NCBI GenBank assembly: GCA_002633005.1
Contig: NMRA01000024.1
Span: 955,786 to 1,019,785, forward strand
Direction: 5' to 3'
DNA from: Phoronis australis
Lineage: Eukaryota; Animalia; Phoronida
DNA length: 64,000 bases
The translations under genes and the position numbers were made by a program. The notes under the pieces are model-generated. The model was given only the letters and a program-made list of their open reading frames with translations, made no database searches and had not been told where the DNA came from. This document shows, piece after piece, positions 1 to 64,000 of the stretch; positions within the stretch are counted from its first letter, which is position 1; each line of letters begins with the position of its first letter.

Positions 1-316
1 GTGTTGGGTAGTGGTGAAGAGGTCATGTGACCGGCAGATATTGCAAAAATGGCAGGACACCGCCCTCTGTGCATGATCCTCAGTATTTAAGTGTCAAAAA
101 TCGAAAAATTAAGCCGCTTACGCATATGAAATCGGTCTGACACCTAACTCAAGGCTTGATTTCAAAACCATTGACGACTCGATAAACCCTTCAGCTCGAG
201 TTGGCCAAATCTCAAAATTGCAAATTCGATAATGGCACAAGCGAGTATGCATTTATTACCTGTAGCCTGAGATACCGAGGCATTCAACAAAAATTCGGTA
301 TCGGATAAGTGTAATT

Positions 317-880
317 ATGGTTTTTAACCCCAAAATACTTCCGTTAAGAATTCAACTGTATGAATCTCTGTTGGAGACAAAACGTAATAAGACGCCTGGT
401 AATGGTGGCATCAGCTGTGAATTTTATAAAACCTTTTGGAAGGTAATTAAAGACGATTTATTGGTGAGTGTCACATACAGCTTTGGAAACCGTCACATGT
501 CCAATTCTCAAAAGCAAGGCCAAAAAGTAAACAGTCCGAGGAATTACTATCTTGAGACAATTGCAGACCTATCTCTCTTTTGAACTGTGACTATAAATTA
601 ATAACTAAAACAATCTCAAACAAAATATATTGACTATTTCATTCATTCAGATCAAACATCCTACCTGAAACGTTATCGGCCAACATATATACATTTAATT
701 GACGATGTTTGAGTTTTATAACAGGAAGCACACACCCCTCCCTAATCACATTGTATTCCTCGATTGAAGAAAGCGTGTAATACTTAATGTTTGGATTTTG
801 TATTTCTCAATCCTTAAAAGCTTTTCATTTGTGTGACGTTCTTATCAATAGAATCCGCACATTGTATTAAAATAATTAAA
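317..880 (+). mobile_element. Decayed non-LTR retrotransposon (L1/Tx1-like) reverse transcriptase fragment
   Basis: ORF 317..583 contains NKTPGNGGISCEFYKTFW, like the KSPGxDG..EFY motif. After frameshifts, RPISLLNCDYKLITKTISN (about 565-620) and IHSDQT (about 640-658) follow. These are the N-terminal RT motifs of LINE ORF2. Confidence 0.8.
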
Positions 881-1760
881 CAATATACACGATACTTTTT
901 AACCCCTTCTGTCTTATTGTAAGAAAATTGACACCTAACGTTAACGTAAAGTTAAACAAATGGAGTGAATGCGAGACGTGAATGGGTGTATGAAAGGCAC
1001 CCCCCTTTCCCTTTCTTCTCTCCCTTTTTATAATAATGTCATGCTAATTATTCTCCCAATCGCTATCAGTAATTTTCAAAATACTTGTTCTATATGATGT
1101 ACTGTTCTTTATGTGGTAAGGACATATAGCTGAAGTCACCCAACACCAGCCATAACCACTAATCATTAATAATAAGGCTTCTGGGTAAATAAATGTATTA
1201 AAAAATGAAATGCCCATTAAGATTTACTTGAGCTCTACACAAAATCCAAACATGTCAATGCATGAAAATTTGGTTTGTTTTAACATGTAACTTCTTGCAT
1301 AGAACACCCACTGCAACAGAATAATGGACCAAAAACAATCGACAAACAGTGATATTATTTTTACAAGAACAACTGGTAACTTTTTATTAATTATTAAAAT
1401 TATATAATTTTTATTGCAGTTGCCTCACCCCATACAGACTATTGGAGCAAGACCAACCAGCTTCAATTTGAATGAAGGACAAGTATGCGACGACGCTACT
1501 TTGAAAGTATAAATTCGCCAGCTAAGAAATTTGTTGTTTTCAACACCAAAACATGATTTACTGTATCATTAAATTAAGCAATTTTACAAAAACACTGCCT
1601 CGTTTCATCATATCAATGGCTTTCTTTTAATCTGTAAATCTTGAATAAAACACACAACGTCCAATTCCAAATATCACTATGCGGAGATCTCGTTCTTTTC
1701 AACAAATGTAATCTTCTATTGTCGCCTTTTATAATAAAGGGTCAAGGTCACAATGCAACA

Positions 1761-4700
1761 TCATTTGCGGCTGGACGTCTTTGCGTGCTTAAACTTTTTC
1801 GTCTTTAACTTTCCACCAAGTTTTGAAACAACGCCATGTTTTTTCTTAGAAAACTTAAAGCGTTTATCGTCTGATTTCCGAGGTTGGCGATTAGAATTAC
1901 TCCCATGACCAGAATCTGGATGCTTGTTTTGAGGGAAACTTTTGTTGGGACCGCTGAGCTTGGGTCTCTTGCGTCGCATAAAACTTTTGTCTGTGTTCTT
2001 CCTCTTCCTTCCGGCAGTGGGAAACAACTCTGCATGGAAATGAAACAAATTCAGTAGTTGTGAAACAAAGTCGTGAGGATGCAAACTTCACTGAACACTA
2101 AGACACCAAGGATGAAAGAAAGCAAACAATAATTATGAGACAGAAAAAACAGAAAATGAATAAAAACGTGAAAGACCCAAAGTCCCTTAAATGTTGCCAA
2201 TTAATACAAAGGGAGAACAATTAAGAAAACATTGAAACAATTAACTGACTGGGTGAATAACGGTGTTGTGCAAGTAGTGCCTTTATTTGATTTATTAAGC
2301 ACTCAATTGAAGCATTTTCTTTAAAAAAACAATAAGCCATCAAAGACTCAAATCACAAAACTAAGGTTTATGTTCTTCATCCAAGTTTTTTGTTTTGGCG
2401 TAAATACATTGCCTTTGAAAGTAGCTGATTTCTATACAATATCAACATTTACCGTTTTGGGGTCTGAACTATGTGTCTAGAGGTAACTGATTTTTATACA
2501 AGATCAGTACGTACAGTAATACTCCTTCTTCAAGCCTAAACTGAATAAATGATACAGCAACAAAATTACCCGAGTCAGGTTCCACTCCAACTTCGTCTCT
2601 GTAATATTCCCGATCATCATCATCTGAGGAAGCACCCGCCTCACCTTCAACTGAACACAGATTACAGTAAAATATTGATATACGTTCATTTAGCAATTTT
2701 GCGGGTCAGTTATTGACATTAACATGAATAACTTGACTATATTGATGTACACAACCAGGCACCTATTCGTAAACCAGTTTGAGGGAACGTCTCATAAAAC
2801 TTTAGTTTCTGAGTTACAGTGTGATCTGGTGGGACAAACCTCATGAAAAAAAAATTATTTGAAAAAGTCACAGCTATTGAGATTAGAGTGCTTGATAAAG
2901 AACAATCCTTGTTTGAGAGGAGGCCTCACAAGAGGAAAGTTAAGACTCATTCCCTGCACAGGCATGCCAAGTGAGATTTGTTCAAACTGGGTGATTCCTG
3001 ATTCAGGGCCCTGTAGTTAATATCCAGGAAGAGAGAGTGCTATGCACTTTGGCGAGACGCTGAAACAAACAGTTCTCGAGTGGAGGGAAGGGTTCAGTTC
3101 AGCATTACCAGGCGAACACTTCTCTTAAATGTTTTCCAGAAGACTAGAATTATGATTCACCTGGTTACATAACAATGTTCATTATCTAGGATAACTTCTA
3201 TTTGGAGACGAAGGAATAAATTTTGTCAGCAATTCAAAATAACACATACGTGTTTGTACTAATGTATATGATTAACAAAATGTTATAAAAAATTTATTGG
3301 CAAAAAAGACAATCGTACACACATATTCAAGGTTGGGTTTCAAACCACGAAACCTACAGTTGTGAACATAACTTTCAAGTAATAGTAGACAACACATACT
3401 GAGCGCATCTTCCGTGGTTTTACTGGAGACATTCTGACTCTTGCGTCGGAGTTCCTGTCTCTCCCGCTCTCTCTTTTCAATTCTCGCCTGCTGTTCACTT
3501 CTTCGCTGCGCCTTCAGCAAGCTGTGGAAAATTGTTGAAATTCATGCACATCCTATCATTCCGTAGACATACAAGACAAGTTTTACAAGCAGAGCAGAGA
3601 CCTGACAGCACTTAGGTCGATGCGTCTATAGTTGAAATGGTGCATTGTATCAGAAACGCATTTTTGCTCACATGTTTTGCCTCAATTGCAGGCGTAGATG
3701 TCCCTAGTACAGGTGAATGACAGGATGTGTTTGTACGATTTTACTTCATCTCAGAGCGTTTCAATGACTACTCAATCATAAATAGAAAGCAAATTCACAT
3801 CCTCTACACTGGATAACTTCTATAACTTTGCCATCATTCATGAAATATTAAATTTGTGCCTTAGTTCGACAGAAATGTTTCACCGGTGCACGTACACATC
3901 AATTGAATATCTTAGAGTTTTGGACTCAAATAAAGGTTTCTTACTCGTTTTCATATCATTATACAGGCAAAGTCTCGCAATTAACAAGCACACACGTTTA
4001 CCAAAAATCACCCATAGATGGCGTCATCATGACAATGACTGACATACCGTTTCTTCTCGTGCATAGCTTTGATGCTGACTATCTCATCCTCTGTTTTCTC
4101 CACCAGTCTGTGATACAACACGTCGCCCTTGCTGATGCCCTCTTCCACCTTCATCAGTTGTAACGTCATCCTAGGGCCTATCTCAGTAAGCCTGCAATAC
4201 AACAGTCAAGCAAACATGGCACAGGTGCATTGTTCACTTAGAGCTTCAGTTCATACTGGACTATGCTTCTTGTAGACAGAATTTGTTGAATTATTTTGCA
4301 ATTATGAGGTTGGAAGAAGTCCTTTATAAAACTGTTTAATGTTATGAATGCAAAGTCGCTCAAGGAAATCTGTTTACAAGAGGATTAATCCAAGTTTGCA
4401 TAATCAGCAACAGCCACATTGTGGGATCCAACCAGACTGAGAGATTCTATCTGAAAAAAGCAAAATCCAGTGTGTCTGAAGGACCCAACTAAAGGGGTTT
4501 TTCACCTTACTTAATACCGTACAAATTCAACAGAATTTTAATGTGTATCATGAATGTCCCCCATTCAATAAAGTTAAAACTTGCACTAGAGTACAAAGTG
4601 ATAATCATTGCTAACATTATACAACCTTTCAGATGTTGGACCCCTTCAGTAGCAAATTGATGACATCAAATGACTACATGACATCACAAACTGATGACAT

Positions 4701-7700
4701 CATATCATAGACTGCATAGCATCACAAACTGATGACATCATTGATTGTATGACATCAAACATTGTTGATAATATTCATAGCAAAGTAAAGCAATATAACT
4801 GAACTTCGGTGATTTTGTAACTTTGTGGAGAATCTGGAGAACCAAAACAGTAGCAGACCTTGCCACCCTCTACAGGGATTTAGTTTAACTAAAACTGACC
4901 AGACTAAAAGTTAGAGGCCCATATTTTTTGAAGGCTATGAATGGCCAACATAATGAAGAGATGGAGTCACACCAGGTAACAGGAACAGGTACGTATCTGA
5001 ATAAATGGTCGTTGTACTTAGAACGATATTGTTACCAATAAACATTATAGAGAAAAGGAAATTTGTGGAAGGAAAATGTGCAACTTAATAGTAAGTTCAC
5101 CGAAAGCATGCTGTAAGCGTAGTCATCCATTCAAAAGAATTGACTTTCGTGCAGAAGAATTCAAAGACATATCATTGAAGCCATGACATACAAATCTGGT
5201 CTTGCCAATACTGCAAAATTATTAATTTTCAAAAATTGTATTACTACTGCAGTACAAACTAGATTAAAAATGCGTTGCCCACTCTGTGTTCAGCTTTGAT
5301 TATGGTTTACCGTCGTAAACCCAGTCAGTCGTCAAGAGACAGTTAACCTTTCACATAAAAACTTCATTTCCCGCAACAGAATTATAATAAAATCAGTGAA
5401 ATGTTCAGATATGTGATCAATCTTGATAAAAAATGCTTGAGTCGTCCTCATTTCCACAGAATAGAATCAGCACATTACAATAAAAAAAAACGCCAATCTC
5501 GCTGCGCGTACTTGAATCGGTCACATTTTCAGTCGAATACTTCAGTTTCCTGCAATACGATTATAACACTGAGTGGCCAGTTGGGCAACAGAACTAGTGA
5601 AATAAGTCACCTTGCGTGACTGGGTGACAGCATTCCCCGCTCTATCAGCATCCATTTTGTTTTTCAAACATTCTGTATGACAAAGAACACCACGCCCAGT
5701 GAGTGAACTACAGCCAGCATGACTCACCGTATGGCACTCTTGGCTGACTTCATGTTACCCCTGCTGGACATCTCCTGTGGCAAAACCACTTCCTCGGTGT
5801 CTAGCTCACCTTCACTCTCTGATAATTGACCACTTCTGCAATACATGGAAACACCGGTCACTAACTGCACACCGTCACACAACGTACCAATGGCAGTAGC
5901 TGTTTACTAAATATAAAGCCTTGTGCCGGCGTGGGTAAAAAACTGGCGAAATAAAATCCTTGAGTAAGCTAAATTATTTACTCGTGTTGGGAAGATTGGC
6001 GTTCCACCATTATCCTGCTGGCTAAGTTGTGGAGTGATCTTATGCATCGGCTTTCGGCGCCATGAAATATAGCGTCTTCTATTGGGCCCTTTTCTTATTT
6101 TGCCAATTCTTCAGTCAACGGTTCTTCTTCCACGAGGTTGTGTATGTGCCACAACAAATTATCAGAACTGGTTTCATTTCATTATAAGTTTTAGTACTCC
6201 AATATCAACAACCGAATTTAAGAACAAAGTTTGTTGCTTTGGAGCTGCCATCTTCTCCCAAAAGATGTCACTAAAAATTAGGAAATGGCTCGTGTGCGTG
6301 TCACGAGAGTAGTTTTCAAAACGATGATAGACTTTTCTTTGCTACAAAAGGCAGAGAATTGTGCAAGCAAATGACATTGATTAGACTGTTTTCCACTTTA
6401 ACGGCTGCAACGGGTGAGTGTCACTTGACTCCCAGATTTTGCATGCACCCCGCCGGTCATTAGCTCTACACATTGATGTAAGATTCATGACAAGAAGATG
6501 AGCAGAATTACCCAGGCTGTGTAAAATTTCAGAGTCCAACGGAGCTCACCTAGCTGTATTTTGATGACAGTCTTCATACAGGTAGCTGGCAGGCTATAAT
6601 GACAGCACCACCTTCTAACCAAATATGACTGCTACACATATCTCACTGCATATGACACCCATTACAACACTTGACTCCAAATTTTGTTTACAAAAAACAA
6701 AGGTCACTGAATTGGTCCTTGAAGATAAAATCCAAATGGAACAGTGATAACGTTTAGATATCAGCCAATAAACAAATTTGCATTGTGGACTTGGTAGGTT
6801 GGACACTTTCCATGTCTAAAACACCAATACAGTAGGGGTTTGAACATCTGAAAGCTATTATTGAATGACTTGCATAAAGGAACAAGATCGATAAATAAAA
6901 ATATAGGAACCTCATTCGAACACATCAAATCACTTACAAAGAATGATCGGAAATTAAGGCACCCAATGAGTACAGTACTGTTCAGTTCATGACTGTTTTG
7001 TCAGAACAGGTGGCAACAACGCAACACCAAGCCATCCAGCAGATCCCACACCATGTACCAGCCTTCCGCTGCTGCCACCTAGCCCGTAGTGTAGACATTC
7101 AGGTCTCAAACCTATTGACAAAACATTAATCTACGCTCTACTGCTACAATAAATATTAAATCACGTCACAACAGAAGGTGGCGCTTACTTCATGACGTAT
7201 TCGCTGACATCCTCATAGCGTGACATATCGGGTATCTTGGCTGCCACCAGTTTCTTCACAGATCTACTCATTCCGGTTGGTACAGCTCTGATGTTGCTGC
7301 AAGAAAATGATAGTGTAATTAAAACCCATGCTGACAAAATTTGTGCACAATAAATAACCAAGAGTGGTCACAACTGAGCCGTAAACACTATCCTTCAAAG
7401 GGTGTCTAACACACACACGCACACACACGCATGCAGCCAGACACACACACACCCAATAGCTAAGGTAAGGTGGAAATTGCTGCTCTGTGCATGACAATGA
7501 ACAGCTGATGTCAATTTGACATGCAAAAGCAGTCCCGTCTGCATGTAACCGCAGCCGATAATCACTTCCGCCTTGCCCCAGGTTTGCGGCCACACAGCGA
7601 CTAGAACTGGCACAAGTTACCCTAGAATAAGTTACTATACGTCAATAAGGTGGTGCAAGTTGTCACAAGTGGGGTAAGTTGCACTAGTATAAATAGCATC

Positions 7701-10700
7701 CACACAGCCTCACAGGAGTAACTTGTTCTAGGCTAAGTCTGTGTGTGGATGGCACATATGTCAAGATCCATCAAAAAGTCTGTCCAGCCATTTTTACAAT
7801 AATCAAAGAACAAAAAATATCATGTTAAAAACTACGGGCGATTTCCACAGTCCCTCCCAAATAGAAGGCTGTGGGGCTATATTCAGAAAATCTTTTGACT
7901 ATAGGGCAATGGGCCTACTTTTCGAGCCAAATTAAAAAATATCCAAAGTTTATAACGTTGCAGTGTACATTTTAACAAGGTATTGTAGACCTGAACGAGT
8001 ATCGTATTCAACATTTAAGTACACAGTGCCCATGAAAAATGAATCCTCTCAAATTAAAATGCTGCAGCAGATGAAAGAAGAGATTTTCTGAGATAACCCC
8101 ATCACAAAACTGAACCCACAACCTCAGAGGTCGCAGTCTAAACCCATGCTGGTGGAACTAAACCGCACTCAATAAATGACCGAGTATTTTAAGCCTATTT
8201 AAAGGTGCAATGTCTCGTTAATACCGTGAATATTTAAAGTTGTACTGCCACCTAGTTACTACCCGGAGAACTATGTGTACAAGAATAATCAGGAAAAGAA
8301 ACAACTTGTACAAAAGTTGCGTTTTTAAAGAAAAACCGATGTACTTAAAACAGGTGTGAATACATAAAAAACCTAGTAACTCCAAATACTACACAATCAT
8401 TATTTGATAGCGAAGTAAACACATAATAAAAACTGTGCCTTGTTTCATTAGGATAACGATGAAATATTACCATACTCATTTACATAAAAATAGTCGGATA
8501 GTTTTCGGTACACTGGAGGACCCGGGGTTGTTTGTAAATTAGTACTTAATTTGCATATTCACAATTAATGAGACTATGCACTTTTAACTGGTACTCACTG
8601 GCCTTAACTTCAGCAAATGATTGGCAGACAACGGAAAGAACTGGCGATTTGTAATAAAATCACTAAAAATATATTCAGTTGTTTTATAGTTCTAGCAATA
8701 GTCAATAACTTCAAGACGTCCATCCAACAATTCCAAAAATGCATTTTCCAGGACCATGTCCCTTTAATCAACAAAGAGCCAAACTAATACCCATTCAAAG
8801 TGGCCAGAACTTATATCGTACCCCTTGTTTCTAGTTGCAACATCAGACCTGAATATTCAGTAATATATTTAGATCAGTACACATGCGTGTAAAACAAATA
8901 CGCATCAACATAACATGTAACGACACTGTGTCCAACTTACTAGTGACGAAATTCTAGTGTTTCGTTTTCCCGGTCATAATTTAGAAGGAGGCATCTCCGT
9001 ATGTCATTCAGTTTTACCTAAAATACAGAACATTAAATACATATCTATTAAATGGGTAAATGCACCTCTAAGCAAATTTTTAAAAACCAAATTTTCTACA
9101 AAATCTGCTAAATATCATGTTTCAGTAAATGAGTCCATGATGGAAATATTAATCTATGAAAAAGTAGCATTCTGCTGACCAAGCCTTCAAGACAGAAAAA
9201 CAAGATCTTGCAGGACCTCACAAAATCACACGAATGAAAGGCAAGTGCTTTGCGAGTATGTTCGGTAGCTTTAGTAGTTTATCCTAGCAAAATGGCAGCC
9301 ACCGAAGAGGTTGGTCATTAAAGTTGGAATGTTGAAGTTTGGTACTGAAGTCATGAATTACGGGAAAGAGTTCAGTAAGCGAAGACTTTTCACCCCAAGT
9401 TCAAGGTAATGTCCGAGTTTACTGAATGCTGTACTGTGCTCCACTTGTTCAGACAGGGTACTGGCATGTGAGTGGAGGAAAAACATCAAGACACGGGTAA
9501 CCATACATTGTGACCTATGACCTTCATTGTGACCTATGACCTTCATTGTGACCTATGACCTTACGCCACTTTCTGGCTCAGTATCACAAGGCTTGCACTT
9601 CGTCAATGTAAGGGTCTGTCCGTGCGTCGCAAAGCACCATTTAACGAGATCGTAACCCTTTAGTGGCCAGTTTCCTTAATTTTTAGTTTTAAATTCGCTA
9701 AATGAAAACAAAAATTTAACCAAAACTAAAACATATCATTTTATATTGTTATCCAACTTGCTTAAAATTTTCTAAATTTGTTCACCAAGACATTTAAATG
9801 ATGCTCATAGGAGGAGACTTTGCGAAAGACTGGAGATGTTTCGAAGAAGCCAGACAAACTCTTGTATCTGCACAATAAGAATGTGTGTCATGTCCCTTAG
9901 TGGAGTTACTCGATAGCTAAATTAATCCCATAAAGCATGGCACGTTGTCGCACCCCAACTCAGTCAACATGATAATGAAAATGAATTCCTCTTCAGTTAT
10001 CAGAAATTTGAATCAAACAGATCTGAACTGCCGAAGAGAACTGTCTTCGCTTTAGATCACTGATCGCTAAAAACTGGTCTGGTCCTTGCTTCAAGGGTGA
10101 GCAGACTCTGGGTTTGAAAAGACCTGACTGTGTCTTATAGCTTGAGACAACGGTCAGCGCCTAAAATGACTCGTGACGATAAACCAACTTATTGAGCTTA
10201 ATCCCAAACAGTAACGCCTTTTGGTTGTTTTCAAGCCCAGAAATTCCATCTCGTTTGAGTAAAGTGAGTGGATGGCTGGCGGGAATGTGGATTTGTAGCA
10301 GCTTTAACTTGTACCTGTGCGACAATAAAAGACATTATGTCCACAACTTTGTTACACCAGACTGTAGAGGGAGCTCACTGCAAGCCAGTCACATAGTTAG
10401 TTCTCAGTAATTTCTCAGAACAACTGGCTAAAACTGAGTAGGAATCAAACAAATCATGAACACAATTGGGGTTAGAACCCTATGGACCGTGCCTGATTTC
10501 ACTCGCCCCAGTCCATTTTAGAACGACTTCTGCATTCTGTGAATGGGTTTGTCGTCGTAAGATTTATAACACATGGTACTCACAAAGAATTTCTCCATAA
10601 CATCCTTCAACATAGAAGGGCGTTATGACGACAAGCAGTTTCTAGGCTTGAGAAGAACCGACGGGGTGTGTCATTTTAGGCTGAGACATAATCAACCAAT

Positions 10701-13700
10701 CAGATTCACTGACCCTCATCTTGACAACACGTGCCCCAAACGCAACATTAGTTTGAGAATCTATGCTGATGAGAGGATTCGAAAACTTAAATTTTATTCA
10801 GTACAAAAAATATAGTTCACAACTGATACCTACTTTATTGATGTTAATGGACGGGAACATGTTCTGGAACACGCTGGCGACCAGCTTGAAGTGAGCGCCC
10901 TCTCCAGTCATATTGTTCATCACCAGCAGGGGGTGGTGCTGGAACTGTTTGGGCTCCATATTGGGTTTCTTCAGAGAGTTGATCACGTCACGTGACAATG
11001 TGTACGACTTCACTACAGAAAAAAACAAGAGGAGTCTGCATCCCCCGAGCTAACAATGGGCCAAATTAATTCATCTCAATGTGCTGAATTTTAATTTCAA
11101 TGATAATTTGACAAAGGAACCTACATCAATTCCTTAATTTCAGAATAATCAATTATATGTTAATAAGCGTCCAGTTATGGAGATGAGAATAACTATAACT
11201 AGATTAGTTTCAAAGATGACGTAATTTCAGACACTGAAAAGTTTAACAAATTTAGAAGTTTTCATACAAATTGAGACCAAGATTGTGACATCGAAACAAA
11301 CTAGAATTAAAAAATAATCAAAGAGTTGTCCAAAACTATGTCAAAAGAAACAAAAGCCAGAGAGTGCGAAATTTTCTGTCAAGTTCTGGTGTCCACTTTA
11401 GAGATGATTGTCCAAAATTAATGCATTAGTAGTTGTCATACCTTTAAAGGTTAAGGTTGGTCCATGCGGTGTGCGCGCTATCCTCAGATTGACAGAGACG
11501 TCTGTTTTGGAGAACATGAGAATATGACTAACGTGGAATACACCAGCAATGCTGACAAAGTCTTTCAGCACATTTTTCTTCCTCGTCTAAAAAGGTGAGA
11601 CAGTAAAATCATACACATATCAGTATAGAAATTAGTTTACCGCATGCCCTTTTAAAAACATTTGCAACATTTTAACCCCGTCACTGTCAAGTTTTTAAAA
11701 ACTATATTACCCGAATGCTAATTATAACAGGGTACATATCAAAATGTAACATTTATAACGTCATACCTTGAGAAGATATTTGCCAGGTAAAATATTCAAT
11801 ATTTCAGGTGAAAAAACACTCAAAAACTATCAAAAATTTTCATTGAAAAATTCTGTTTGGTAGAAATACATACTTCGCCAGCCCAGGTTTGTATTTCATT
11901 GCACATTTCAAACTCAGATCCTGAATCGAGAATCATTTCGTATTTGAGTAGTTAAAAATCGACGTCAGATATTTTAGAGCCCACCGCATCTATTGCATTT
12001 CAAAAGGTAATTTTTCAGAAATTTCTTCAAAGAATGGGAGAAAATCAAAAAAACTTTCGGTTGGAGTTTGGTAAAACTGCCATGATAATGTCTTGAAATG
12101 GTTATCTATCTCGTGAAATTTAAGATCATGAAGGAAGTTTGAGGAAATAATCCTTACAGCTCTTGCCAAATGTTAGCGTCATCACTGTTTTGGTAATTAT
12201 AAGTAAATCCAAAGAATAAATTGTAATTCATTCATACATTAACTGATAATTCATTAATATTCAGAATATTGTTGATTGTTTGAAAGTGACATATTTGTAA
12301 GTATGTCACCTTTAGTTTCGAAGCAGTATAAGGCTCCAGCACCCGCCTAACATCGTGAATCAGCTCTTGAACATTCTTGCCCACTGGGCCACGATTGATT
12401 ACAAACGAGTGTGGTGCTGACTTCAGCGCCTCCTCTTGTTCACCTTTCTGTTTAGATCGAGATTTCTTCGCAGACTTGCCCTGTGCAAAAAACAAAGCAA
12501 ACTTAATACAAAAATACAGAAATTCAACAAAATATGATATTTGATGGTGTAGCCGTGTCATCATTTTTGTCCCGATCAGGTGATCAGGATGACGTCTAAG
12601 AATATTTCAGCAAGATAATCACAAAATTGGGACCCTGGCGTGATAATACGGTACAAGCGGTGGAGTAGGCAGTGGCACATCCCCTCATGCCATGTAGGCC
12701 AACAGATCGTGAGTAAAATACTCTGGTTAAGTCACATCCCTATATAATCACAATTCAAGCAGAGGTACATCTCAGCAGGCTGTGGATGTCTTTAAATCCT
12801 TCCAACTCGAACAAAAGCTTTGGGAAATAGGATTTTGTTCAAATATATCACTTCGTTTGTGAATAAAATCGTGAACGGCCCATTTTTGTTGTGTGATTGC
12901 ATCACTGTGCATAACTATTGCATGTTAATTTTTTAATCATATCAAAGTTGACTTCCAAGAAAGTACAAGCCAGCACCAGACAGGTTATCCAATCGGATCG
13001 CTTAAATTCGAGTTCTGGTTGCCAGGATCGTTACTCTCATCCCTCGGCAAAATGGCATGTGACCCTAGTATTAGCTCGAGTCTTTTTCCTGTCGAAAAGT
13101 ACTAATTAAAATGTGACTTTGATGGTTTAGCCAGAGTGAGGCATAATTACCCGGTAACTGAAAATCTTCGGGCATATTGTCTATCAGTAGAAGAGCTAAT
13201 TGATTCTCAAATCAGAATTTCACAGTAACTGGTGAATTTCACTTTATCAGGAGAATTTTACTGGCTTGTGGATGCACATATCTCCCGTTCAGGAAATTTT
13301 GGTATCACCTAAAAATCAATTTTTGTTATTCCCACAAAAATGATTTGGTTATTGTTGAATTTTGGTTAAAAAGAACATTTTAAAATTTATTGCAGGTTTG
13401 TAGACTCTCGGTTTTATTGTACAATGGCGTTTACCATCTACTATGATGGTTGATTTTTAGTACTGTTAGGATAAATGCTTTCAGCATGACCTGAAGAGGT
13501 GACCAGTCAGTCAAAGCGAATTCCCGTGGTCAGTCCTAGTAATTTTTTGCAATCTATTCAAAGGTGCCAAACTTGAACTTCCCCGATTGAATACTTTTCC
13601 TTTTGACACTTCATAAAATTCACAAACCCTACTGAGAGAATATCTCCAAATTAACTACTAGTATTGTTCCATCACTGACTATGGTTGTTGATTTACAGTA

Positions 13701-15456
13701 CTGTTAGGTAATTGCTTTCAGTAATAACTGAAAAGAGGTGAGCAATTTGTAAAACCAAATCGGCCTGGTCAATATTTAATTCCTGCAGACAATCCTCAGG
13801 TAGGGAGAACAGCATTTTTCAAAAATTTTAGAAAATGTGCATGTAATATACATCACAAGAAAGCTCTCTACAAGACTAAAAGAACGGTGCAAAAATTTTT
13901 AAAATCGGACTTACGGTTCCGGAGAAAATGGTGTTTTTGTGTCAAATTTTTTGGTAAAAATTCTGTCAAATCAAATTTGTGAGTTTGAAATATAATGGTT
14001 ACAAATCTACGTAACCTAGACAGACATGTTATACATCATTTCAAAGAAAATTTTATGATGAATAATTTGCAAAAAAGAACATTCCGATTGGACATTCCTG
14101 TGCGAAGATATTGACCTTAAAGTCAACAAAGTCGACGAAGAAAAGTCATTACGTTCAATTTTGTCGTTTCAAATTGGCATAAAATANATGGCGTTTACCA
14201 TCTACTATAATGGTTGATTTTTAGTACTGTTAGGATAAATGCTTTCAGCATGACCTGAAGAGCTGATCAGCCAGTCAAAGCAAATTCCCGAGGTCTGTCC
14301 TAGTAATTTTTTGCAATCTATTCAAAGGTGCCAAATTTGAACTTCCCCGATTGAATACTTTTCCTTTTGACACTTCATAAAATTCACAAACCCTACTGAG
14401 AGAATATCTCCAAATTAACTACTAGTATTGTTCCCTAATATGGAGAATTCACCCAATCAGAAGAAAAATCCCCAACTTGAGAATCAGATTCTGCTGTCTA
14501 TGGACCTGCTTAGACTAGCGCTGGTAAACACGACAATAGTCTGATATAACATGCCGGTATTGTGAGAACCAGTTTGATGCCCGTTATTCAGTGGAGAAAA
14601 CTGATTCTCAAAATTCGGTCACGTTATATCAGACCATTACACTGTGAAGGAGACCCTACACTCAAAAGCAAAACGTTGTCACACGTGACATTCAGGTTTG
14701 ACAGATTTGAATAAAGCCTCTCCAAATCGCTTATCAGAGTCCAGATAAAATGCATTCTAGTGCTTGCGGAGCTTATTAGTTCTGAGAGGTTTGTTGTTAC
14801 TTGGTTTGGTTGTACAGTTGTGTTTATTAGATCTACTATCAGGGGCAGATCCAGGATTTTGAGTTGGGGGGCAGGGCAAAATAATAGTGAGGATTTTGCC
14901 GTCAGACATTTGCACTACCGAAGTGCCAAATGGAATCTGGGAGAATTTTAGGGGGGGCATGGCCCCCCTCTAAATCCGCCACTGACTATGGTTGTTGACT
15001 TACAATACTGTCTAGTAATTGCTTTCAGTAATAACTGAAAAGAGGTGAGCAATCTGTCAAACCAAATTGACCTGGTTAATATTTAATTCCTGCAGACAAT
15101 CCTCAGGCTAGTAATATTCCGCACTCTATTCAGTGGTGCCAAACTTGAATTTCCCTGATGGGTAACTTTTTCCCCTAAACAATTTGTGAAATTCATTCCC
15201 AAAATTGGGAGAAAATGTCCAGATTTTGAGAACTTTTTGTCAACCAATCTGGAGAATTCATCGGATCCGATCGGGAGAAATTCTCCCACTGACTCAGTGA
15301 CTGGGAACCTGCTCCTCTACTGACCGATTCGATTCCCGGTGTCGGGTAATCTCGGCTATTACTACAACAGGCTCGTCCTGACCTTAGATTACATCTCGTA
15401 TGCGCACTTGTCCAAAAGAGAAACCTTGTCCTAAACCAATTTACCCGATGTCCCAT
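1761..15456 (-). CDS. PPAN: Peter pan homolog / suppressor of SWI4 1 (Brix-domain 60S biogenesis factor), 11 coding exons, 471 aa
   Basis: Manually spliced, all introns GT-AG with consistent phases: 15445-15456, 12310-12480, 11442-11586, 10834-11012, 8941-9017, 7189-7296, 5728-5835, 4048-4191, 3400-3521, 2570-2650, 1761-2029 (1416 nt). Family motifs APHSFVINRG, VRRVLEPYTASKLK, PHGPTLTFKV, FQNMFPSIN, EFRHY, LSESEGE, AIRLTEIGPRMTLQL, DDDREYYRDEVG, and a basic tail. Confidence 0.96.
3743..3846 (-). ncRNA. Candidate intronic box C/D snoRNA in PPAN intron 8 (possibly SNORD105-related)
   Basis: Sense strand: ATTTCAT ga ATGATGG (box C) ... ATGATTG (C') ... AAACGCT CTGA (box D) g ATGAAGT. The ends form a 7 bp terminal stem with one G-U pair. 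Confidence 0.45.
4658..4760. repeat. Degenerate minisatellite rich in ATGACATCA
   Basis: Five ATGACATCA cores within about 100 bp, including two copies of CATCACAAACTGATGACATCAT. Confidence 0.7.
8203..8583. mobile_element. Non-autonomous DNA transposon with TTAA target site (Kolobok-like MITE)
   Basis: TTAA|AGGTGCAATGTCTCGTTAA ... TTAATGAGACTATGCACTT|TTAA. Imperfect TIRs, purine-purine terminus, TTAA on both sides. Confidence 0.7.
9506..9562. repeat. Perfect tandem repeat, 3 x 19 bp (CATTGTGACCTATGACCTT)
   Basis: Units read directly at 9506-9524, 9525-9543 and 9544-9562. Confidence 0.95.
13423..14434. repeat. Near-identical direct duplication of about 247 bp (13423-13670 and 14188-14434); the second copy starts right after an N
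   Basis: ATGGCGTTTACCATCTACTAT...CTAGTATTGTTCC occurs twice, with an N at 14187. 13673-13800 is also repeated at 14980-15107. Confidence 0.85.
14537..14636. mobile_element. 100 bp MITE-like repeat with TAGTCTGATATAAC inverted ends
   Basis: The ends are inverted repeats. An inverted copy lies at 63109-63208 and a partial copy at about 63960-64000. Confidence 0.7.
14840..14984. mobile_element. MITE with CAG termini and 5 bp TSD (ACTAT)
   Basis: ACTAT|CAGGGGCAGATCCAGG ... CTAAATCCGCCACTG|ACTAT. Same family as 38019-38172, in the opposite orientation. Confidence 0.85.
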
Positions 15457-15742
15457 TGCTAAGTTGCGGGATCCTCACATTCACGAACACACCAAACACT
15501 GAATAATCTGCACGTCGTTGGAACTTCCGGAAAATGATTTCCGGTAAAAAGGGGAATATGAACATTTAATGTATATGTATAGAAATTCTTATTGTTTGGA
15601 ACTATAATACAATTAATTATTTTAAAAAACGCAACATATGAAATAAAAACGTGTTTTTAATGAGAAATAAACCGTATAAAGCTTCAAACTTTTAGTTACT
15701 AATATGACTTATGTTGACGACTATTTGCCCGATTTAAAAAAA
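15457..15742. promoter_or_regulatory. Bidirectional promoter region shared by PPAN and PFDN1
   Basis: Divergent start codons at 15456 (-) and 15743 (+). ETS-type cores ACTTCCGG (15523-15530) and TTCCGG (15539-15544). YY1-like AAAATGGCG overlaps the PFDN1 ATG. Confidence 0.75.
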
Positions 15743-18700
15743 ATGGCGACTTCCAGTGGAGCTGTTGATATGGAACTTAAAAAGGTAACACTGGATTTTT
15801 CTCACTATTCTTCTATCTCTGAGAACGTTGCTATGTGCAATAACAGACAAGAAAATATTAACTTTATTTCACTGAGAAGTGTACCGTTTCGTTTCTCCTT
15901 AGACGAGTCGGTTACCTGGTTCACTAGGCAATTAATTACATCGCCCTGGATCGGATGACTCCACACTACAGGCGTCCTCAGCTTCTGATCGTCCCCAATA
16001 CACTACATATAATACTACAAGGTATGACACTCCCGACACGGTGTCCTGTTCCGGCGACTTCGTAAGAAATTCGCAGTCAAAGAACAAAAATGTTCACAAA
16101 AAGCCCAAACACACTTCCATCTTGGACGGCTCGAGGTCAAGGACGGTACGGAAATTGCCAGTTTGTCGCGTAAAGTCACAATGTCGATAACGCCGTCCAT
16201 CTGTGGTTTGTTGAAACCTTGTTTTGTGCACAGGCGTCCTCAGCTTCTGATCGTCCCCAATACACTACATATAATAATACTACAAGGTAGGACACTCCCG
16301 ACTAGAAATTCCACGGGTGCTTCACTTCAGCCGTCCATAGCAAACATAAAACTCAATAAATTTACACAAAACAGGGGTTCAACGAACCATGAAGAATTGT
16401 TCTTTCTCCCAATACCATTCACAGTGTCCTGTTACGGCAACTTTGTAAGAAATTTGCAGTCAAAGAACAAAAATGTTCACAAAAAGCCCCCACACACGTT
16501 CTCCCTAGGCCCGTCGAGGTCAAGGACGGTACGGAAATTGCCGGTGAGTTACGGAAGTAGCGACATCGTGACTTTACGCGACAAAGCGGCAATTTCCGTA
16601 CCGTCCTTGACCTCGACGGGCCTAGGGAGAACGTGTGTAGGGGCTTTTTGTGAACATTTTTGTTCTTTGACTGCGAATTTCTTACGAAGTCGCCGTAACA
16701 GGACACCGTGAATGGTATTGGGGGAAAGAACAATTCTTCATGGTTTGTTGAACCCCTGTTTTGTGTAAATTTATTGAGTTTTATGTTTGTTATGGACGGC
16801 TGAAGTGAAGCTCCCGTGGAATTTCTAGTCGGGAGTGTCCTACCTTGTAGTATTATATGTAGTGTATTGGGGACGATCAGAAGCTGAGGACGCCTGTGGT
16901 TTTGTGTAAATTTATTGAGTTTTATGTTAGCTATGGAGGGCTGAAGTGAAGCACCCGTGGAATTTCTAGTCGGGAGTGCCATACCTTGTAGTATTATATG
17001 TAGTGTATTGGGGACGATCAGAAGCTGAGGACGCCTGTGGATGACGCAGGCATACAGGGGCTATAGACTACAGTACATTCCCACAAAAAGTTACGACTTT
17101 CAAAATACAGGAAATAAAATCAAATGGAACATGCATATATGCAGATGCAGTTAAAATTAACACATACCATTAGTCTGGAGACGGTTCAGTCAAGATAATT
17201 TGAACAAATTGATGAAAATCTGTTGCAATTTGCTCGAGTTTCTCTTACCGGGTGCCATTTCGAGGAAGTTACTGGAAATCACGCATCTTGAGGAATAAGA
17301 AGTCCAAGGGACACAAATCTTACAAATTTCACCTGATACCTTCCCATGCTATTTTGCAAGTGTCACGTGCCAGCATCACGCACTTCGCTCAGTCTCGCGC
17401 TAGTCTTTTCCTAACTCACGTGACTCAGTTGAAATACTTTGTGGTTATCGCGCCTGTGTTGAAAAAGTTAACGGTGACCAAAAAAGGGGAGTTGGAATTC
17501 TTCGCCAAAGTCACCATAATTCTCGTAACTAAGCTTCATCAAAGATATGTGTAGAAGTAGAAAGGACCACTGAAGAAAGTAAGCGCTTTTTAAGTGATAG
17601 CTTTAAGTGTGGAATGTATTTTTGACGTAGTGAAAACTCCTAATTGGTGGCCGGATTTGGCCTACCACCCATTTAAAATACACGGGACGAAATTCGTATA
17701 GAAAGCGATGGGAAGTATTGTAGCCCCTAACTGGCCAACCGAGGGACTACGTGTTGCCTACTGGATCACCAGACAAGAAACCAGCCGCCCGTTCAGTAAC
17801 GATAGGACCTCGGTAAAAAGCAAGACTTCGCGAGATTACGTGAGATATTGCCGTGTATTTTCAAAGAGTACACGTGCTTGTGGCTAGATTTTAGCTAGGT
17901 CCTAGCATAGGTCCTAGCGCTACTGAACGCACGCCAGGTCACTCACTTAAAAAAGTGTCAAAGTGACTCGGTCTCTGACCAACTTGAGTCAGTCTTAGTG
18001 AGTGTGCCAGTCCCAGATCATTAATCAAGCCTACGGTGCTAGTGAGTGATGGCTAGTATTCGACAAGTCCGAACTATCCAAAGTATTCCCTACTTGCACG
18101 GAAGCGTGTCGCTATGGCTATGCGGCTATAGCGTCTAAGACTAAATGTCGCGACCTCGCAAAACCAAGGCTGGACGTTCCACTTACATGGCCGTGGCTGA
18201 GCGCAGTGCGAGTTCACGGTGGTGATATTACCACATTTTACCATAGATTATAGACAACAGATTTGCAACTCATCGCCTTCGTATGATTCTGCATTGCTAT
18301 CACCAGACTGAAGCTCTTCTCCAACATTCATGACAAAAACCGACATCACAACTGATGGAAAATTGCATACACTCTCGTTCTTTGTTTCTATCCCAACCCA
18401 TTTTACAATTACGATTTAATCAGATTGTTAACATTTTAGTAAATTTATTAAACAATGTGGCATAATTAAGATGAGTAGCATGGTTGCTAGAGTTGGTGCA
18501 CACAAGACATTTTTCAAGTCACTCTGGATTTTGATTTAACATTCAGGCCTTACCCCTTGCTCTATATAACTGACGAGTCACTGACTTACAATTAACTGAC
18601 ATTTAAAAAAATGTGCAGGTGCCACCAGATTATGACTGTCACATGGGCATTTTAACTGCACAATTATCGAGCTGACTTGAGATATTGATAAGCCAGAGAG

Positions 18701-21700
18701 TGCGATCTTTTAATTGCAAAATCTTATTGTAAATTTGCCTCCAAGATCTCTTCTAATGCTATGAATCACCATGGATTCCATTCTCAGTTTAGCATCACTA
18801 GGTAATATATAAAAAGAAACTAAATCTTTATTTTCTTTCTTTTTGGTCGAGTTTTTGCTCTGTTGCACACAGCAGAAAACCCTGATCGCAAACCTGCAGG
18901 ACGTAGAGCGGTGCTTTTCAGTAACGTCATTCAAAGATGGCTTAAATGTGCAAGAAGAGAATACTATCATAGTGTTCTTTCTGGCATTGCGAGTCCCATT
19001 GTGAAGCCGAAGGGTCCAACAACTGTAGTGCTTCCTAGTAACAATTGTTTTTCTGCATCCAGAGCTGTAACAGTTAAATCCCTTGCAGGATCTCTGAGAA
19101 ATTTGCCAAGTATGTTTCTATGAACTTTGCAACAGACGAAAACTGTTTTTGGATTGATCGGACTACTGCTGTGCCTCGTAGTGGCATTTCTATTTCTTAG
19201 TGTATCTATGGCTCTGTTTAGATCATAGTTTCTGGATGGTTTTCATGAAAGTTGGCATACAGGTTTCAAGACCTTCCCATTTCAGACAGGTTTGACATAT
19301 TGTGCACCACCCAGTGGCCATTTCAGTAGTTCTTTTTTTGCCCACATTATCAAGAGTGAACAAATAATTAGCAAATTTGCTTTGAAGAAGTTAGAAACAA
19401 CTAAGTCTTTCATTTTATAATATGCTTAAGAAAAGATGCATGATTCTGCCCTGTTTAGGTTGCTCAAAACAAAAATCAAATTTGACACTTTTCTCCCATA
19501 AAATCATTTTTATCATATTTCTTACCATGATAGAATTCTATTTCCATTAGCAATAAAAACATCAAAGTCAACTCAAGAAAACTCTGAAGTTTACTAGGGT
19601 TGGCCAACCCTAAAATTGTGGATTAGAAAAATGGAGCATATACGCATTATCTTGATTTGAGGTGCTAGTTCATTTGGCAATAATTCATAACTGGATAGGC
19701 ATGGTAATTTTTAAAACCCACTTCATTTAAAAACTCAACATTGACAGGTAGACAGGGGTAAAGTTAAAACAGTGTCAATGAGATACTTGACCACCATAGA
19801 TACCGTATCTTTCCAGGTGTAACAACCCGACACCCTGTTTTCTTGTTTTTCTCTTCTATTGGGTAGCTCAGGCGTAAGCCCATTTTTCTGACACCTACAA
19901 CTGACCTCTTCTCATGCTTGTGCTTTGTGAGTAGGACTGTTTACGCAAAACTGCCTGGGAAAACAGATCCTGGCAGAATCGCAAAAACAAGTCAGTAGAA
20001 GCATCAATCCCGTTGTACTACCCGTTATACCTGTAATACCTGTCACGGTCAGGATCATTGGGGATATGCTGGTGCATTAATCCCCTCCCCAGACCATCCC
20101 TGTGATAGCAGAAGGTGCTGAGTTTGCCTGTCAGCATCTGATTTGACAACACACGGGCACGGCTCTTGTGAGTTGCCATAAGTAATACCGGCTTCGAGCA
20201 GTCGTTATCGTTATGGTACATCTACCCACGACTAGTCATTAGTAGTATTAAGCCCAATATGCGTGCACACAATAACATTGTAATAAGAACGTATTAACAT
20301 GTACTTAGTTCAGTGTTCGTGCTTCAGGCATTTCAAGATCTGCAAGCCAAAATGGTGGCCACTACTCAACAAATAAAGATCAACGACATGCAGGCTGACA
20401 GTCTTAGACGCCAGATTCAACACTCTAAACTTGTACAGAAGGAAATGAGCGATCTCCCGCAGAACACCAGAATGTATGAAGGAGTGGGTCGAATGTAAGT
20501 GCTTCTTGTGGTGAAGTATTGGATATGAAGAGATAAGTGAGATCATGCAACACCATGCAAAACTTCTTGTTAGTGAATGAAATTCCAGAGTGTTCAGTTA
20601 TCTCAAGACTTGACTTGCACACTCTAGCAAACTGGCTGCCAATGAAATTATTGGTCAAGGAGACTGATTCATAGAAATAGCCTGCAAGAAAAAATGCTAT
20701 ATGCATTCCATAAGCTAAGATTTCTTGCTGCAGGTGCCTTATTTGTGCGTAACACGTCCCTTATGTTTCAGGTATGGACCAAAGATAGCTATAATGTTGC
20801 AGGTCATTTACACTGTCATGGCCCAGTCCCCTCGATGCTCTCGATTTTGGAGCCAAATATTGGCCCATTCCCATTGAAAGTTATTTGAAAATTTTGCGAT
20901 ATTACCTCATCAGGCACAAAAGTTGCCTCCAATGCCCTCATTATTTCTTCTGCAAAATGCTACTTTTGGCTACTTGAGGCATTGCCGATGAGGTGTGCAG
21001 CCAGGGGGTGGAATTGGTGGTGATGAGAGGAGTGCCCAGTCTGCATTTATGCCAATAACCTGACACAAGAGGTGCTTATGCAGAGTTAGGTGCTACATTT
21101 CAGCTCTTATTCACATGGAGCTCTCCGCAACTGCCAACACAGAAGTTACTGACACAAAATCATTCATTGCCTGGTGCCTTTAATTGGTCAAATAACAGAA
21201 AGCAAATCAAATTGAACCTCCCATTTTGAGTATTCCTTGCATTCTATTGTTTATGTCTTGACACTGTGTCGTTTAGGTTTGTGCTGACACCTACCAACGA
21301 AGTTAAAAAACATTTAGAAGAAAAACAAGCGACGTCTGAAGAGAAGATCAAAAACTTAGAGGTAAATATTTGGTTGATTGGAGATGAATGCCTAAAGTTA
21401 CAGACAGCTGTAAGTGCATCTTTAGTCGCATTTACACGAGAGACAGCTGACACGGCGTAGCTGATCGAATAAAAGTGTGTCTTTAAACGCAACTGACACG
21501 GAGCAACGGCCAGTTTTTTGACACCGGTTTGATAGGTAGAGCGAGTTTCACTGGATCAGTTGCTCTAGTTTCAACTACACGTCTTGACACAACTGGGGCA
21601 GGTCGGAAAGAGATTATCTTTCATTGGGCTTGCGCAATAGTGTATATTGGGGTGATCAACTGGCATTCCACTTGGTTTGGACATTCGCTATTGTTTATAC

Positions 21701-22806
21701 GATCATGCTCAGACTGTCTTCGTGTAAGTGACTCGTGCTGATATAGTTTGCGATCTAGTGTCGTGTAAATGCGACCTAAGTGGCGCAAGGGGCATCGTGA
21801 CAACTGACACAGTGACAACTGTCGCTCACGTAAAAGCGGATTTTAGTGGTCAAAACTTGGAAGTGCAATAAACCGTTCTTCTGTAAAAAAAAACAACTTT
21901 TAGACTGATTATCATTATAAAACTGATCTCAACTTGTTCCTCAATCAGATAAAAAGTGATTTCTAGAAGAAGTGACAGTGCGGTAGTAGTTGAGGCTAAG
22001 CTTGGCAAATAAAATGACCCACTGGGTCAGAACTACTGAGTTGGCTTGGTGACTAGCAGTTACGACTTATCAGTTCTTCGCTAGCCCAGAAATCTCTTCC
22101 TGTCTGAGTAAGGCATGATGCGAGAACAAAAAATTCATCACAGAAATCCATGTATCAACAGCTATCTCTGTCAAACATGCTTTTCGGCGACTTATTCACG
22201 CGCTGGTCACTCATTCAGTTGATCCTAAGTGTCATGGGAGATAACTGTAGTTTAACAGCATTAGACAACATGATGAGTGTTACCAAATTATAAATAAAGT
22301 TTTTCCCAATTTTATTTTTTGCAAATATTTTGTATATCTGCTAGCAGGCTGACTTGTTTGTATCAAGGAGGGATGTCAACCTCCTATTTTCAAACAACTT
22401 TGTCATGTTACGTGTGCTGCACCTACTGGCAATTTTTGTATTTCGGAGCAAAAATGACGTATACCTGCACGCCACCTATTGTCTAGTAAAGAGACATGCT
22501 TCCTTGTTACAGTTTACATGTTTGCGGTGAATTGTAATTATCAATGAATAATACACGAATGTCACTGTCTGCAGTATTGCTAACCAGTGTAAAGGACAAT
22601 CCGAAAGTAGACAGGTGCAAACAAACCAAGTGTTGTAAGGTGGTTGACCCAACAAACTGACAAGCCTGCTGTTAACACGATAGGCACATTTGAGGATGCA
22701 AACCATTTGTCTTTTGCAGAGCAGTAAAGCCTACTTGGAGCGTAGTATAAAAGAGAGCGAAGATGGGCTACGAGAGCTCGTGTTGTCAAAGCAGCAGGGG
22801 AGATAA
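15743..22806 (+). CDS. PFDN1: Prefoldin subunit 1, 4 coding exons, 126 aa
   Basis: Exons 15743-15784, 20328-20494, 21277-21361 and 22720-22806 (381 nt, GT-AG, phases consistent). Protein MATSSGAVDMELKK AFQDLQAKMV...MYEGVGRMFVL...EEKIKNLE SSKAYLERSIKESEDGLRELV matches prefoldin-1 along its whole length. Confidence 0.96.
15962..17039. mobile_element. Foldback DNA transposon, outer copy (internally deleted), 8 bp TSD GATGACTC/GATGACGC
   Basis: Ends ..ACAGGCGTCCTCAGCTTCTGATCG and CGATCAGAAGCTGAGGACGCCTGTG. Flanks 15954-15961 and 17040-17047 match at 7 of 8 positions. Confidence 0.75.
16229..16898. mobile_element. Foldback DNA transposon, inner copy, 670 bp, about 315 bp TIRs, 8 bp TSD GTTTTGTG
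   Basis: CACAGGCGTCC ... GGACGCCTGTG is a near-perfect inverted repeat around a spacer of about 40 bp. GTTTTGTG is at 16221-16228 and 16899-16906. Confidence 0.9.
18715..18885 (-). pseudogene. Degenerate THAP zinc-finger fragment, probably transposon-derived
   Basis: Translation FCCVQQSKNSTKKKENKDLVSFYILPSDAKLRME...IRRD follows the THAP pattern (CC..C.N....SF..FP.D..LR..W...I.R). The second Cys and the Trp are lost. Confidence 0.5.
21424..21776. mobile_element. PIF/Harbinger-like MITE in PFDN1 intron 3
   Basis: TIR GTCGCATTTACACGA / TCGTGTAAATGCGAC with TTA/TAA-type flanks. Confidence 0.65.
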
Positions 22807-24914
22807 TGCGCTGTGCAAGGACTAACTTTCAACTGGTTGGGAAAGCTTCAATATGAGTCTGACCTCAGGATCCAATCTTCTGTATTTAAGTGGATATTGA
22901 ATTTAACTTATTTTTTCTGTTTTCTGTGTAGTGCATAGTCAAGAATTGTTGATTTTGTGCTTAATGCGTGATACTTGTCTGCACTTCATGACCCCAACAT
23001 TAAAAGCTTCAGACTTCAGTTAGATTGTGAATTCTTGAGTTTAAAGATTATTTGCATGATCCTGGGTTTGCTGATGTATATCAGGAACTAAACGGCAATG
23101 CTATTTCAACATCATCTACGCTAAAAAAAGTGCAGTTGTATTCACTGACAACTTGTAAATGTGAAAACAAAAAAATCTGCATATAGGTGACCCTTGCAAT
23201 AATGACATAACTTGGGAGGTTACATAGCCCGCATCATGCCATGTTATTCCCCAGCACCACGTCTCGATACTTACTGGATACGGCCTAGTGGTCTCAGCGG
23301 ATTATTTTCAACATAAAACTCGTTCTTAAACACGTAATTTTCAACTTACTTCGCATTCACATCGTCACTATATGCTTCTAATTTGACCAAACCAACACAG
23401 AGATAAGAAATTAGGGTGCAAGTTCCAGTTTAAGCCCAAGCGTCTGAGTGCCACATTTGAACTTGTGTTGTGCACTGAACACTGTAAATCCTTATGCACT
23501 GGAGCACGCAGTCAAACCCATTTTCTTTTGAATATAGTTTGAGCTCAGTTGAAATTCTATTTCAAATTTCAAGATTTTGTCTCCTAACCTGATTGATTTT
23601 GCCTGTAGTGAGTGCTGAACTTTGATCTCTTGGCAAAAAGCAACAAACATCAGTCAGCCTAATACTCTTGTTTTAAAGTTGGTCAATATATTTTTTTATC
23701 ATTTTTTGATTATTTTGTGTTAATCAGTAAAAACAGTAAATCGCCAGGATATGCCCATGTTCATTTATCAGTGATTTGAAATTTTGTAATTTTACCTTCA
23801 ATAAATGAAATAGCAAACAAAAATTTCATTCTCTTAGCTTTTTATCGGTTATGTATAGTTGTTTTTGTCAGAATATTTGCATTTATAGCTGAATCTTTGT
23901 TGGCAAACATATTTAAAAGGCATCATCAAATCAAAATGCTATATTTCACTAAACTTTTTACATTTACATGACATTGTAATATTACACTTCATTACATTAA
24001 ATTTCATTAATAGAACAACAGCTACATATTTACAAATTCAATAATACATTCAGGAACGCATGCAAGCTAAATATATTGTCCTCTTTTCTATACACACAAT
24101 TGGTTGCGTTTCCACTGACCAGAGTGTGGGATCTGATCTTCAAATTCAGATTCAAAATTTAACCAATCGTGATGCATGATTGGAGTACAACTTTGTAAGT
24201 TTACTCGAAGTGTAACGTGCAATTGGTTAATTTTCAATCCCAGTACAGAGATTAGGCGGCAGGTGCAGGGGTCTGTTTCATGGAAAGTCAGAAATTTTAA
24301 CTATGTTCCCTCCGTAGAATTATTGGATAAAATTTTTGCTGGTAACAGTTAGCACATGAAAAAGAAATAAAAGTATTGGAGCAACTAGTAGTTCTGGGTA
24401 TCTTGAGTCAACCTGTACATTTGGTAAGGTGAGATTAAAAAGGCATGGAATGCGAAAGCTCGTAAAAAATATCTCTTAAACAATTCCTGTGGAAAGTACC
24501 ATCTCGCAACATCTACTACAGTTATTCACTTTCCCCTGGGAGAGAATTTCCAAAAAAATCACAAGATTCCCAATTTTTGAAACACGTGCGAAGGAAAAAC
24601 TCTGTAGTCACCACAGAGTTTCTAATCAACCTCCCACTTATGATAATGCGTGCATGCGCTCACAGTCATTGGACAAACCGCTGACTTACCAGATGGATAT
24701 AACGGCAGATTATCATGTGTGACCGCACTCCCAATCTGAGGTAGACGGCACAGTATGAGACAAGCAAGACTAGGTAGTAAATTTTGACGCTTGGGAGCAT
24801 GTTGGACGAATTTTAGAAGCCAGGTATCGGGAGTTCTCATGAGAGATTCAAATTTAGATGTCACAAAAGCGATCACTAAAGTACCGATCCCGAAGGTCTT
24901 GGTACGGCACTGCA

Positions 24915-26330
24915 AAACTAACACAACGTGGTATTCGTCCTCTACACATCCCGAATTACATAAATTTCATTTTTCATTGGGAATATTTGTGTGCCGACCT
25001 CTTTCTACTAGTAACGAATGATTTGAGCCTAGCAATCGAGTCAGAGATTGGATAAAACGTGGAGATTCCTTACAAAACTTGCCCAATTATAAGAAGACCT
25101 TCCCATCAAGTCTGACTGTCAGAAAAAAAGTGTATCGTCCGCTGACTTTACCCCACGATTACTAGGCATCCTCAGTATTTTGAACCAATATTTTATACAG
25201 GATACGAAATATTGAGTAAACAATGGGAATCGACCACATTCTCCCATGACTGCCGAGTTAGAGCAACAACTGCCTACTCCTAATATGCCTTTACAATACT
25301 TCATATGTACATTTTCCAATTGTTAATATTCCTTAACGCCCCATATCTCATCCAGCCTCGTAACACAAAGAGGTGTAAACCATTTTATCGAACAGGGGAA
25401 AGGCTATCGACGGAGGTAGATCCATGCGCGCACCTAGGGGGCTCGAGTTCGACCCCCACCCCATTTGGTGAATTGGGCAAAAAGGTCCGCCTCAGAGAAA
25501 CGAAAAGTCCGAGAAAACGAGACAAAAGTCCACTAAAACGACGCGAATAAACAATCCATAGCCGAACGTGGTACCCGGTGGTTTTTTTTTGGTCCCCGTT
25601 TTTTCTTTTAGTAAAAGGTCCATGTTGTCAGAAATTCGAGCCCCCCTGTATTTTTGGCTGGGTGCGCGCATGAGATCACGACATCTTCACTTTAATTTAC
25701 AAATTTCAGAGGCAGCTTTATTTGCTTGACTAGATAACGTTTTAAAGGCGTTGGTTCACAAAACTTAGGGTAATAAACCCGCCAACGTATTTGTAATGAA
25801 ACACAACATCGACTGAAGTTCCATCGTAGAACCATTTCTCAGGTCGTCTAGGGAGACTGCCATTTTTCAAAACGGCCACCTTAGTTTTCTTCAAGTTCAC
25901 TTACATGCCCATGATTCGCAAAATTCACAATTAAGCATACGTTGTAAGTTAATGGCGGTAGAGGAACACAACATCATGTCATCTGCTTACAGCAGGGAGT
26001 TAACTCTTGGCACTTGTTTGCTGAGATATGATGTGCTATTAATATTACTCTTCGCTGTCAGTCAATTCAGAAATTCGTTTAGATACAACAAAATAATAAT
26101 GACCTGGTCATGAAACCTGGCGAATACCAACAGTACAATCAAAGAACTCTGTAAGACCACGATCTTGAGGTTTCGTGCAAGTGCGTAATCTACCACTCAT
26201 AGAGCGAGGTATGCTGAAAATTTTAGCGTGCATATCAATATTTTTCAATCTATAGAAGAGTAAATTATGAGAGATTCGATCGAATGTCTTTGAGAAATCC
26301 ACGAAAGGCTGCGGCTTGAAGTCGCCATTG
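24915..26330 (-). mobile_element. Decayed LINE ORF2 (RT core plus C-terminal Cys/His motif), interrupted by a MITE
   Basis: Collinear fragments with stops and frameshifts: FVDFSKTFDRISHNLLFYRL, TEFFDCTVGIRQ, MKYCKGILGV..SNSAVMGECGRFPL, NHSLLVERGRHTNIP, CNSGCVEDEYHVVL. Confidence 0.85.
25423..25672. mobile_element. 250 bp MITE with 5 bp TSD (AGATC), inserted in the LINE remnant
   Basis: AGATC|CATGCGCGCACC ... GGTGCGCGCATG|AGATC, with a perfect 12 bp TIR. Confidence 0.88.
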
Positions 26331-26723
26331 TTTTTTATACGTGAAAGGTCACACTTTCCATTTAAGGAAATGAATTTCATCTATGTCTTGCCATACCAAA
26401 TAAGGAGACGTGCTTTGCTCTGTGGGAGAAAAATCAACGAATTGACTAGCAGTTGACATGTGGTTTTTTTAAATTAGAAACTAAAAGAAAAATGATTCGA
26501 CATAAACAGAAATTCGAAATCTTTACGAACAAACCGTAAAAATAGCAGGTCGAATTCTGTTTCATTGGCAGAGAACCACTTTGAATAATGCCATTTGCCA
26601 TTAAGTATTTTTTTTTCGCTTTCCAGGCCTCTTTAAATTGTCTTTCAGAAGTAGATGTGTAACTGTAAAAAAAATGTCCTGCTGTAAGTTACTTTTCGTG
26701 AAACATACCCCTGATGTCAGCGC

Positions 26724-29700
26724 CTACCAGTTGAAGGGTGAGGTAGCAGTGCTTAGAACAGTTGAGCAGGTGGTGGGTAAAAGTTCCCCAACTTCATTAA
26801 GAATCAGTCGCTGAGCTGACCCTTTCGCTGGTTGAGGTGGTTTGTCGGCTAAGGCAACGCACAGACGGCATGAGCTAACAGTCCATTGGTAGAACTGTGC
26901 AGATGCTGTGCATTTGTTTTTCAGTTGTCTTCCTGTGTACCCTTCCAGCATCTCAAGAACTCTTGCAGCTATCTCGGGCCGCAGGTGTCTTAGCCTGAAG
27001 TCACGAATCCGCTTTGGCAGCCCGACGTAGGTGCGCGTGCGCAAACTAGTGAGTAGTCCTTGGCACGCGACCCATTCATTTGTGTCGTCCTCGTGTGTGC
27101 CTAACATCAGCAAGGCTGCTCTGAAAACGTCGTGGACAGCGGTTGGTGGGTTCGTCTCCTCGCGAACTTTTGCCATTTGCTCCCTGTCCATGTTCAGTAA
27201 TCCGTCTCTCATGTCATTGAGCTTGGATAACTTATCCTTCAACCCTTTGGCCATTTTCAACTCTTTCTGAAACAACTCGCTGTCGCCGCATTCTTCTAAC
27301 TCCTGCACAACTTTTTGTAACTCGCTAGAGTCTTTTTGTTCTATAGCGTCCTTAAGCAGTTGTTTTCGATTCAGTGCCATAACTGTTGATTTTACGCGGG
27401 AAACTAATTTTTTATCCCTAACCAAGCCCCTATTTTCTTTTACAAAAGTTTCGTAGTTTGACAGAGCATCTGTGATATCGGAAAGAGACCCTGATCCCCT
27501 GACTTCTTGTAATTTAGTACTCAATCTTAGATGTTCGGCTATAACTTCTTTGCTAATTTTTCTTTCGATCTCTTCCAGCACGTGTTCAGTTTTATTTAGT
27601 AATAGTTCATCTTCTGTGCGCTCCTCTGCAGAGGCAACAAACGTTTTATACTGCTCGAGTGCCTCTAATATCGCCGATTTATCTACCTCTTGAAGCGCCG
27701 TTAGCAGCCGTTGTTTTCGTTTGTCGTTTTCGGCTAGTGCCGCTGATGGCCGCTTCTCGGATTTTTTCACTTTAGGTTTGAGCGTTTCGTCCAGAGAAAA
27801 CATGTCTCTGTTTTTCTCTACGAAACGCTTATAGTTTGCCCAAGATGTGCGCACGCTGTGAATATCGTCCCTCTTTACGTGTTTAAGTTCTTTTTTCAAA
27901 ATTTCATGCTCCTTGTGCATCTCATCTTCCACAGTTTTTAGATACTTGCTGCATTTCTTGGTAATCTTTTCATCAGGTTCGAGGCCCGCACCTTTAACTG
28001 CACTTTCATAATCAACCACCGCTTGTAACAAGGTTTGCCTATCATTTTCTTTTGTTGCCCGCTTTACCTTTCTTTTCAGACGATTTTCTGCGCTTTTGAC
28101 TACTTTATTTGCCTCATTTTGTAACCGCTCGTTTTCAATGGATTCTTGTGGAGCACTTTCCATTTCACCTTCGGCTTCATGGGCTGTTGTTTTTTCTCCA
28201 GTCGTGGTCTGTGGTGCACATAAATCGCCCTCTTGTTTGTGCGATTCAGTTTGTTGTGAAGAATATTTGTCAATTTCTGAGAATGACTTATCTATTGAAA
28301 CGTCTTGTTCTTCGTGGGAAGGAAATTTTTGGAGTTTGGTGGACGTTTTTTCACTTGAAATATCCACTTTGACGGACACGTCTTCTGACCACGGTGTTTT
28401 GTGTTTTTCTACCGATTCCGCTGAAGCTATTATTGTTTTTGACGCAGTTTTCTTGGGCAGCGTTGCTTCTGGCGGTATTTCATAGGATCGACGTTTTTCG
28501 TGTTCCATTAAAGCCTTCTCGACTTTCTTCGTTTCGCTTTTGGTGCTCCTTGTGGAATCACTTAGCTTCATTTTATCTTCTTGCATCTCATGTAAAAAAC
28601 TGTCGCTTTGGTGAAAAGTTACGTCAGATCTATTTTCTTCTGCGACCCCTGACCCATCAATTTTATCGTCCTTTTTGATGGAAACACCGCTTAAGACGTC
28701 ATTTATTGAACGCTGTTTCATTTCTGAGTCATCGCCCGTCTTGCTGTCGCGTCGCGATCCTTGTTCTGGACTTGTTCTTGTTTCATCAGTTGAAATGCTG
28801 GCCTCGGGTTTCCCAGCTAAGAGGTTACGCGCCTCTGATAAAAGAGCATTGTCGCACTGAACTTCATTTTTATGTTTCTCAGTAAACTCTTCGTAGTGGC
28901 ATAACGTGCGGTAAATTTGAGACTTGCTTGCACAAACAAGAGAACCCCTGAGGGCTTGAGAGATCGACTCGAACATAGCAGTGACATCTTTGACTCTTTG
29001 TATTATTTCTTTTACGTTCTGCAACAGAAATTCGTCGGCCGTGATAATCCCAGTGTTGTACTTAATAAAGTCCTCGTACTTTGCGCAAGCCATCTCAGCA
29101 TCTTCTAGTTTAGACCACAATGTAATGCCTTTCAGTTCCTCCTTTATCATCTCGTGTTCGTTGTCAAGATTTGCAACCCGCTGGACGTGTTCCTGGATTA
29201 TGATTTTGGCACATGAGATCAGTTGCTCGTCTGGATTCCATCCAATGCCTTTGCATTTCTTCTCATATTCTGCTATCGCAGATTTGATTAGATTTATGTC
29301 TCCAGAAGCCTTTGCAGTCTTAAGTTTTTCAATACTATTGTTAATTAAAGCTTCATTTTTCTCACAAGTTTTCAGTACTTTGACAGCCTCGGACATCATT
29401 TTTTTGTCTAGGCGCTGTTTACTTCCTGTTTTCTCCAGTTCTTCATATTCCGATAAAAGGACTCGCAAATCTTCAATATTTTGTTGTTTCATAGCCTTCT
29501 TTAAATTTGCTGTTACTTCGTCAAATCGGCGCTTCTTATCTTCTTGTGCAACTATGTTTTCTAACGCCCTCCTGGTTTCGTTTATGAAATTTTTATCTAT
29601 AATTTTTTCATTTGCGTTTGTTTCAGCAAAAATTTCCATCTTTGATAAATTTGATCGAAGAAGGTCGGATTTCTGAGCTTCGATCGCCGTGTTGATTTCA

Positions 29701-32700
29701 TTCTTGAGAGACATGTACTCTTTTGCAAGCTCTTTTTCTTTCTTTTCCAATTTCAGAACTTCACTTTCACCTTCTTCTATAAGTTCGTTTTGCATGTCGA
29801 TGTTCATATCCACTATGTCTTTGCTATGATCGTTGAAAAAGTTTTTGTACTTCAAGCAAGCCATTTTAATCTCTGACTTTTTTCCTTCTTTCAGAGCATT
29901 TTCCAAATCCTGCGCCAGAGGTGTTGCTTCGTCTATCAACTTTTCACGATTTGCTTTTAACTGATCAAGTCTTTTCTTGACGTCTTGAAGCAGCTCTTCA
30001 TCAGGCCAGACAAAGTCGTTGTTCTGTTTGATGAAGGTTTGGCAACGTACTACAGTCTCGTTTAGTACACAAATATCTCTCGTTTTTTTGGCCTTAGTCA
30101 TCAGATTCTTCAACTCTCCATATTCTTTTGTCAAAAATTTCATACGTGTTTTTAATTCATTGACTAGCCCATTTGCTTTCTTTATAAGCTTTTTATCCAC
30201 GACCTCTTCGTCTAAGTTGGAGTAAGTAACCAATGTCTTACTGATATCGTCTATGTTTTGTGTTTCCATGGCTTGTCGTAGAAGAGATTCTTGTTCTTTT
30301 GCCAGAGCCCCTTGTCTTTTAGCTTGCAGCCTTAAAGCGTCTGCGGCACTGGAAAGTAGTGCTTCGTCTACTGGTACTTTCCCGCCTTGACGTTTAAGAA
30401 AACCTTCATACTTGGATAAACATTCTTTTATTTCTTTAACACCAAGAGAAAATACAGCGAGGCGCAGATTTTCTTTCAATTTTCTCTCAGTACGGATATT
30501 TTCTTTGTCTAGTTCAAGTAATAGTTTTTCTGCGTACTGCAGTACCGCCTCGTCACTCGGCCCTGCAATTTCCCTGAAATTTGTTAGTGCAGATTTGATC
30601 AAAAGGCAATCGCGTAATTTCACAGCATTGTTCAGTTCACGTTTGACGTCAACATTTCTTTGTTCTTCCAACCTGTTTAAAGTTGATTTGACCGAGTTCA
30701 TCAGCTCGGTATCGTCAATGCAGATTCCAGGATTCTGTTTCCGAAATGCTTCGTAATTTCCAACTTTCAATCGAAGATCACTCAAAACAGGTTTCCTTAG
30801 TGCCACGGCTAGAGCATCAACTACCTCCTCATATCGCTCTTCATCATCTTGTCTAGCTGAATTTGTTGTTTCAACACATTTATGGGCTTCGTCTATTAAC
30901 GTCTCATTCATCAAGTGTTCGCATCCATTGTCTTTGGCATAGTGTCTATAGTTGTGTAGTTCAGCGTTTACTTTCATTCCGTTTTTTGCTCTAATTGCAT
31001 CTTGTATCGGTTTTTCGAACACTTTCAGATCTTCACGGCATTTTTCTTGAAGGGAATTTAGAGTGCTTTGTGCTGCTTTTACCAGTGTCCCGTTAATGGT
31101 AATTTTGTTTGTGTTTTCGTTGGCGAATGCTTCATAATTACGTAGTGATGTTTCCAGCCGTCTTACGTTTTTAATGCAAAGCGAATCCGTTAGTAGCTTG
31201 CTTAGCTCTGTTTCTTTGTGTTCTCTCTTTTCCTTAAAGCCTTGCAAAATTTCATCTGCGCTGTCGACAAGTGTCTTGTCAAGATGCTTGCAGTCACTGT
31301 ATTTTAAGCAGTACTCTCTGTATGCTGCAAGCGTGATGACAATGTCGTCTTCATTGGTTAAATACACTGCATCCAACAGTTCTAGTTTCAGGCGCTCTCC
31401 CTCTGAAATTTCGTTTAATCTTTGCGTAGCAGATGTCGTTTTCTCCACCAGATCGTAATCTGCCGCTAAGGAATTGTTTTTGTCTTGGAATTGTTTGCTT
31501 TCTGTCAAATCACCAACCGTGTTGACAGAAATCGCTGCGTTTTTACGCGCTTCAATTTCTAATGAAACATCGCCCCATTTCCCCTTTTCTGTCAGTATTT
31601 CCTGTGCCTTGTTCATGAGACTATGATCAAGGTTACCCGTATCATACAACAGCACAAAGTCCTGATATTCGTAGATAGCTTTCTCGAGATCTTCCACATT
31701 TTCTGTTGACAAAGCTTTTTGTAAAGTCAAATTTATTTCAGCGATTGCATTTTCGTCTCCATCTGTCTTTGCCTTATCGGGAGTGGCAGTCTCTCTCTCT
31801 GCGTAATCATTCTCCTCGTTGGATGCAAATGACCGCTCTGCGGTTTCCTCCTGACTTCCATTTGATTGCTGTTCGTCCATTTCGATAACGGTACTTACTC
31901 TTCTGGACTCTTTGCGGTGCCCTGGGCTTCCGAGTTGCGATCGTAGGTCCATTTTTTCGTACTGTGCTTGAGCACGCGAAACCAAGATACTGTCAATAGA
32001 AATGTCGCTGCCGTGTTTTTGGCCGAACGACATATAGTTTTCTAGGGCTTGCAACACTTCTTCTTTTTCTCCTACGTACAGCGTGTCTTCCAGTTTGTTC
32101 TTCAATTCCATTTCCTGTTCTATTTCAATGTCTATGATATCGTCGACAATGTCCTGTGCTGTTTGTAGCAGTTCGAAGTCTATGTCTGCTTTGTGTTGTA
32201 TTCCAAAGTTTTTGTAGTTGTACAGACCTCTGCGTATCGCCATTTCGTCATTTGACAGAAGCGCTTGTTCTAGTTCTTCTCGAAGCTCGTTTTCTCGTAA
32301 AGCTTTGTTCTGGTGCTCTTCTGCGCTTGTTCTGGCACTCATAGCTTCTAATAGTTTTTCATTTTCTCGAATAAAATCGTCGGAAAAAACGGACGCCCTC
32401 CATGTTGACTCAAAATCCGTGGATAGCCGTTTCACTTCCCGCTTCGTTGTCCACTCAAGCTCTTTTACCAACTGTTTCGACTGCATGATTAACCCCTTAT
32501 TAATTTTCACAAGACCATTGTGTTCTCTTTCAAAATTTTCGCATTGCTCGATCTTTGCTTTGATTTTTTCTGCATTGTTTGTTTTCAGTACTTTAATTAA
32601 GCTTAGCTGCTGCTGTTTTACTTTGCCTTGCAGTTTCATCGTCTGTTTTTGTTTTAGTATATTTTTTGTAGCTTGCACAAACTTCGTCTCAAAGGAGGCA

Positions 32701-34817
32701 CTCCTTGATGGTGGTAACGCTAGCTTTTCATATTTTTCAAGTGCAGCTCTCATTTTAGTTTCCTTGCCAGATATTATCGCTCTGACAAATTCTGCTTTTA
32801 ATAATTTCTCCTCAGCTGTGCAATTTCTGTCCCAGTCTTTGATGTTTTCTTCTGTCATCTCAACTAAACTGTCATTCAACGATACCCTTCTCCTTTCCCC
32901 GAGTTGCCTGTACCTCATCAACTTGATCCTTGCTGAATATTCGTTATTTTTCTCTAGAGCTTTTTGTAGTTGCTGCTCCAGCTGGTTTGCTTGTTTCTTA
33001 GCCGCTTTCGTTCTAGCTATCATTTTCATGATTCTGTTAAGTATTTCGGGAATTGTAGGACATTTGTTGTACTTAAGTCCGATAGCATAAAAGCAGATTA
33101 GAAATGTGCTGAAGACTAATATCAAACCAAGTGGCAATGCCCATGCAGCTGGGCTTGTGGAGAATTGCACGTAAAAGCTTCTTGTGAGCTTTTCACCGGT
33201 GTTGTAAGCCGAGCCATGCAACAAGGGTCTTACGACACATGTATAAATTCCTGTGATAGCGTCTGTGTTTTTCTCATCGATACTTCTTTGCACATTAATG
33301 ACGAGAATGCTCTTGTTGGACCTAAAGGTGATGTATGGTGAATCGTCATCTTCCGCAATGTCGTTGTTTTGACATTCTTCAAGAGTAACTTCCCTACACC
33401 ACGTGACGGCCGTGCGTTCTCTTGGATCTAACACTTTCTCGCAATTCATTTCAAATACTTCAGTACTTTCAGTAACTGTTACCTCTTCAGTGAGGATATG
33501 GTCCTCGCCGTCCGCCCACTTCAATGGAGATAAGACGAGAAGATACGTAGATGATATGATCGTGCCCAGTTTGTTGCTGATGGAACACTGAATCAGTGCA
33601 GAGTCATTCTTTGTGACAGCCTTCAGAGTGAGGGTTGACCGCTCCACTTTGTGTCGCGTTGAAGGTCTCAATTTGTCTCCGTTTATATACCATACTATAT
33701 TTACTGGTTTTAATGTGTTTCGATCCTCTTCACATTCGTAAAACACGTCGTTTCCAACTACTGTCTTTTTATCTGTCAGTTTTTTTCTTGGAGAGAACAC
33801 CGGCGGAAACACAACTTGAATGTGAACGACTGCTCTGGCAATTAATTCCTTTGTGGCTGGATGTCGTCCCTCACAGGTGTATCTTCCTGTGTGTAGAGCC
33901 TCGGCATTTATACCTAGCAGCTCAATGGAAGCTTCCGTGTTCACTCTTATCTTAGCTTTGGGTATTCTGTTGGGGTACAACCATGTGATATAGGGCGTTG
34001 GGTTCCCAACGAAAATGCACTTTAATGAGAATGAAGTTCCCGCGGTAATCTGTTGAGTGTCTTTGGGTGCATAGACCAAACGTTGTGATTCCGTTAGTGA
34101 CGGACCAGGTATCCCTTGTAGTGTGTACCTATCCAGTCCAACTTTCTGCGTAATCTCCTTGTTGACCTGGAAACATGCCAGTGCTCTTTCTCGAAGTTTT
34201 TCAAAATCTTTAGTTGTAGTATGAGCTATGATAAGAGAACCGTTGTCTGGTCTAATAGACATCCGATTGGTTTCCACCAGTTCTTCGATCTCCGTTGGGT
34301 TAAAACTCTCTCGTGTCATCCACGACCACGTGAAGATTGGATTTGGAGGGTGTTGCTCACGAATCGGTGTGCATGGAATTTCTACCTTGGCGCCAAGTTG
34401 AACTCGCATCACTTTGTTTGTAGGTTCATACTGTCGAATGTAGTAAACGTCTATTTGCGACAAAAAAGATAAGTCTCGCCCAAATGCATTGGAAGCAAAG
34501 CACCGGTAACTCAACTTGTCTTTGTTACCAATGTTCATAAAGTAAAGTGTACTTCCTTGTTCGTTTGAGGTGTACATTATTTTGGGTATTGGGAACGCCG
34601 TTCCATTTCTATATATTTTCTGCCAGCTGTACTGGATTGGCGGTGTACCTTCAGCTTTACACGAAATCCTTAAATTTTGGTTGTAATGGGCTCCAATTTT
34701 GGCACGAGGTTGCTGTATGATTCTGGCGGGTTGGCCTACCTCCATTCCTGACTGAAGATTTATCAGCATCTGGAACCAAAGAACAAAGTGACACTGTATT
34801 AAATTACAGAATGTCAT
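26724..34817 (-). CDS. 2697 aa single-pass membrane protein: 5 Ig-like domains, TM helix, long helical-repeat cytoplasmic rod, C-terminal dynein-MTBD-like domain
   Basis: Uninterrupted 8094 nt ORF. Ig signatures: ISCKAEGTPPIQYSW...YRCFASN, LKCIFVGNPTPYITW...TGRYTCEG, YECE..IVWYING...DSALIQCSISN, TGIYTCVV. Hydrophobic WALPLGLILVFSTFLICFYAIGL at about 33075-33146. The start is uncertain: ATG 34817 gives a plausible signal peptide, but there is also an acceptor-like TTCTTTGGTTCCAG before ATG 34769. Confidence 0.9.
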   Translation of the reverse strand: MTFCNLIQCHFVLWFQMLINLQSGMEVGQPARIIQQPRAKIGAHYNQNLRISCKAEGTPPIQYSWQKIYRNGTAFPIPKIMYTSNEQGSTLYFMNIGNKDKLSYRCFASNAFGRDLSFLSQIDVYYIRQYEPTNKVMRVQLGAKVEIPCTPIREQHPPNPIFTWSWMTRESFNPTEIEELVETNRMSIRPDNGSLIIAHTTTKDFEKLRERALACFQVNKEITQKVGLDRYTLQGIPGPSLTESQRLVYAPKDTQQITAGTSFSLKCIFVGNPTPYITWLYPNRIPKAKIRVNTEASIELLGINAEALHTGRYTCEGRHPATKELIARAVVHIQVVFPPVFSPRKKLTDKKTVVGNDVFYECEEDRNTLKPVNIVWYINGDKLRPSTRHKVERSTLTLKAVTKNDSALIQCSISNKLGTIISSTYLLVLSPLKWADGEDHILTEEVTVTESTEVFEMNCEKVLDPRERTAVTWCREVTLEECQNNDIAEDDDSPYITFRSNKSILVINVQRSIDEKNTDAITGIYTCVVRPLLHGSAYNTGEKLTRSFYVQFSTSPAAWALPLGLILVFSTFLICFYAIGLKYNKCPTIPEILNRIMKMIARTKAAKKQANQLEQQLQKALEKNNEYSARIKLMRYRQLGERRRVSLNDSLVEMTEENIKDWDRNCTAEEKLLKAEFVRAIISGKETKMRAALEKYEKLALPPSRSASFETKFVQATKNILKQKQTMKLQGKVKQQQLSLIKVLKTNNAEKIKAKIEQCENFEREHNGLVKINKGLIMQSKQLVKELEWTTKREVKRLSTDFESTWRASVFSDDFIRENEKLLEAMSARTSAEEHQNKALRENELREELEQALLSNDEMAIRRGLYNYKNFGIQHKADIDFELLQTAQDIVDDIIDIEIEQEMELKNKLEDTLYVGEKEEVLQALENYMSFGQKHGSDISIDSILVSRAQAQYEKMDLRSQLGSPGHRKESRRVSTVIEMDEQQSNGSQEETAERSFASNEENDYAERETATPDKAKTDGDENAIAEINLTLQKALSTENVEDLEKAIYEYQDFVLLYDTGNLDHSLMNKAQEILTEKGKWGDVSLEIEARKNAAISVNTVGDLTESKQFQDKNNSLAADYDLVEKTTSATQRLNEISEGERLKLELLDAVYLTNEDDIVITLAAYREYCLKYSDCKHLDKTLVDSADEILQGFKEKREHKETELSKLLTDSLCIKNVRRLETSLRNYEAFANENTNKITINGTLVKAAQSTLNSLQEKCREDLKVFEKPIQDAIRAKNGMKVNAELHNYRHYAKDNGCEHLMNETLIDEAHKCVETTNSARQDDEERYEEVVDALAVALRKPVLSDLRLKVGNYEAFRKQNPGICIDDTELMNSVKSTLNRLEEQRNVDVKRELNNAVKLRDCLLIKSALTNFREIAGPSDEAVLQYAEKLLLELDKENIRTERKLKENLRLAVFSLGVKEIKECLSKYEGFLKRQGGKVPVDEALLSSAADALRLQAKRQGALAKEQESLLRQAMETQNIDDISKTLVTYSNLDEEVVDKKLIKKANGLVNELKTRMKFLTKEYGELKNLMTKAKKTRDICVLNETVVRCQTFIKQNNDFVWPDEELLQDVKKRLDQLKANREKLIDEATPLAQDLENALKEGKKSEIKMACLKYKNFFNDHSKDIVDMNIDMQNELIEEGESEVLKLEKKEKELAKEYMSLKNEINTAIEAQKSDLLRSNLSKMEIFAETNANEKIIDKNFINETRRALENIVAQEDKKRRFDEVTANLKKAMKQQNIEDLRVLLSEYEELEKTGSKQRLDKKMMSEAVKVLKTCEKNEALINNSIEKLKTAKASGDINLIKSAIAEYEKKCKGIGWNPDEQLISCAKIIIQEHVQRVANLDNEHEMIKEELKGITLWSKLEDAEMACAKYEDFIKYNTGIITADEFLLQNVKEIIQRVKDVTAMFESISQALRGSLVCASKSQIYRTLCHYEEFTEKHKNEVQCDNALLSEARNLLAGKPEASISTDETRTSPEQGSRRDSKTGDDSEMKQRSINDVLSGVSIKKDDKIDGSGVAEENRSDVTFHQSDSFLHEMQEDKMKLSDSTRSTKSETKKVEKALMEHEKRRSYEIPPEATLPKKTASKTIIASAESVEKHKTPWSEDVSVKVDISSEKTSTKLQKFPSHEEQDVSIDKSFSEIDKYSSQQTESHKQEGDLCAPQTTTGEKTTAHEAEGEMESAPQESIENERLQNEANKVVKSAENRLKRKVKRATKENDRQTLLQAVVDYESAVKGAGLEPDEKITKKCSKYLKTVEDEMHKEHEILKKELKHVKRDDIHSVRTSWANYKRFVEKNRDMFSLDETLKPKVKKSEKRPSAALAENDKRKQRLLTALQEVDKSAILEALEQYKTFVASAEERTEDELLLNKTEHVLEEIERKISKEVIAEHLRLSTKLQEVRGSGSLSDITDALSNYETFVKENRGLVRDKKLVSRVKSTVMALNRKQLLKDAIEQKDSSELQKVVQELEECGDSELFQKELKMAKGLKDKLSKLNDMRDGLLNMDREQMAKVREETNPPTAVHDVFRAALLMLGTHEDDTNEWVACQGLLTSLRTRTYVGLPKRIRDFRLRHLRPEIAARVLEMLEGYTGRQLKNKCTASAQFYQWTVSSCRLCVALADKPPQPAKGSAQRLILNEVGELLPTTCSTVLSTATSPFNW

Positions 34818-35341
34818 GCTTTTTAGGAAGTCAGCGACACAACGTGTCTTGTTTGATGATGTGATCTCGTGAACCGAATAGTGCGCGTGTAGTCGACGCT
34901 GCTTTGTGTTGGCCTTACCTCAAGTCTTTTTTACACTACTGGAAGTCTATATTGGGGAATTTTCGTGTACAAACACTGGTACATGTATGTATTTTGTTGC
35001 TACTGTTTTGTCTCTGTCCTTTTGTATTCTTAAGCAGAGTCTTTTTTCAGTGGTTGCGATGCGATTCTGAAGAAAACCTTTCTCTGATCGCGCAGGCCTA
35101 CATTGCAAATACCCTTTGTTGTACTGTCGTATTTTTACATTTTGTGTCAATACTTTCGACATTGGATGTACGTTGTCATATTTCGGTATTTGTAACTAAA
35201 ACTTGCTGAGTATGCTGCCCGTTGAACAAATTAACAAAGTAAACGTTTTTCATATGCGTGACATGCAAATTACCTTTCCGATTTCGATAAGAATTTGAAA
35301 ATGTAGTGACGACTCACACTTCACATTGATGCGGCAACAGT

Positions 35342-35641
35342 CATAGGCGGATTTAGGGGGGGGGGGGCCTGCCCCCTTGGCTGCCGAAAAAAAATAAAAG
35401 ACCAAGAGCGTGATGAAATATTGAGTTGATTAACTAACCACGATAATTAACATGCGGCTGATACTGATTTCACAATGTCTGCTGTTTTAGATCGTGCGTG
35501 CGTAAGAATCGGTTCGCCGTTTTCTTTTTTGTAATCCGCGCCCTTCACAAATTCGAGTGCACGCGAGCGTCCTTTGCCCTTCGCGCGGTTCCCCGAGGCA
35601 AAATGTTGGGCCCCCCTAATGGTATCCTAGATTTGCCACTG
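35342..35641. mobile_element. 300 bp MITE with 5 bp TSD (ACAGT)
   Basis: ACAGT|CATAGGCGGATTTAGG ... CCTAGATTTGCCACTG|ACAGT. Confidence 0.75.
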
Positions 35642-38018
35642 ACAGTCTCCACCTAACTGTGGACAAATCCGCCCTCGGGAGTTAAGATGGCTCCAAGGGA
35701 GGAAACTAATACATTGATATTTGTTCTATCTGCTAGACTGAAACTCACCGCCGTTGTCATCTATCCAAGTCGTCACCACCTCCTCCTGTACCAATCGACA
35801 CCACTTTCAACATCGGGTTGAAACTTCTTACCAGTGAATTTGTATCGTTTTTGCAGTTGAAAACGCAGCTTCGGGGTTATTGTTGAATGAGACAGACTTC
35901 TTGGTGTTATTGGCTTTGACCCGTCAGAGCTGCAAGACAACCGAAACCGTTGACTTTGTGATTTTATTACAAATGTTCAATTCCTGCCCCTGCTGGTCAG
36001 TTTTCTATGAAGTAAATTCACCGAAAAGGTGTTTTTTCGACTAGCCTTCGACATTGGTCAGTCTGTAGCGTTCACTTTTTTAGTGCTGCAACACAATACA
36101 ACCCTGCGCATTACAACCATGTTCTTCCCATTTCTTGTCCACCTTCTACATTTGAAGGTCCGTAGCGGAGGAGGCAGCCTTAAGAACATGAGTAATGTTT
36201 CACCAAGATTTTACGAAGAGAATGAGGACCGAGGCCCAACGCAGACGGATACTTGGGAGCTGGTCTTTCTGCCTCAAGTGAGCTGTGAGCTGTTAGCGCT
36301 GCACCAACTGGAGATGTGAAATGATGAACTGGATGACTAGGCTAATCTAGCCGTTCTTCAGCTCAGCTACGGTTCAATTGAGACAAATAATTCAGATTGT
36401 ACCTATCCGCCTGAGCTGGCCCTGAAGTCAGGATTCACTTCATAATGGTCCAGTTTGGGAAAGTTCATTTTATTACGTTCCTGCTTTGAACGTATATTTT
36501 GATAGGGTGTTGTTCCGGGGGCCTGCTACGCTGCTTGTGGGACTATTTCAAATTTCCCGTGGACCAGATTCTGCGCTCGGTCCTACTGTAGGGTTACACC
36601 TTGTTTTGAAATTGGGTGCGTGAGCCATAAGATGTTCTGTGTGCATGGGAGCGGCAAAAAAACGACTCGGTTTTGCAGAACGAAAATTTCTTGCGCAATA
36701 CTACCGGAAACTAAAAAACATCAAGAAAGTGCAACGGCAAACAATCTTCCAAAGTTAATGAGCATCGCGTTAAATTTGGTTTAAAGACTCTATTCCTTTC
36801 AAATTTCCTTTTGTAGTGAATTTAAACCACTAATCTAATTTCTAAACTATACATATCTTGTCCGAGTTTCATTTATATCATTGAGAGTTATTTCAGATAG
36901 GCAAAAATCGTCTAGTGTGCTTTGCTGTTTGGGGATCGGATGATAGATATTTTTCCAACTTCAAACTGCAACTAATTTCACTGGATCATCGTCAGCTCTT
37001 ACAAGATAAGCTTCCAATTGTCAAAAAATTAACTATGAATCAATTGATTGTCGGATAGTCACATAAGCATGTGAATCAGAAACAAAAAAATCTTTTTTAT
37101 GAAAACAGAATATTATACTTAAGTAATTCCCGAAGGCAAGTTCGTGGATTCTTAACAGCCAACCGGTGGGGAATATGGGAGACAGGGCATCCCACGGGGC
37201 TTGGGGGGAGGGGGGGGCTCCCCAAGAAATTTTACGAATTCATTCGTGTTACGTGTATTTTGGTTCATTCCAGAGGTAGTTGTTACGGTTGAAACGTGAA
37301 CTCCAAAAATCTCTGAAATATTTTTTATGATTGACAGTACATGTACTTTGAGTACTTTAAGACGTTAGATATTCACTCTGCATAAGGACATCAAAATCGT
37401 ACCCCGACAGTGTGTTCGATATGTGCGAATTTCTCAGAAAAAAATATTCCTAGTAACACTTTTCAAAGGAAATACTATTCTTATGATACAGTGAGAAAAC
37501 TATTGACGTACTATCGTTATAAAAACGTCGGTAATATTCCTTTTGTGAAATTCACAAAAGTAGTGGTGGTCAAATTCTTCAAACTTCCGCCCTTTCGATG
37601 GCGTACTATCCTATTGTGTATTTCAAAGCAATTATTTTGGTTGTTTGGACGGAATGTCAGATCTTTATACTGCTGCTCCTTGCACGATTTTTTGATGAAT
37701 TTGTTATCTTATGTTCTCCCCTCTTGAATAGTTGACAGTGCCGGATTTACAGAAGGACAGAGTTGGAATTGCCCCAGGCCCTCCCTTCGAGAGAAGACCC
37801 CGCCTGGAAGGGGATCTCTTTATGTAAAAGGGTAATCATTAAAAGTGGCAAAGATTGACAGCTAATTCCATCATCATGTGACTTTCTAAGAAGTGACTTT
37901 CTTAAATTTTTTTTTTGCGATTTCACAAAAACAGGACACTAAAGTCAATCGATTCCATCTTTGGACTCTCTCTTCGTGAACGTCCCTTTAAAGTGGAAGT
38001 TCCAAGCTAATTCCTTAT

Positions 38019-38172
38019 CAGTGGCGGATTTAGAGGGGGGCCAAGAGGGCCATGGCCCCCCTAAAATTCTGCATTCTCCTTTTGGCAGTTCGGGGGTGCG
38101 AATGTCTGACGGGCAAAATCCTGGCTAATACTCGGCCCTGCCCCCCAACTCAAAATCCTGGATCCGCCCCTG
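38019..38172. mobile_element. MITE with CAG termini and 5 bp TSD (CTTAT)
   Basis: CTTAT|CAGTGGCGGATTTAG ... CTGGATCCGCCCCTG|CTTAT. Reverse-complement homolog of 14840-14984. Confidence 0.88.
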
Positions 38173-38849
38173 CTTATCTCTGTAATTGCATGGTCAAATT
38201 AATTAGAAACACAAGATATGGTGACAATGTGAATATGAATTAGAATGAAAATTGCTCAACGTTTTTAAGAAGGAGTTTTGTGTCGAAAACATCCACCGTA
38301 AATCACTCAACCATGTCCAGTAAGTATCATTTACCAGTTGTCACTGAATACAACTGCACTTCTTTAGCGAAGATGATGTTTAATTAGCATTGTCGTTTAG
38401 TTCCTGCTATACCTGAGCGTAGTTAGGAGCATGCAAATACGTCTTTAAGAAGCAGGATAACAGTGGCGGCATGGACGCCATCAAAGCTCTCCTTAAAGCG
38501 CTGCGCAACTAAATATGAAAGGATAGAAAAGATACAATTTCGAGAAAGAACGAAAAAGAGACCTGCAGGTGATTCCATTATGACTTGTCAGAGAACGGTA
38601 TTTCGTCCCTGGAGAAATAGTTTTGCATTTGATGTTATTGTCTTATTGAAGTTAAAAATCCTGCTCTACAAAAGTTTTGCTTAACAAATTTTCTCAATTT
38701 TTTCTAAACACGTGTATGGATTCTGTTCGTTTACATCATAAGGTAATGTAGGCCTCCGCTCATATCACACGTACAATACAAACAGTTAACAACAAGTTCA
38801 CAAATCACACATAGAATATAGGCTATTTACAAAAAATAAAAACTTTGTT

Positions 38850-40970
38850 ATTCATGTGAAACGCCTGGAATAGAAATAATCTAAATTAATTTTGAATGAC
38901 AGGTTCAATGTGTGAAGACACAGTATTAATGATGTTTCGTTCACATGGACTAGAATAAAATGCTCTGATATAAACCTTTTCTTAATATCAGTGTATAATG
39001 TACAAATAAATAATATGTGGAACTCATGTTCAATTTCATGTTTACCTAAGTTAAAACAGATACACAAACGCCTCTCTCTGGGGATATTAACATGTCTTCC
39101 TTGTTCTATCCGAAGACAGTGACACGAACAGCGAAAGCTGGCAAGGATTGTCCTTGATGCTGAACAAATATTTTCCCGGCTCCAACAAAGTTTTGAATCC
39201 CATGTAGAGCTCAAGCTTCTTATTACAATTTTTGTTTTCATAGCAGGTCTGTACAGCACAGTCACTTATTTTGTGTATGAATTGAGATAGGAAAATTTCC
39301 TTATTTCCCACATCTTGACAAATCCAAACAAAATCAAATCCATGCGTGTATAGAACATTTTTAACCTTCGTACACCGCGTTTTGTGACCAGATTCGTCAA
39401 GCTGACGCGTAACATGTACGTTGACTTTGGAAATCTATCATCACTCATTTCCAGTAGCTTTATCAAAAAGACAGTGTACAGAGACAGGACGCCTCCCAAA
39501 CTCACCGACGACTACAGCGTTCCTGGCGGAAGACAGGACGCTCAGAACATACTTAAAACATCTCATCTGCACAGATTCTATACAATTTTTGGTATCAAAA
39601 CCCCAAATTTCTGAACCATACGTTACGATAGGTAAAATCATTTTATCAAATAATTTCATGGCAAAGCTGATTTTACAAAGGACATTGACTTTAGTACTTA
39701 TCTGCTAAGGTTTACCGAGCGCCGAGAATCCGAACTACCTCTGACGCAAACACAAGTCCCAAATATTTAAAGAGTTAACTACTTCGAGCTTAGTAGCGCC
39801 AAAATACCATTTTTCGTAGCTTCTTAGTTTGCCTCCGTTGCGGAAAACCATTCATTACCCGTGTCTTTTTGAGATTTACTTTTAACCCAGATATCGTAGA
39901 TCACCTTTATCACAATTTCGTTTTGGAAGTCTCCCACTTCATATTGAAACTGGTAGGTTTTCTAACACGGAGGCCTGTTCCAACAAAACAGACTTAGCTA
40001 AGACAAATCTTAAATTTTAGTAAATTTCAAAATACAAGTTAAATTTGTCTCAAAACCAATTCAAGAAAGAGATCTAAAGTTCGACTTAAGTGTGTGATAT
40101 AAGTGTGTTGTCTTAATTTTGAATAACTTACCGAATGTGGAATTTTCAAAGTTTGGAATTTAAGACAAATCTTAAACTTAAGTCAAAAATGAACTTAAGT
40201 CATTTTCTTGAAACAGGCCCCTGATCTCTATAACAGATTTTGCTTGCTTTTTAATTTTCATTCTGTTGAAGATGAAATTCATTTTCTTTGCCATTATCAT
40301 TTTTATTTTATGAAGACTTAAGAATTTTGTTGTTTTACAAAATCACACCTGTTAAATTCTGAAGACAAACTGCTATTTTATGTAATAATTTGTGTAGTGC
40401 TTTTAACAGACGACGAAATTCTCTGTTCACTTAATTTCTTCAATAGTTTTGAGCTTCATATCAAACTGTATGTGCATTACTATTCTTGTATTTTGTTTTA
40501 AGTGACTAATAAGCCCCGTGTGATGGGTGTTCAAGTAACACTCGTCACTGTTATAATTTTTTTCTCTCTTTTCTCCCTTAAACCCCACTTTTTATTATAA
40601 TTGACAATAGATGTAGCTGCTGCTGTACTATGCGTACAATGTATTACATTTGAAAACTCATCGGAAAAGTATACACCCTGACAATTGCCTTTACAATTCA
40701 CTTTTATTAACTCATTCAAATACATTATAAAAAACAATGGGCTAAGCATGCAACCCGGTCTTCTACCGATTGAACATTGGAATAGATTAGTCAAACCATC
40801 TAGAGTTTCAACACAAGCTATTAATTTTTCATAACAAAAAAATAACACCCGCATTGTTCCTCAAATAATTTTCCATTGGATACGATCCAACGTGTAAGCC
40901 TGTTATTTAATATTTTATTAAACACCTTGCTGACGACACTCAGCAAAGAAATGCCTCTGTAAATACGTGT
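38850..40970 (-). mobile_element. Decayed LINE ORF2, same type as 24915-26330, interrupted by insertions
   Basis: FQCSIGRRPGCMLSPLFFIMYLNEL, KLFDKMILPIVTYGSEIWG, NAVVVGEFGR, FRCSCHCLRIEQGRH..RERRLCIC..IEHEFHILFICTLY. Confidence 0.88.
39971..40220. mobile_element. MITE (Harbinger-like) inside the LINE remnant
   Basis: Imperfect TIRs AGGCCTGTTCCAACAAAACAGACTTA / TAAGTCATTTTCTTGAAACAGGCCC. Internal TAAGACAAATCTTAAA repeats. Confidence 0.65.
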
Positions 40971-41604
40971 ATGAATGATCTTTGTTGCAACAATGTTCTG
41001 GTCAGGCAGGCCGAAAGGAAAATGAATAACTGGTAATTTTCTCTCCGTGTTTCGCTGTCTTTTTTTCCTCGACTGCCCCCGGTCCCACGCCCATATGGGT
41101 TGCCACGAGTTTAACGCTTGCTATGAACCCTGCACTTGGGCCCTAAGCTGAAATCAGTCTTCAAATGGTTAATTCTCTCTGGCTCCTATTCTCTTCTCCT
41201 GCGTTCTCTCCTTCAGCTTAGACTCCGCAGGCTTTTTGATAGACCACTTAAAGGGTCAATAAACTCGCACCGTCTGTCGAAAACAAGTAAGCCCTGTTCT
41301 TTTAGGTAATCGGCTTTAATTATCGTTCTCCGCCTTGCTCAGATTGGAAGTCCTTTTCAGGATTTCGAGAAGATTTAGTATGTCATGCCAAGCCCGTTCT
41401 TAAAAGTTGTAGAAGTCCTGTTGAGGCGCGTTACGCACGTGCGCGTGGCACAAGGCGTGCCTACTGACGTCCACACCGAAACTCATCAGCTATTTCTGCT
41501 CTCACAGCCACTGAAAAGATTTTTCATTAGAGGATTTTTGGAGTGCCGTGGACAGACTTTACTACACCGGCTATGTGGACTACTGCAGAATTTATTCCTT
41601 CAAT

Positions 41605-42505
41605 AGAGAGGTTTCGCAAAGCAACGTGAACTTGAAGTATGACGCGTACTTCACTGCGTGTGCCGTATTCACGTTGCAGTAACAAAAATAGGTTTCGCAA
41701 CAGCTAAATTTTTTCATGAACGTGAAAGTAAACATGAACTGAATAACTGAGCTCAGGGTGTCCAGTTATCGTAGTACGTATCCGCTAGTTTACAAACAAA
41801 AAATTAAAAGTCACTTTGCCAATGCAAATTCTTTTATTTTCATTCTCATAACATCTAACACAAATCAGTAAATTCAATTTAGTCAATTTTTTAAAGTTAA
41901 TTTTGCGATTTAACATGTTCAGTTGTGTTCTACACCAAGCCTCCCCTTCCTCTCTCACTTCTCCAGTTCACGCTTCCCTTCCTTTCTTCTCCGCTCCATT
42001 TCAAATTTTGGCGTTCCAGTGTTATCTCTTGCTCTCGTGTTTTCAGCTCTGCATCATGTTTTTCTTTGAAAAAAGTTGATATACTAGGTGTGTGTCAGTT
42101 CGACACCGCACATCGCTTTTAACAACACAAAACCATTTCTGTTAAAAATCCATTCTAGTTCGATGATATCCAACGAACCCCCGTAGAATAAGGATTTTGG
42201 AAAAAGTGATTTGCAACTAAAGTTTAAGAACGTTTAAAGACAAAAGAATCGTGTTCATTTTACACTGAAGCAAAGAAGAAAGATTGAGAACCTTATCAAA
42301 ATCATAAAAAAAAAATAATTTCGACGTCTTACCAAATAACTTAGGGGGCAACATGTTTCGCGTTTGAAGCGACAGGAATCTCTCTGAATTTGTGTAAAAT
42401 ACTCCAACACTATCGGGATTACGCCACAGCCCAAAATAGCATGTATGAAGTGATATTATAAACGCGAGATAATTCACGTTCTCGTCGCTATGCGGAAACC
42501 TCTCT
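41605..42505. mobile_element. 901 bp non-autonomous PIF/Harbinger-like element, 3 bp TSD AAT
   Basis: AAT|AGAGAGGTTTCGCAAAGCAACGTGAAC ... GTTCTCGTCGCTATGCGGAAACCTCTCT|AAT. Confidence 0.75.
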
Positions 42506-42649
42506 AATAACCTGCTGGCATGCCTGGGGTTCGCGTGTGCTGGTGCATCACTTAATTTGAGAAGGATTAATATTGACTAGGTCCATGCCCCGGAAATAAT
42601 TTCCAAACTGCTTAGTAATTTAAAGCGCTAAGTAAAAAATCTAGCCACC

Positions 42650-42853
42650 TTCGTCGTATCGAACTTTTCAGTTGACGTCATATATCGTTTCACAGCTGAT
42701 TAGTTCGTAACCTTTGACCTTGTCAGGCAGGCGGATTGTACGCTATTCTTTTGTGTGCAGGCTAGTGCTTCCGTATGCGGTGGTCACGACGCTAAAATGA
42801 CTCGTTAGGCTGACGTATCCGGACTGTGACACCCCATGAAACTCTAGGTAAGA
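42650..42853 (+). promoter_or_regulatory. Putative promoter and non-coding 5' exon of the SLCO gene
   Basis: CpG-enriched stretch. CRE palindrome TGACGTCA at 42673-42680, DR1-like TAACCTTTGACCTTG at 42708-42722, and a strong donor CTAG|GTAAGA after 42847. The SLCO coding exon opens with an acceptor at 49623, so an upstream exon is required. Confidence 0.4.
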
Positions 42854-45104
42854 GTTCTATATTTAGATTGAAACGCCGTTATTAACTGACGAGTGTCCAT
42901 GACTCCTGTGTTTTAAATTGTTGAATTACCAGTAGGCTGTATTACGATCGATGACTGGGTAAACTTGAAGTGTCTAGTGGCAAGCCTACTGCCGAATCGG
43001 TAGACCACATTGACGAATGATTCAGTGTTTGCTCATCTCTACTCTGGTCTCCGAGACTCAACTTTCCGAAAGTCGTAGCAAGGGACATTTGAACCTTTGA
43101 CATTTAATAGTTGCTCTGCCGATTGCAGTGGAGTCGAGACCAAGTCGGAATATTCCGAATCCGGGCGGATTCCGATACGGGCGCGGACATGACCCATGTC
43201 TGTCTTCAACTTTTGTCGCTGAGTGGGCCTTAGTATTGAGGCAGCGGTCGTCCGTCGAAGGTCTGAGTCACTGAGCGCTTTGCTGGGAGTGCCCTACAAC
43301 GTAGCGAAGTCCAAAGAGCCAAGTTAAACCTTTGACATTGAACAAGTCAGATGAAGACTTGATAGCGAATAGCGTTGTAAATATCTGAGGACACCACCAT
43401 CTCAAATGGCTCCAGTGGTCATCCCATAGGCCTTCCATACACTGGAAGATTTTCGGCGAATCTTGCCATACACAGTTTAAACCTGGGAGTGATATTAGTC
43501 CTAGGTTTAAACCATCAAAGTCATGTTGCTTTTTAAAGCAACATAAAAGTACCCTTTGCGCTGGCATAGAGGGACACCTTAGGAGGCCATTGATGCCTTC
43601 AACTCTTCCCACCTCGAACAAATACTTTTTTTAGCTGTCCTTCGTTCATTTGCCCAAATCGACAACTGGTCACTTTTGCTGCTCGTACCAGGGGATATGA
43701 CCAAAAATAATTAAAAAAAATAAATAAACAAAAAAACACCATCATGGCAATTTTGTAGCCTACATGGCCGGGATTTTTTCCATTGTTTGGGCTTTACTTA
43801 ACAGTATATGCTACATTTGCCAGTGATTTTTATGCCAGAATTCTACCTTGGTTTCTGTTATTTGTTAGTATGGACAAAAGGACAGGCAAGGTCCAGGTAC
43901 CCGCGGCCACTATTATGCGTTATGCTAAGCCGCAGGTGTCTGGTGACTTTTTGATCAGCGATAATTATTCCAAATGTGTTTACAAGCATGAAAACAGTTA
44001 ATTGGGCTGTGTGGCTGTGTGAGCGGGTTTATATAACATAATAAAGAACTTTGCCTATCAAAGTATATAGAAGTGCTACACATCGTTTTCAAGAATTGAT
44101 TCCACAAATATCTGGAACACAAAAAAGTAACCGAAATCAGTGTTCGAGTCATAAAAAATTGGTTCACTAGAACTAGGTTTACACACATCAAAATTATATT
44201 GACTTCAGTTGCTTGACGGATGAGGAAAGCTGCAGTCTCTGCTTAATTATCTTCTCCTGTAAGTACGCTGGTAGTATATGCAACACAACTGATATGGAAA
44301 TTGGCTGTCTGGACTTGTTGGATAAGAAGTCGATCCAAGCAGCTACTCAAAGTAAATGACAAATTCGTGTAATGACTCCCACACAAAAGGATTGTGTTGT
44401 GATCCTCTGGTGAAAGTGTGACATTTTCTTATTGAGAGACTGCCTGTTAATGGACCCTTGCACCCCCCCTCCCAGAGTATATCCCTGGGGATTATTAATA
44501 ATGCTGTATAACCGTTCCCGTGAGGATACCCCTGCAGGATCGTTAGGAATACGCCAGTGAGGGGCTTGAATTTCTGTTAACTGTAGGAGGCAGTGTGGAT
44601 TCAGGTAGTCACTTGGGATCCTAATCGGACTGCATATACCCCTAGGCAGATGAAGACTTTTCTGACAAGACAATAAACAAGAACACTTTTTTTTCATAAG
44701 CTCTACCTAGTCAAGAGTAGGTCTCTCGTTGGCCTTTTCTATGCATTTGGGTAAATTATTTCATTAGCTGTGTGCCCAGGGTGATGCCTATGCTGTTCAG
44801 GCTTCTTGACTTCAGTCTGATGTGTTTTCCTTCAGCTTCAGTTCAAGCATGGTGCAAATTACACCGGTGTCATGGTGTCATGTTTTCATGTTGTAATCTT
44901 ATTTTCTGTTAATTCACCTAAGTAACTAATACGTTTACACACTGTTTTCAGTTCCTGAACCTGTCACTTCTTTTTTTATCAAAAGTATAAAAAACAAGGA
45001 CCGCATTCATTTGGCATGTGGAAAAACAAAAAAACCTCGGGCTTTTCAAGCATGGCTTATGAATTGATATAACAAATTTGAAACGGGGCAACACATGTTT
45101 GGAC

Positions 45105-45420
45105 CACAGGCATCCTCAGCTTCTGATCGTCCCCAATACACTATGTATACACTACAAGGTATGACACTCCCGACTAGAAATTCCACGGGTGCTTCACTTC
45201 AGCCGTCCGTATCAAACACAAAACTCAATAAATTTACACAAAACGGGTTCAGCAAACCATTAGCAATTGTTCTTTCTTCTAATTCCATTAACGGTGTCCT
45301 GTTCCAGCAAGTTTGCAATAAGTTCGCGGTCAAAGCACAAAATCTTACCAAAAAAGCCACACGTACTATCTACTTTGACACACAGAAATTGTCAATTTTT
45401 CACGGAAAGTCACGACATCA
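45105..45420. mobile_element. Single diverged arm of the 16229-16898 foldback family
   Basis: CACAGGCATCCTCAGCTTCTGATCGTCCCCAATACACTA...GACACTCCCGACTAGAAATTCCACGGGTGCTTCACTTCAGCCGTCC matches the left TIR. Confidence 0.85.
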
Positions 45421-48400
45421 ATACCATTTTCTAAGTTATTGTTTCATTTTTATTTTATACAACATTAGATTTTTCATAAAAATCATAAAAGTCTTATTTT
45501 TGATAACCAATCATACAAAAGTGGAACATGTCAAAAACAATTCCTGACAAGTTTTTGGAGAACAGTGGATAGAACATATCGCCTGATAGTTTCAAATGAA
45601 TCCAACCAGACATTTCGATCCTGAGATATGATAATCCAAAGATAGTCAAATTTGGACATGTTTCTAGGGTCCTGCAGAACCTAAGCACACACACCAAAAA
45701 CATTTGTAAGGGTAATGTAGACATACAGTCACAGCAGTGAACATCATGTCACTAAGTTTGATTTAAAAATTCAGAACAACAAATACAATATTAAATAATC
45801 ACGAAAAAAGTCCTTCCCTTATTTAGAAGTTAAATTTTATCATTTGCTTGTTATTCATAGAAGTATCGCTGTTTTCATGACACAAGTGTAAGGTACTTTT
45901 ATGTAATTCTTTAATTGATTGATATGAAACATGACCCTTTGGGTCAAAATTTTATATAATCGCTATTTTTACCACAATTATATTTCTTTTGTTTCGCTGT
46001 AATTTTTTGAGCTTTAATTAGGTAGATGAATTGATGGAAGACCAGTTTGCTGTTTTGGTGACCCATTCGTTTACAAATTGCATGCTACCATAATTCTAAA
46101 ATGTCATTTTTCCCATCTTTCATACTACCATAGTTGCCGAGTATTTCCATGAATGCAGATGGGTCTGTGGTTTTCGTGCCAGGTTCTTTGCTCCTTGGTA
46201 TTGTCTTGTTGGCATTGCCTGTTCCACTCATTTCTGTTCAGATGCTGCTAGTAGTATCAAATGTCCTGTCAATTAATCATTTCTCAGGTCATTTTACTGT
46301 CTTGCTATAAAATGACCCCTAGCTTTAAGTCTCCAATTGTCAAGAAGGTTTGGTTGGGAGTCGTCAGCTGGTATTTAATAAGGATATATGACGTGATCAT
46401 AGTCAGTCAACAGTACCCTACACACCTGAGACCCCAAACTGTCTGTCGGAAGTCTTGATTCTAACAAACATGCCGGAAACTCTCGGCAGCTGATGCTCTC
46501 TGTTGTGCAAATGTACTCAAAGTTTGCACTATCTTAAGTACACTTTTACCTTCCTTGTTACCTGATAGAATTAAACAGTTGATGCAAAGCCTATAAAACT
46601 GTGAAGATGTTATTACTGATTGCGACGTTACACCAAGTTTTTCAAACTGGCAGCTATTTCTTCAAATAGGTCATTTAAACATGTCGCAAGTTCCAGCAAA
46701 CATGATGGAAACACACTGGCTAGATTTTGAGCTATCGATGCAGTGTGTGGTGTTAGATTGACTAAGTGGTGTTGTGGTAATGTCTCATCAATTTAGGACA
46801 CGATGGAGCAGACAAGTTTTAGATTTTATTTTTTTCTCAAATTTAAAGATATTTAGCATTGAATATATAGTTGCCATTTTCAAGTTCTACAGATGTTCAC
46901 ATCTAATGTTGCTGCTATGTAGACATTGCTGAAAATCATTTGAATACCATATTTATTCAAGCAACTTTTTAAGTACTTAGAATTTTGTGTTGATTGTGTT
47001 AATTCGGGGGATTTTTTTACAATTTGCTGGGTTTGTTCACATGTTTAAAATGGGTGGTGTCTACCATCTGATGTCAGACTGCTGTTAGGCTGTGTGTGCT
47101 ATTCCACTGTCATTTGTATTATTGTTAAGTCCTTGGCTAGCCAATTATCTGTTCCCAGACACTGGGCACCATATATCTGAGAACAACAACAATGGGTGGC
47201 CAGTTATGTGTTCACAGACATTGAGCATGTCTGAGAAAAATTACTGGGATTTTGAAGTACATGGTAATGTAGTTACTCTCAAAGACCTTGGGAAATTGAA
47301 AATATGTGAATTTTTGTCCGAATTTGGTGAGACTTTACCATTGTAGGTATTTCATTGCCACTAAGAATTTCAGTATGTGGGGGGTAAATTAAAATTATTT
47401 TTTGGCTCGTGCGACTGACCGTGAAATATGTGTGCAACTTGTAATATAGAGAATTCGTAAATTTGGGTGTGAGTCAAACATTAGCATTAACCAGGAGGAG
47501 CATTGTACTTAAGATTATTTTTTCCTTTAAATAATTTTTGTTTTCGCTTGCCCATACCTCTCTCCTCAGAGATGGATATTTAGGTTGAGTAAATACACAG
47601 GTTTATTTTCGTCAAAGACACATGCATTTTTGATGCAAATGTTTTTGTTTTTGCGGTTGATGACGTAATTCTTTTGTCAAGTTGCAAGTGAAATGTTGTG
47701 GTTGCTTGATGGTTGGTCATTGGAGGGAAAACTGGAAATTTTAACATTTGGATGCTCAAGTAAAGTAAACAAGTAGGCATTGGTGTCTCAACTTGGTGGG
47801 AGCTCATTAGCCTATCCATAGCAAAACAGTTAATTTTGATAACATACCATAAACTGTAATGAAGACCCATGTCTCCACAGTAACATATCTCACTCCGTAA
47901 TTTGACTTAGGGTCATTAAAACACAGCCACTGTCATGGGACATGGATGCTCCTAGAAATTGCAAAACCCATTTTGGACGTCCCCAATTTTGAAATCATGG
48001 ATGAACCCCTGCTCCAGACAAAGAAGTTTTCACCCATTTTCCAAAGCGTTGATTCTGATTTAGGATACTTAAGTTGAAAGCAAATTAAGGATTGTTTACT
48101 TTTCGTCCTCTTTTTGTTAAAATATGCTAAACAAGAAAACACATGTATTGTGTTACGTTGTCCGACAGCTCTCACATTTTATAGATTTGCGGGATAGTGA
48201 TAAATAGTTTATATTGGAAATCGATGGACGCATGACTCTTGGTGATTCTTTTGTAAGTTTGCCTGGGGTTAGCAATCCTGCGTTTTGCGCTATCTGCTGT
48301 AACTGAGCTGTCTGGGATCTCAAGGTTGTTGCTTGGTGATTTGTAGTGGTATCAGTATGTTGTTACAGTGGCTTTGTACAGTGTGTCACTTAACTGAAAA

Positions 48401-49647
48401 AGTTTCAATGTGTAGTGATGCAAAATGTTCATCTAATTTGATAATATCGTCAAAATACTTGGAGTTTTGAGTGGATATTACTGAGGTGATAGTATTGTTT
48501 TTTTTGCCAGGGTGTGACGCCCCACTTGGGAATACCGGGTGAGGTGGGGGGAGGGGGGGGCAATCACAGCTGAGACTATACTCCTGTGATGCCATCGACT
48601 AAACCAGAAATTTCTTTTCAACATGGTGGTCATTATCTCAGTCATTCTATATTAAAAGCTTTAACAAATTTTTCCAGAAATATGGTTTGTAAATAACAAT
48701 AGAAGTGGTAATTTCAGTTTGAAGTGGGAGGTTGGAGTCTGCCTGCAGCAGACTTTATTGAGTGTAATATTAAAACGTAGGTTCAATGCCTCAAAATTAG
48801 AATGCTGGTCAAAATTTACCAGCATGCGAGCAGTTGAGTGTGTGTTACTGTACCGGGGGGGAGTTCTTGACAATATTTTTACTGGGGATGTAGCTGGGAA
48901 GTTGAAATATCAACCCATTTGGTTAGATTTGGGACCCATTTGTAGCATAAGCGGGTATTGGGTTTGCCTGCAGGCAAATTGACTCCCAAAAATTAAAAAC
49001 CTTACCCAGACATTTTCTTTCGAAAATTGTTGTTGGGTCAATGGGTCCCCCCAGTTGTGACGTCTCAGATGCATTGGTGTGTTAGAGTCAGATTCCATGA
49101 AAAAGTCACCCTTTGTTTCGGGAACACCACCCTTTTCTTGGGTTTATTCTATAAACCCAAGTCTTTATTTAAGGATTCTTGGGCAGTTTTGTTAAGAATT
49201 ATCACGATGTGTCAGTAAGTTGCTTGAGACTGCGTACACTTGATACCAGCGTTAAATATAAAGATTATTTTCTGCAGAGCTCTTCAGCAACACCATGGCT
49301 GAGACATCAGTTTGAACCATGCAAGGATATTCCTATCGTCATGTGCTGTTAAGTAACTGGTTAAAATTTGAAAGTGGAAAAGTTTTGCTGCACCATGTGA
49401 CAATGTATAGCTCTTCCGTATATCCAAGTTTTAAAGTACCATTCTCTTTCATTTGTCTGGTGATTTGGTTCACCTTCAGTGGTCTTGCCTTTTTTCATTG
49501 GGTGTTTCGTTGACAAAACCAGCNGGTTTAGATCATATTTTCTGCATTGTTATGCATATTGATTCAATATTAATGGTTCAGGAGCTGCTAATCTGTTCAG
49601 TTAAGGGTTTCTTTGTATTTCAGTTTGGAGTACGAGCAAACGGCATC

Positions 49648-52600
49648 ATGGCCGCGGTGTCGGGAAGTAAAAACGACACAGATGAGAAGAAGCCAAAAAA
49701 TACGGCCAGCACTATCCGTACTGCCGATGAGCTTCAGACGGACTATTTGCCCAAGGATACTGGCAGCGAAGTGTACCTTGCCAACCATATGAAATATGGC
49801 TGGCGTAATTTCCGGCCAGATGCATTGCAATATTTCAACAATGCCAAGTGGCTGTTATTCTTCTTATGTCTTTCAAATTTCTCTCAAACTATGGCAACCA
49901 ATGGTTTCATAGGATCCGTACTCTCTACGCTAGAGACCAGATTTGGTCTCAAGAGCACACAGAGCGCACTCATTGCCAGTGCCTACGAGATCGGCACGGT
50001 CCCGGCATTGGTCATCATCTCGATATTTGGCAGCCGTATCAACCGGCCACTCTGGATTGGACTTGGAATGTTCGTCTGCAGCCTTGGCTCATTTTTATTC
50101 GTTATGCCGCACTATTTCTCGGATTTCTACCAATACAGCCGCGGTGCCGTGGAACCAGTCTGTAAGTCGAACTCATCCGTTTGTGATGAGGAGTACATTG
50201 ATGGTGACCTCGGTATCTATCTTTATGTATTCATTATCGGAAATGTTCTGCATGGAATAGGGACCACTCCACTCTATACGATTGGCGTCACTTACTTGGA
50301 CGATATGATCAGCAAAGAGACATCGGCCTTATTTATAGGTGAGTTGGTGTAATCAGACAATCACGATATCTTGTTACTGTATGTTTGTTGGTGTAACTTT
50401 GACTTTTTCACTCACTTTCTTGTAACTGTTAAAAAATTAAGATGAAATTATATTACAAATTTGCCTGAATTATAGTCGTGTTCAAACAAACTAAATCTGG
50501 GTTATCAGTTTTTCACGGTTCACACTTAGATTTACAACTGTTAAAACTGAAGTTCCTGGTTTTGTCCGCGATTGGTGGCAATCAATACCTACATGAATTC
50601 CTTTCATATTCACAAGGTTACAACTGTGCTGACAGTTCACATGGGTTTATGACACTTAAAACTGCTTTCTAAAACCTCCATCATAGAGGGTTAGAACCAC
50701 ATTGCAGTTTACAACTTTTATTGATGGTTTTAAACTGTTCACACCAAGAGTGTAACCTTTAAACCAGTGAGGGCTTGGGGTTTAATCTTTTCGCTCAAAA
50801 TTATGTGTGACATTTTCTGGTCTACTTTTGTGCAAACTCAAGATAAATATTTTGGCTTTTTCTACTGGAGTATGTTATGGTTTATGGTGATCAGTGTCCA
50901 GACTTAAAGGTTGGCACATGATGTCCCTTAGATTCGAGCTATGAGCTCAAGTCAAGACTCGTTATTGCGAGAATTAACTAGAAATTTCAACTTCAGACAC
51001 AAACTTATATAGTTAATGCTGGGGTCATCAAGTGGAAGCAAGGATTAGAAAGTTATCTTCGTAAACTAAAGAGTACTCCAGTACAGAATAATAGATACTT
51101 ATCTTGAGTTCATAAAAAATGAAATCAAAATTGCCAAAAATAATTGGTTGGATTTCGAGAACATTTAGATTAGACCACCAGCCCTCGTTTGAAAGTTATA
51201 ATTGCTCTGGTTTGAACAGGACAACTGCATTTGTTGGTTGGTCGGTTGAAATGAATATTTTGAAACTTTCAGCCCTAAGTCTTAAATGTAAAACTTAATT
51301 GGGCCACATGTTGTTTTTACAATATGTAAATTATAGATTTGTCATCAAGAGGGGTTTGATTTTTACTGTAAAACTGTTGTTTTGATGTAACTATAGTTAC
51401 ACAGAATATGCATATTAAAAGTCAACATCTCAAAGGTTTCGATGACATGCTTGTTGGACCTGGGAAAAGGGTTCTGTTGTGTCTCCTGTCGCCTCCATTT
51501 ATCTGAAGAGGGAAAGCAAAATCTTACTGTGACTCTCTAGGCCGGGTTTGATGTCATACCCATGCTTGAAGATGCCAGAGTCTTACATTGAGTACAGTTA
51601 TTTGCAATACTGTGAAGGGATGAAACCTGTTGTCATAGACCTTGTGCAAATACTTAGATCTCACAGCTGCAGGTCAACATTTCCTGGTTATGACTCAGCC
51701 TGCATGTGTTTTGTCTGTACTTTTATTCATGTCTGTAAAGTTTGCTTCTTACAAAAAGGGTGCCTGAGGGTTTTGAGCCGTTTTCGTAATAATTTAACTG
51801 GAGGAGAGTTGGTGTGTATTAGAGAGTCCTAACAATCTTGTAGCAAAACAATTCGTCAGCATAGACACTTCCAATGTGTAACAAAAGTAAAAATTGAAAG
51901 CTTCATCTATTGTTTGCATATATGTTTTCTTAACTTACTGTAAAAATTTGTCAATCTTTGATATTAAACAGGATTACTAAAATAGCCATTTTTTCTATTT
52001 GTCGTAGACTTACTGGGTAGTACATTGTTGTGAATGCTCAGAATGTTGTTTGGTGTGACAGCTTTTTTGTACAATAAGCCATTATTAATAACCAAAAAAA
52101 AAATTATCCCCCGATAAATGTTTTTTGTTAAGAAATGCAATAAAACAAAATTCTGCTAGTCCAAGTACTTATTGTGTCCTGGAATTTAAGAACTTTCACC
52201 ATAATTAGAGTGAGGGAGGTGAGGTGTTTAGCTGCAATGTACACAAATGTGTACTTGAGCTAAAAGCGTGTGGACATATTTTATGTTTCTGATGAATTAT
52301 TTTGGCTGTAAGATAAATGGCAGTTGTCTAGATTCACTTTGCAATGTATTGAATCCGTACCTCTGTGCAGTTACCAACAGGTTTGGGAACGCTATGCGGT
52401 AGTCCTTCACCTCCTCAGCACACTTTACGATATGGTGAACGAGTGAAATTCTGTTTTCCCAAATTTCTCCACAGAAATAAAAATTTATAAAATGTTGGTC
52501 TATTTTTAGCTTAGTTTGTAATATGTAGATGTCATAAAACAAAATTTGGTAAAATTTGCATCTCTAGCATTAAAGTAATTAGCATTAGAAAAATGGAAAC

Positions 52601-55600
52601 GTCACAATTTAGGCAATTATTTTTATACGAAGTACCGTACTGTCTAAAAAGGCTACGTCCGTAGCTTCTGTCTTACCAGGAGTGGGACTGAGCCAGTGAG
52701 TTGTTATCTGACCTGAACAACACTGGAAATGGTGTGTGCATGTACATTTTAATTAAAACAAAGCGGCCACTTGATGTGTTAGTTAAAAGACCAATTTTAC
52801 TTTGATGAAAGCATTTGGGAATAATGTAACTTCTAAAATAAGTAAAAACACATGTTTTATTGACATTTTAAAACACTGGGCGGCAAGTTTAATGAGCTTA
52901 ATTCAGAATGAAACATCAATGACAGTTTAGTTTTAAAACAAAACTTTACTTTAAATTGTTTATTTAAATGCTCTTAAGTAGACCTCTATGCCTATCCCGA
53001 AATGCGTAATGTTCAGATTGATACCACAAAGCAGTGTTTTCAAACCTCATTTTGAACCATTTATGATGTCACTTAGGTAGATGGTGGTGTCTGCAAATTA
53101 AATACATATTGACCTTAGTTGTTTTTATGGGAGACGGATGCCCCCTGACCCTGACCCATTTGCAGGACACATGGCCAACACTAGCGTATGGGTCTATGCT
53201 TATGAACGCATTTTGCTTGCAAAATGTACATGAGAATTTCTGAAAGTGTAATCAATGTTTTTTTTTTTCATCACAGGTATATTTTATGCAATGGGTGTGT
53301 TAGGTCCAGCTGTCGGTTTCATTGGCGGTGGGTTTTTCCTCAACATGTTCACTGACTTTGATTCTCACAGTAGATCAAGGTAAGTACCAGGTGTCAAGCT
53401 GTTGGTCATCTGGGGTCATGTTTCACTGAAGAGCATAAGACCTAAGGTCTATTAGATCTGATTTGCACTTGTTGTAACTACGGTAACCAGCTAGGATTTT
53501 CCAAGATTTAACACAAGTTGAGGTTAAACTTAACTTCAGGAAGAACCTCCTAACATTCATTTATTTTTATCAAAACATTAGCTAATTAATTTTTTAAGCT
53601 AGGCACCAGTTCAAAGGGTTGTTAAGTTAGGACTCTTTAGTGAATGGCTCCCCTGACAGCATATTTTACCACACCTCTAAACAAAGTATTACTTATCTCA
53701 GCTTACTATACTCCTTAGGTATTTTGCACTGAAGCAATCAATTAAAATCTGATTTATTCTATTGTCCAAAGGCCCACTCTCGGGAAGGTTCCTCCACCAA
53801 CCTGCATGGGTATTTTAGGAAATTTCCCCTGTGACTACCTGGTTACAAGGTCTCAGCATGCCAACCCATATGGTTATGTTTCACTTTCACTCAGTACAAA
53901 TCATGCTAACGGACATTTCTACAGGCAGACCTATCTTTTGATGAGCGCAGCGAGTGTATACGAGGAAAATTTTCAGCAGATACACCCAGGTCGTTCGTTT
54001 GGAGTTGATACTGGCTGTTTCCTAAAACTTCCAGTTTTCCAAGAAATGGAAACCAAAAATGGCTGGTAGCTTAAGTAAACATTCAACAATAAACTGTTAT
54101 CTGTGGAAACAATATAAATCGACAATGTTGTGTATTGATTCTCCTGGTTTCAATTTACATGCTGATTGCGTTGTTGATGTAAGAGGGTATATACATTCAC
54201 AACTTCCTTATGTATGCCCAGTGGATATTAGGATTTGACTTTTTGTTCTTAGACGGATAATTTTCTGAATGTACATGTGGGGCGTGACTATAGAAAACTC
54301 TGGTAGTGATGAAGAAGAAGACCCATAATGTTTGGTTATGTTGAGGAGTTGGGTGAATGAAATTTCCCTTTTTCCCCTCATTGAATGCTGAACAGGTGAT
54401 TTGCTGTATCACCCAATGGTGTCACCTTTCAGTACTTTTGCTTGTCCAGTTTTTATCATCTTTGGTATTTTCTTCTTTTACTTGGCATTGATTTCTTTTG
54501 GTTTAACCTCCCAGTGCAAACAAGCCTACATGCAGTTGGGCTGAACTGTTATCCGCGCCCTGGTGGCTGCCTGTTCATGTTTGCTAAGCCCTTTTGTTAT
54601 TTTACATTGGTCTGTTATTGGCAGTCTGCCAGTGAAGTACTATTCATGTTTTTATTCTTTGAATAATTGAAATAAAATGCACCGTGCGTGACAGGTGTTG
54701 GCCAAGAACAAATCATTTGAAATTATTCATTTCTGTAGTCTCGCTGTTTTTTGTGTTGGCAAAATACACAGTTGACATGCCCATTGTGTCTCTGGTGTAT
54801 TCTTTGAGTGAGAAGTTGTCTGCGTTTAGTGCGTTTTTGTTATTAAGTTGTCACATTTTTAGACAAGGCAACCCATGTATCATAAAAAGAACTTCGTTCG
54901 AGATTTTGTAGTTATCTATCACAATTAATTCCCAAATTTCACTTGTCAGCGTACCATATGCAACCCATCATTCAATAATTATGTTGCAATTAAGTGTCAG
55001 GTTACCTTTTGAATACATTACTCTGTCTCACCAATACACAATAGCTTGCAAGGTTTTCCACACTGAGCATTGAAAGGTAATGGAAGGTTTCGTACAGGAC
55101 GGAAAACTGCGTTTTTTTGCATTCGGGTTAACACTCACGTTCACCCGAACAAACAGTTATCACTGAATTTTTAAAATTTTTACATGTTGATAGGAATTTT
55201 CGAAGAAATGCTTTACCATATGAATATGGTGTGGGAAACATGTTGTGAACATTCTTATGTGGCCAACAGATGGCGTGCTGACAACATGCTTTACCCTACT
55301 CCAATTCTGTACCATAGCTACCTCATCAGACTATTTGAATAGTGTGGGGACTTAAAACACTGTTAAAAGCTCTTGAAAAAGAAAACACAGGCAAGTTTTT
55401 TTGCCAAGATTGGTGAGATTTTGATGATCTAACATCTTTTGTTGTGCTAGTGTCCTGCTGTGTTTGCTGACATTTCATCCTTTGTAATAATACAGTACAT
55501 GTCATTCAGCAATTATTTCCTTAATCATTGTAATGAAGCCCTGTCTAGAATTACGCAACCTTGTACATCTCATTGCAGTAGCCTGTCAATAACCAATCAG

Positions 55601-58600
55601 GATCCACGCTGGGTCGGCGCTTGGTGGGTCGGCTTCTGGATCAATGCCATCGTCACGATGCTGGTCGTTCTGCCACTGACAGGCTTTCCCTTAGATCTCC
55701 CAGGTAACCGACTGGTAATAGGATAATAACTGTCTGCTGGTTGTTAAGTTCACACTGTATGAACTTTAATGTGCTGCACGCGTGTTGTTCACAGTTTGAC
55801 ACGCTATTAGCCTGTAAATTAAAATCGGGTTTGTTTCCCTTTGCACAACTGATCATAAAATATGCGCGTGACTGATTGGTGTTTATTTCAATCTGAGAAA
55901 GGATTTATTTGTTATTGACATATTTTTGCTGCAAAAATAAGTGTTCCCCAACAATGACAAGAAAAGACATATTTTACTGACCTTACCCACCTCGGCTGAT
56001 TGAGGATAGGATGGCGGTTACTAATGGCAGTGCTGTATACGTATCACGTGGTCAGCTTAGAGGCAAATACGAAGGCTTTATTAATTAATTAGTGCGTTTT
56101 TTTTTGAAAAAGTACATCTGCCATGTAATAATACAATGCTCCCTGTCTCTATTTTCATGTATAGTTTTGGTGAAAAGCCGATTTGAGAATGTAACAGGAT
56201 CTCGGGAGGGGGGGGGGGGTGGGCGGCTACATGCATCTGGCCACTATTTTCATGTGGGCACATTTTGGTGATGGTGGAGGATATGAATAGTGCATGCTTT
56301 TGTGGGCTGCCAGATAGTATTTGAGAAATATTTTCAGAAATGTTACCCTCGCTATGCAGTTTTCAATATGTGCCCTCTTGAAGAAAACACTAGACTTTAC
56401 AGCAGCGTAACGCATTCCTCTTGTACATGAAGGTTCCTAATTTCTCAGATGCAGTTCCAGGAGGTGCAATGGCTGCTCAGACACTTTTGCTTTGGTTTAG
56501 GAAAGGTATCCAAAGTGGTACCTATATTCATCCATGGTTGGATTCATCCTTAGCCGAAATCCTGGATCCATGTCTGGTTCAGTCTTGAAACAGTAACTCC
56601 ACTCAAAATCTTGATTTCTGTTCTCTGTGACCACAGGTGCTGCGCAAATTCGAGCCGAGAAAGAGTCGGAGGCTCACGGTGACGCCGAGGCTATGGCGGC
56701 ACATCCAGACTTTGGCTCCAGGTGGCGAGACGTACTGGTGGTGATTCTGTCATTGTTCAAGAATGCTCCATTCGTCTGCATCACGTTTATCGGAATCTTC
56801 GAGGCCATCATCATCCAGGGGTTTGTGGCTTTTGGCCCAAAGTACGTTGAGAACCAGTTCGCCATCAGCAGCACCTTAGCCGCCATTGTGTTTGGTATGT
56901 TCACAGTGAGAACTGTTTGTGTTTGATGAAAAAAGCATTAGAAGTAGTTTCATACGTCATCCCTTCTAAACAGCATGTAAGAATCAGACATAATCCTTAA
57001 AGTCCAGGGAGATGTTTCTCGAAAGTCTCGAAGTCGACTTTTGGCTAAAAATCAGTCTGTGGATAATTTACCTGTTTCAATAAATCAGGTAAATGTCTGA
57101 AAATCTGTCTTCAAGTCGAAGCCAAAAGACAGAAATTTGTAGCCTGCTGGGGAGCAGACTAAAACCGTAAGTCAAAAAAGACAAAAAAATCAACTTTTTT
57201 ATATTCTTTTTGAGAAACAGGTCTTCCGGTGTTCTAACTTATAACTCCCTCTGGTGTTTGGTCACAGAACCTGCTTATTTCGTGCCAAATTGTTCTTGGG
57301 GCATAAAATGACAAGCCCATCAACCTAACTTGATCCTTTTCTAAGCCAATAATGAGCTATCAGTTCTTCCTAAGCCAAGGAATAACTTCTAAATCTTGTG
57401 CAAGGAACAAGTTGGCACCGATTAGGATAGCAAGTGGTCTAAATTAAAAGTTTGCTGGGCCGATCACGGTGGCAAGTGGTCCAAATTAAAAGTTAATGTT
57501 TTTAACCAGAGGTAGATACAAAACAGGTCCTTCCTTCTTGAATGTTGTATTGTATTATTCCTGAAGGCTTTTGAGTATGTTGTACATTTCAGTTGATCTT
57601 GCCATGCAAGGGTAGATCTTTCCCTCCACATCAGGTGTTCTCATTAACGGTGTACGTCTTTCACTGTATATGTAATATTATAGTGACAATAAAACAAACA
57701 CTAGCCATAGGCTATTAATACTGACTATAAAGTAGCAATACAGAAAAAACAAAACATTTTGGAGAATGTGGCTGGATCAAAACCTGCCGATCTATTCTGT
57801 TTCCATATCGAACAATAGCTAGCACTACCCTGTGCTATCAGTTGAAGATCTACTTCCAACCAAGGAGACCTTGCTCCGTTTATGTGATTGTTAAAATAAT
57901 TTTAGCAACACCAGATGAATATTTTCTTAGGTGTTTCTGAGGAGTTTTCGCCTTACTTCACGAATTTTAACATTTTTGTGAGATTACGTAATCGATTTCA
58001 ATGTCGTACTTCGATTCTATGTTTGCTTCAGCGAATATGTCGGTGACAAGTCATCGAATTGTAGTAACACTAATTCTGGCAGTATATATTCGCTTCATTA
58101 TTCACTGTTCAGGTATTATCACTGTTCCCGGTGGGGCTGGGGGCACCGTGATAGGCGGATACATCATCAAGAGGTTCAAGATGGGCTTTAGTCGAATAAT
58201 GAAGATCAACCTTATTATGCACTTCCTTGTGGTACTTTTGATGGGAGAGTTCTTCATACGTTGCCCTAGTCTGCCATATGCCGGCATCAACACCACATAC
58301 AACAGTGTCGTTTCCAGGTATTGTGTTTGTCTATTCAGTTGATGCTTTAGTAGATATCTGTAATCTGTATATAATGTATTACTATCGTTCCATGCTTATC
58401 CTCGTGATACTTCTGAAGGGAGAGTTCTTCATACGTTGCCCTAGTCTGGCGTATGCCGGCATCAACACCACATACTAGCAGTGTTGTCACCAGGTGCTGT
58501 GTTTGTCTGTGGAGGTGATGTTATTGTACATATGTGTATGTACTGTATAGACTATGACATGAAGAGGCAGCTATTTCCCATATCTAGACCCTTGTGGGAT

Positions 58601-61600
58601 TTAAAGGAATTGTTGCCTTGGGGGCGCTCCCAGTCCTGCGTGATGTCTAGATCCGAGAAGTAACTGTAACCCCCCACTCTGAGTACTAAACTCTGCAAAA
58701 TTCACAAACCAAAAATGAAAATATCTGCACTTGAAGCCAGTCAATGCTATGTAGTGCAAGGGTCAATATTCCAATATCGCAGCATTCCCATCAAGTTAAC
58801 ACCTACAGGAAATATCTGTTTTGGTTATTACCCAGTAGTTATTTCTGGTTCAGGCTTCTGTCGCAGGATAAAATGTGTTACATCTGTGCCATGTACACCC
58901 TGGTGGTGTTAGTGACAGGAGAGTCTGCCATATGCTATCAGCAACACCCCGTTATGACAGTAGCCTCTATGTACTGTGTATTCCTAAGAACCAATAACTA
59001 GATATCTGTATAAAAACGTTTTTCACATTTTGTGACGTATTTTCAAGTTTGAAAAATCTTACACGAGCAAACTTGAAAATACGTCACAAAATGTGAAAAA
59101 CGTTTTTATACAGATGAGACTGAAAAATCTTACACAAGCAGTCTCATTCATTTAAAGGCTTTTAGTTATAATTGTACTTTAATAGTATAGCTATGTTGAC
59201 AAAACAGCTGTCTTTTCAAATGGAGATTTACTTCTTTGTTATGGCTTGCATGCTTTACGAATTTTAGTGATAAAGTCACGAACATTTTCCAAGTAGTTCC
59301 TTTCTCTGTGTTCATTACATTATTGATCAGTACCTTTAATTTTTTGAATTTTATTTTCCTATTTTGTGGTAAATTTGCTGCTGGGAATGAGAAACTTAAC
59401 TAATTCATCAAGTGGTGCTGTGTCCGCTTACATAAACCATTCAGGTTATCATGACAGAGGTACACTTATTCCACTAGTCACTTCCTTGTGGGGAAACAGC
59501 TTATGGTTTTTAATATATTCAGATTATTAAACCAGGTCCTTTTCATCATTGCGGGCACCAAGTGATTATCAACTCTCCTCCTTTTGTCACTAAAGCAACT
59601 TTCAATTTAGACCACTTGCCATTGTAAAATTGGTCTCAAATTGTTCCTAAGGGAGTGAAAATAGATTTGATTTCTTGGCTTGGAAAGGAAAAGACAGTTC
59701 GTCATGATTGGTTCAGATCAGCCTCTACAAGTCGACTTGTCACGGGGTGTTATTTTATTCATCGATCATGCATCCATGGTTTCGAGTAATAATGAACTGT
59801 CAGTTCGTTGCAAGATCAAAAACAACTTCTTGTGTGAGTATAAAGAATAAGTTGAGACCAACTTTGTTGTGATAAAAAGTGTTTGTAATCGAAGGTCACT
59901 TTTTTCGACGGAACATGGGTTAATGGCCACTTCAGGAAATTACTGTTATATGACACGTAGAGCACTGAATTGTCTGTTCTCTGTTTCCAGTAACTACACT
60001 CTGTTGGAGTCCTGCAATGCCCACTGTGGTTGTTCCGAGTTCAGGTTTGAGCCGATCTGTGGACAAAACAACATTATGTACTATTCCCCCTGTCACGCTG
60101 GCTGCTTGGGCTACAATATCACGGCCACAGAAAAGGTACGTCATGTTTTGTCTCTCAGGTCTTCACTATTTGGATCTGATTTTAAGTTAGTCTGCTCTGC
60201 TTTTGAAGTTGTTCCCGGCGCCACTTGTGGTTGGATTTGTTCCCCAGCATATCACCATGTTGTCATAAAATATTGCAATGTTTTTTGATAAAATTTCACC
60301 CTTAACTCATCGTCTCAAATATGCTTTTCTGCAGGATCCCATCTTAAGGGTTATTCTTGTTCTGAATAATCTGATGAGTTTAACGTTTCGTTGGTCATGT
60401 CTCAAGATATTGCTATTTGTGTTTGATTTGTTTGATCAGTGTTATAGTATAATTTACTAGAAAAAGTCTTTAAATTGTGAAATTATAAAATTTGCATACG
60501 ACTGTCTTTTTCCTTTTGCGTCATCTTCAATTGGCCCATTTACTTGTCTGACTCGCTGTTCATTAGTATAATTGCTGAACAATCGCATGTTGGCAGAACT
60601 CTATACTGACTTCATTCCACGACATTAACTTGTTTAATATTATAATGTCCTCCCTGTTTCTCCTAAAGCTCATGGCACAGCTTTTCTTTTCCGTAAATCA
60701 TTGGCGTCGACGAATTGTCTAACGTTATTCTCTTACAATATCCCAGTTAGTGGATCTCTTGCGACATGGTGACGTTCTGTGTCAAATCTTGCTTGCCCTA
60801 AATGCCGTGACATTTTGAAAATTTTGTGAAAAAAAATGTGATAAATTTATTGAGCCAAGTAGGCTGTTAGTGTTTTATTGTGTTTACAGTTATTTGATGC
60901 TACATCAGGTGATGGTTCATTTCTTTTCACAAAATATGAAACTATGGAATTCATTATTATCAGTGACAAATATTGTGTTTCGCATATGTGACACAACCAA
61001 AGTTGATGTGCAAAAAGCACAGAATGTGCCCCTATTTTAATTTTAATATATTCCATATTTTTGTCCTAGAACTTCTACAACTGCAGCTGCATTCCAACCA
61101 GGAACCAAAGCCTGCCTGAGGCGACCTCTACAGTTTGTGAATCAGACTGCACTTTGCTGCCGCTGTTTCTTGTCATCTTCTTCATCACCATGTTCTTCAC
61201 ATTTTTTGCCAGCATCTGCTCTGTCAACGCCACCTTGAGGTAGGTTTCAATTTGTTCTAGTCCAAAGCAAGGTTTAGCAAATCACAACAGGCAAGTTTCA
61301 TAACTGTCTTTGAACTGGCTATCAAAAAATTGTTAACGAAATGGATTTAATCATTGAATGACAGTTAGAAATATTTTTAATCCTTTCAACTGGATCGCTA
61401 TTTTGTAATCATTTCTTATTATATTTTATTTTGCGATTTCAGAGTTGTTTCCACAGCCCAAAAATCCAACGGAATTGCCTTCCAGTGGATATTTCTAAGA
61501 CTTCTTGGTGAGTTCAGTTCACAGTGCACGTACTGGCAACTCTATGTAGCGTTTTGTCACGGAACTGTCTTATTTCTACAATTCCAACTTCCATACTAAC

Positions 61601-63612
61601 GTCGACACATCGATGTTTTGGGGAGTTGCGGTCATTATGAATGGTTAACTTCAGTCCTTGACCAAAGTTACAGCACCAGTTAACTTTGCAGTAAACAAAT
61701 GGATTTAACAGCGGAGTGTCGATGCTGAAATAGGGTATTAATATTCAACTTCGGCCTCATCAAAGTTATCGTCAGGGGCTACTGCTATCGTCAACCATTA
61801 AAAGGCAGTGTCGTCACATACAGTTGCCTGTATTTTGTTCGAATAATCATGAATGGAATTAAAAATAAGTTGTATATCAATTAGCATACGTTAATGCCCT
61901 CAAATTGTCGCATTGAAAAAAAAATTAGCATGCACGGCATGCATCAGCATTACCTTTGCGATTACTTCGATGACGACAGCGTCACCTACGGTTCACTTTG
62001 TTGCTGTTAACTACAGAAGCTGACATGAACGATTCAATTAACTTTGCAGTGCAGTTTGCATCGACGCTCTGCTAATACCGTAGTTAAGTTACTATGAAAG
62101 GAGGTATTCAAAGCAGCCTTCATAAGTAGGAAGCATTCTACATAGTCCCAACTCTGAAGCATGGTGCAGCAACAGTGTCTTTCATTTGACCTAGTTTCTA
62201 ATTGTGAGCCAGACAAGGAAAGATGAAACGCGATGTCTTTCAGTCTCCAGCATTTTGAGGCATGTGTGATTCATTTAAATACCGAGTTACCACGCAAAAG
62301 AACTAAGAGATTCCTATCAGGCAGATGAGTACCCACTTGTCAGTCATCCTGCAGCATCTGTAAGATATCAGGATAGTCGATTCAGGTCCATAAGGCATGA
62401 CGCTTTCTCCTATATTTGTGAGATTGTCTGCATTCACATTGCCGCCAGTTCCTAGAAAAATCTTCAGCAAGTAGTTAGAGACAGTTCTCATGACCTCAGG
62501 CTTGTTAGACTCATCAATGAGCTATACCAAATGGACTCATTATGCAAGCATGGACACAGCAAGAATCTGATCGACTACTAGGCAACTATAGGTACGCACC
62601 CTGTCACTCGCCCAATGAGTATCTCTTAGTTCTTGTAGATAAGCTAAGGAGAAGTTTGCCAACATGATCTAACCAAAAAATAGCTGAGTGTTGCAAAAAG
62701 AACACTGACACGTGATCCAAATTCTAAAATGTCACTGTAACCTAGCCCAACACAGGTACATCATAGGTTAGATGGTAACTCAATGTTCTATGGTACTGAT
62801 GCTGAAACACGTAAACATCTGGTAGAGTCTTTCCCAGCTTTTCATTGGCTGAGGAGCAAGCACATGGATGGCACCATTGCAAGCCTACAACATATGGAAA
62901 AGCATGTCTATGTTCTTAAAAAATACAGGCTGACTTGAAAATTTTGTGCGTGAAGAATCTGTTGCCCAATAGGAGGGCTCTTGTGAGTTTAGCTCTGGTG
63001 TTTCGTGCAGTGGGCCCAAACATGATGTTTGCACAAGTATGATGCGCCACATAAGGCATCAGACCACGTGCACTTTTTGTGGTACATTATGCAGTTAAAC
63101 ATGTGTAATAGTCTGATATAACGAGCCCGAATTTTGAGAACCATTTTTCTCCACTGAATATCGGGCATCAAACTGGTTTTCAAAATACAGGCACGTTATT
63201 TCTGACTATTGCCTAAACAAGTAGAGCTAGGTCAGCTGGTGAGCATGAATTATTTGACATCTACCTGTTCATGCTGTTCAAGAAGGCTGATTCATTAAGT
63301 TCCATTTCAGGTGCTATCCCGGCCCCACTGATATTCGGTGCCACCCTTGACAGTACATGCATCCTGTGGGACACTAGCTGTGACTCGGGCACGGATGCCT
63401 CCTGTCTTCTCTATGATTCGGCCACAATGGGCCACTATATGCTTCTCATCTGTGGCGTGATGAAGACAGGAACTATTGTTTTTGTCGCGCTCGCGTGGAA
63501 ACTCTATAAGCCGCCCACCAGAAAGTTGCTGGAGGACTCGCTTAATGTGATGTCACTCGACGTCTCCACGACTTCGACAGTGTCAACAGAGACTGTCAAT
63601 ACGATTCTGTGA
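49648..63612 (+). CDS. Solute carrier organic anion transporter (OATP/SLCO, family 4-like), 9 coding exons, 687 aa
   Basis: Exons 49648-50338, 53277-53379, 55579-55703, 56637-56894, 58113-58317, 59991-60135, 61070-61239, 61443-61507, 63311-63612 (2064 nt, GT-AG). OATP signature DPRWVGAWWVGF, STLETRFGL, GVTYLDD, Kazal-like CNAHCGC..FEPICG..YYSPCHAGC, and GAIPAPLIFG..DSTCILW. Confidence 0.95.
50734..51220. mobile_element. Old MITE with long imperfect inverted arms, in an SLCO intron
   Basis: Nested inverted pairs: CTGTTCACACCAAGAG / CTCTGGTTTGAACAG, GAGGGCT / AGCCCTC, AACTCAAGATAA / TTATCTTGAGTT, TACTGGAGTA / TACTCCAGTA. Confidence 0.65.
53413..53652. mobile_element. Harbinger-like MITE with CTG flanks
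   Basis: CTG|GGG...TTCACTGAAGAG ... CTCTTTAGTGAA...CCC|CTG. Confidence 0.55.
58390..58520 (+). pseudogene. Tandem pseudo-exon: partial duplicate of the 3' half of SLCO coding exon 5
   Basis: GGGAGAGTTCTTCATACGTTGCCCTAGTCTGGCGTATGCCGGCATCAACACCACATAC repeats 58243-58300. It is followed by an in-frame TAG and a degenerate donor. Confidence 0.85.
59004..59147. repeat. Perfect 48 bp inverted repeat plus an adjacent 9 bp hairpin with the same 16 nt loop
   Basis: Arms 59004-59051 and 59068-59115 with loop AAAAATCTTACACGAG. Second hairpin ATGAGACTG-AAAAATCTTACACAAG-CAGTCTCAT at 59114-59147. Confidence 0.92.
63109..63208. mobile_element. 100 bp MITE-like repeat, inverted copy of 14537-14636
   Basis: TAGTCTGATATAACG...CGTTATTTCTGACTA. 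The internal sequence is the reverse complement of the 14537 copy. Confidence 0.7.
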
Positions 63613-64000
63613 GAACATCATGGCGAGTGGTGTGAATACGCGAATTTATCTTTCTACTCAAACTCAGGCTCACCTTAATCCTGCTCATGGGGGGTTAAAT
63701 TTGAAGAGTCTCATCGCAAAATGAGGTGTCGGCCAAATTTGAAATTTTGATGTGACTAGTGTGTATAGCATTTTGGATAGAAATTCAGTGTGGGGAGTAT
63801 TAGGTATTGCTGAAAAAGCGATTAAATATTGAGTGGTCATATGGATCAACAATCTTGAAGTTATTGGCGCTAAAATTTCAAAATTGGTGGACTTCAGGTT
63901 TTGAAATGAAACTCTTCATTTCTATGTTAATTGATGCAGTAGTAGGATACGATGTGCTCACATTTTGAGAACCAGTTTGATGCCCATTATTCAGTGGAGG

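Follow-up and report, generated by a model that had tools for sequence, protein, structure and literature searches.

The sole long open reading frame (ORF) in the window, i.e. the whole 64-kb stretch of DNA that was analysed, is a real, expressed gene of undescribed architecture with one putative full-length transcript. Its predicted product combines an ectodomain of five Ig domains, a single transmembrane (TM) helix, a rod of 24 helical repeats and a C-terminal tip related to the microtubule-binding domain (MTBD) of dynein (Table 1). We hold this architecture, together with the homology of the tip with the dynein MTBD, to be very nearly certain.

Table 1. Features of the ORF and of the facing transcript (positions are those of the window; KD, Kyte-Doolittle).
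Feature	Residues (aa)	Positions	Strand	Basis
Uninterrupted ORF, predicted type I membrane protein	1-2697	26724..34817	-	2697 aa, RNA coverage
Signal peptide (probable)	1-24	34746..34817	-	KD 1.39; neurofascin alignment from aa 25
Ig1-Ig4	30-429	33531..34730	-	Collinear with contactin/neurofascin Ig1-4; Pfam
Ig5, divergent	440-553	33159..33500	-	Cys 459/527; V-set_CD47
Predicted TM helix	560-582	33072..33140	-	KD 2.41; Lys on C side
Three-helix repeats 1-4	672-963	31929..32804	-	Profile tests
Short linker, likely disordered	964-1026	31740..31928	-	Composition proxy
Three-helix repeats 5-19	1027-2010	28788..31739	-	Profile tests
Long linker, likely disordered	2011-2238	28104..28787	-	Composition proxy; no repeat match above -0.9 bits
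Three-helix repeats 20-24	2239-2535	27213..28103	-	Leave-one-out profile test, family profile, model
Dynein MTBD-like domain	2536-2656	26850..27212	-	Altered helix H1 (K2550, E2554), basic helix H6
First exon region, head-to-head spliced transcript		34738..34984	+	Donor at 34985, spliced to 35857 or 42762

From its ATG the frame runs without N or internal stop, a length that would arise by chance with a probability of ~1e-75 at the composition of the window. The window is eukaryotic and rich in introns, and a search of a phage collection gave no match. Opposite the ORF lies the start of a plus-strand transcript with alternative second exons (35857; 42762-42849). Its first exon region probably represents the 5' UTR of the downstream multi-exon OATP/SLCO transporter gene (49435-63612 (+), ~49.7-63.6 kb; Pfam PF03137, E = 2e-45), and we infer that the two transcripts have a promoter region in common. 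Some reads of that exon region carry an 11-base insertion at 34953. Elsewhere in the window, exons at ~1761-12606 (-) presumably resemble Peter Pan/Ssf1, judging from a motif near 12400; a Pfam scan of this fragment gave no match. A repeated sequence in inverted arrangement at 16028-17060, of which a further copy is found at 45068-45547 (common translations), is probably a mobile element, and degenerate LINE-like pieces occur near 24600-25100 and 38850-41100.

Transcription was assessed on about one fifth of each RNA run, all short reads. First mates of the reads across the plus-strand intron (GT donor at 34985) lie on the minus strand, from which the orientation of the library follows. Sense reads were found over 27 of the 27 ORF bins in run X1 and over 23 of 27 in X2, none being detected in X3 (0 of 27) or X4. 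The mean sense depth over the ORF in X1 was ~2.4 versus 0.24 for antisense (summed by hand), and the zero depth of the unique flanks (22000-22633 and 37216-37849) argues against DNA carry-over. The ORF is transcribed at a low level and in sense; its presence in X1 and X2 and its absence in X3, from the same study, suggests tissue- or stage-specific expression. No splice joint or loose end inside the ORF was among those listed, and no long read or contig spanning it was present in the runs searched. The initial annotation had named a misassembled junction among the findings that would overturn its reading. None was seen: sense coverage in X1 is even across the Ig-TM-repeat junction, there is no GC seam at the position of the TM helix and the DNA is devoid of near-identical repeats.

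The ectodomain aligns with those of neural adhesion molecules. Residues 25-430 matched Ig1-4 of contactin-5 in a single stretch, linkers included (E = 3.9e-23), and so did neurofascin Ig1-4, starting at aa 25 (E = 1.3e-21); titin outscored both, but as scattered single-domain matches. Ig domains alone were recognized by Pfam at cut-off in the ORF protein, Ig_3 covering four stretches (E = 8e-33). Five Cys pairs are present (53/106, 149/215, 267/315, 362/411 and 459/527). The five Ig domains first proposed are thus borne out, by Pfam for Ig1-4 and, for Ig5, by the last Cys pair and a weak V-set_CD47 match at aa 470-529 (E = 0.001). The single TM helix, placed initially at about aa 558-581, coincides with the only strongly hydrophobic window (aa 563-581, 2.41 on the Kyte-Doolittle scale), which has Lys residues on its C side. 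The signal peptide is less clear-cut: aa 1-19 make up the second-best window and their moderate hydrophobicity (1.39) fits, while an acceptor-like tract ending at 34770, immediately ahead of codon 17, does not, and translation may begin on an upstream 5' exon spliced there instead of at ATG 34817. Absent from the ORF protein are fn3 domains (none at E ≤ 10, Pfam), the FIGxY motif or a variant of it, Walker A and AAA Pfam domains, and the transglutaminase core and KY Ig-like domains (Pfam).

The rod is made of units of three helices and ~60 aa. After the 24 units had been delimited by hand, each was scored with a leave-one-out profile derived from the other 23 and compared with 200 shuffles of itself: all 24 beat their own shuffles, 23 of them with 0 of 200 as high and one with 2 of 200. 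An earlier 16-unit profile had given up to 23.5 bits for left-out units versus a best of 3.7 bits in 200 shuffled tails, four left-out units falling below 3.7 bits. The last two units match the pair that precedes the tip in the relatives described below (family-only profile, 36.2 bits, aa 2418-2536). With a family-only profile of these pre-tip units the distal repeats reached up to 11.1 bits, and 1 of 200 shuffles reached 13.5; nine distal stretches scored at least 5 bits versus at most one per shuffle. It is therefore the number of matches and the leave-one-out test, not single scores, that speak for a common origin of all the repeats. Since the longest DNA repeat in the array is 32 nt at 75%, the units must be old and the array is not an expanded assembly repeat. 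Pfam matches of the repeats to TPR_Slam (1e-5) and HAT (1e-3) were below the cut-offs of these families and were discarded. The ~2100 aa behind the membrane had been taken for cytoplasmic helical repeats closed by a globular domain; the repeats and the globular tip stand, and the reading as repeats throughout gives way to one with two linkers (~aa 964-1026 and 2011-2238) that are poor in hydrophobic residues.

By itself, the tip matches dynein weakly, yet specifically. A search of PDB with aa 2525-2655 returned nine rows, all dynein MTBDs (best E = 0.021), and aa 2480-2697 returned 21, of which 20 were dynein, the ORF tip alone being at E = 0.01-0.02. Pfam MT (PF12777) found no match in the ORF protein itself, a word search with the tip alone retained 0 of 2518 candidates (weak evidence), and a single-sequence AlphaFold model had a pLDDT below 50 and was uninformative in Foldseek. 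The relatives give the stronger signal. HMMER with aa 2400-2697 detected 179 clusters at E ≤ 1e-3; the best 150, plus 6 from a further search, constitute the 156 relatives considered here. A profile of 110 sequences (the query and 109 others) matched the yeast dynein MTBD with E = 1.9e-12 (2.4e-13 in another profile search); among the matches listed for it, 57 of 60 were dynein-sized or dynein-named chains, and 21 of the 110 members matched PF12777 at E ≤ 0.01. Modelled by AlphaFold with the family alignment (pLDDT 91.5, pTM 0.81), the tip adopts a six-helix fold that aligns with dynein stalk tips at Z = 11-13.5, for instance 5ayh (Z = 13.5, rmsd 3.5, 153 aligned) and the microtubule-bound 6rzb_C (Z = 12.0, rmsd 2.4, 135 aligned). 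Foldseek also put dyneins on top, with a best E of 5e-3 and none at 1e-3. Because the profile of the relatives and the predicted fold agree, we consider homology of the tip with the dynein MTBD as established, in keeping with the dynein-like tip of the initial annotation. The ‘MTBD-like’ element of TTLL proteins is a different helix-loop-helix motif (PMC12366701).

Whether such a tip may grip microtubules depends on its contact residues. Yeast dynein forms salt bridges to tubulin through K3117, E3122, R3124, R3152, R3159 and R3201 (PMC7042235), and the Glu among them is engaged in a reversed-charge ion pair that serves as the weak-to-strong binding switch (PMC4298687). In the ORF tip the first four of these positions are R, K, R and V, the fifth aligns as R beyond a 3-residue gap and the sixth is N: two are clearly retained, one is retained across the gap and three are missing. 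The family as a whole keeps the H1 contacts (Glu in 98% and Arg/Lys in 86% of 152 rows) and is without the dynein H6 Arg, the R3201 column being 40% Asp/Glu. Within this family the ORF tip is peculiar. K2550 stands where 92 of the 93 other rows have Glu and the remaining one Gln, and E2554 where 89% of the family have Tyr; R2545, R2552 and the P/A/L/G/W/F/W core are retained. Five of the 12 positions conserved at ≥80% are lost, a number equalled by 1 of 110 relatives. Helix H6, at net +3, is the most basic (0 of 110 relatives are as high), the net charge of the tip core being that of the family median. The end branch of the ORF tip measures 0.92 versus a median of 0.4, and the chain has no returning strand with which a stalk coiled coil could impose a high-affinity registry. 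With a Lys in place of the Glu of the flipped pair and a basic H6, binding would probably be looser and more electrostatic than that of dynein; we give the tip a little under an even chance of binding microtubules directly.

The same fold occurs in chains devoid of a motor. The tip model aligns with the radial-spoke chain 7jtk_C, isolated from the axoneme (Z = 10.6, rmsd 3.9, 149 aligned), which we take to be RSP2, with the sperm-doublet chain 9fqr_Xl (Z = 9.0), with the axonemal non-dynein chain 9e5c_2e (Z = 7.5) and with residues 1207-1457 of 9ya2_L (Z = 7.6, rmsd 3.3, 126 aligned, below the caution line of the tool). A paper on the radial-spoke structure may already describe an MTBD-like domain in RSP2. 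From its residue range and size, 9ya2_L would be Toxoplasma ICMAP2, and from its length of 1509 aa 9fqr_Xl would be EFCAB5; the record label of the latter, AKAP14 (‘A-kinase anchoring protein 14’), looks doubtful for a chain of that length. ICMAP2 sits between protofilaments of the microtubule with an 8-nm spacing, and the sections of the paper at hand name dynein twice, in a reference title, and do not note the likeness (PMC12819142). EFCAB5, which has a DPY30 motif, has been placed in radial spoke 3 (PMC11779644). One relative, P0197, carries both a Dpy-30 motif and the module, and matches 9fqr_Xl (E = 6e-7). Motor-less precedents of the MTBD fold are thus found on the lattice and, apparently, off it; given the copies in 7jtk_C and 9fqr_Xl, the fold does not imply lattice binding.

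Repeats and MTBD-like tip together form a mobile module whose carriers range from ctenophores and sponges to amphioxus, and most often it closes a hillarin/KY-like protein. The carriers named among 30 proteins looked up come from a ctenophore, sponges, an annelid, molluscs, a tunicate and amphioxus, and the source names include ‘hillarin-like’, in scallops. The MTBD-like domain ends the chain (60 of 67 proteins with at least 400 aa have it no more than 100 aa from the C-terminus), and what precedes the module varies. Ig-like_KY was present in 38 of the 73 longer relatives scanned, often with a transglutaminase-like core; a myristoylation-like MG start in 25 of 88 longer ones; LRRs in one (P0088). 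Another, P0021, belongs to mollusc-rich clusters and has dynein MT as structural neighbours (Atlas). One strong hydrophobic helix lies ahead of the module in 11 of the 156 relatives, in the order TM, few repeats, tip, and their ectodomains are CLCA, vWA or unnamed; three relatives are multi-pass. I-set or Ig_3 domains were found by Pfam in 0 of 156. Seven CLCA-like, vWA and multi-pass membrane proteins with the C-terminal module, i.e. P0147 and P0156 (amphioxus), P0122 (Styela), P0196 (Pleurobrachia), P0062, P0134 and P0136, all have the canonical Glu and would suit a binding test better than the ORF protein does.

A tree was built by quick search (LG+G4, 133 columns) from 94 of 157 rows; 117 covered the core, and rows below 280 aa were dropped except two. 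It puts the ORF tip beside an annelid protein and the KY carriers, away from the other single-pass forms, and a single clade of the 12 single-pass rows (the ORF and the 11 relatives) was rejected (p-AU = 9.6e-5, 94 rows, 133 columns). The better reading of this short alignment, with its many open forks, is that the module was joined to membrane anchors more than once, and such independent fusions favour a role as a membrane linker. A word search with the whole protein gave 18 matches, all Ig-domain proteins covering ≤17% of the query, and no full-length relative. In the accessible portion of the open-licence literature no description was found of the module on hillarin-like proteins or of the ORF architecture, and the available part of PMC3495828 makes no mention of hillarin or the dynein stalk. 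The architecture, which the initial annotation recognized from no characterized protein, was found neither among the 156 relatives, all without I-set Ig, nor in that literature, and no whole-protein orthologue turned up.

The fragments of the family hint at the origin of the gene. Among 22 short metagenomic fragments, 20 stop matching at one column, with Val, versus 2 of 86 full-length rows; they appear to read through into an intron common to the relatives. The ORF has no intron at that column or anywhere else in its 8.1 kb, and since it is devoid of one that its relatives seem to share, the fusion likely passed through mRNA. An L1/contactin-type ectodomain would have been fused to the module that closes a hillarin/KY-like gene, the unit preceding the tip would have been amplified before or after this fusion, and the mRNA copy would have landed head-to-head with another gene and used the neighbouring promoter. 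As inferred here, these features are most simply explained by an mRNA-mediated chimera that took over the promoter next to it.

As to function, the reading that we prefer, at not quite an even chance, is that of a passive adhesion-to-microtubule tether, grip on microtubules included. In such a tether the Ig part would engage a ligand or a neighbouring cell and the repeats would keep the tip at a distance of tens of nm from the membrane, where it would hold on to microtubules independently of ATP. If extended, the rod would measure ~60-70 nm (24 units at ~2.5-3 nm, an estimate from helix rise). This tether is supported by the homology of the tip, by the H1 contacts kept in the family, by R2545, R2552 and the basic H6 of the ORF copy, by the recurrence of membrane anchoring, by the precedent of 9ya2_L and by sense expression; it is weakened by the altered contact face, the loss of 5 of 12 conserved positions, the ~2x read depth and the lack of an orthologue. 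Of the linker between membrane and microtubule in one chain, as initially conceived, the architecture and the homology are upheld; the putative grip would have to do without three of the six salt-bridge residues, the charge-reversed Glu included.

A real receptor could also use its tip off the lattice, as an MTBD-fold protein-interaction module at the end of a long scaffold arm, with another cytoskeletal or cortical protein, or the tip itself, as partner. This we find possible, though well short of probable. The fold in the radial-spoke-type chains 7jtk_C and 9fqr_Xl, to which the Dpy-30 relative P0197 links the family, is in line with it, as are the remodelled H1/H6 charges of the ORF tip and the absence of the dynein H6 Arg from the family; yet the family retains the H1 Glu/Arg pair, which contacts tubulin in dynein, and every one of its nearest matches by sequence among solved structures is a dynein. 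Less likely again, and in our view improbable, is a young chimeric retrogene with a decaying tip; ectodomain or rod would then account for any function, or selection on the gene would be weak. The frame without intron over 8.1 kb despite the Val read-through pattern, the long branch and the low, sample-restricted expression would suit it, and 8 of the 12 read differences listed in the ORF (the best supported) change an amino acid; against it, the 8.1-kb stop-free frame, the five Cys pairs, the intact tip core and the strongly diverged repeats imply long-standing selection. An artefact of assembly or annotation, with two genes run together in frame or two separate transcripts, which the lack of a full-length homologue and of a spanning long read or contig might suggest, is very improbable in the face of the even sense coverage of the junction in X1, the lack of near-identical DNA repeats or GC seam, the absence of joints and loose ends among those listed inside the ORF, and the identical TM, repeat and tip order in 11 other proteins.

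If the preferred tether is correct, its interest is that Ig adhesion molecules use separate microtubule linkers, which a dynein-type foot on the same chain would bypass. Whatever the ORF copy does, many invertebrate proteins turn out to carry a mobile module that is related to dynein and lacks annotation; it offers tests of MTBD function without a motor, and the ORF copy, as a natural charge reversal, tests the role of the flipped Glu-Arg ion pair. More broadly, and as a tentative proposal that we rate below the tether itself, animals from ctenophores to amphioxus may possess a class of tethers, not described so far, that link membrane to microtubule directly and in which a motor-less dynein foot was placed repeatedly behind different receptors; the ORF would be the extreme form of this class, a 24-unit ruler setting the distance between contact and microtubule.

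Compared with known systems, the ORF protein is neither an L1-family member nor a dynein. L1-family proteins are defined by six Ig domains, three to five FnIII repeats and a short tail with a FIGQY ankyrin motif, and contactins by FnIII repeats and a GPI anchor. With both (neurofascin, contactin-2/4/5, neuroglian) the ORF shares a collinear Ig1-4, linkers included (E = 1e-21 to 4e-23), and with L1 the single-pass topology as predicted; it differs from L1 by its five Ig domains, the absence of FnIII and FIGQY and a tail of ~2100 aa, and from contactins by an internal TM helix followed by ~2100 aa, without fn3. L1 members reach the cytoskeleton via ankyrin, ezrin or MAP2c, and NCAM180 does so via dynein (PMC4754453). 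With the dynein stalk tip (PF12777 MT) the ORF tip has in common the predicted six-helix fold, sequence homology and basic equivalents of R3124 and K3117, but it has no AAA ring and no returning coiled coil, and the equivalents of E3122, R3201 and R3152 are Lys, Asn and Val. The motor-less MTBD-fold chains (7jtk_C, 9fqr_Xl, 9ya2_L and 9e5c_2e) resemble the tip in fold (Z = 7.5-10.6) and are not known to be membrane receptors. Hillarin/KY-like proteins (Transglut_core and Ig-like_KY) likewise have two three-helix units and an MTBD-like C-terminus; in the ORF the unit is amplified to 24, and an Ig ectodomain and a TM helix replace the myristoyl-like start. The uncharacterized single-pass carriers, i.e. 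the amphioxus CLCA-like XP_078700756.1 and XP_035689228.1, the Styela vWA protein XP_077966891.1 and Pleurobrachia EP00116 P002106, have the same order of ectodomain, TM, repeats and tip as the ORF, but with other ectodomains, tails of ~400-600 aa and the canonical H1 Glu.

Follow-up and report, generated by a model that had tools for sequence, protein, structure and literature searches.

The head that closes a 2,697-aa open reading frame (ORF) in the analysed window, a stretch of 64,000 nucleotides of Phoronis australis DNA, is almost certainly a true homolog of the domain by which dynein heavy chains bind microtubules (microtubule-binding domain, MTBD), present here without a motor. Sequence comparison places it in a large family of motor-less MTBDs found at the C terminus of proteins from invertebrate animals. 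In the present protein the head follows a predicted ectodomain, a predicted membrane span and a long series of helical repeats, with the following layout:

26724..34817, minus strand: uninterrupted ORF, 2,697 codons and a stop, the entire visible gene body
34746..34817, minus strand: N-terminus, aa 1-24, moderately hydrophobic (mean Kyte-Doolittle 0.92)
33153..34745, minus strand: predicted ectodomain, aa 25-555, about five Ig-like domains (Pfam and Cys patterns)
33069..33152, minus strand: one predicted membrane-spanning helix, aa 556-583 (hydropathy reaching 2.41 over 19 residues)
27282..32984, minus strand: 24 full helical repeats and one partial, aa 612-2512 (self-trained HMM)
28083..28793, minus strand: acidic Ser/Thr-rich low-complexity insert, aa 2009-2245 (composition)
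27195..27269, minus strand: long helix into the head, aa 2517-2541 (model helix 38-62, pLDDT >92)
26870-27205, minus strand: stretch originally singled out, aa 2538-2650, inside the head and the preceding helix
26847..27191, minus strand: helical head resembling the MTBD, aa 2543-2657, equivalent to dynein H1-H6 (sequence and fold)
26727..26846, minus strand: C-terminal tail of 40 aa, aa 2658-2697 (pLDDT 48-54 past model residue ~180)
26724-26726, minus strand: stop codon ending the 2,697-aa ORF

The ORF list and the translation display a frame that stays open over 8.1 kb with no internal stop. Transcription was monitored in three raw-read RNA runs carrying the same species label (X5, X6 and X7). 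Coverage of the ORF is continuous in two of the three, X5 and X6, at a low depth of about 1.5-5x and with no joints listed inside the ORF, while no RNA reads fall on 26724-34817 in X7. First mates lie on the plus strand in X5 and X6, which indicates that the RNA originates from the minus strand; a GT..AG junction of the plus strand was used as an internal control for strandedness. The ORF is thus transcribed from the minus strand. None of the listed holders of the stretch in a sequencing-run index is an RNA run, and four DNA runs from one sample and one study, which may be the assembly's own source, contain 82-91% of its sampled words. When the full-length protein was used as a query, no full-length ortholog was found, and split or unannotated models could hide one; the 17 matches all belong to the Ig superfamily (perlecan, Dscam2, MXRA5-like) and extend over no more than 17% of the query. 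Similarly, a word-indexed search with aa 2480-2697 gave no close relative of similar length among 677 candidates at E<=0.01.

The protein is predicted to be a type-I membrane protein. Within the ectodomain the Pfam matches pass the cut-offs (Ig_3 6.7e-29, I-set 8.4e-24, also Ig_2 and ig), and a strict C...W...C pattern occurs three times (aa 53-106, 267-315 and 459-527), with two more Cys pairs identified by eye. In the hydropathy scan aa 556-583 is the sole such hydrophobic segment of the whole protein, and it is followed by a basic juxtamembrane stretch, KYNKCPTIPEILNRIMKMIARTKAAKK. The Ig part would lie outside the cell, with the repeats and the head in the cytoplasm. Residues 1-24 are a possible signal peptide; alternatively, they span a splice acceptor (ttccag/cttcag) and the true signal peptide would be encoded in an upstream exon. 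The RNA reads do not fix the 5' end of the gene, and the membrane topology is a prediction.

Between the membrane and the head, the repeats measure about 57-62 aa each and follow the motif L..AL..x..L..AL..Y..F....D..L...A...L. The self-trained HMM detects 25 domains, with i-E values from 1e-10 to 1e-19 for the full repeats, and the repeat alignment consists of 11 rows of non-overlapping two-repeat units. An AlphaFold2 model of two repeats (pLDDT 94.3) displays one 35-residue helix passing from one repeat into the next, a predicted topology resembling the continuous helix between units on which spectrin repeats are built. No Pfam family matched the repeats, and the two-repeat model had no fold match in the PDB by Foldseek (best E 0.27); the best Atlas score for the repeats was 0.80, a chance-level value. 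The spectrin repeat itself was considered and rejected, with no spectrin Pfam match at E<=1, a period of 57-62 aa in place of ~106 and no Foldseek match. The repeats are predicted to form a rod, whose length we estimate at a few tens of nm, or ~70 nm if it were straight, at roughly 3 nm per repeat. It is interrupted by the insert at aa 2009-2245, a segment of 237 aa (50 D/E, 36 K/R, 35 S, 20 T) with no repeat detected and predicted to be disordered, and by shorter gaps without repeats at aa 961-1026 and 1081-1141.

The initial annotation had read the C-terminal stretch as a stand-alone dynein MTBD-like domain, in an ORF showing neither AAA nor P-loop motif, and both observations hold. The peptide that it quoted is present as aa 2538-2650 of the ORF. 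In a phmmer search of the PDB with the single sequence, 26 sequences were returned at E<=10, the best at 0.012; 21 of them, including the best 13, are dynein heavy-chain constructs and five are unrelated. With a profile of 41 relatives all 55 PDB matches at E<=0.01 are dynein heavy chains, as judged by name or length (>4,000 aa), and the best is the yeast MTBD at 7.4e-13. The same 41-member profile, run against 5.8 billion proteins, picks up P0208, a fragment of a true dynein-2 that carries motor Pfam domains, at E 8.2e-8; an HMM of the family made from the other proteins only gives this fragment 52.9 bits. Conversely, a family HMM made without the query gives the head 135.6 bits (E 1e-41), compared to 4.6 bits for the best of 200 shuffles and 4.3 bits for the reversed sequence. 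The Pfam model PF12777 (gathering cut-off 24 bits) has no match in the window's own sequence even at E<=1, while 15 of the 41 relatives match it at E<=0.01; among the 64 longer members of the family, P0039 reaches 26 bits, above the cut-off, and P0140 18.9 bits, below it.

In agreement with the profile search, the AlphaFold2 model of the head (pLDDT 87.0, pTM 0.77) superposes on the dynein MTBD, as the initial annotation had anticipated. Compared with 48,161 PDB representatives, its top five matches are all dynein MTBDs, with Z from 17.3 down to 11.5; mouse dynein gives Z 17.3 for 3err_B (148 aa, 3.3 A) and 17.2 for 5ayh_A, while unrelated helical rows stay at Z <=7.4. The Foldseek and Pfam comparison suggested alongside was less clear-cut: the ranks 1-26 are all dynein, but the E values are weak (best 1.6e-3, none <=1e-3), and PF12777 is silent on this copy as described above. 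Structural alignments to the mouse stalk begin at model residue 29-30, equivalent to dynein 3262, and the helix at aa 2517-2541 corresponds to stalk helix CC1 of dynein and also closes the final partial repeat. H6 of the model ends at residue 178, followed by the low-confidence tail of 40 aa and the stop, so that, by the model and the end of the ORF, a returning stalk helix CC2 is absent. No motor is found either: the ORF has matches to Ig families of Pfam and none to AAA or dynein families, it lacks a Walker A motif G....GK[ST], and no AAA or dynein Pfam match occurs in the flanks of 12 to 48.5 kb, of which 150 of the 151 ORFs of at least 55 aa were scanned.

The head has in common with the dynein stalk tip (within PF12777 'MT'; 3err, 5ayh, 6rzb, 6kjn, 4rh7) a helical fold preceded by a long CC1-like helix, and a set of core residues, namely Pro-Pro, LLG, the Trp of H3 and F-x-x-W of H6, to which E-[IL]-[RK] of H1 is added in the family. 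It differs from dynein in having no AAA ring, linker or tail, in stopping 40 aa past H6 without a CC2, in a CC1 counterpart that doubles as the final helix of a repeat, and in this copy in a Lys replacing the Glu of H1 and the loss of three basic tubulin contacts. In the helix consensus of the initial annotation, the part matched as 'E+KS..NPP' is in fact the most divergent segment of this copy (KVREETNPP here versus EIRSYsxPP in the family).

Two alternative explanations are very improbable. Chance resemblance, with the head a generic helical bundle or coiled coil, has next to no probability. It would account for a single-sequence E of just 0.012, for the lack of any Foldseek E <=1e-3 and for the fact that middling Z-scores are common for helical proteins; it is refuted by the profile and fold results, in which the profile retrieves dyneins only at 7.4e-13, Z is 17 against a background of ~7, the invariant Pro, Gly and Trp are the same as in the aligned dyneins, and the shuffled sequences lose the 135.6-bit score. 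Hardly more probable is that the head comes from a real dynein heavy-chain gene as a leftover or misplaced exon, by way of a pseudogene, an assembly chimera or an artefact of the gene model. As a general point, the other known MTBDs are parts of dynein heavy chains, and one relative of 356 aa carries the automated name 'cytoplasmic dynein 2 heavy chain 1-like'. However, the head is in frame with the Ig domains, the transmembrane helix and the 24 repeats over the 8.1 kb, RNA runs through it in two data sets with no joints, and the four DNA runs, which may be the assembly source, hold most of its sampled words; in addition, neither the ORF nor the scanned flanks have an AAA or dynein Pfam match, and more than 100 relatives across many phyla end alike. 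This explanation is therefore largely refuted.

These relatives make up an uncharacterised family with at least 180 representative clusters at E<=1e-3, bearing out the remark in the initial annotation that orphan MTBD-like domains occur in uncharacterised invertebrate proteins. Members among the 150 matches listed are 79-2,303 aa long, and the named ones come from sponges, molluscs, annelids, a brachiopod (Lingula), amphioxus and tunicates. The domain is terminal, with at most 89 residues after it in 98 of 107 whole-domain matches (median 22); 40 aa follow the window's head, and in the alignment its upstream helices are shared with the family. Motor families of Pfam are absent from all 64 longer members. 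More than half of them (36) carry Ig-like_KY, usually with Transglut_core, and others have CLCA/VWA with a transmembrane helix, or CARD. Hydrophobic spans occur in 14 of the 150 members listed, which suggests that membrane-anchored versions recur. When the family profile was used to look for longer forms, the one protein retrieved was a dynein fragment, the blank otherwise being weak evidence. No description of a motor-less MTBD family was found in open full text, the field covered by the literature search. Family members, annotated as KY, 'hillarin-like' or 'kyphoscoliosis peptidase' models, as CLCA-like or as CARD proteins, have the head and its terminal position in common with the window's protein, as well as one or two helical units ahead of the head, and some are membrane proteins too. 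In contrast, neither an Ig ectodomain nor a 24-fold rod is present in any of the 150 listed, and the repeat HMM matches just 11 of these 150, weakly and once each.

In order to relate the head to tubulin binding, the residues of yeast dynein that form salt bridges with tubulin according to PMC7042235 (K3117, E3122, R3124, R3152, R3159 and R3201) were mapped through the profile alignment and the family column table. The charge is retained at two of these six positions in this copy:

yeast K3117, R2545 here: charge kept
yeast R3124, R2552 here: charge kept
yeast E3122, K2550 here: charge reversed
yeast R3152, V2583 here: charge lost
yeast R3159, T2590 here: charge lost
yeast R3201, N2634 here: charge lost

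Other basic residues lie nearby (R2593, R2595, K2602, R2603, K2633 and K2635). The core of the head is retained, with the family-invariant P2557 and W2582 and the near-invariant G2573, F2642 and W2645 all present, whereas H1 and the beginning of H6 diverge. Conservation in the family amounts to 99% for the E, 85% for R/K and 88% for the Y of H1, 99% for P, 93% for G, 98% for W, 88% for S, 89% for F and 97% for the last W; this copy departs from it by E->K2550, Y->E2554, G->R2593 and S->C2636. With its Lys at 2550 this copy differs both from yeast dynein and from 99% of the family, which have Glu there. In the 118 family domains compared, just 12-35% are basic at four of the six contact positions, compared to 50-62% in neighbouring columns. 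Among the polar residues in the H1 of the family, conservation is highest for the Glu (99%) and the Arg/Lys (85%), the counterparts of yeast E3122 and R3124, each of which salt-bridges to tubulin according to PMC7042235. The same paper reports that the H3 contacts differ even from one bona fide dynein to another, e.g. in Dictyostelium, and their loss here is thus weak evidence against microtubule binding. Besides, the family has a basic cluster of its own, 'L-K-R-R' at query positions 122-124, 55-80% basic, which the aligned yeast dynein lacks.

What the head does is less certain than what it derives from. There is about an even chance that it is a motor-less MTBD homolog by which a type-I membrane protein binds microtubules passively. 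The repeat rod would hold it away from the membrane, and it would bind the tubulin lattice as the dynein domain does, but constitutively: both the ATPase and the CC1/CC2 registry shift that could switch its affinity are missing. A cell-surface adhesion or receptor module would in this way be statically tethered to cortical microtubules, and the head would have the role of static anchor that the initial annotation had proposed. The literature treats the dynein MTBD as a part of the motor, with an affinity set by the stalk and the ATPase. This affinity depends on stalk registry, so a head without CC2 could be locked in a low-affinity state.

Somewhat unlikely, although well short of negligible, is the explanation that the dynein-derived fold has lost microtubule binding and now docks some other partner or forms a structural cap; a head so repurposed would terminate KY/hillarin-type scaffolds, receptors and CARD proteins. 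The contact residues argue in this direction, four of the six salt-bridge positions being poorly kept in the family and, in this copy, one reversed and three uncharged, and the family's own basic cluster suggests that a different surface is under selection. Likewise, the normal control of affinity is missing with CC2 and the ATPase, and the domains joined to the head (transglutaminase-like, CARD, VWA) are not classically microtubule modules. Against it, the polar positions that the family keeps best in H1 are precisely two yeast tubulin contacts and, according to PMC7042235, the H3 contacts are unconserved in bona fide dyneins too; moreover, no result points to another partner. Even without microtubule binding by the head, the family would still show the re-use of a motor part for another purpose.

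For a passive microtubule-binding head the closest functional analogies are the spectraplakins (MACF1/Shot) and CLIMP-63, which link membrane or cortex to microtubules. There as here, a long helical-repeat rod would carry a microtubule-binding module at its far end. However, the present repeats are ~60 aa and not 106, with no spectrin match in sequence or fold; the module is of the dynein type, while spectraplakins use Gas2/GAR and CLIMP-63 an unrelated cytosolic microtubule-binding segment; and the protein is predicted to be transmembrane itself, with an Ig ectodomain. We tentatively raise the broader possibility, with less than even confidence, that the stalk tip was copied off the motor early in animal evolution to become a portable, ATP-independent anchor, which was joined to membrane receptors, KY/hillarin transglutaminase-fold scaffolds and CARD proteins in sponges, lophotrochozoans, amphioxus and tunicates, and of which this gene would be the Ig-membrane-rod-head extreme, an undescribed surface-to-microtubule tether. 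If true, animals would possess a new class of microtubule-associated module that is not a motor, hundreds of unannotated invertebrate proteins labelled 'KY/hillarin-like' or 'uncharacterized' would gain a first clue to their function, and the protein described here would be a one-piece link from extracellular Ig adhesion to microtubules. The family would also offer a natural experiment on how an MTBD behaves when nothing switches it.

With regard to the parent dynein, the nearest single matches lean to dynein-2: 4rh7 is the top phmmer match, P0208 is a dynein-2 fragment and one member bears the automated 'dynein 2-like' name. This is no more than a lean. Separately, a Toxoplasma paper, checked as a lead on similar folds, mentions dynein in its reference list only. 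In the fold comparison, several non-dynein PDB chains also display a similar fold, namely 7jtk_C (Z 11.7), 9fqr_Xl (10.3), 9ya2_L (9.5-9.7), 9e5c_2e (8.3) and 7jrj_I (7.4).

The large ORF, by far the longest frame of the window, carries near its 3' end the stretch (26870-27205) that resembles the domain with which dynein heavy chains bind microtubules (MTBD), hereafter the head, and the peptide quoted in the initial annotation was located at aa 2538-2650 of its product.

26724-34817, - strand: large ORF, a single open reading frame of 2,697 codons

In DNA of 40% G+C, a stop-free frame this long cannot be a product of chance, and its coding strand shows a strong bias towards A (AT skew -0.27 to -0.32 when measured on the + strand). 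Raw RNA-seq reads of three runs that bear the same species label (X5, X6 and X7) were placed on 22-40 kb. Those of X5 and X6 span the whole large ORF at a depth of about 1.5-5x, their first mates lying on the + strand, while X7 gave zero reads over it. At a neighbouring + strand transcript, the GT..AG junction 34984>35857 is seen in reads whose first mate lies on the - strand; the first mate is thus antisense to the RNA in these libraries, and the large ORF is transcribed from the - strand. Among the RNA reads there was no splice junction within the large ORF, at a depth that rare junctions could escape and that is too low to fix its 5' end.

The similarity of the head to the dynein MTBD is real. 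A single-sequence search of the PDB with the last 258 aa of the large ORF was marginal (best E 0.012), with dynein heavy-chain constructs accounting for 21 of the 26 sequences listed, including the best 13. Searched exhaustively with phmmer, 1.84 billion cluster representatives yielded 180 proteins related to the head at E<=1e-3, 20 of them at E<=1e-10; the 150 listed range in length from 79 to 2,303 aa, hence none of these is dynein-sized. Forty short relatives, 19-31% identical to the window's piece, were aligned with it (alignment A1), in which a Pro and a Trp never vary and a Glu, a Gly, a Phe and another Trp almost never do. The A1 profile matched 55 PDB sequences at E<=0.01, all dynein heavy chains by name or size, the best being the yeast MTBD (E 7.4e-13); at E<=10 the extra rows are coiled-coil noise and more dyneins. 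It also retrieves P0208, a true piece of dynein-2 that carries motor Pfam domains (E 8.2e-8), whose MTBD scores 52.9 bits with a family HMM built from other proteins only. With an HMM lacking the query, the window's domain scores 135.6 bits versus 4.6 bits for the best of 200 shuffles.

As for the fold, the AlphaFold2 model of the head on A1 has a pLDDT of 87.0 and a pTM of 0.77, and is low only in one loop and the tail. Foldseek E-values with this model are weak (best 1.6e-3), yet ranks 1-26 are all dynein, and isolated MTBDs align to it with TM 0.66-0.70 at 2.7-3.2 A. In a second structural alignment, independent of Foldseek, against 48,161 PDB representatives, the top five are dynein MTBD/stalk structures, the best with Z 17.3 over 148 aa at 3.3 A and the fifth with Z 11.5, versus Z<=7.4 for unrelated helical proteins; the superposition on which the initial annotation had staked its claim is thus obtained. 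Its expectation of dynein as the top match held in the PDB profile and fold searches but not for Pfam PF12777, whose model has no match to the large ORF. At E<=0.01 this model does match 15 of the 41 A1 members, so that databases partly flag the dynein similarity. Separately, PDB chains 7jtk_C, 9fqr_Xl, 9ya2_L, 9e5c_2e and 7jrj_I, belonging to structures of radial spokes, the sperm axoneme, Toxoplasma intraconoidal microtubules and trypanosome doublets, superpose on the head model with Z 7.4-11.7 and might, on that basis, be additional motor-free proteins sharing an MTBD-like fold.

The absence of a motor, also claimed initially, was confirmed: Pfam matches in the large ORF are to immunoglobulin families only, it contains no Walker A motif, and of the 151 stop-to-stop frames of at least 55 aa that lie outside it at 12-48.5 kb, 150 were scanned and contain no AAA or dynein family, their sole real Pfam matches being the two exons of a probable prefoldin gene. 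After the head come 40 low-confidence residues and then the stop, so the returning stalk helix (CC2) is missing too. In dynein, according to established work (Lacey et al.), the registry of CC2 with CC1, the helix leading into the MTBD, sets MTBD affinity. Across the family, a median of 22 residues follow the domain (107 matches covering the whole domain; 89 or fewer in 98 of them), and a motor family occurs in none of the 64 longer members scanned. A motor-less terminal domain without CC2 is a family trait.

Source names were looked up for 30 family representatives. Named members come from bivalves, gastropods, the annelids Ridgeia and Owenia, Lingula, three Branchiostoma species, the tunicates Styela and Clavelina, and the sponges Oscarella and Sycon; none is from a vertebrate, arthropod or nematode, and six of the 30 clusters have metagenome or read-assembly sources only. 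Members are called 'uncharacterized', 'hillarin-like', 'KY'/'kyphoscoliosis peptidase' or 'CLCA-like', and a 356-aa abalone member is labelled 'cytoplasmic dynein 2 heavy chain 1-like'. Ig-like_KY, mostly with Transglut_core, is found in 36 of the 64 longer members, CARD on top of KY domains in three, CLCA+VWA in two, VWA alone in two and LRR in one; CD20-like and EF-hand matches are below cut-offs. Hydrophobic spans are present in 14 of the 150 members listed. The head thus has a known fold, here free of a motor, terminal and widely fused, and our literature search returned no paper on such motor-less MTBD proteins.

According to Nishida et al. 2020 (PMC7042235), the yeast MTBD has six salt-bridge residues, mutation of each basic one cuts affinity more than two-fold, and contacts of helix H3 vary even between dyneins. 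We mapped the six by aligning the A1 profile to the yeast MTBD, all six letters matching the stated numbering, and read conservation from the column table of 118 family domains.

Yeast salt-bridge residues, family conservation and residue in this copy (the window protein)
E3122; Glu 99%; K2550
R3124; basic 85%; R2552
K3117; basic 20% (Gln 52%); R2545
R3152; basic 35%; V2583
R3159; basic 12% (next column 62%); T2590
R3201; basic 12% (previous column 50%); N2634, preceded by K2633

The two H1 contacts, E3122 and R3124, are kept very well across the family, and this is the strongest argument for its continued use of the dynein-type surface. In this copy the H1 Glu is charge-reversed and the family Tyr four residues later is E2554; speculatively, K2550 and E2554 may represent an exchange of two residues on the same face of the helix. 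For this copy, the static microtubule anchor proposed initially is a reasonable reading, to which we would give roughly even chances.

The head is here carried by an Ig-TM-repeat protein otherwise without match.

aa 1-24: N-terminus, moderately hydrophobic only, with acceptor-like sequences nearby
aa 25-555: Ig_3/I-set/Ig_2 domains (Pfam; a strict Cys-Trp-Cys pattern recovers three, and two additional Cys pairs were seen by eye)
aa 556-583: the only strongly hydrophobic span, with a basic stretch after it
aa 612-2512: helical repeats of 57-62 aa, 24 full copies and one partial

From the span and its basic stretch, the predicted topology is N outside, C inside; a signal peptide may lie within aa 1-24 or in an unseen upstream exon. 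Three stretches free of repeats, acidic and rich in Ser/Thr, break the array, the longest of them spanning aa 2009-2245. Two repeats were modelled with AlphaFold2, with 11 non-overlapping repeat pairs from the protein itself as input; the model is very confident (pLDDT 94.3) and displays short-long-long helices, one 35-residue helix continuing into the next repeat. Helix lengths suggest about 3 nm per repeat, which would make a straight rod some 70 nm long. The repeat had no Pfam, PDB-fold or Atlas match and was detected weakly, as one unit adjoining the head, in 11 of the 150 family members listed; in the head model, the long helix of the last repeat is the one aligned to dynein CC1.

Around the large ORF, Pfam matches point to two further genes.

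20298-20495 and 21230-21457, + strand: N- and C-terminal halves of Prefoldin_2 (E 1.4e-8 and 9.7e-6)
49636-63612, + strand: exons encoding an organic anion transporter of the OATP/SLCO type

The former is probably a two-exon prefoldin subunit gene (20298-21457) convergent with the large ORF at the latter's 3' end; in the latter, four frames are successive OATP parts (E 1.5e-45 to 7.4e-12) and one is a Kazal_2 domain. The 34984-35857 junction (+ strand) skips 872 bases, is supported by 4 and 6 reads in two RNA runs, and indicates a spliced + strand transcript diverging from the start of the large ORF; frames around it have no Pfam family. At 23800-26700, reads oriented like the large ORF run ~3 kb past its stop, where depth equals or exceeds that over the ORF (7-9x at 23.8-25.6 kb), reflecting either a long 3' UTR or repeat-derived signal. 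Frames at 16028-17060 (both strands) and 45068-45547 have the common peptide motif 'LPTRNSTGASLQPS..NIKLNKFTQN', which occurs twice within 16.4-17.1 kb; they are copies, lying in either orientation, of an interspersed repeat with no Pfam match beyond a weak chance one. Finally, RNA reads pile up to ~30x with many loose ends at 23120-23175 and 38040-38390; 'opposite strands' joints connect the two, which are inverted copies of a transcribed repeat outside the large gene.
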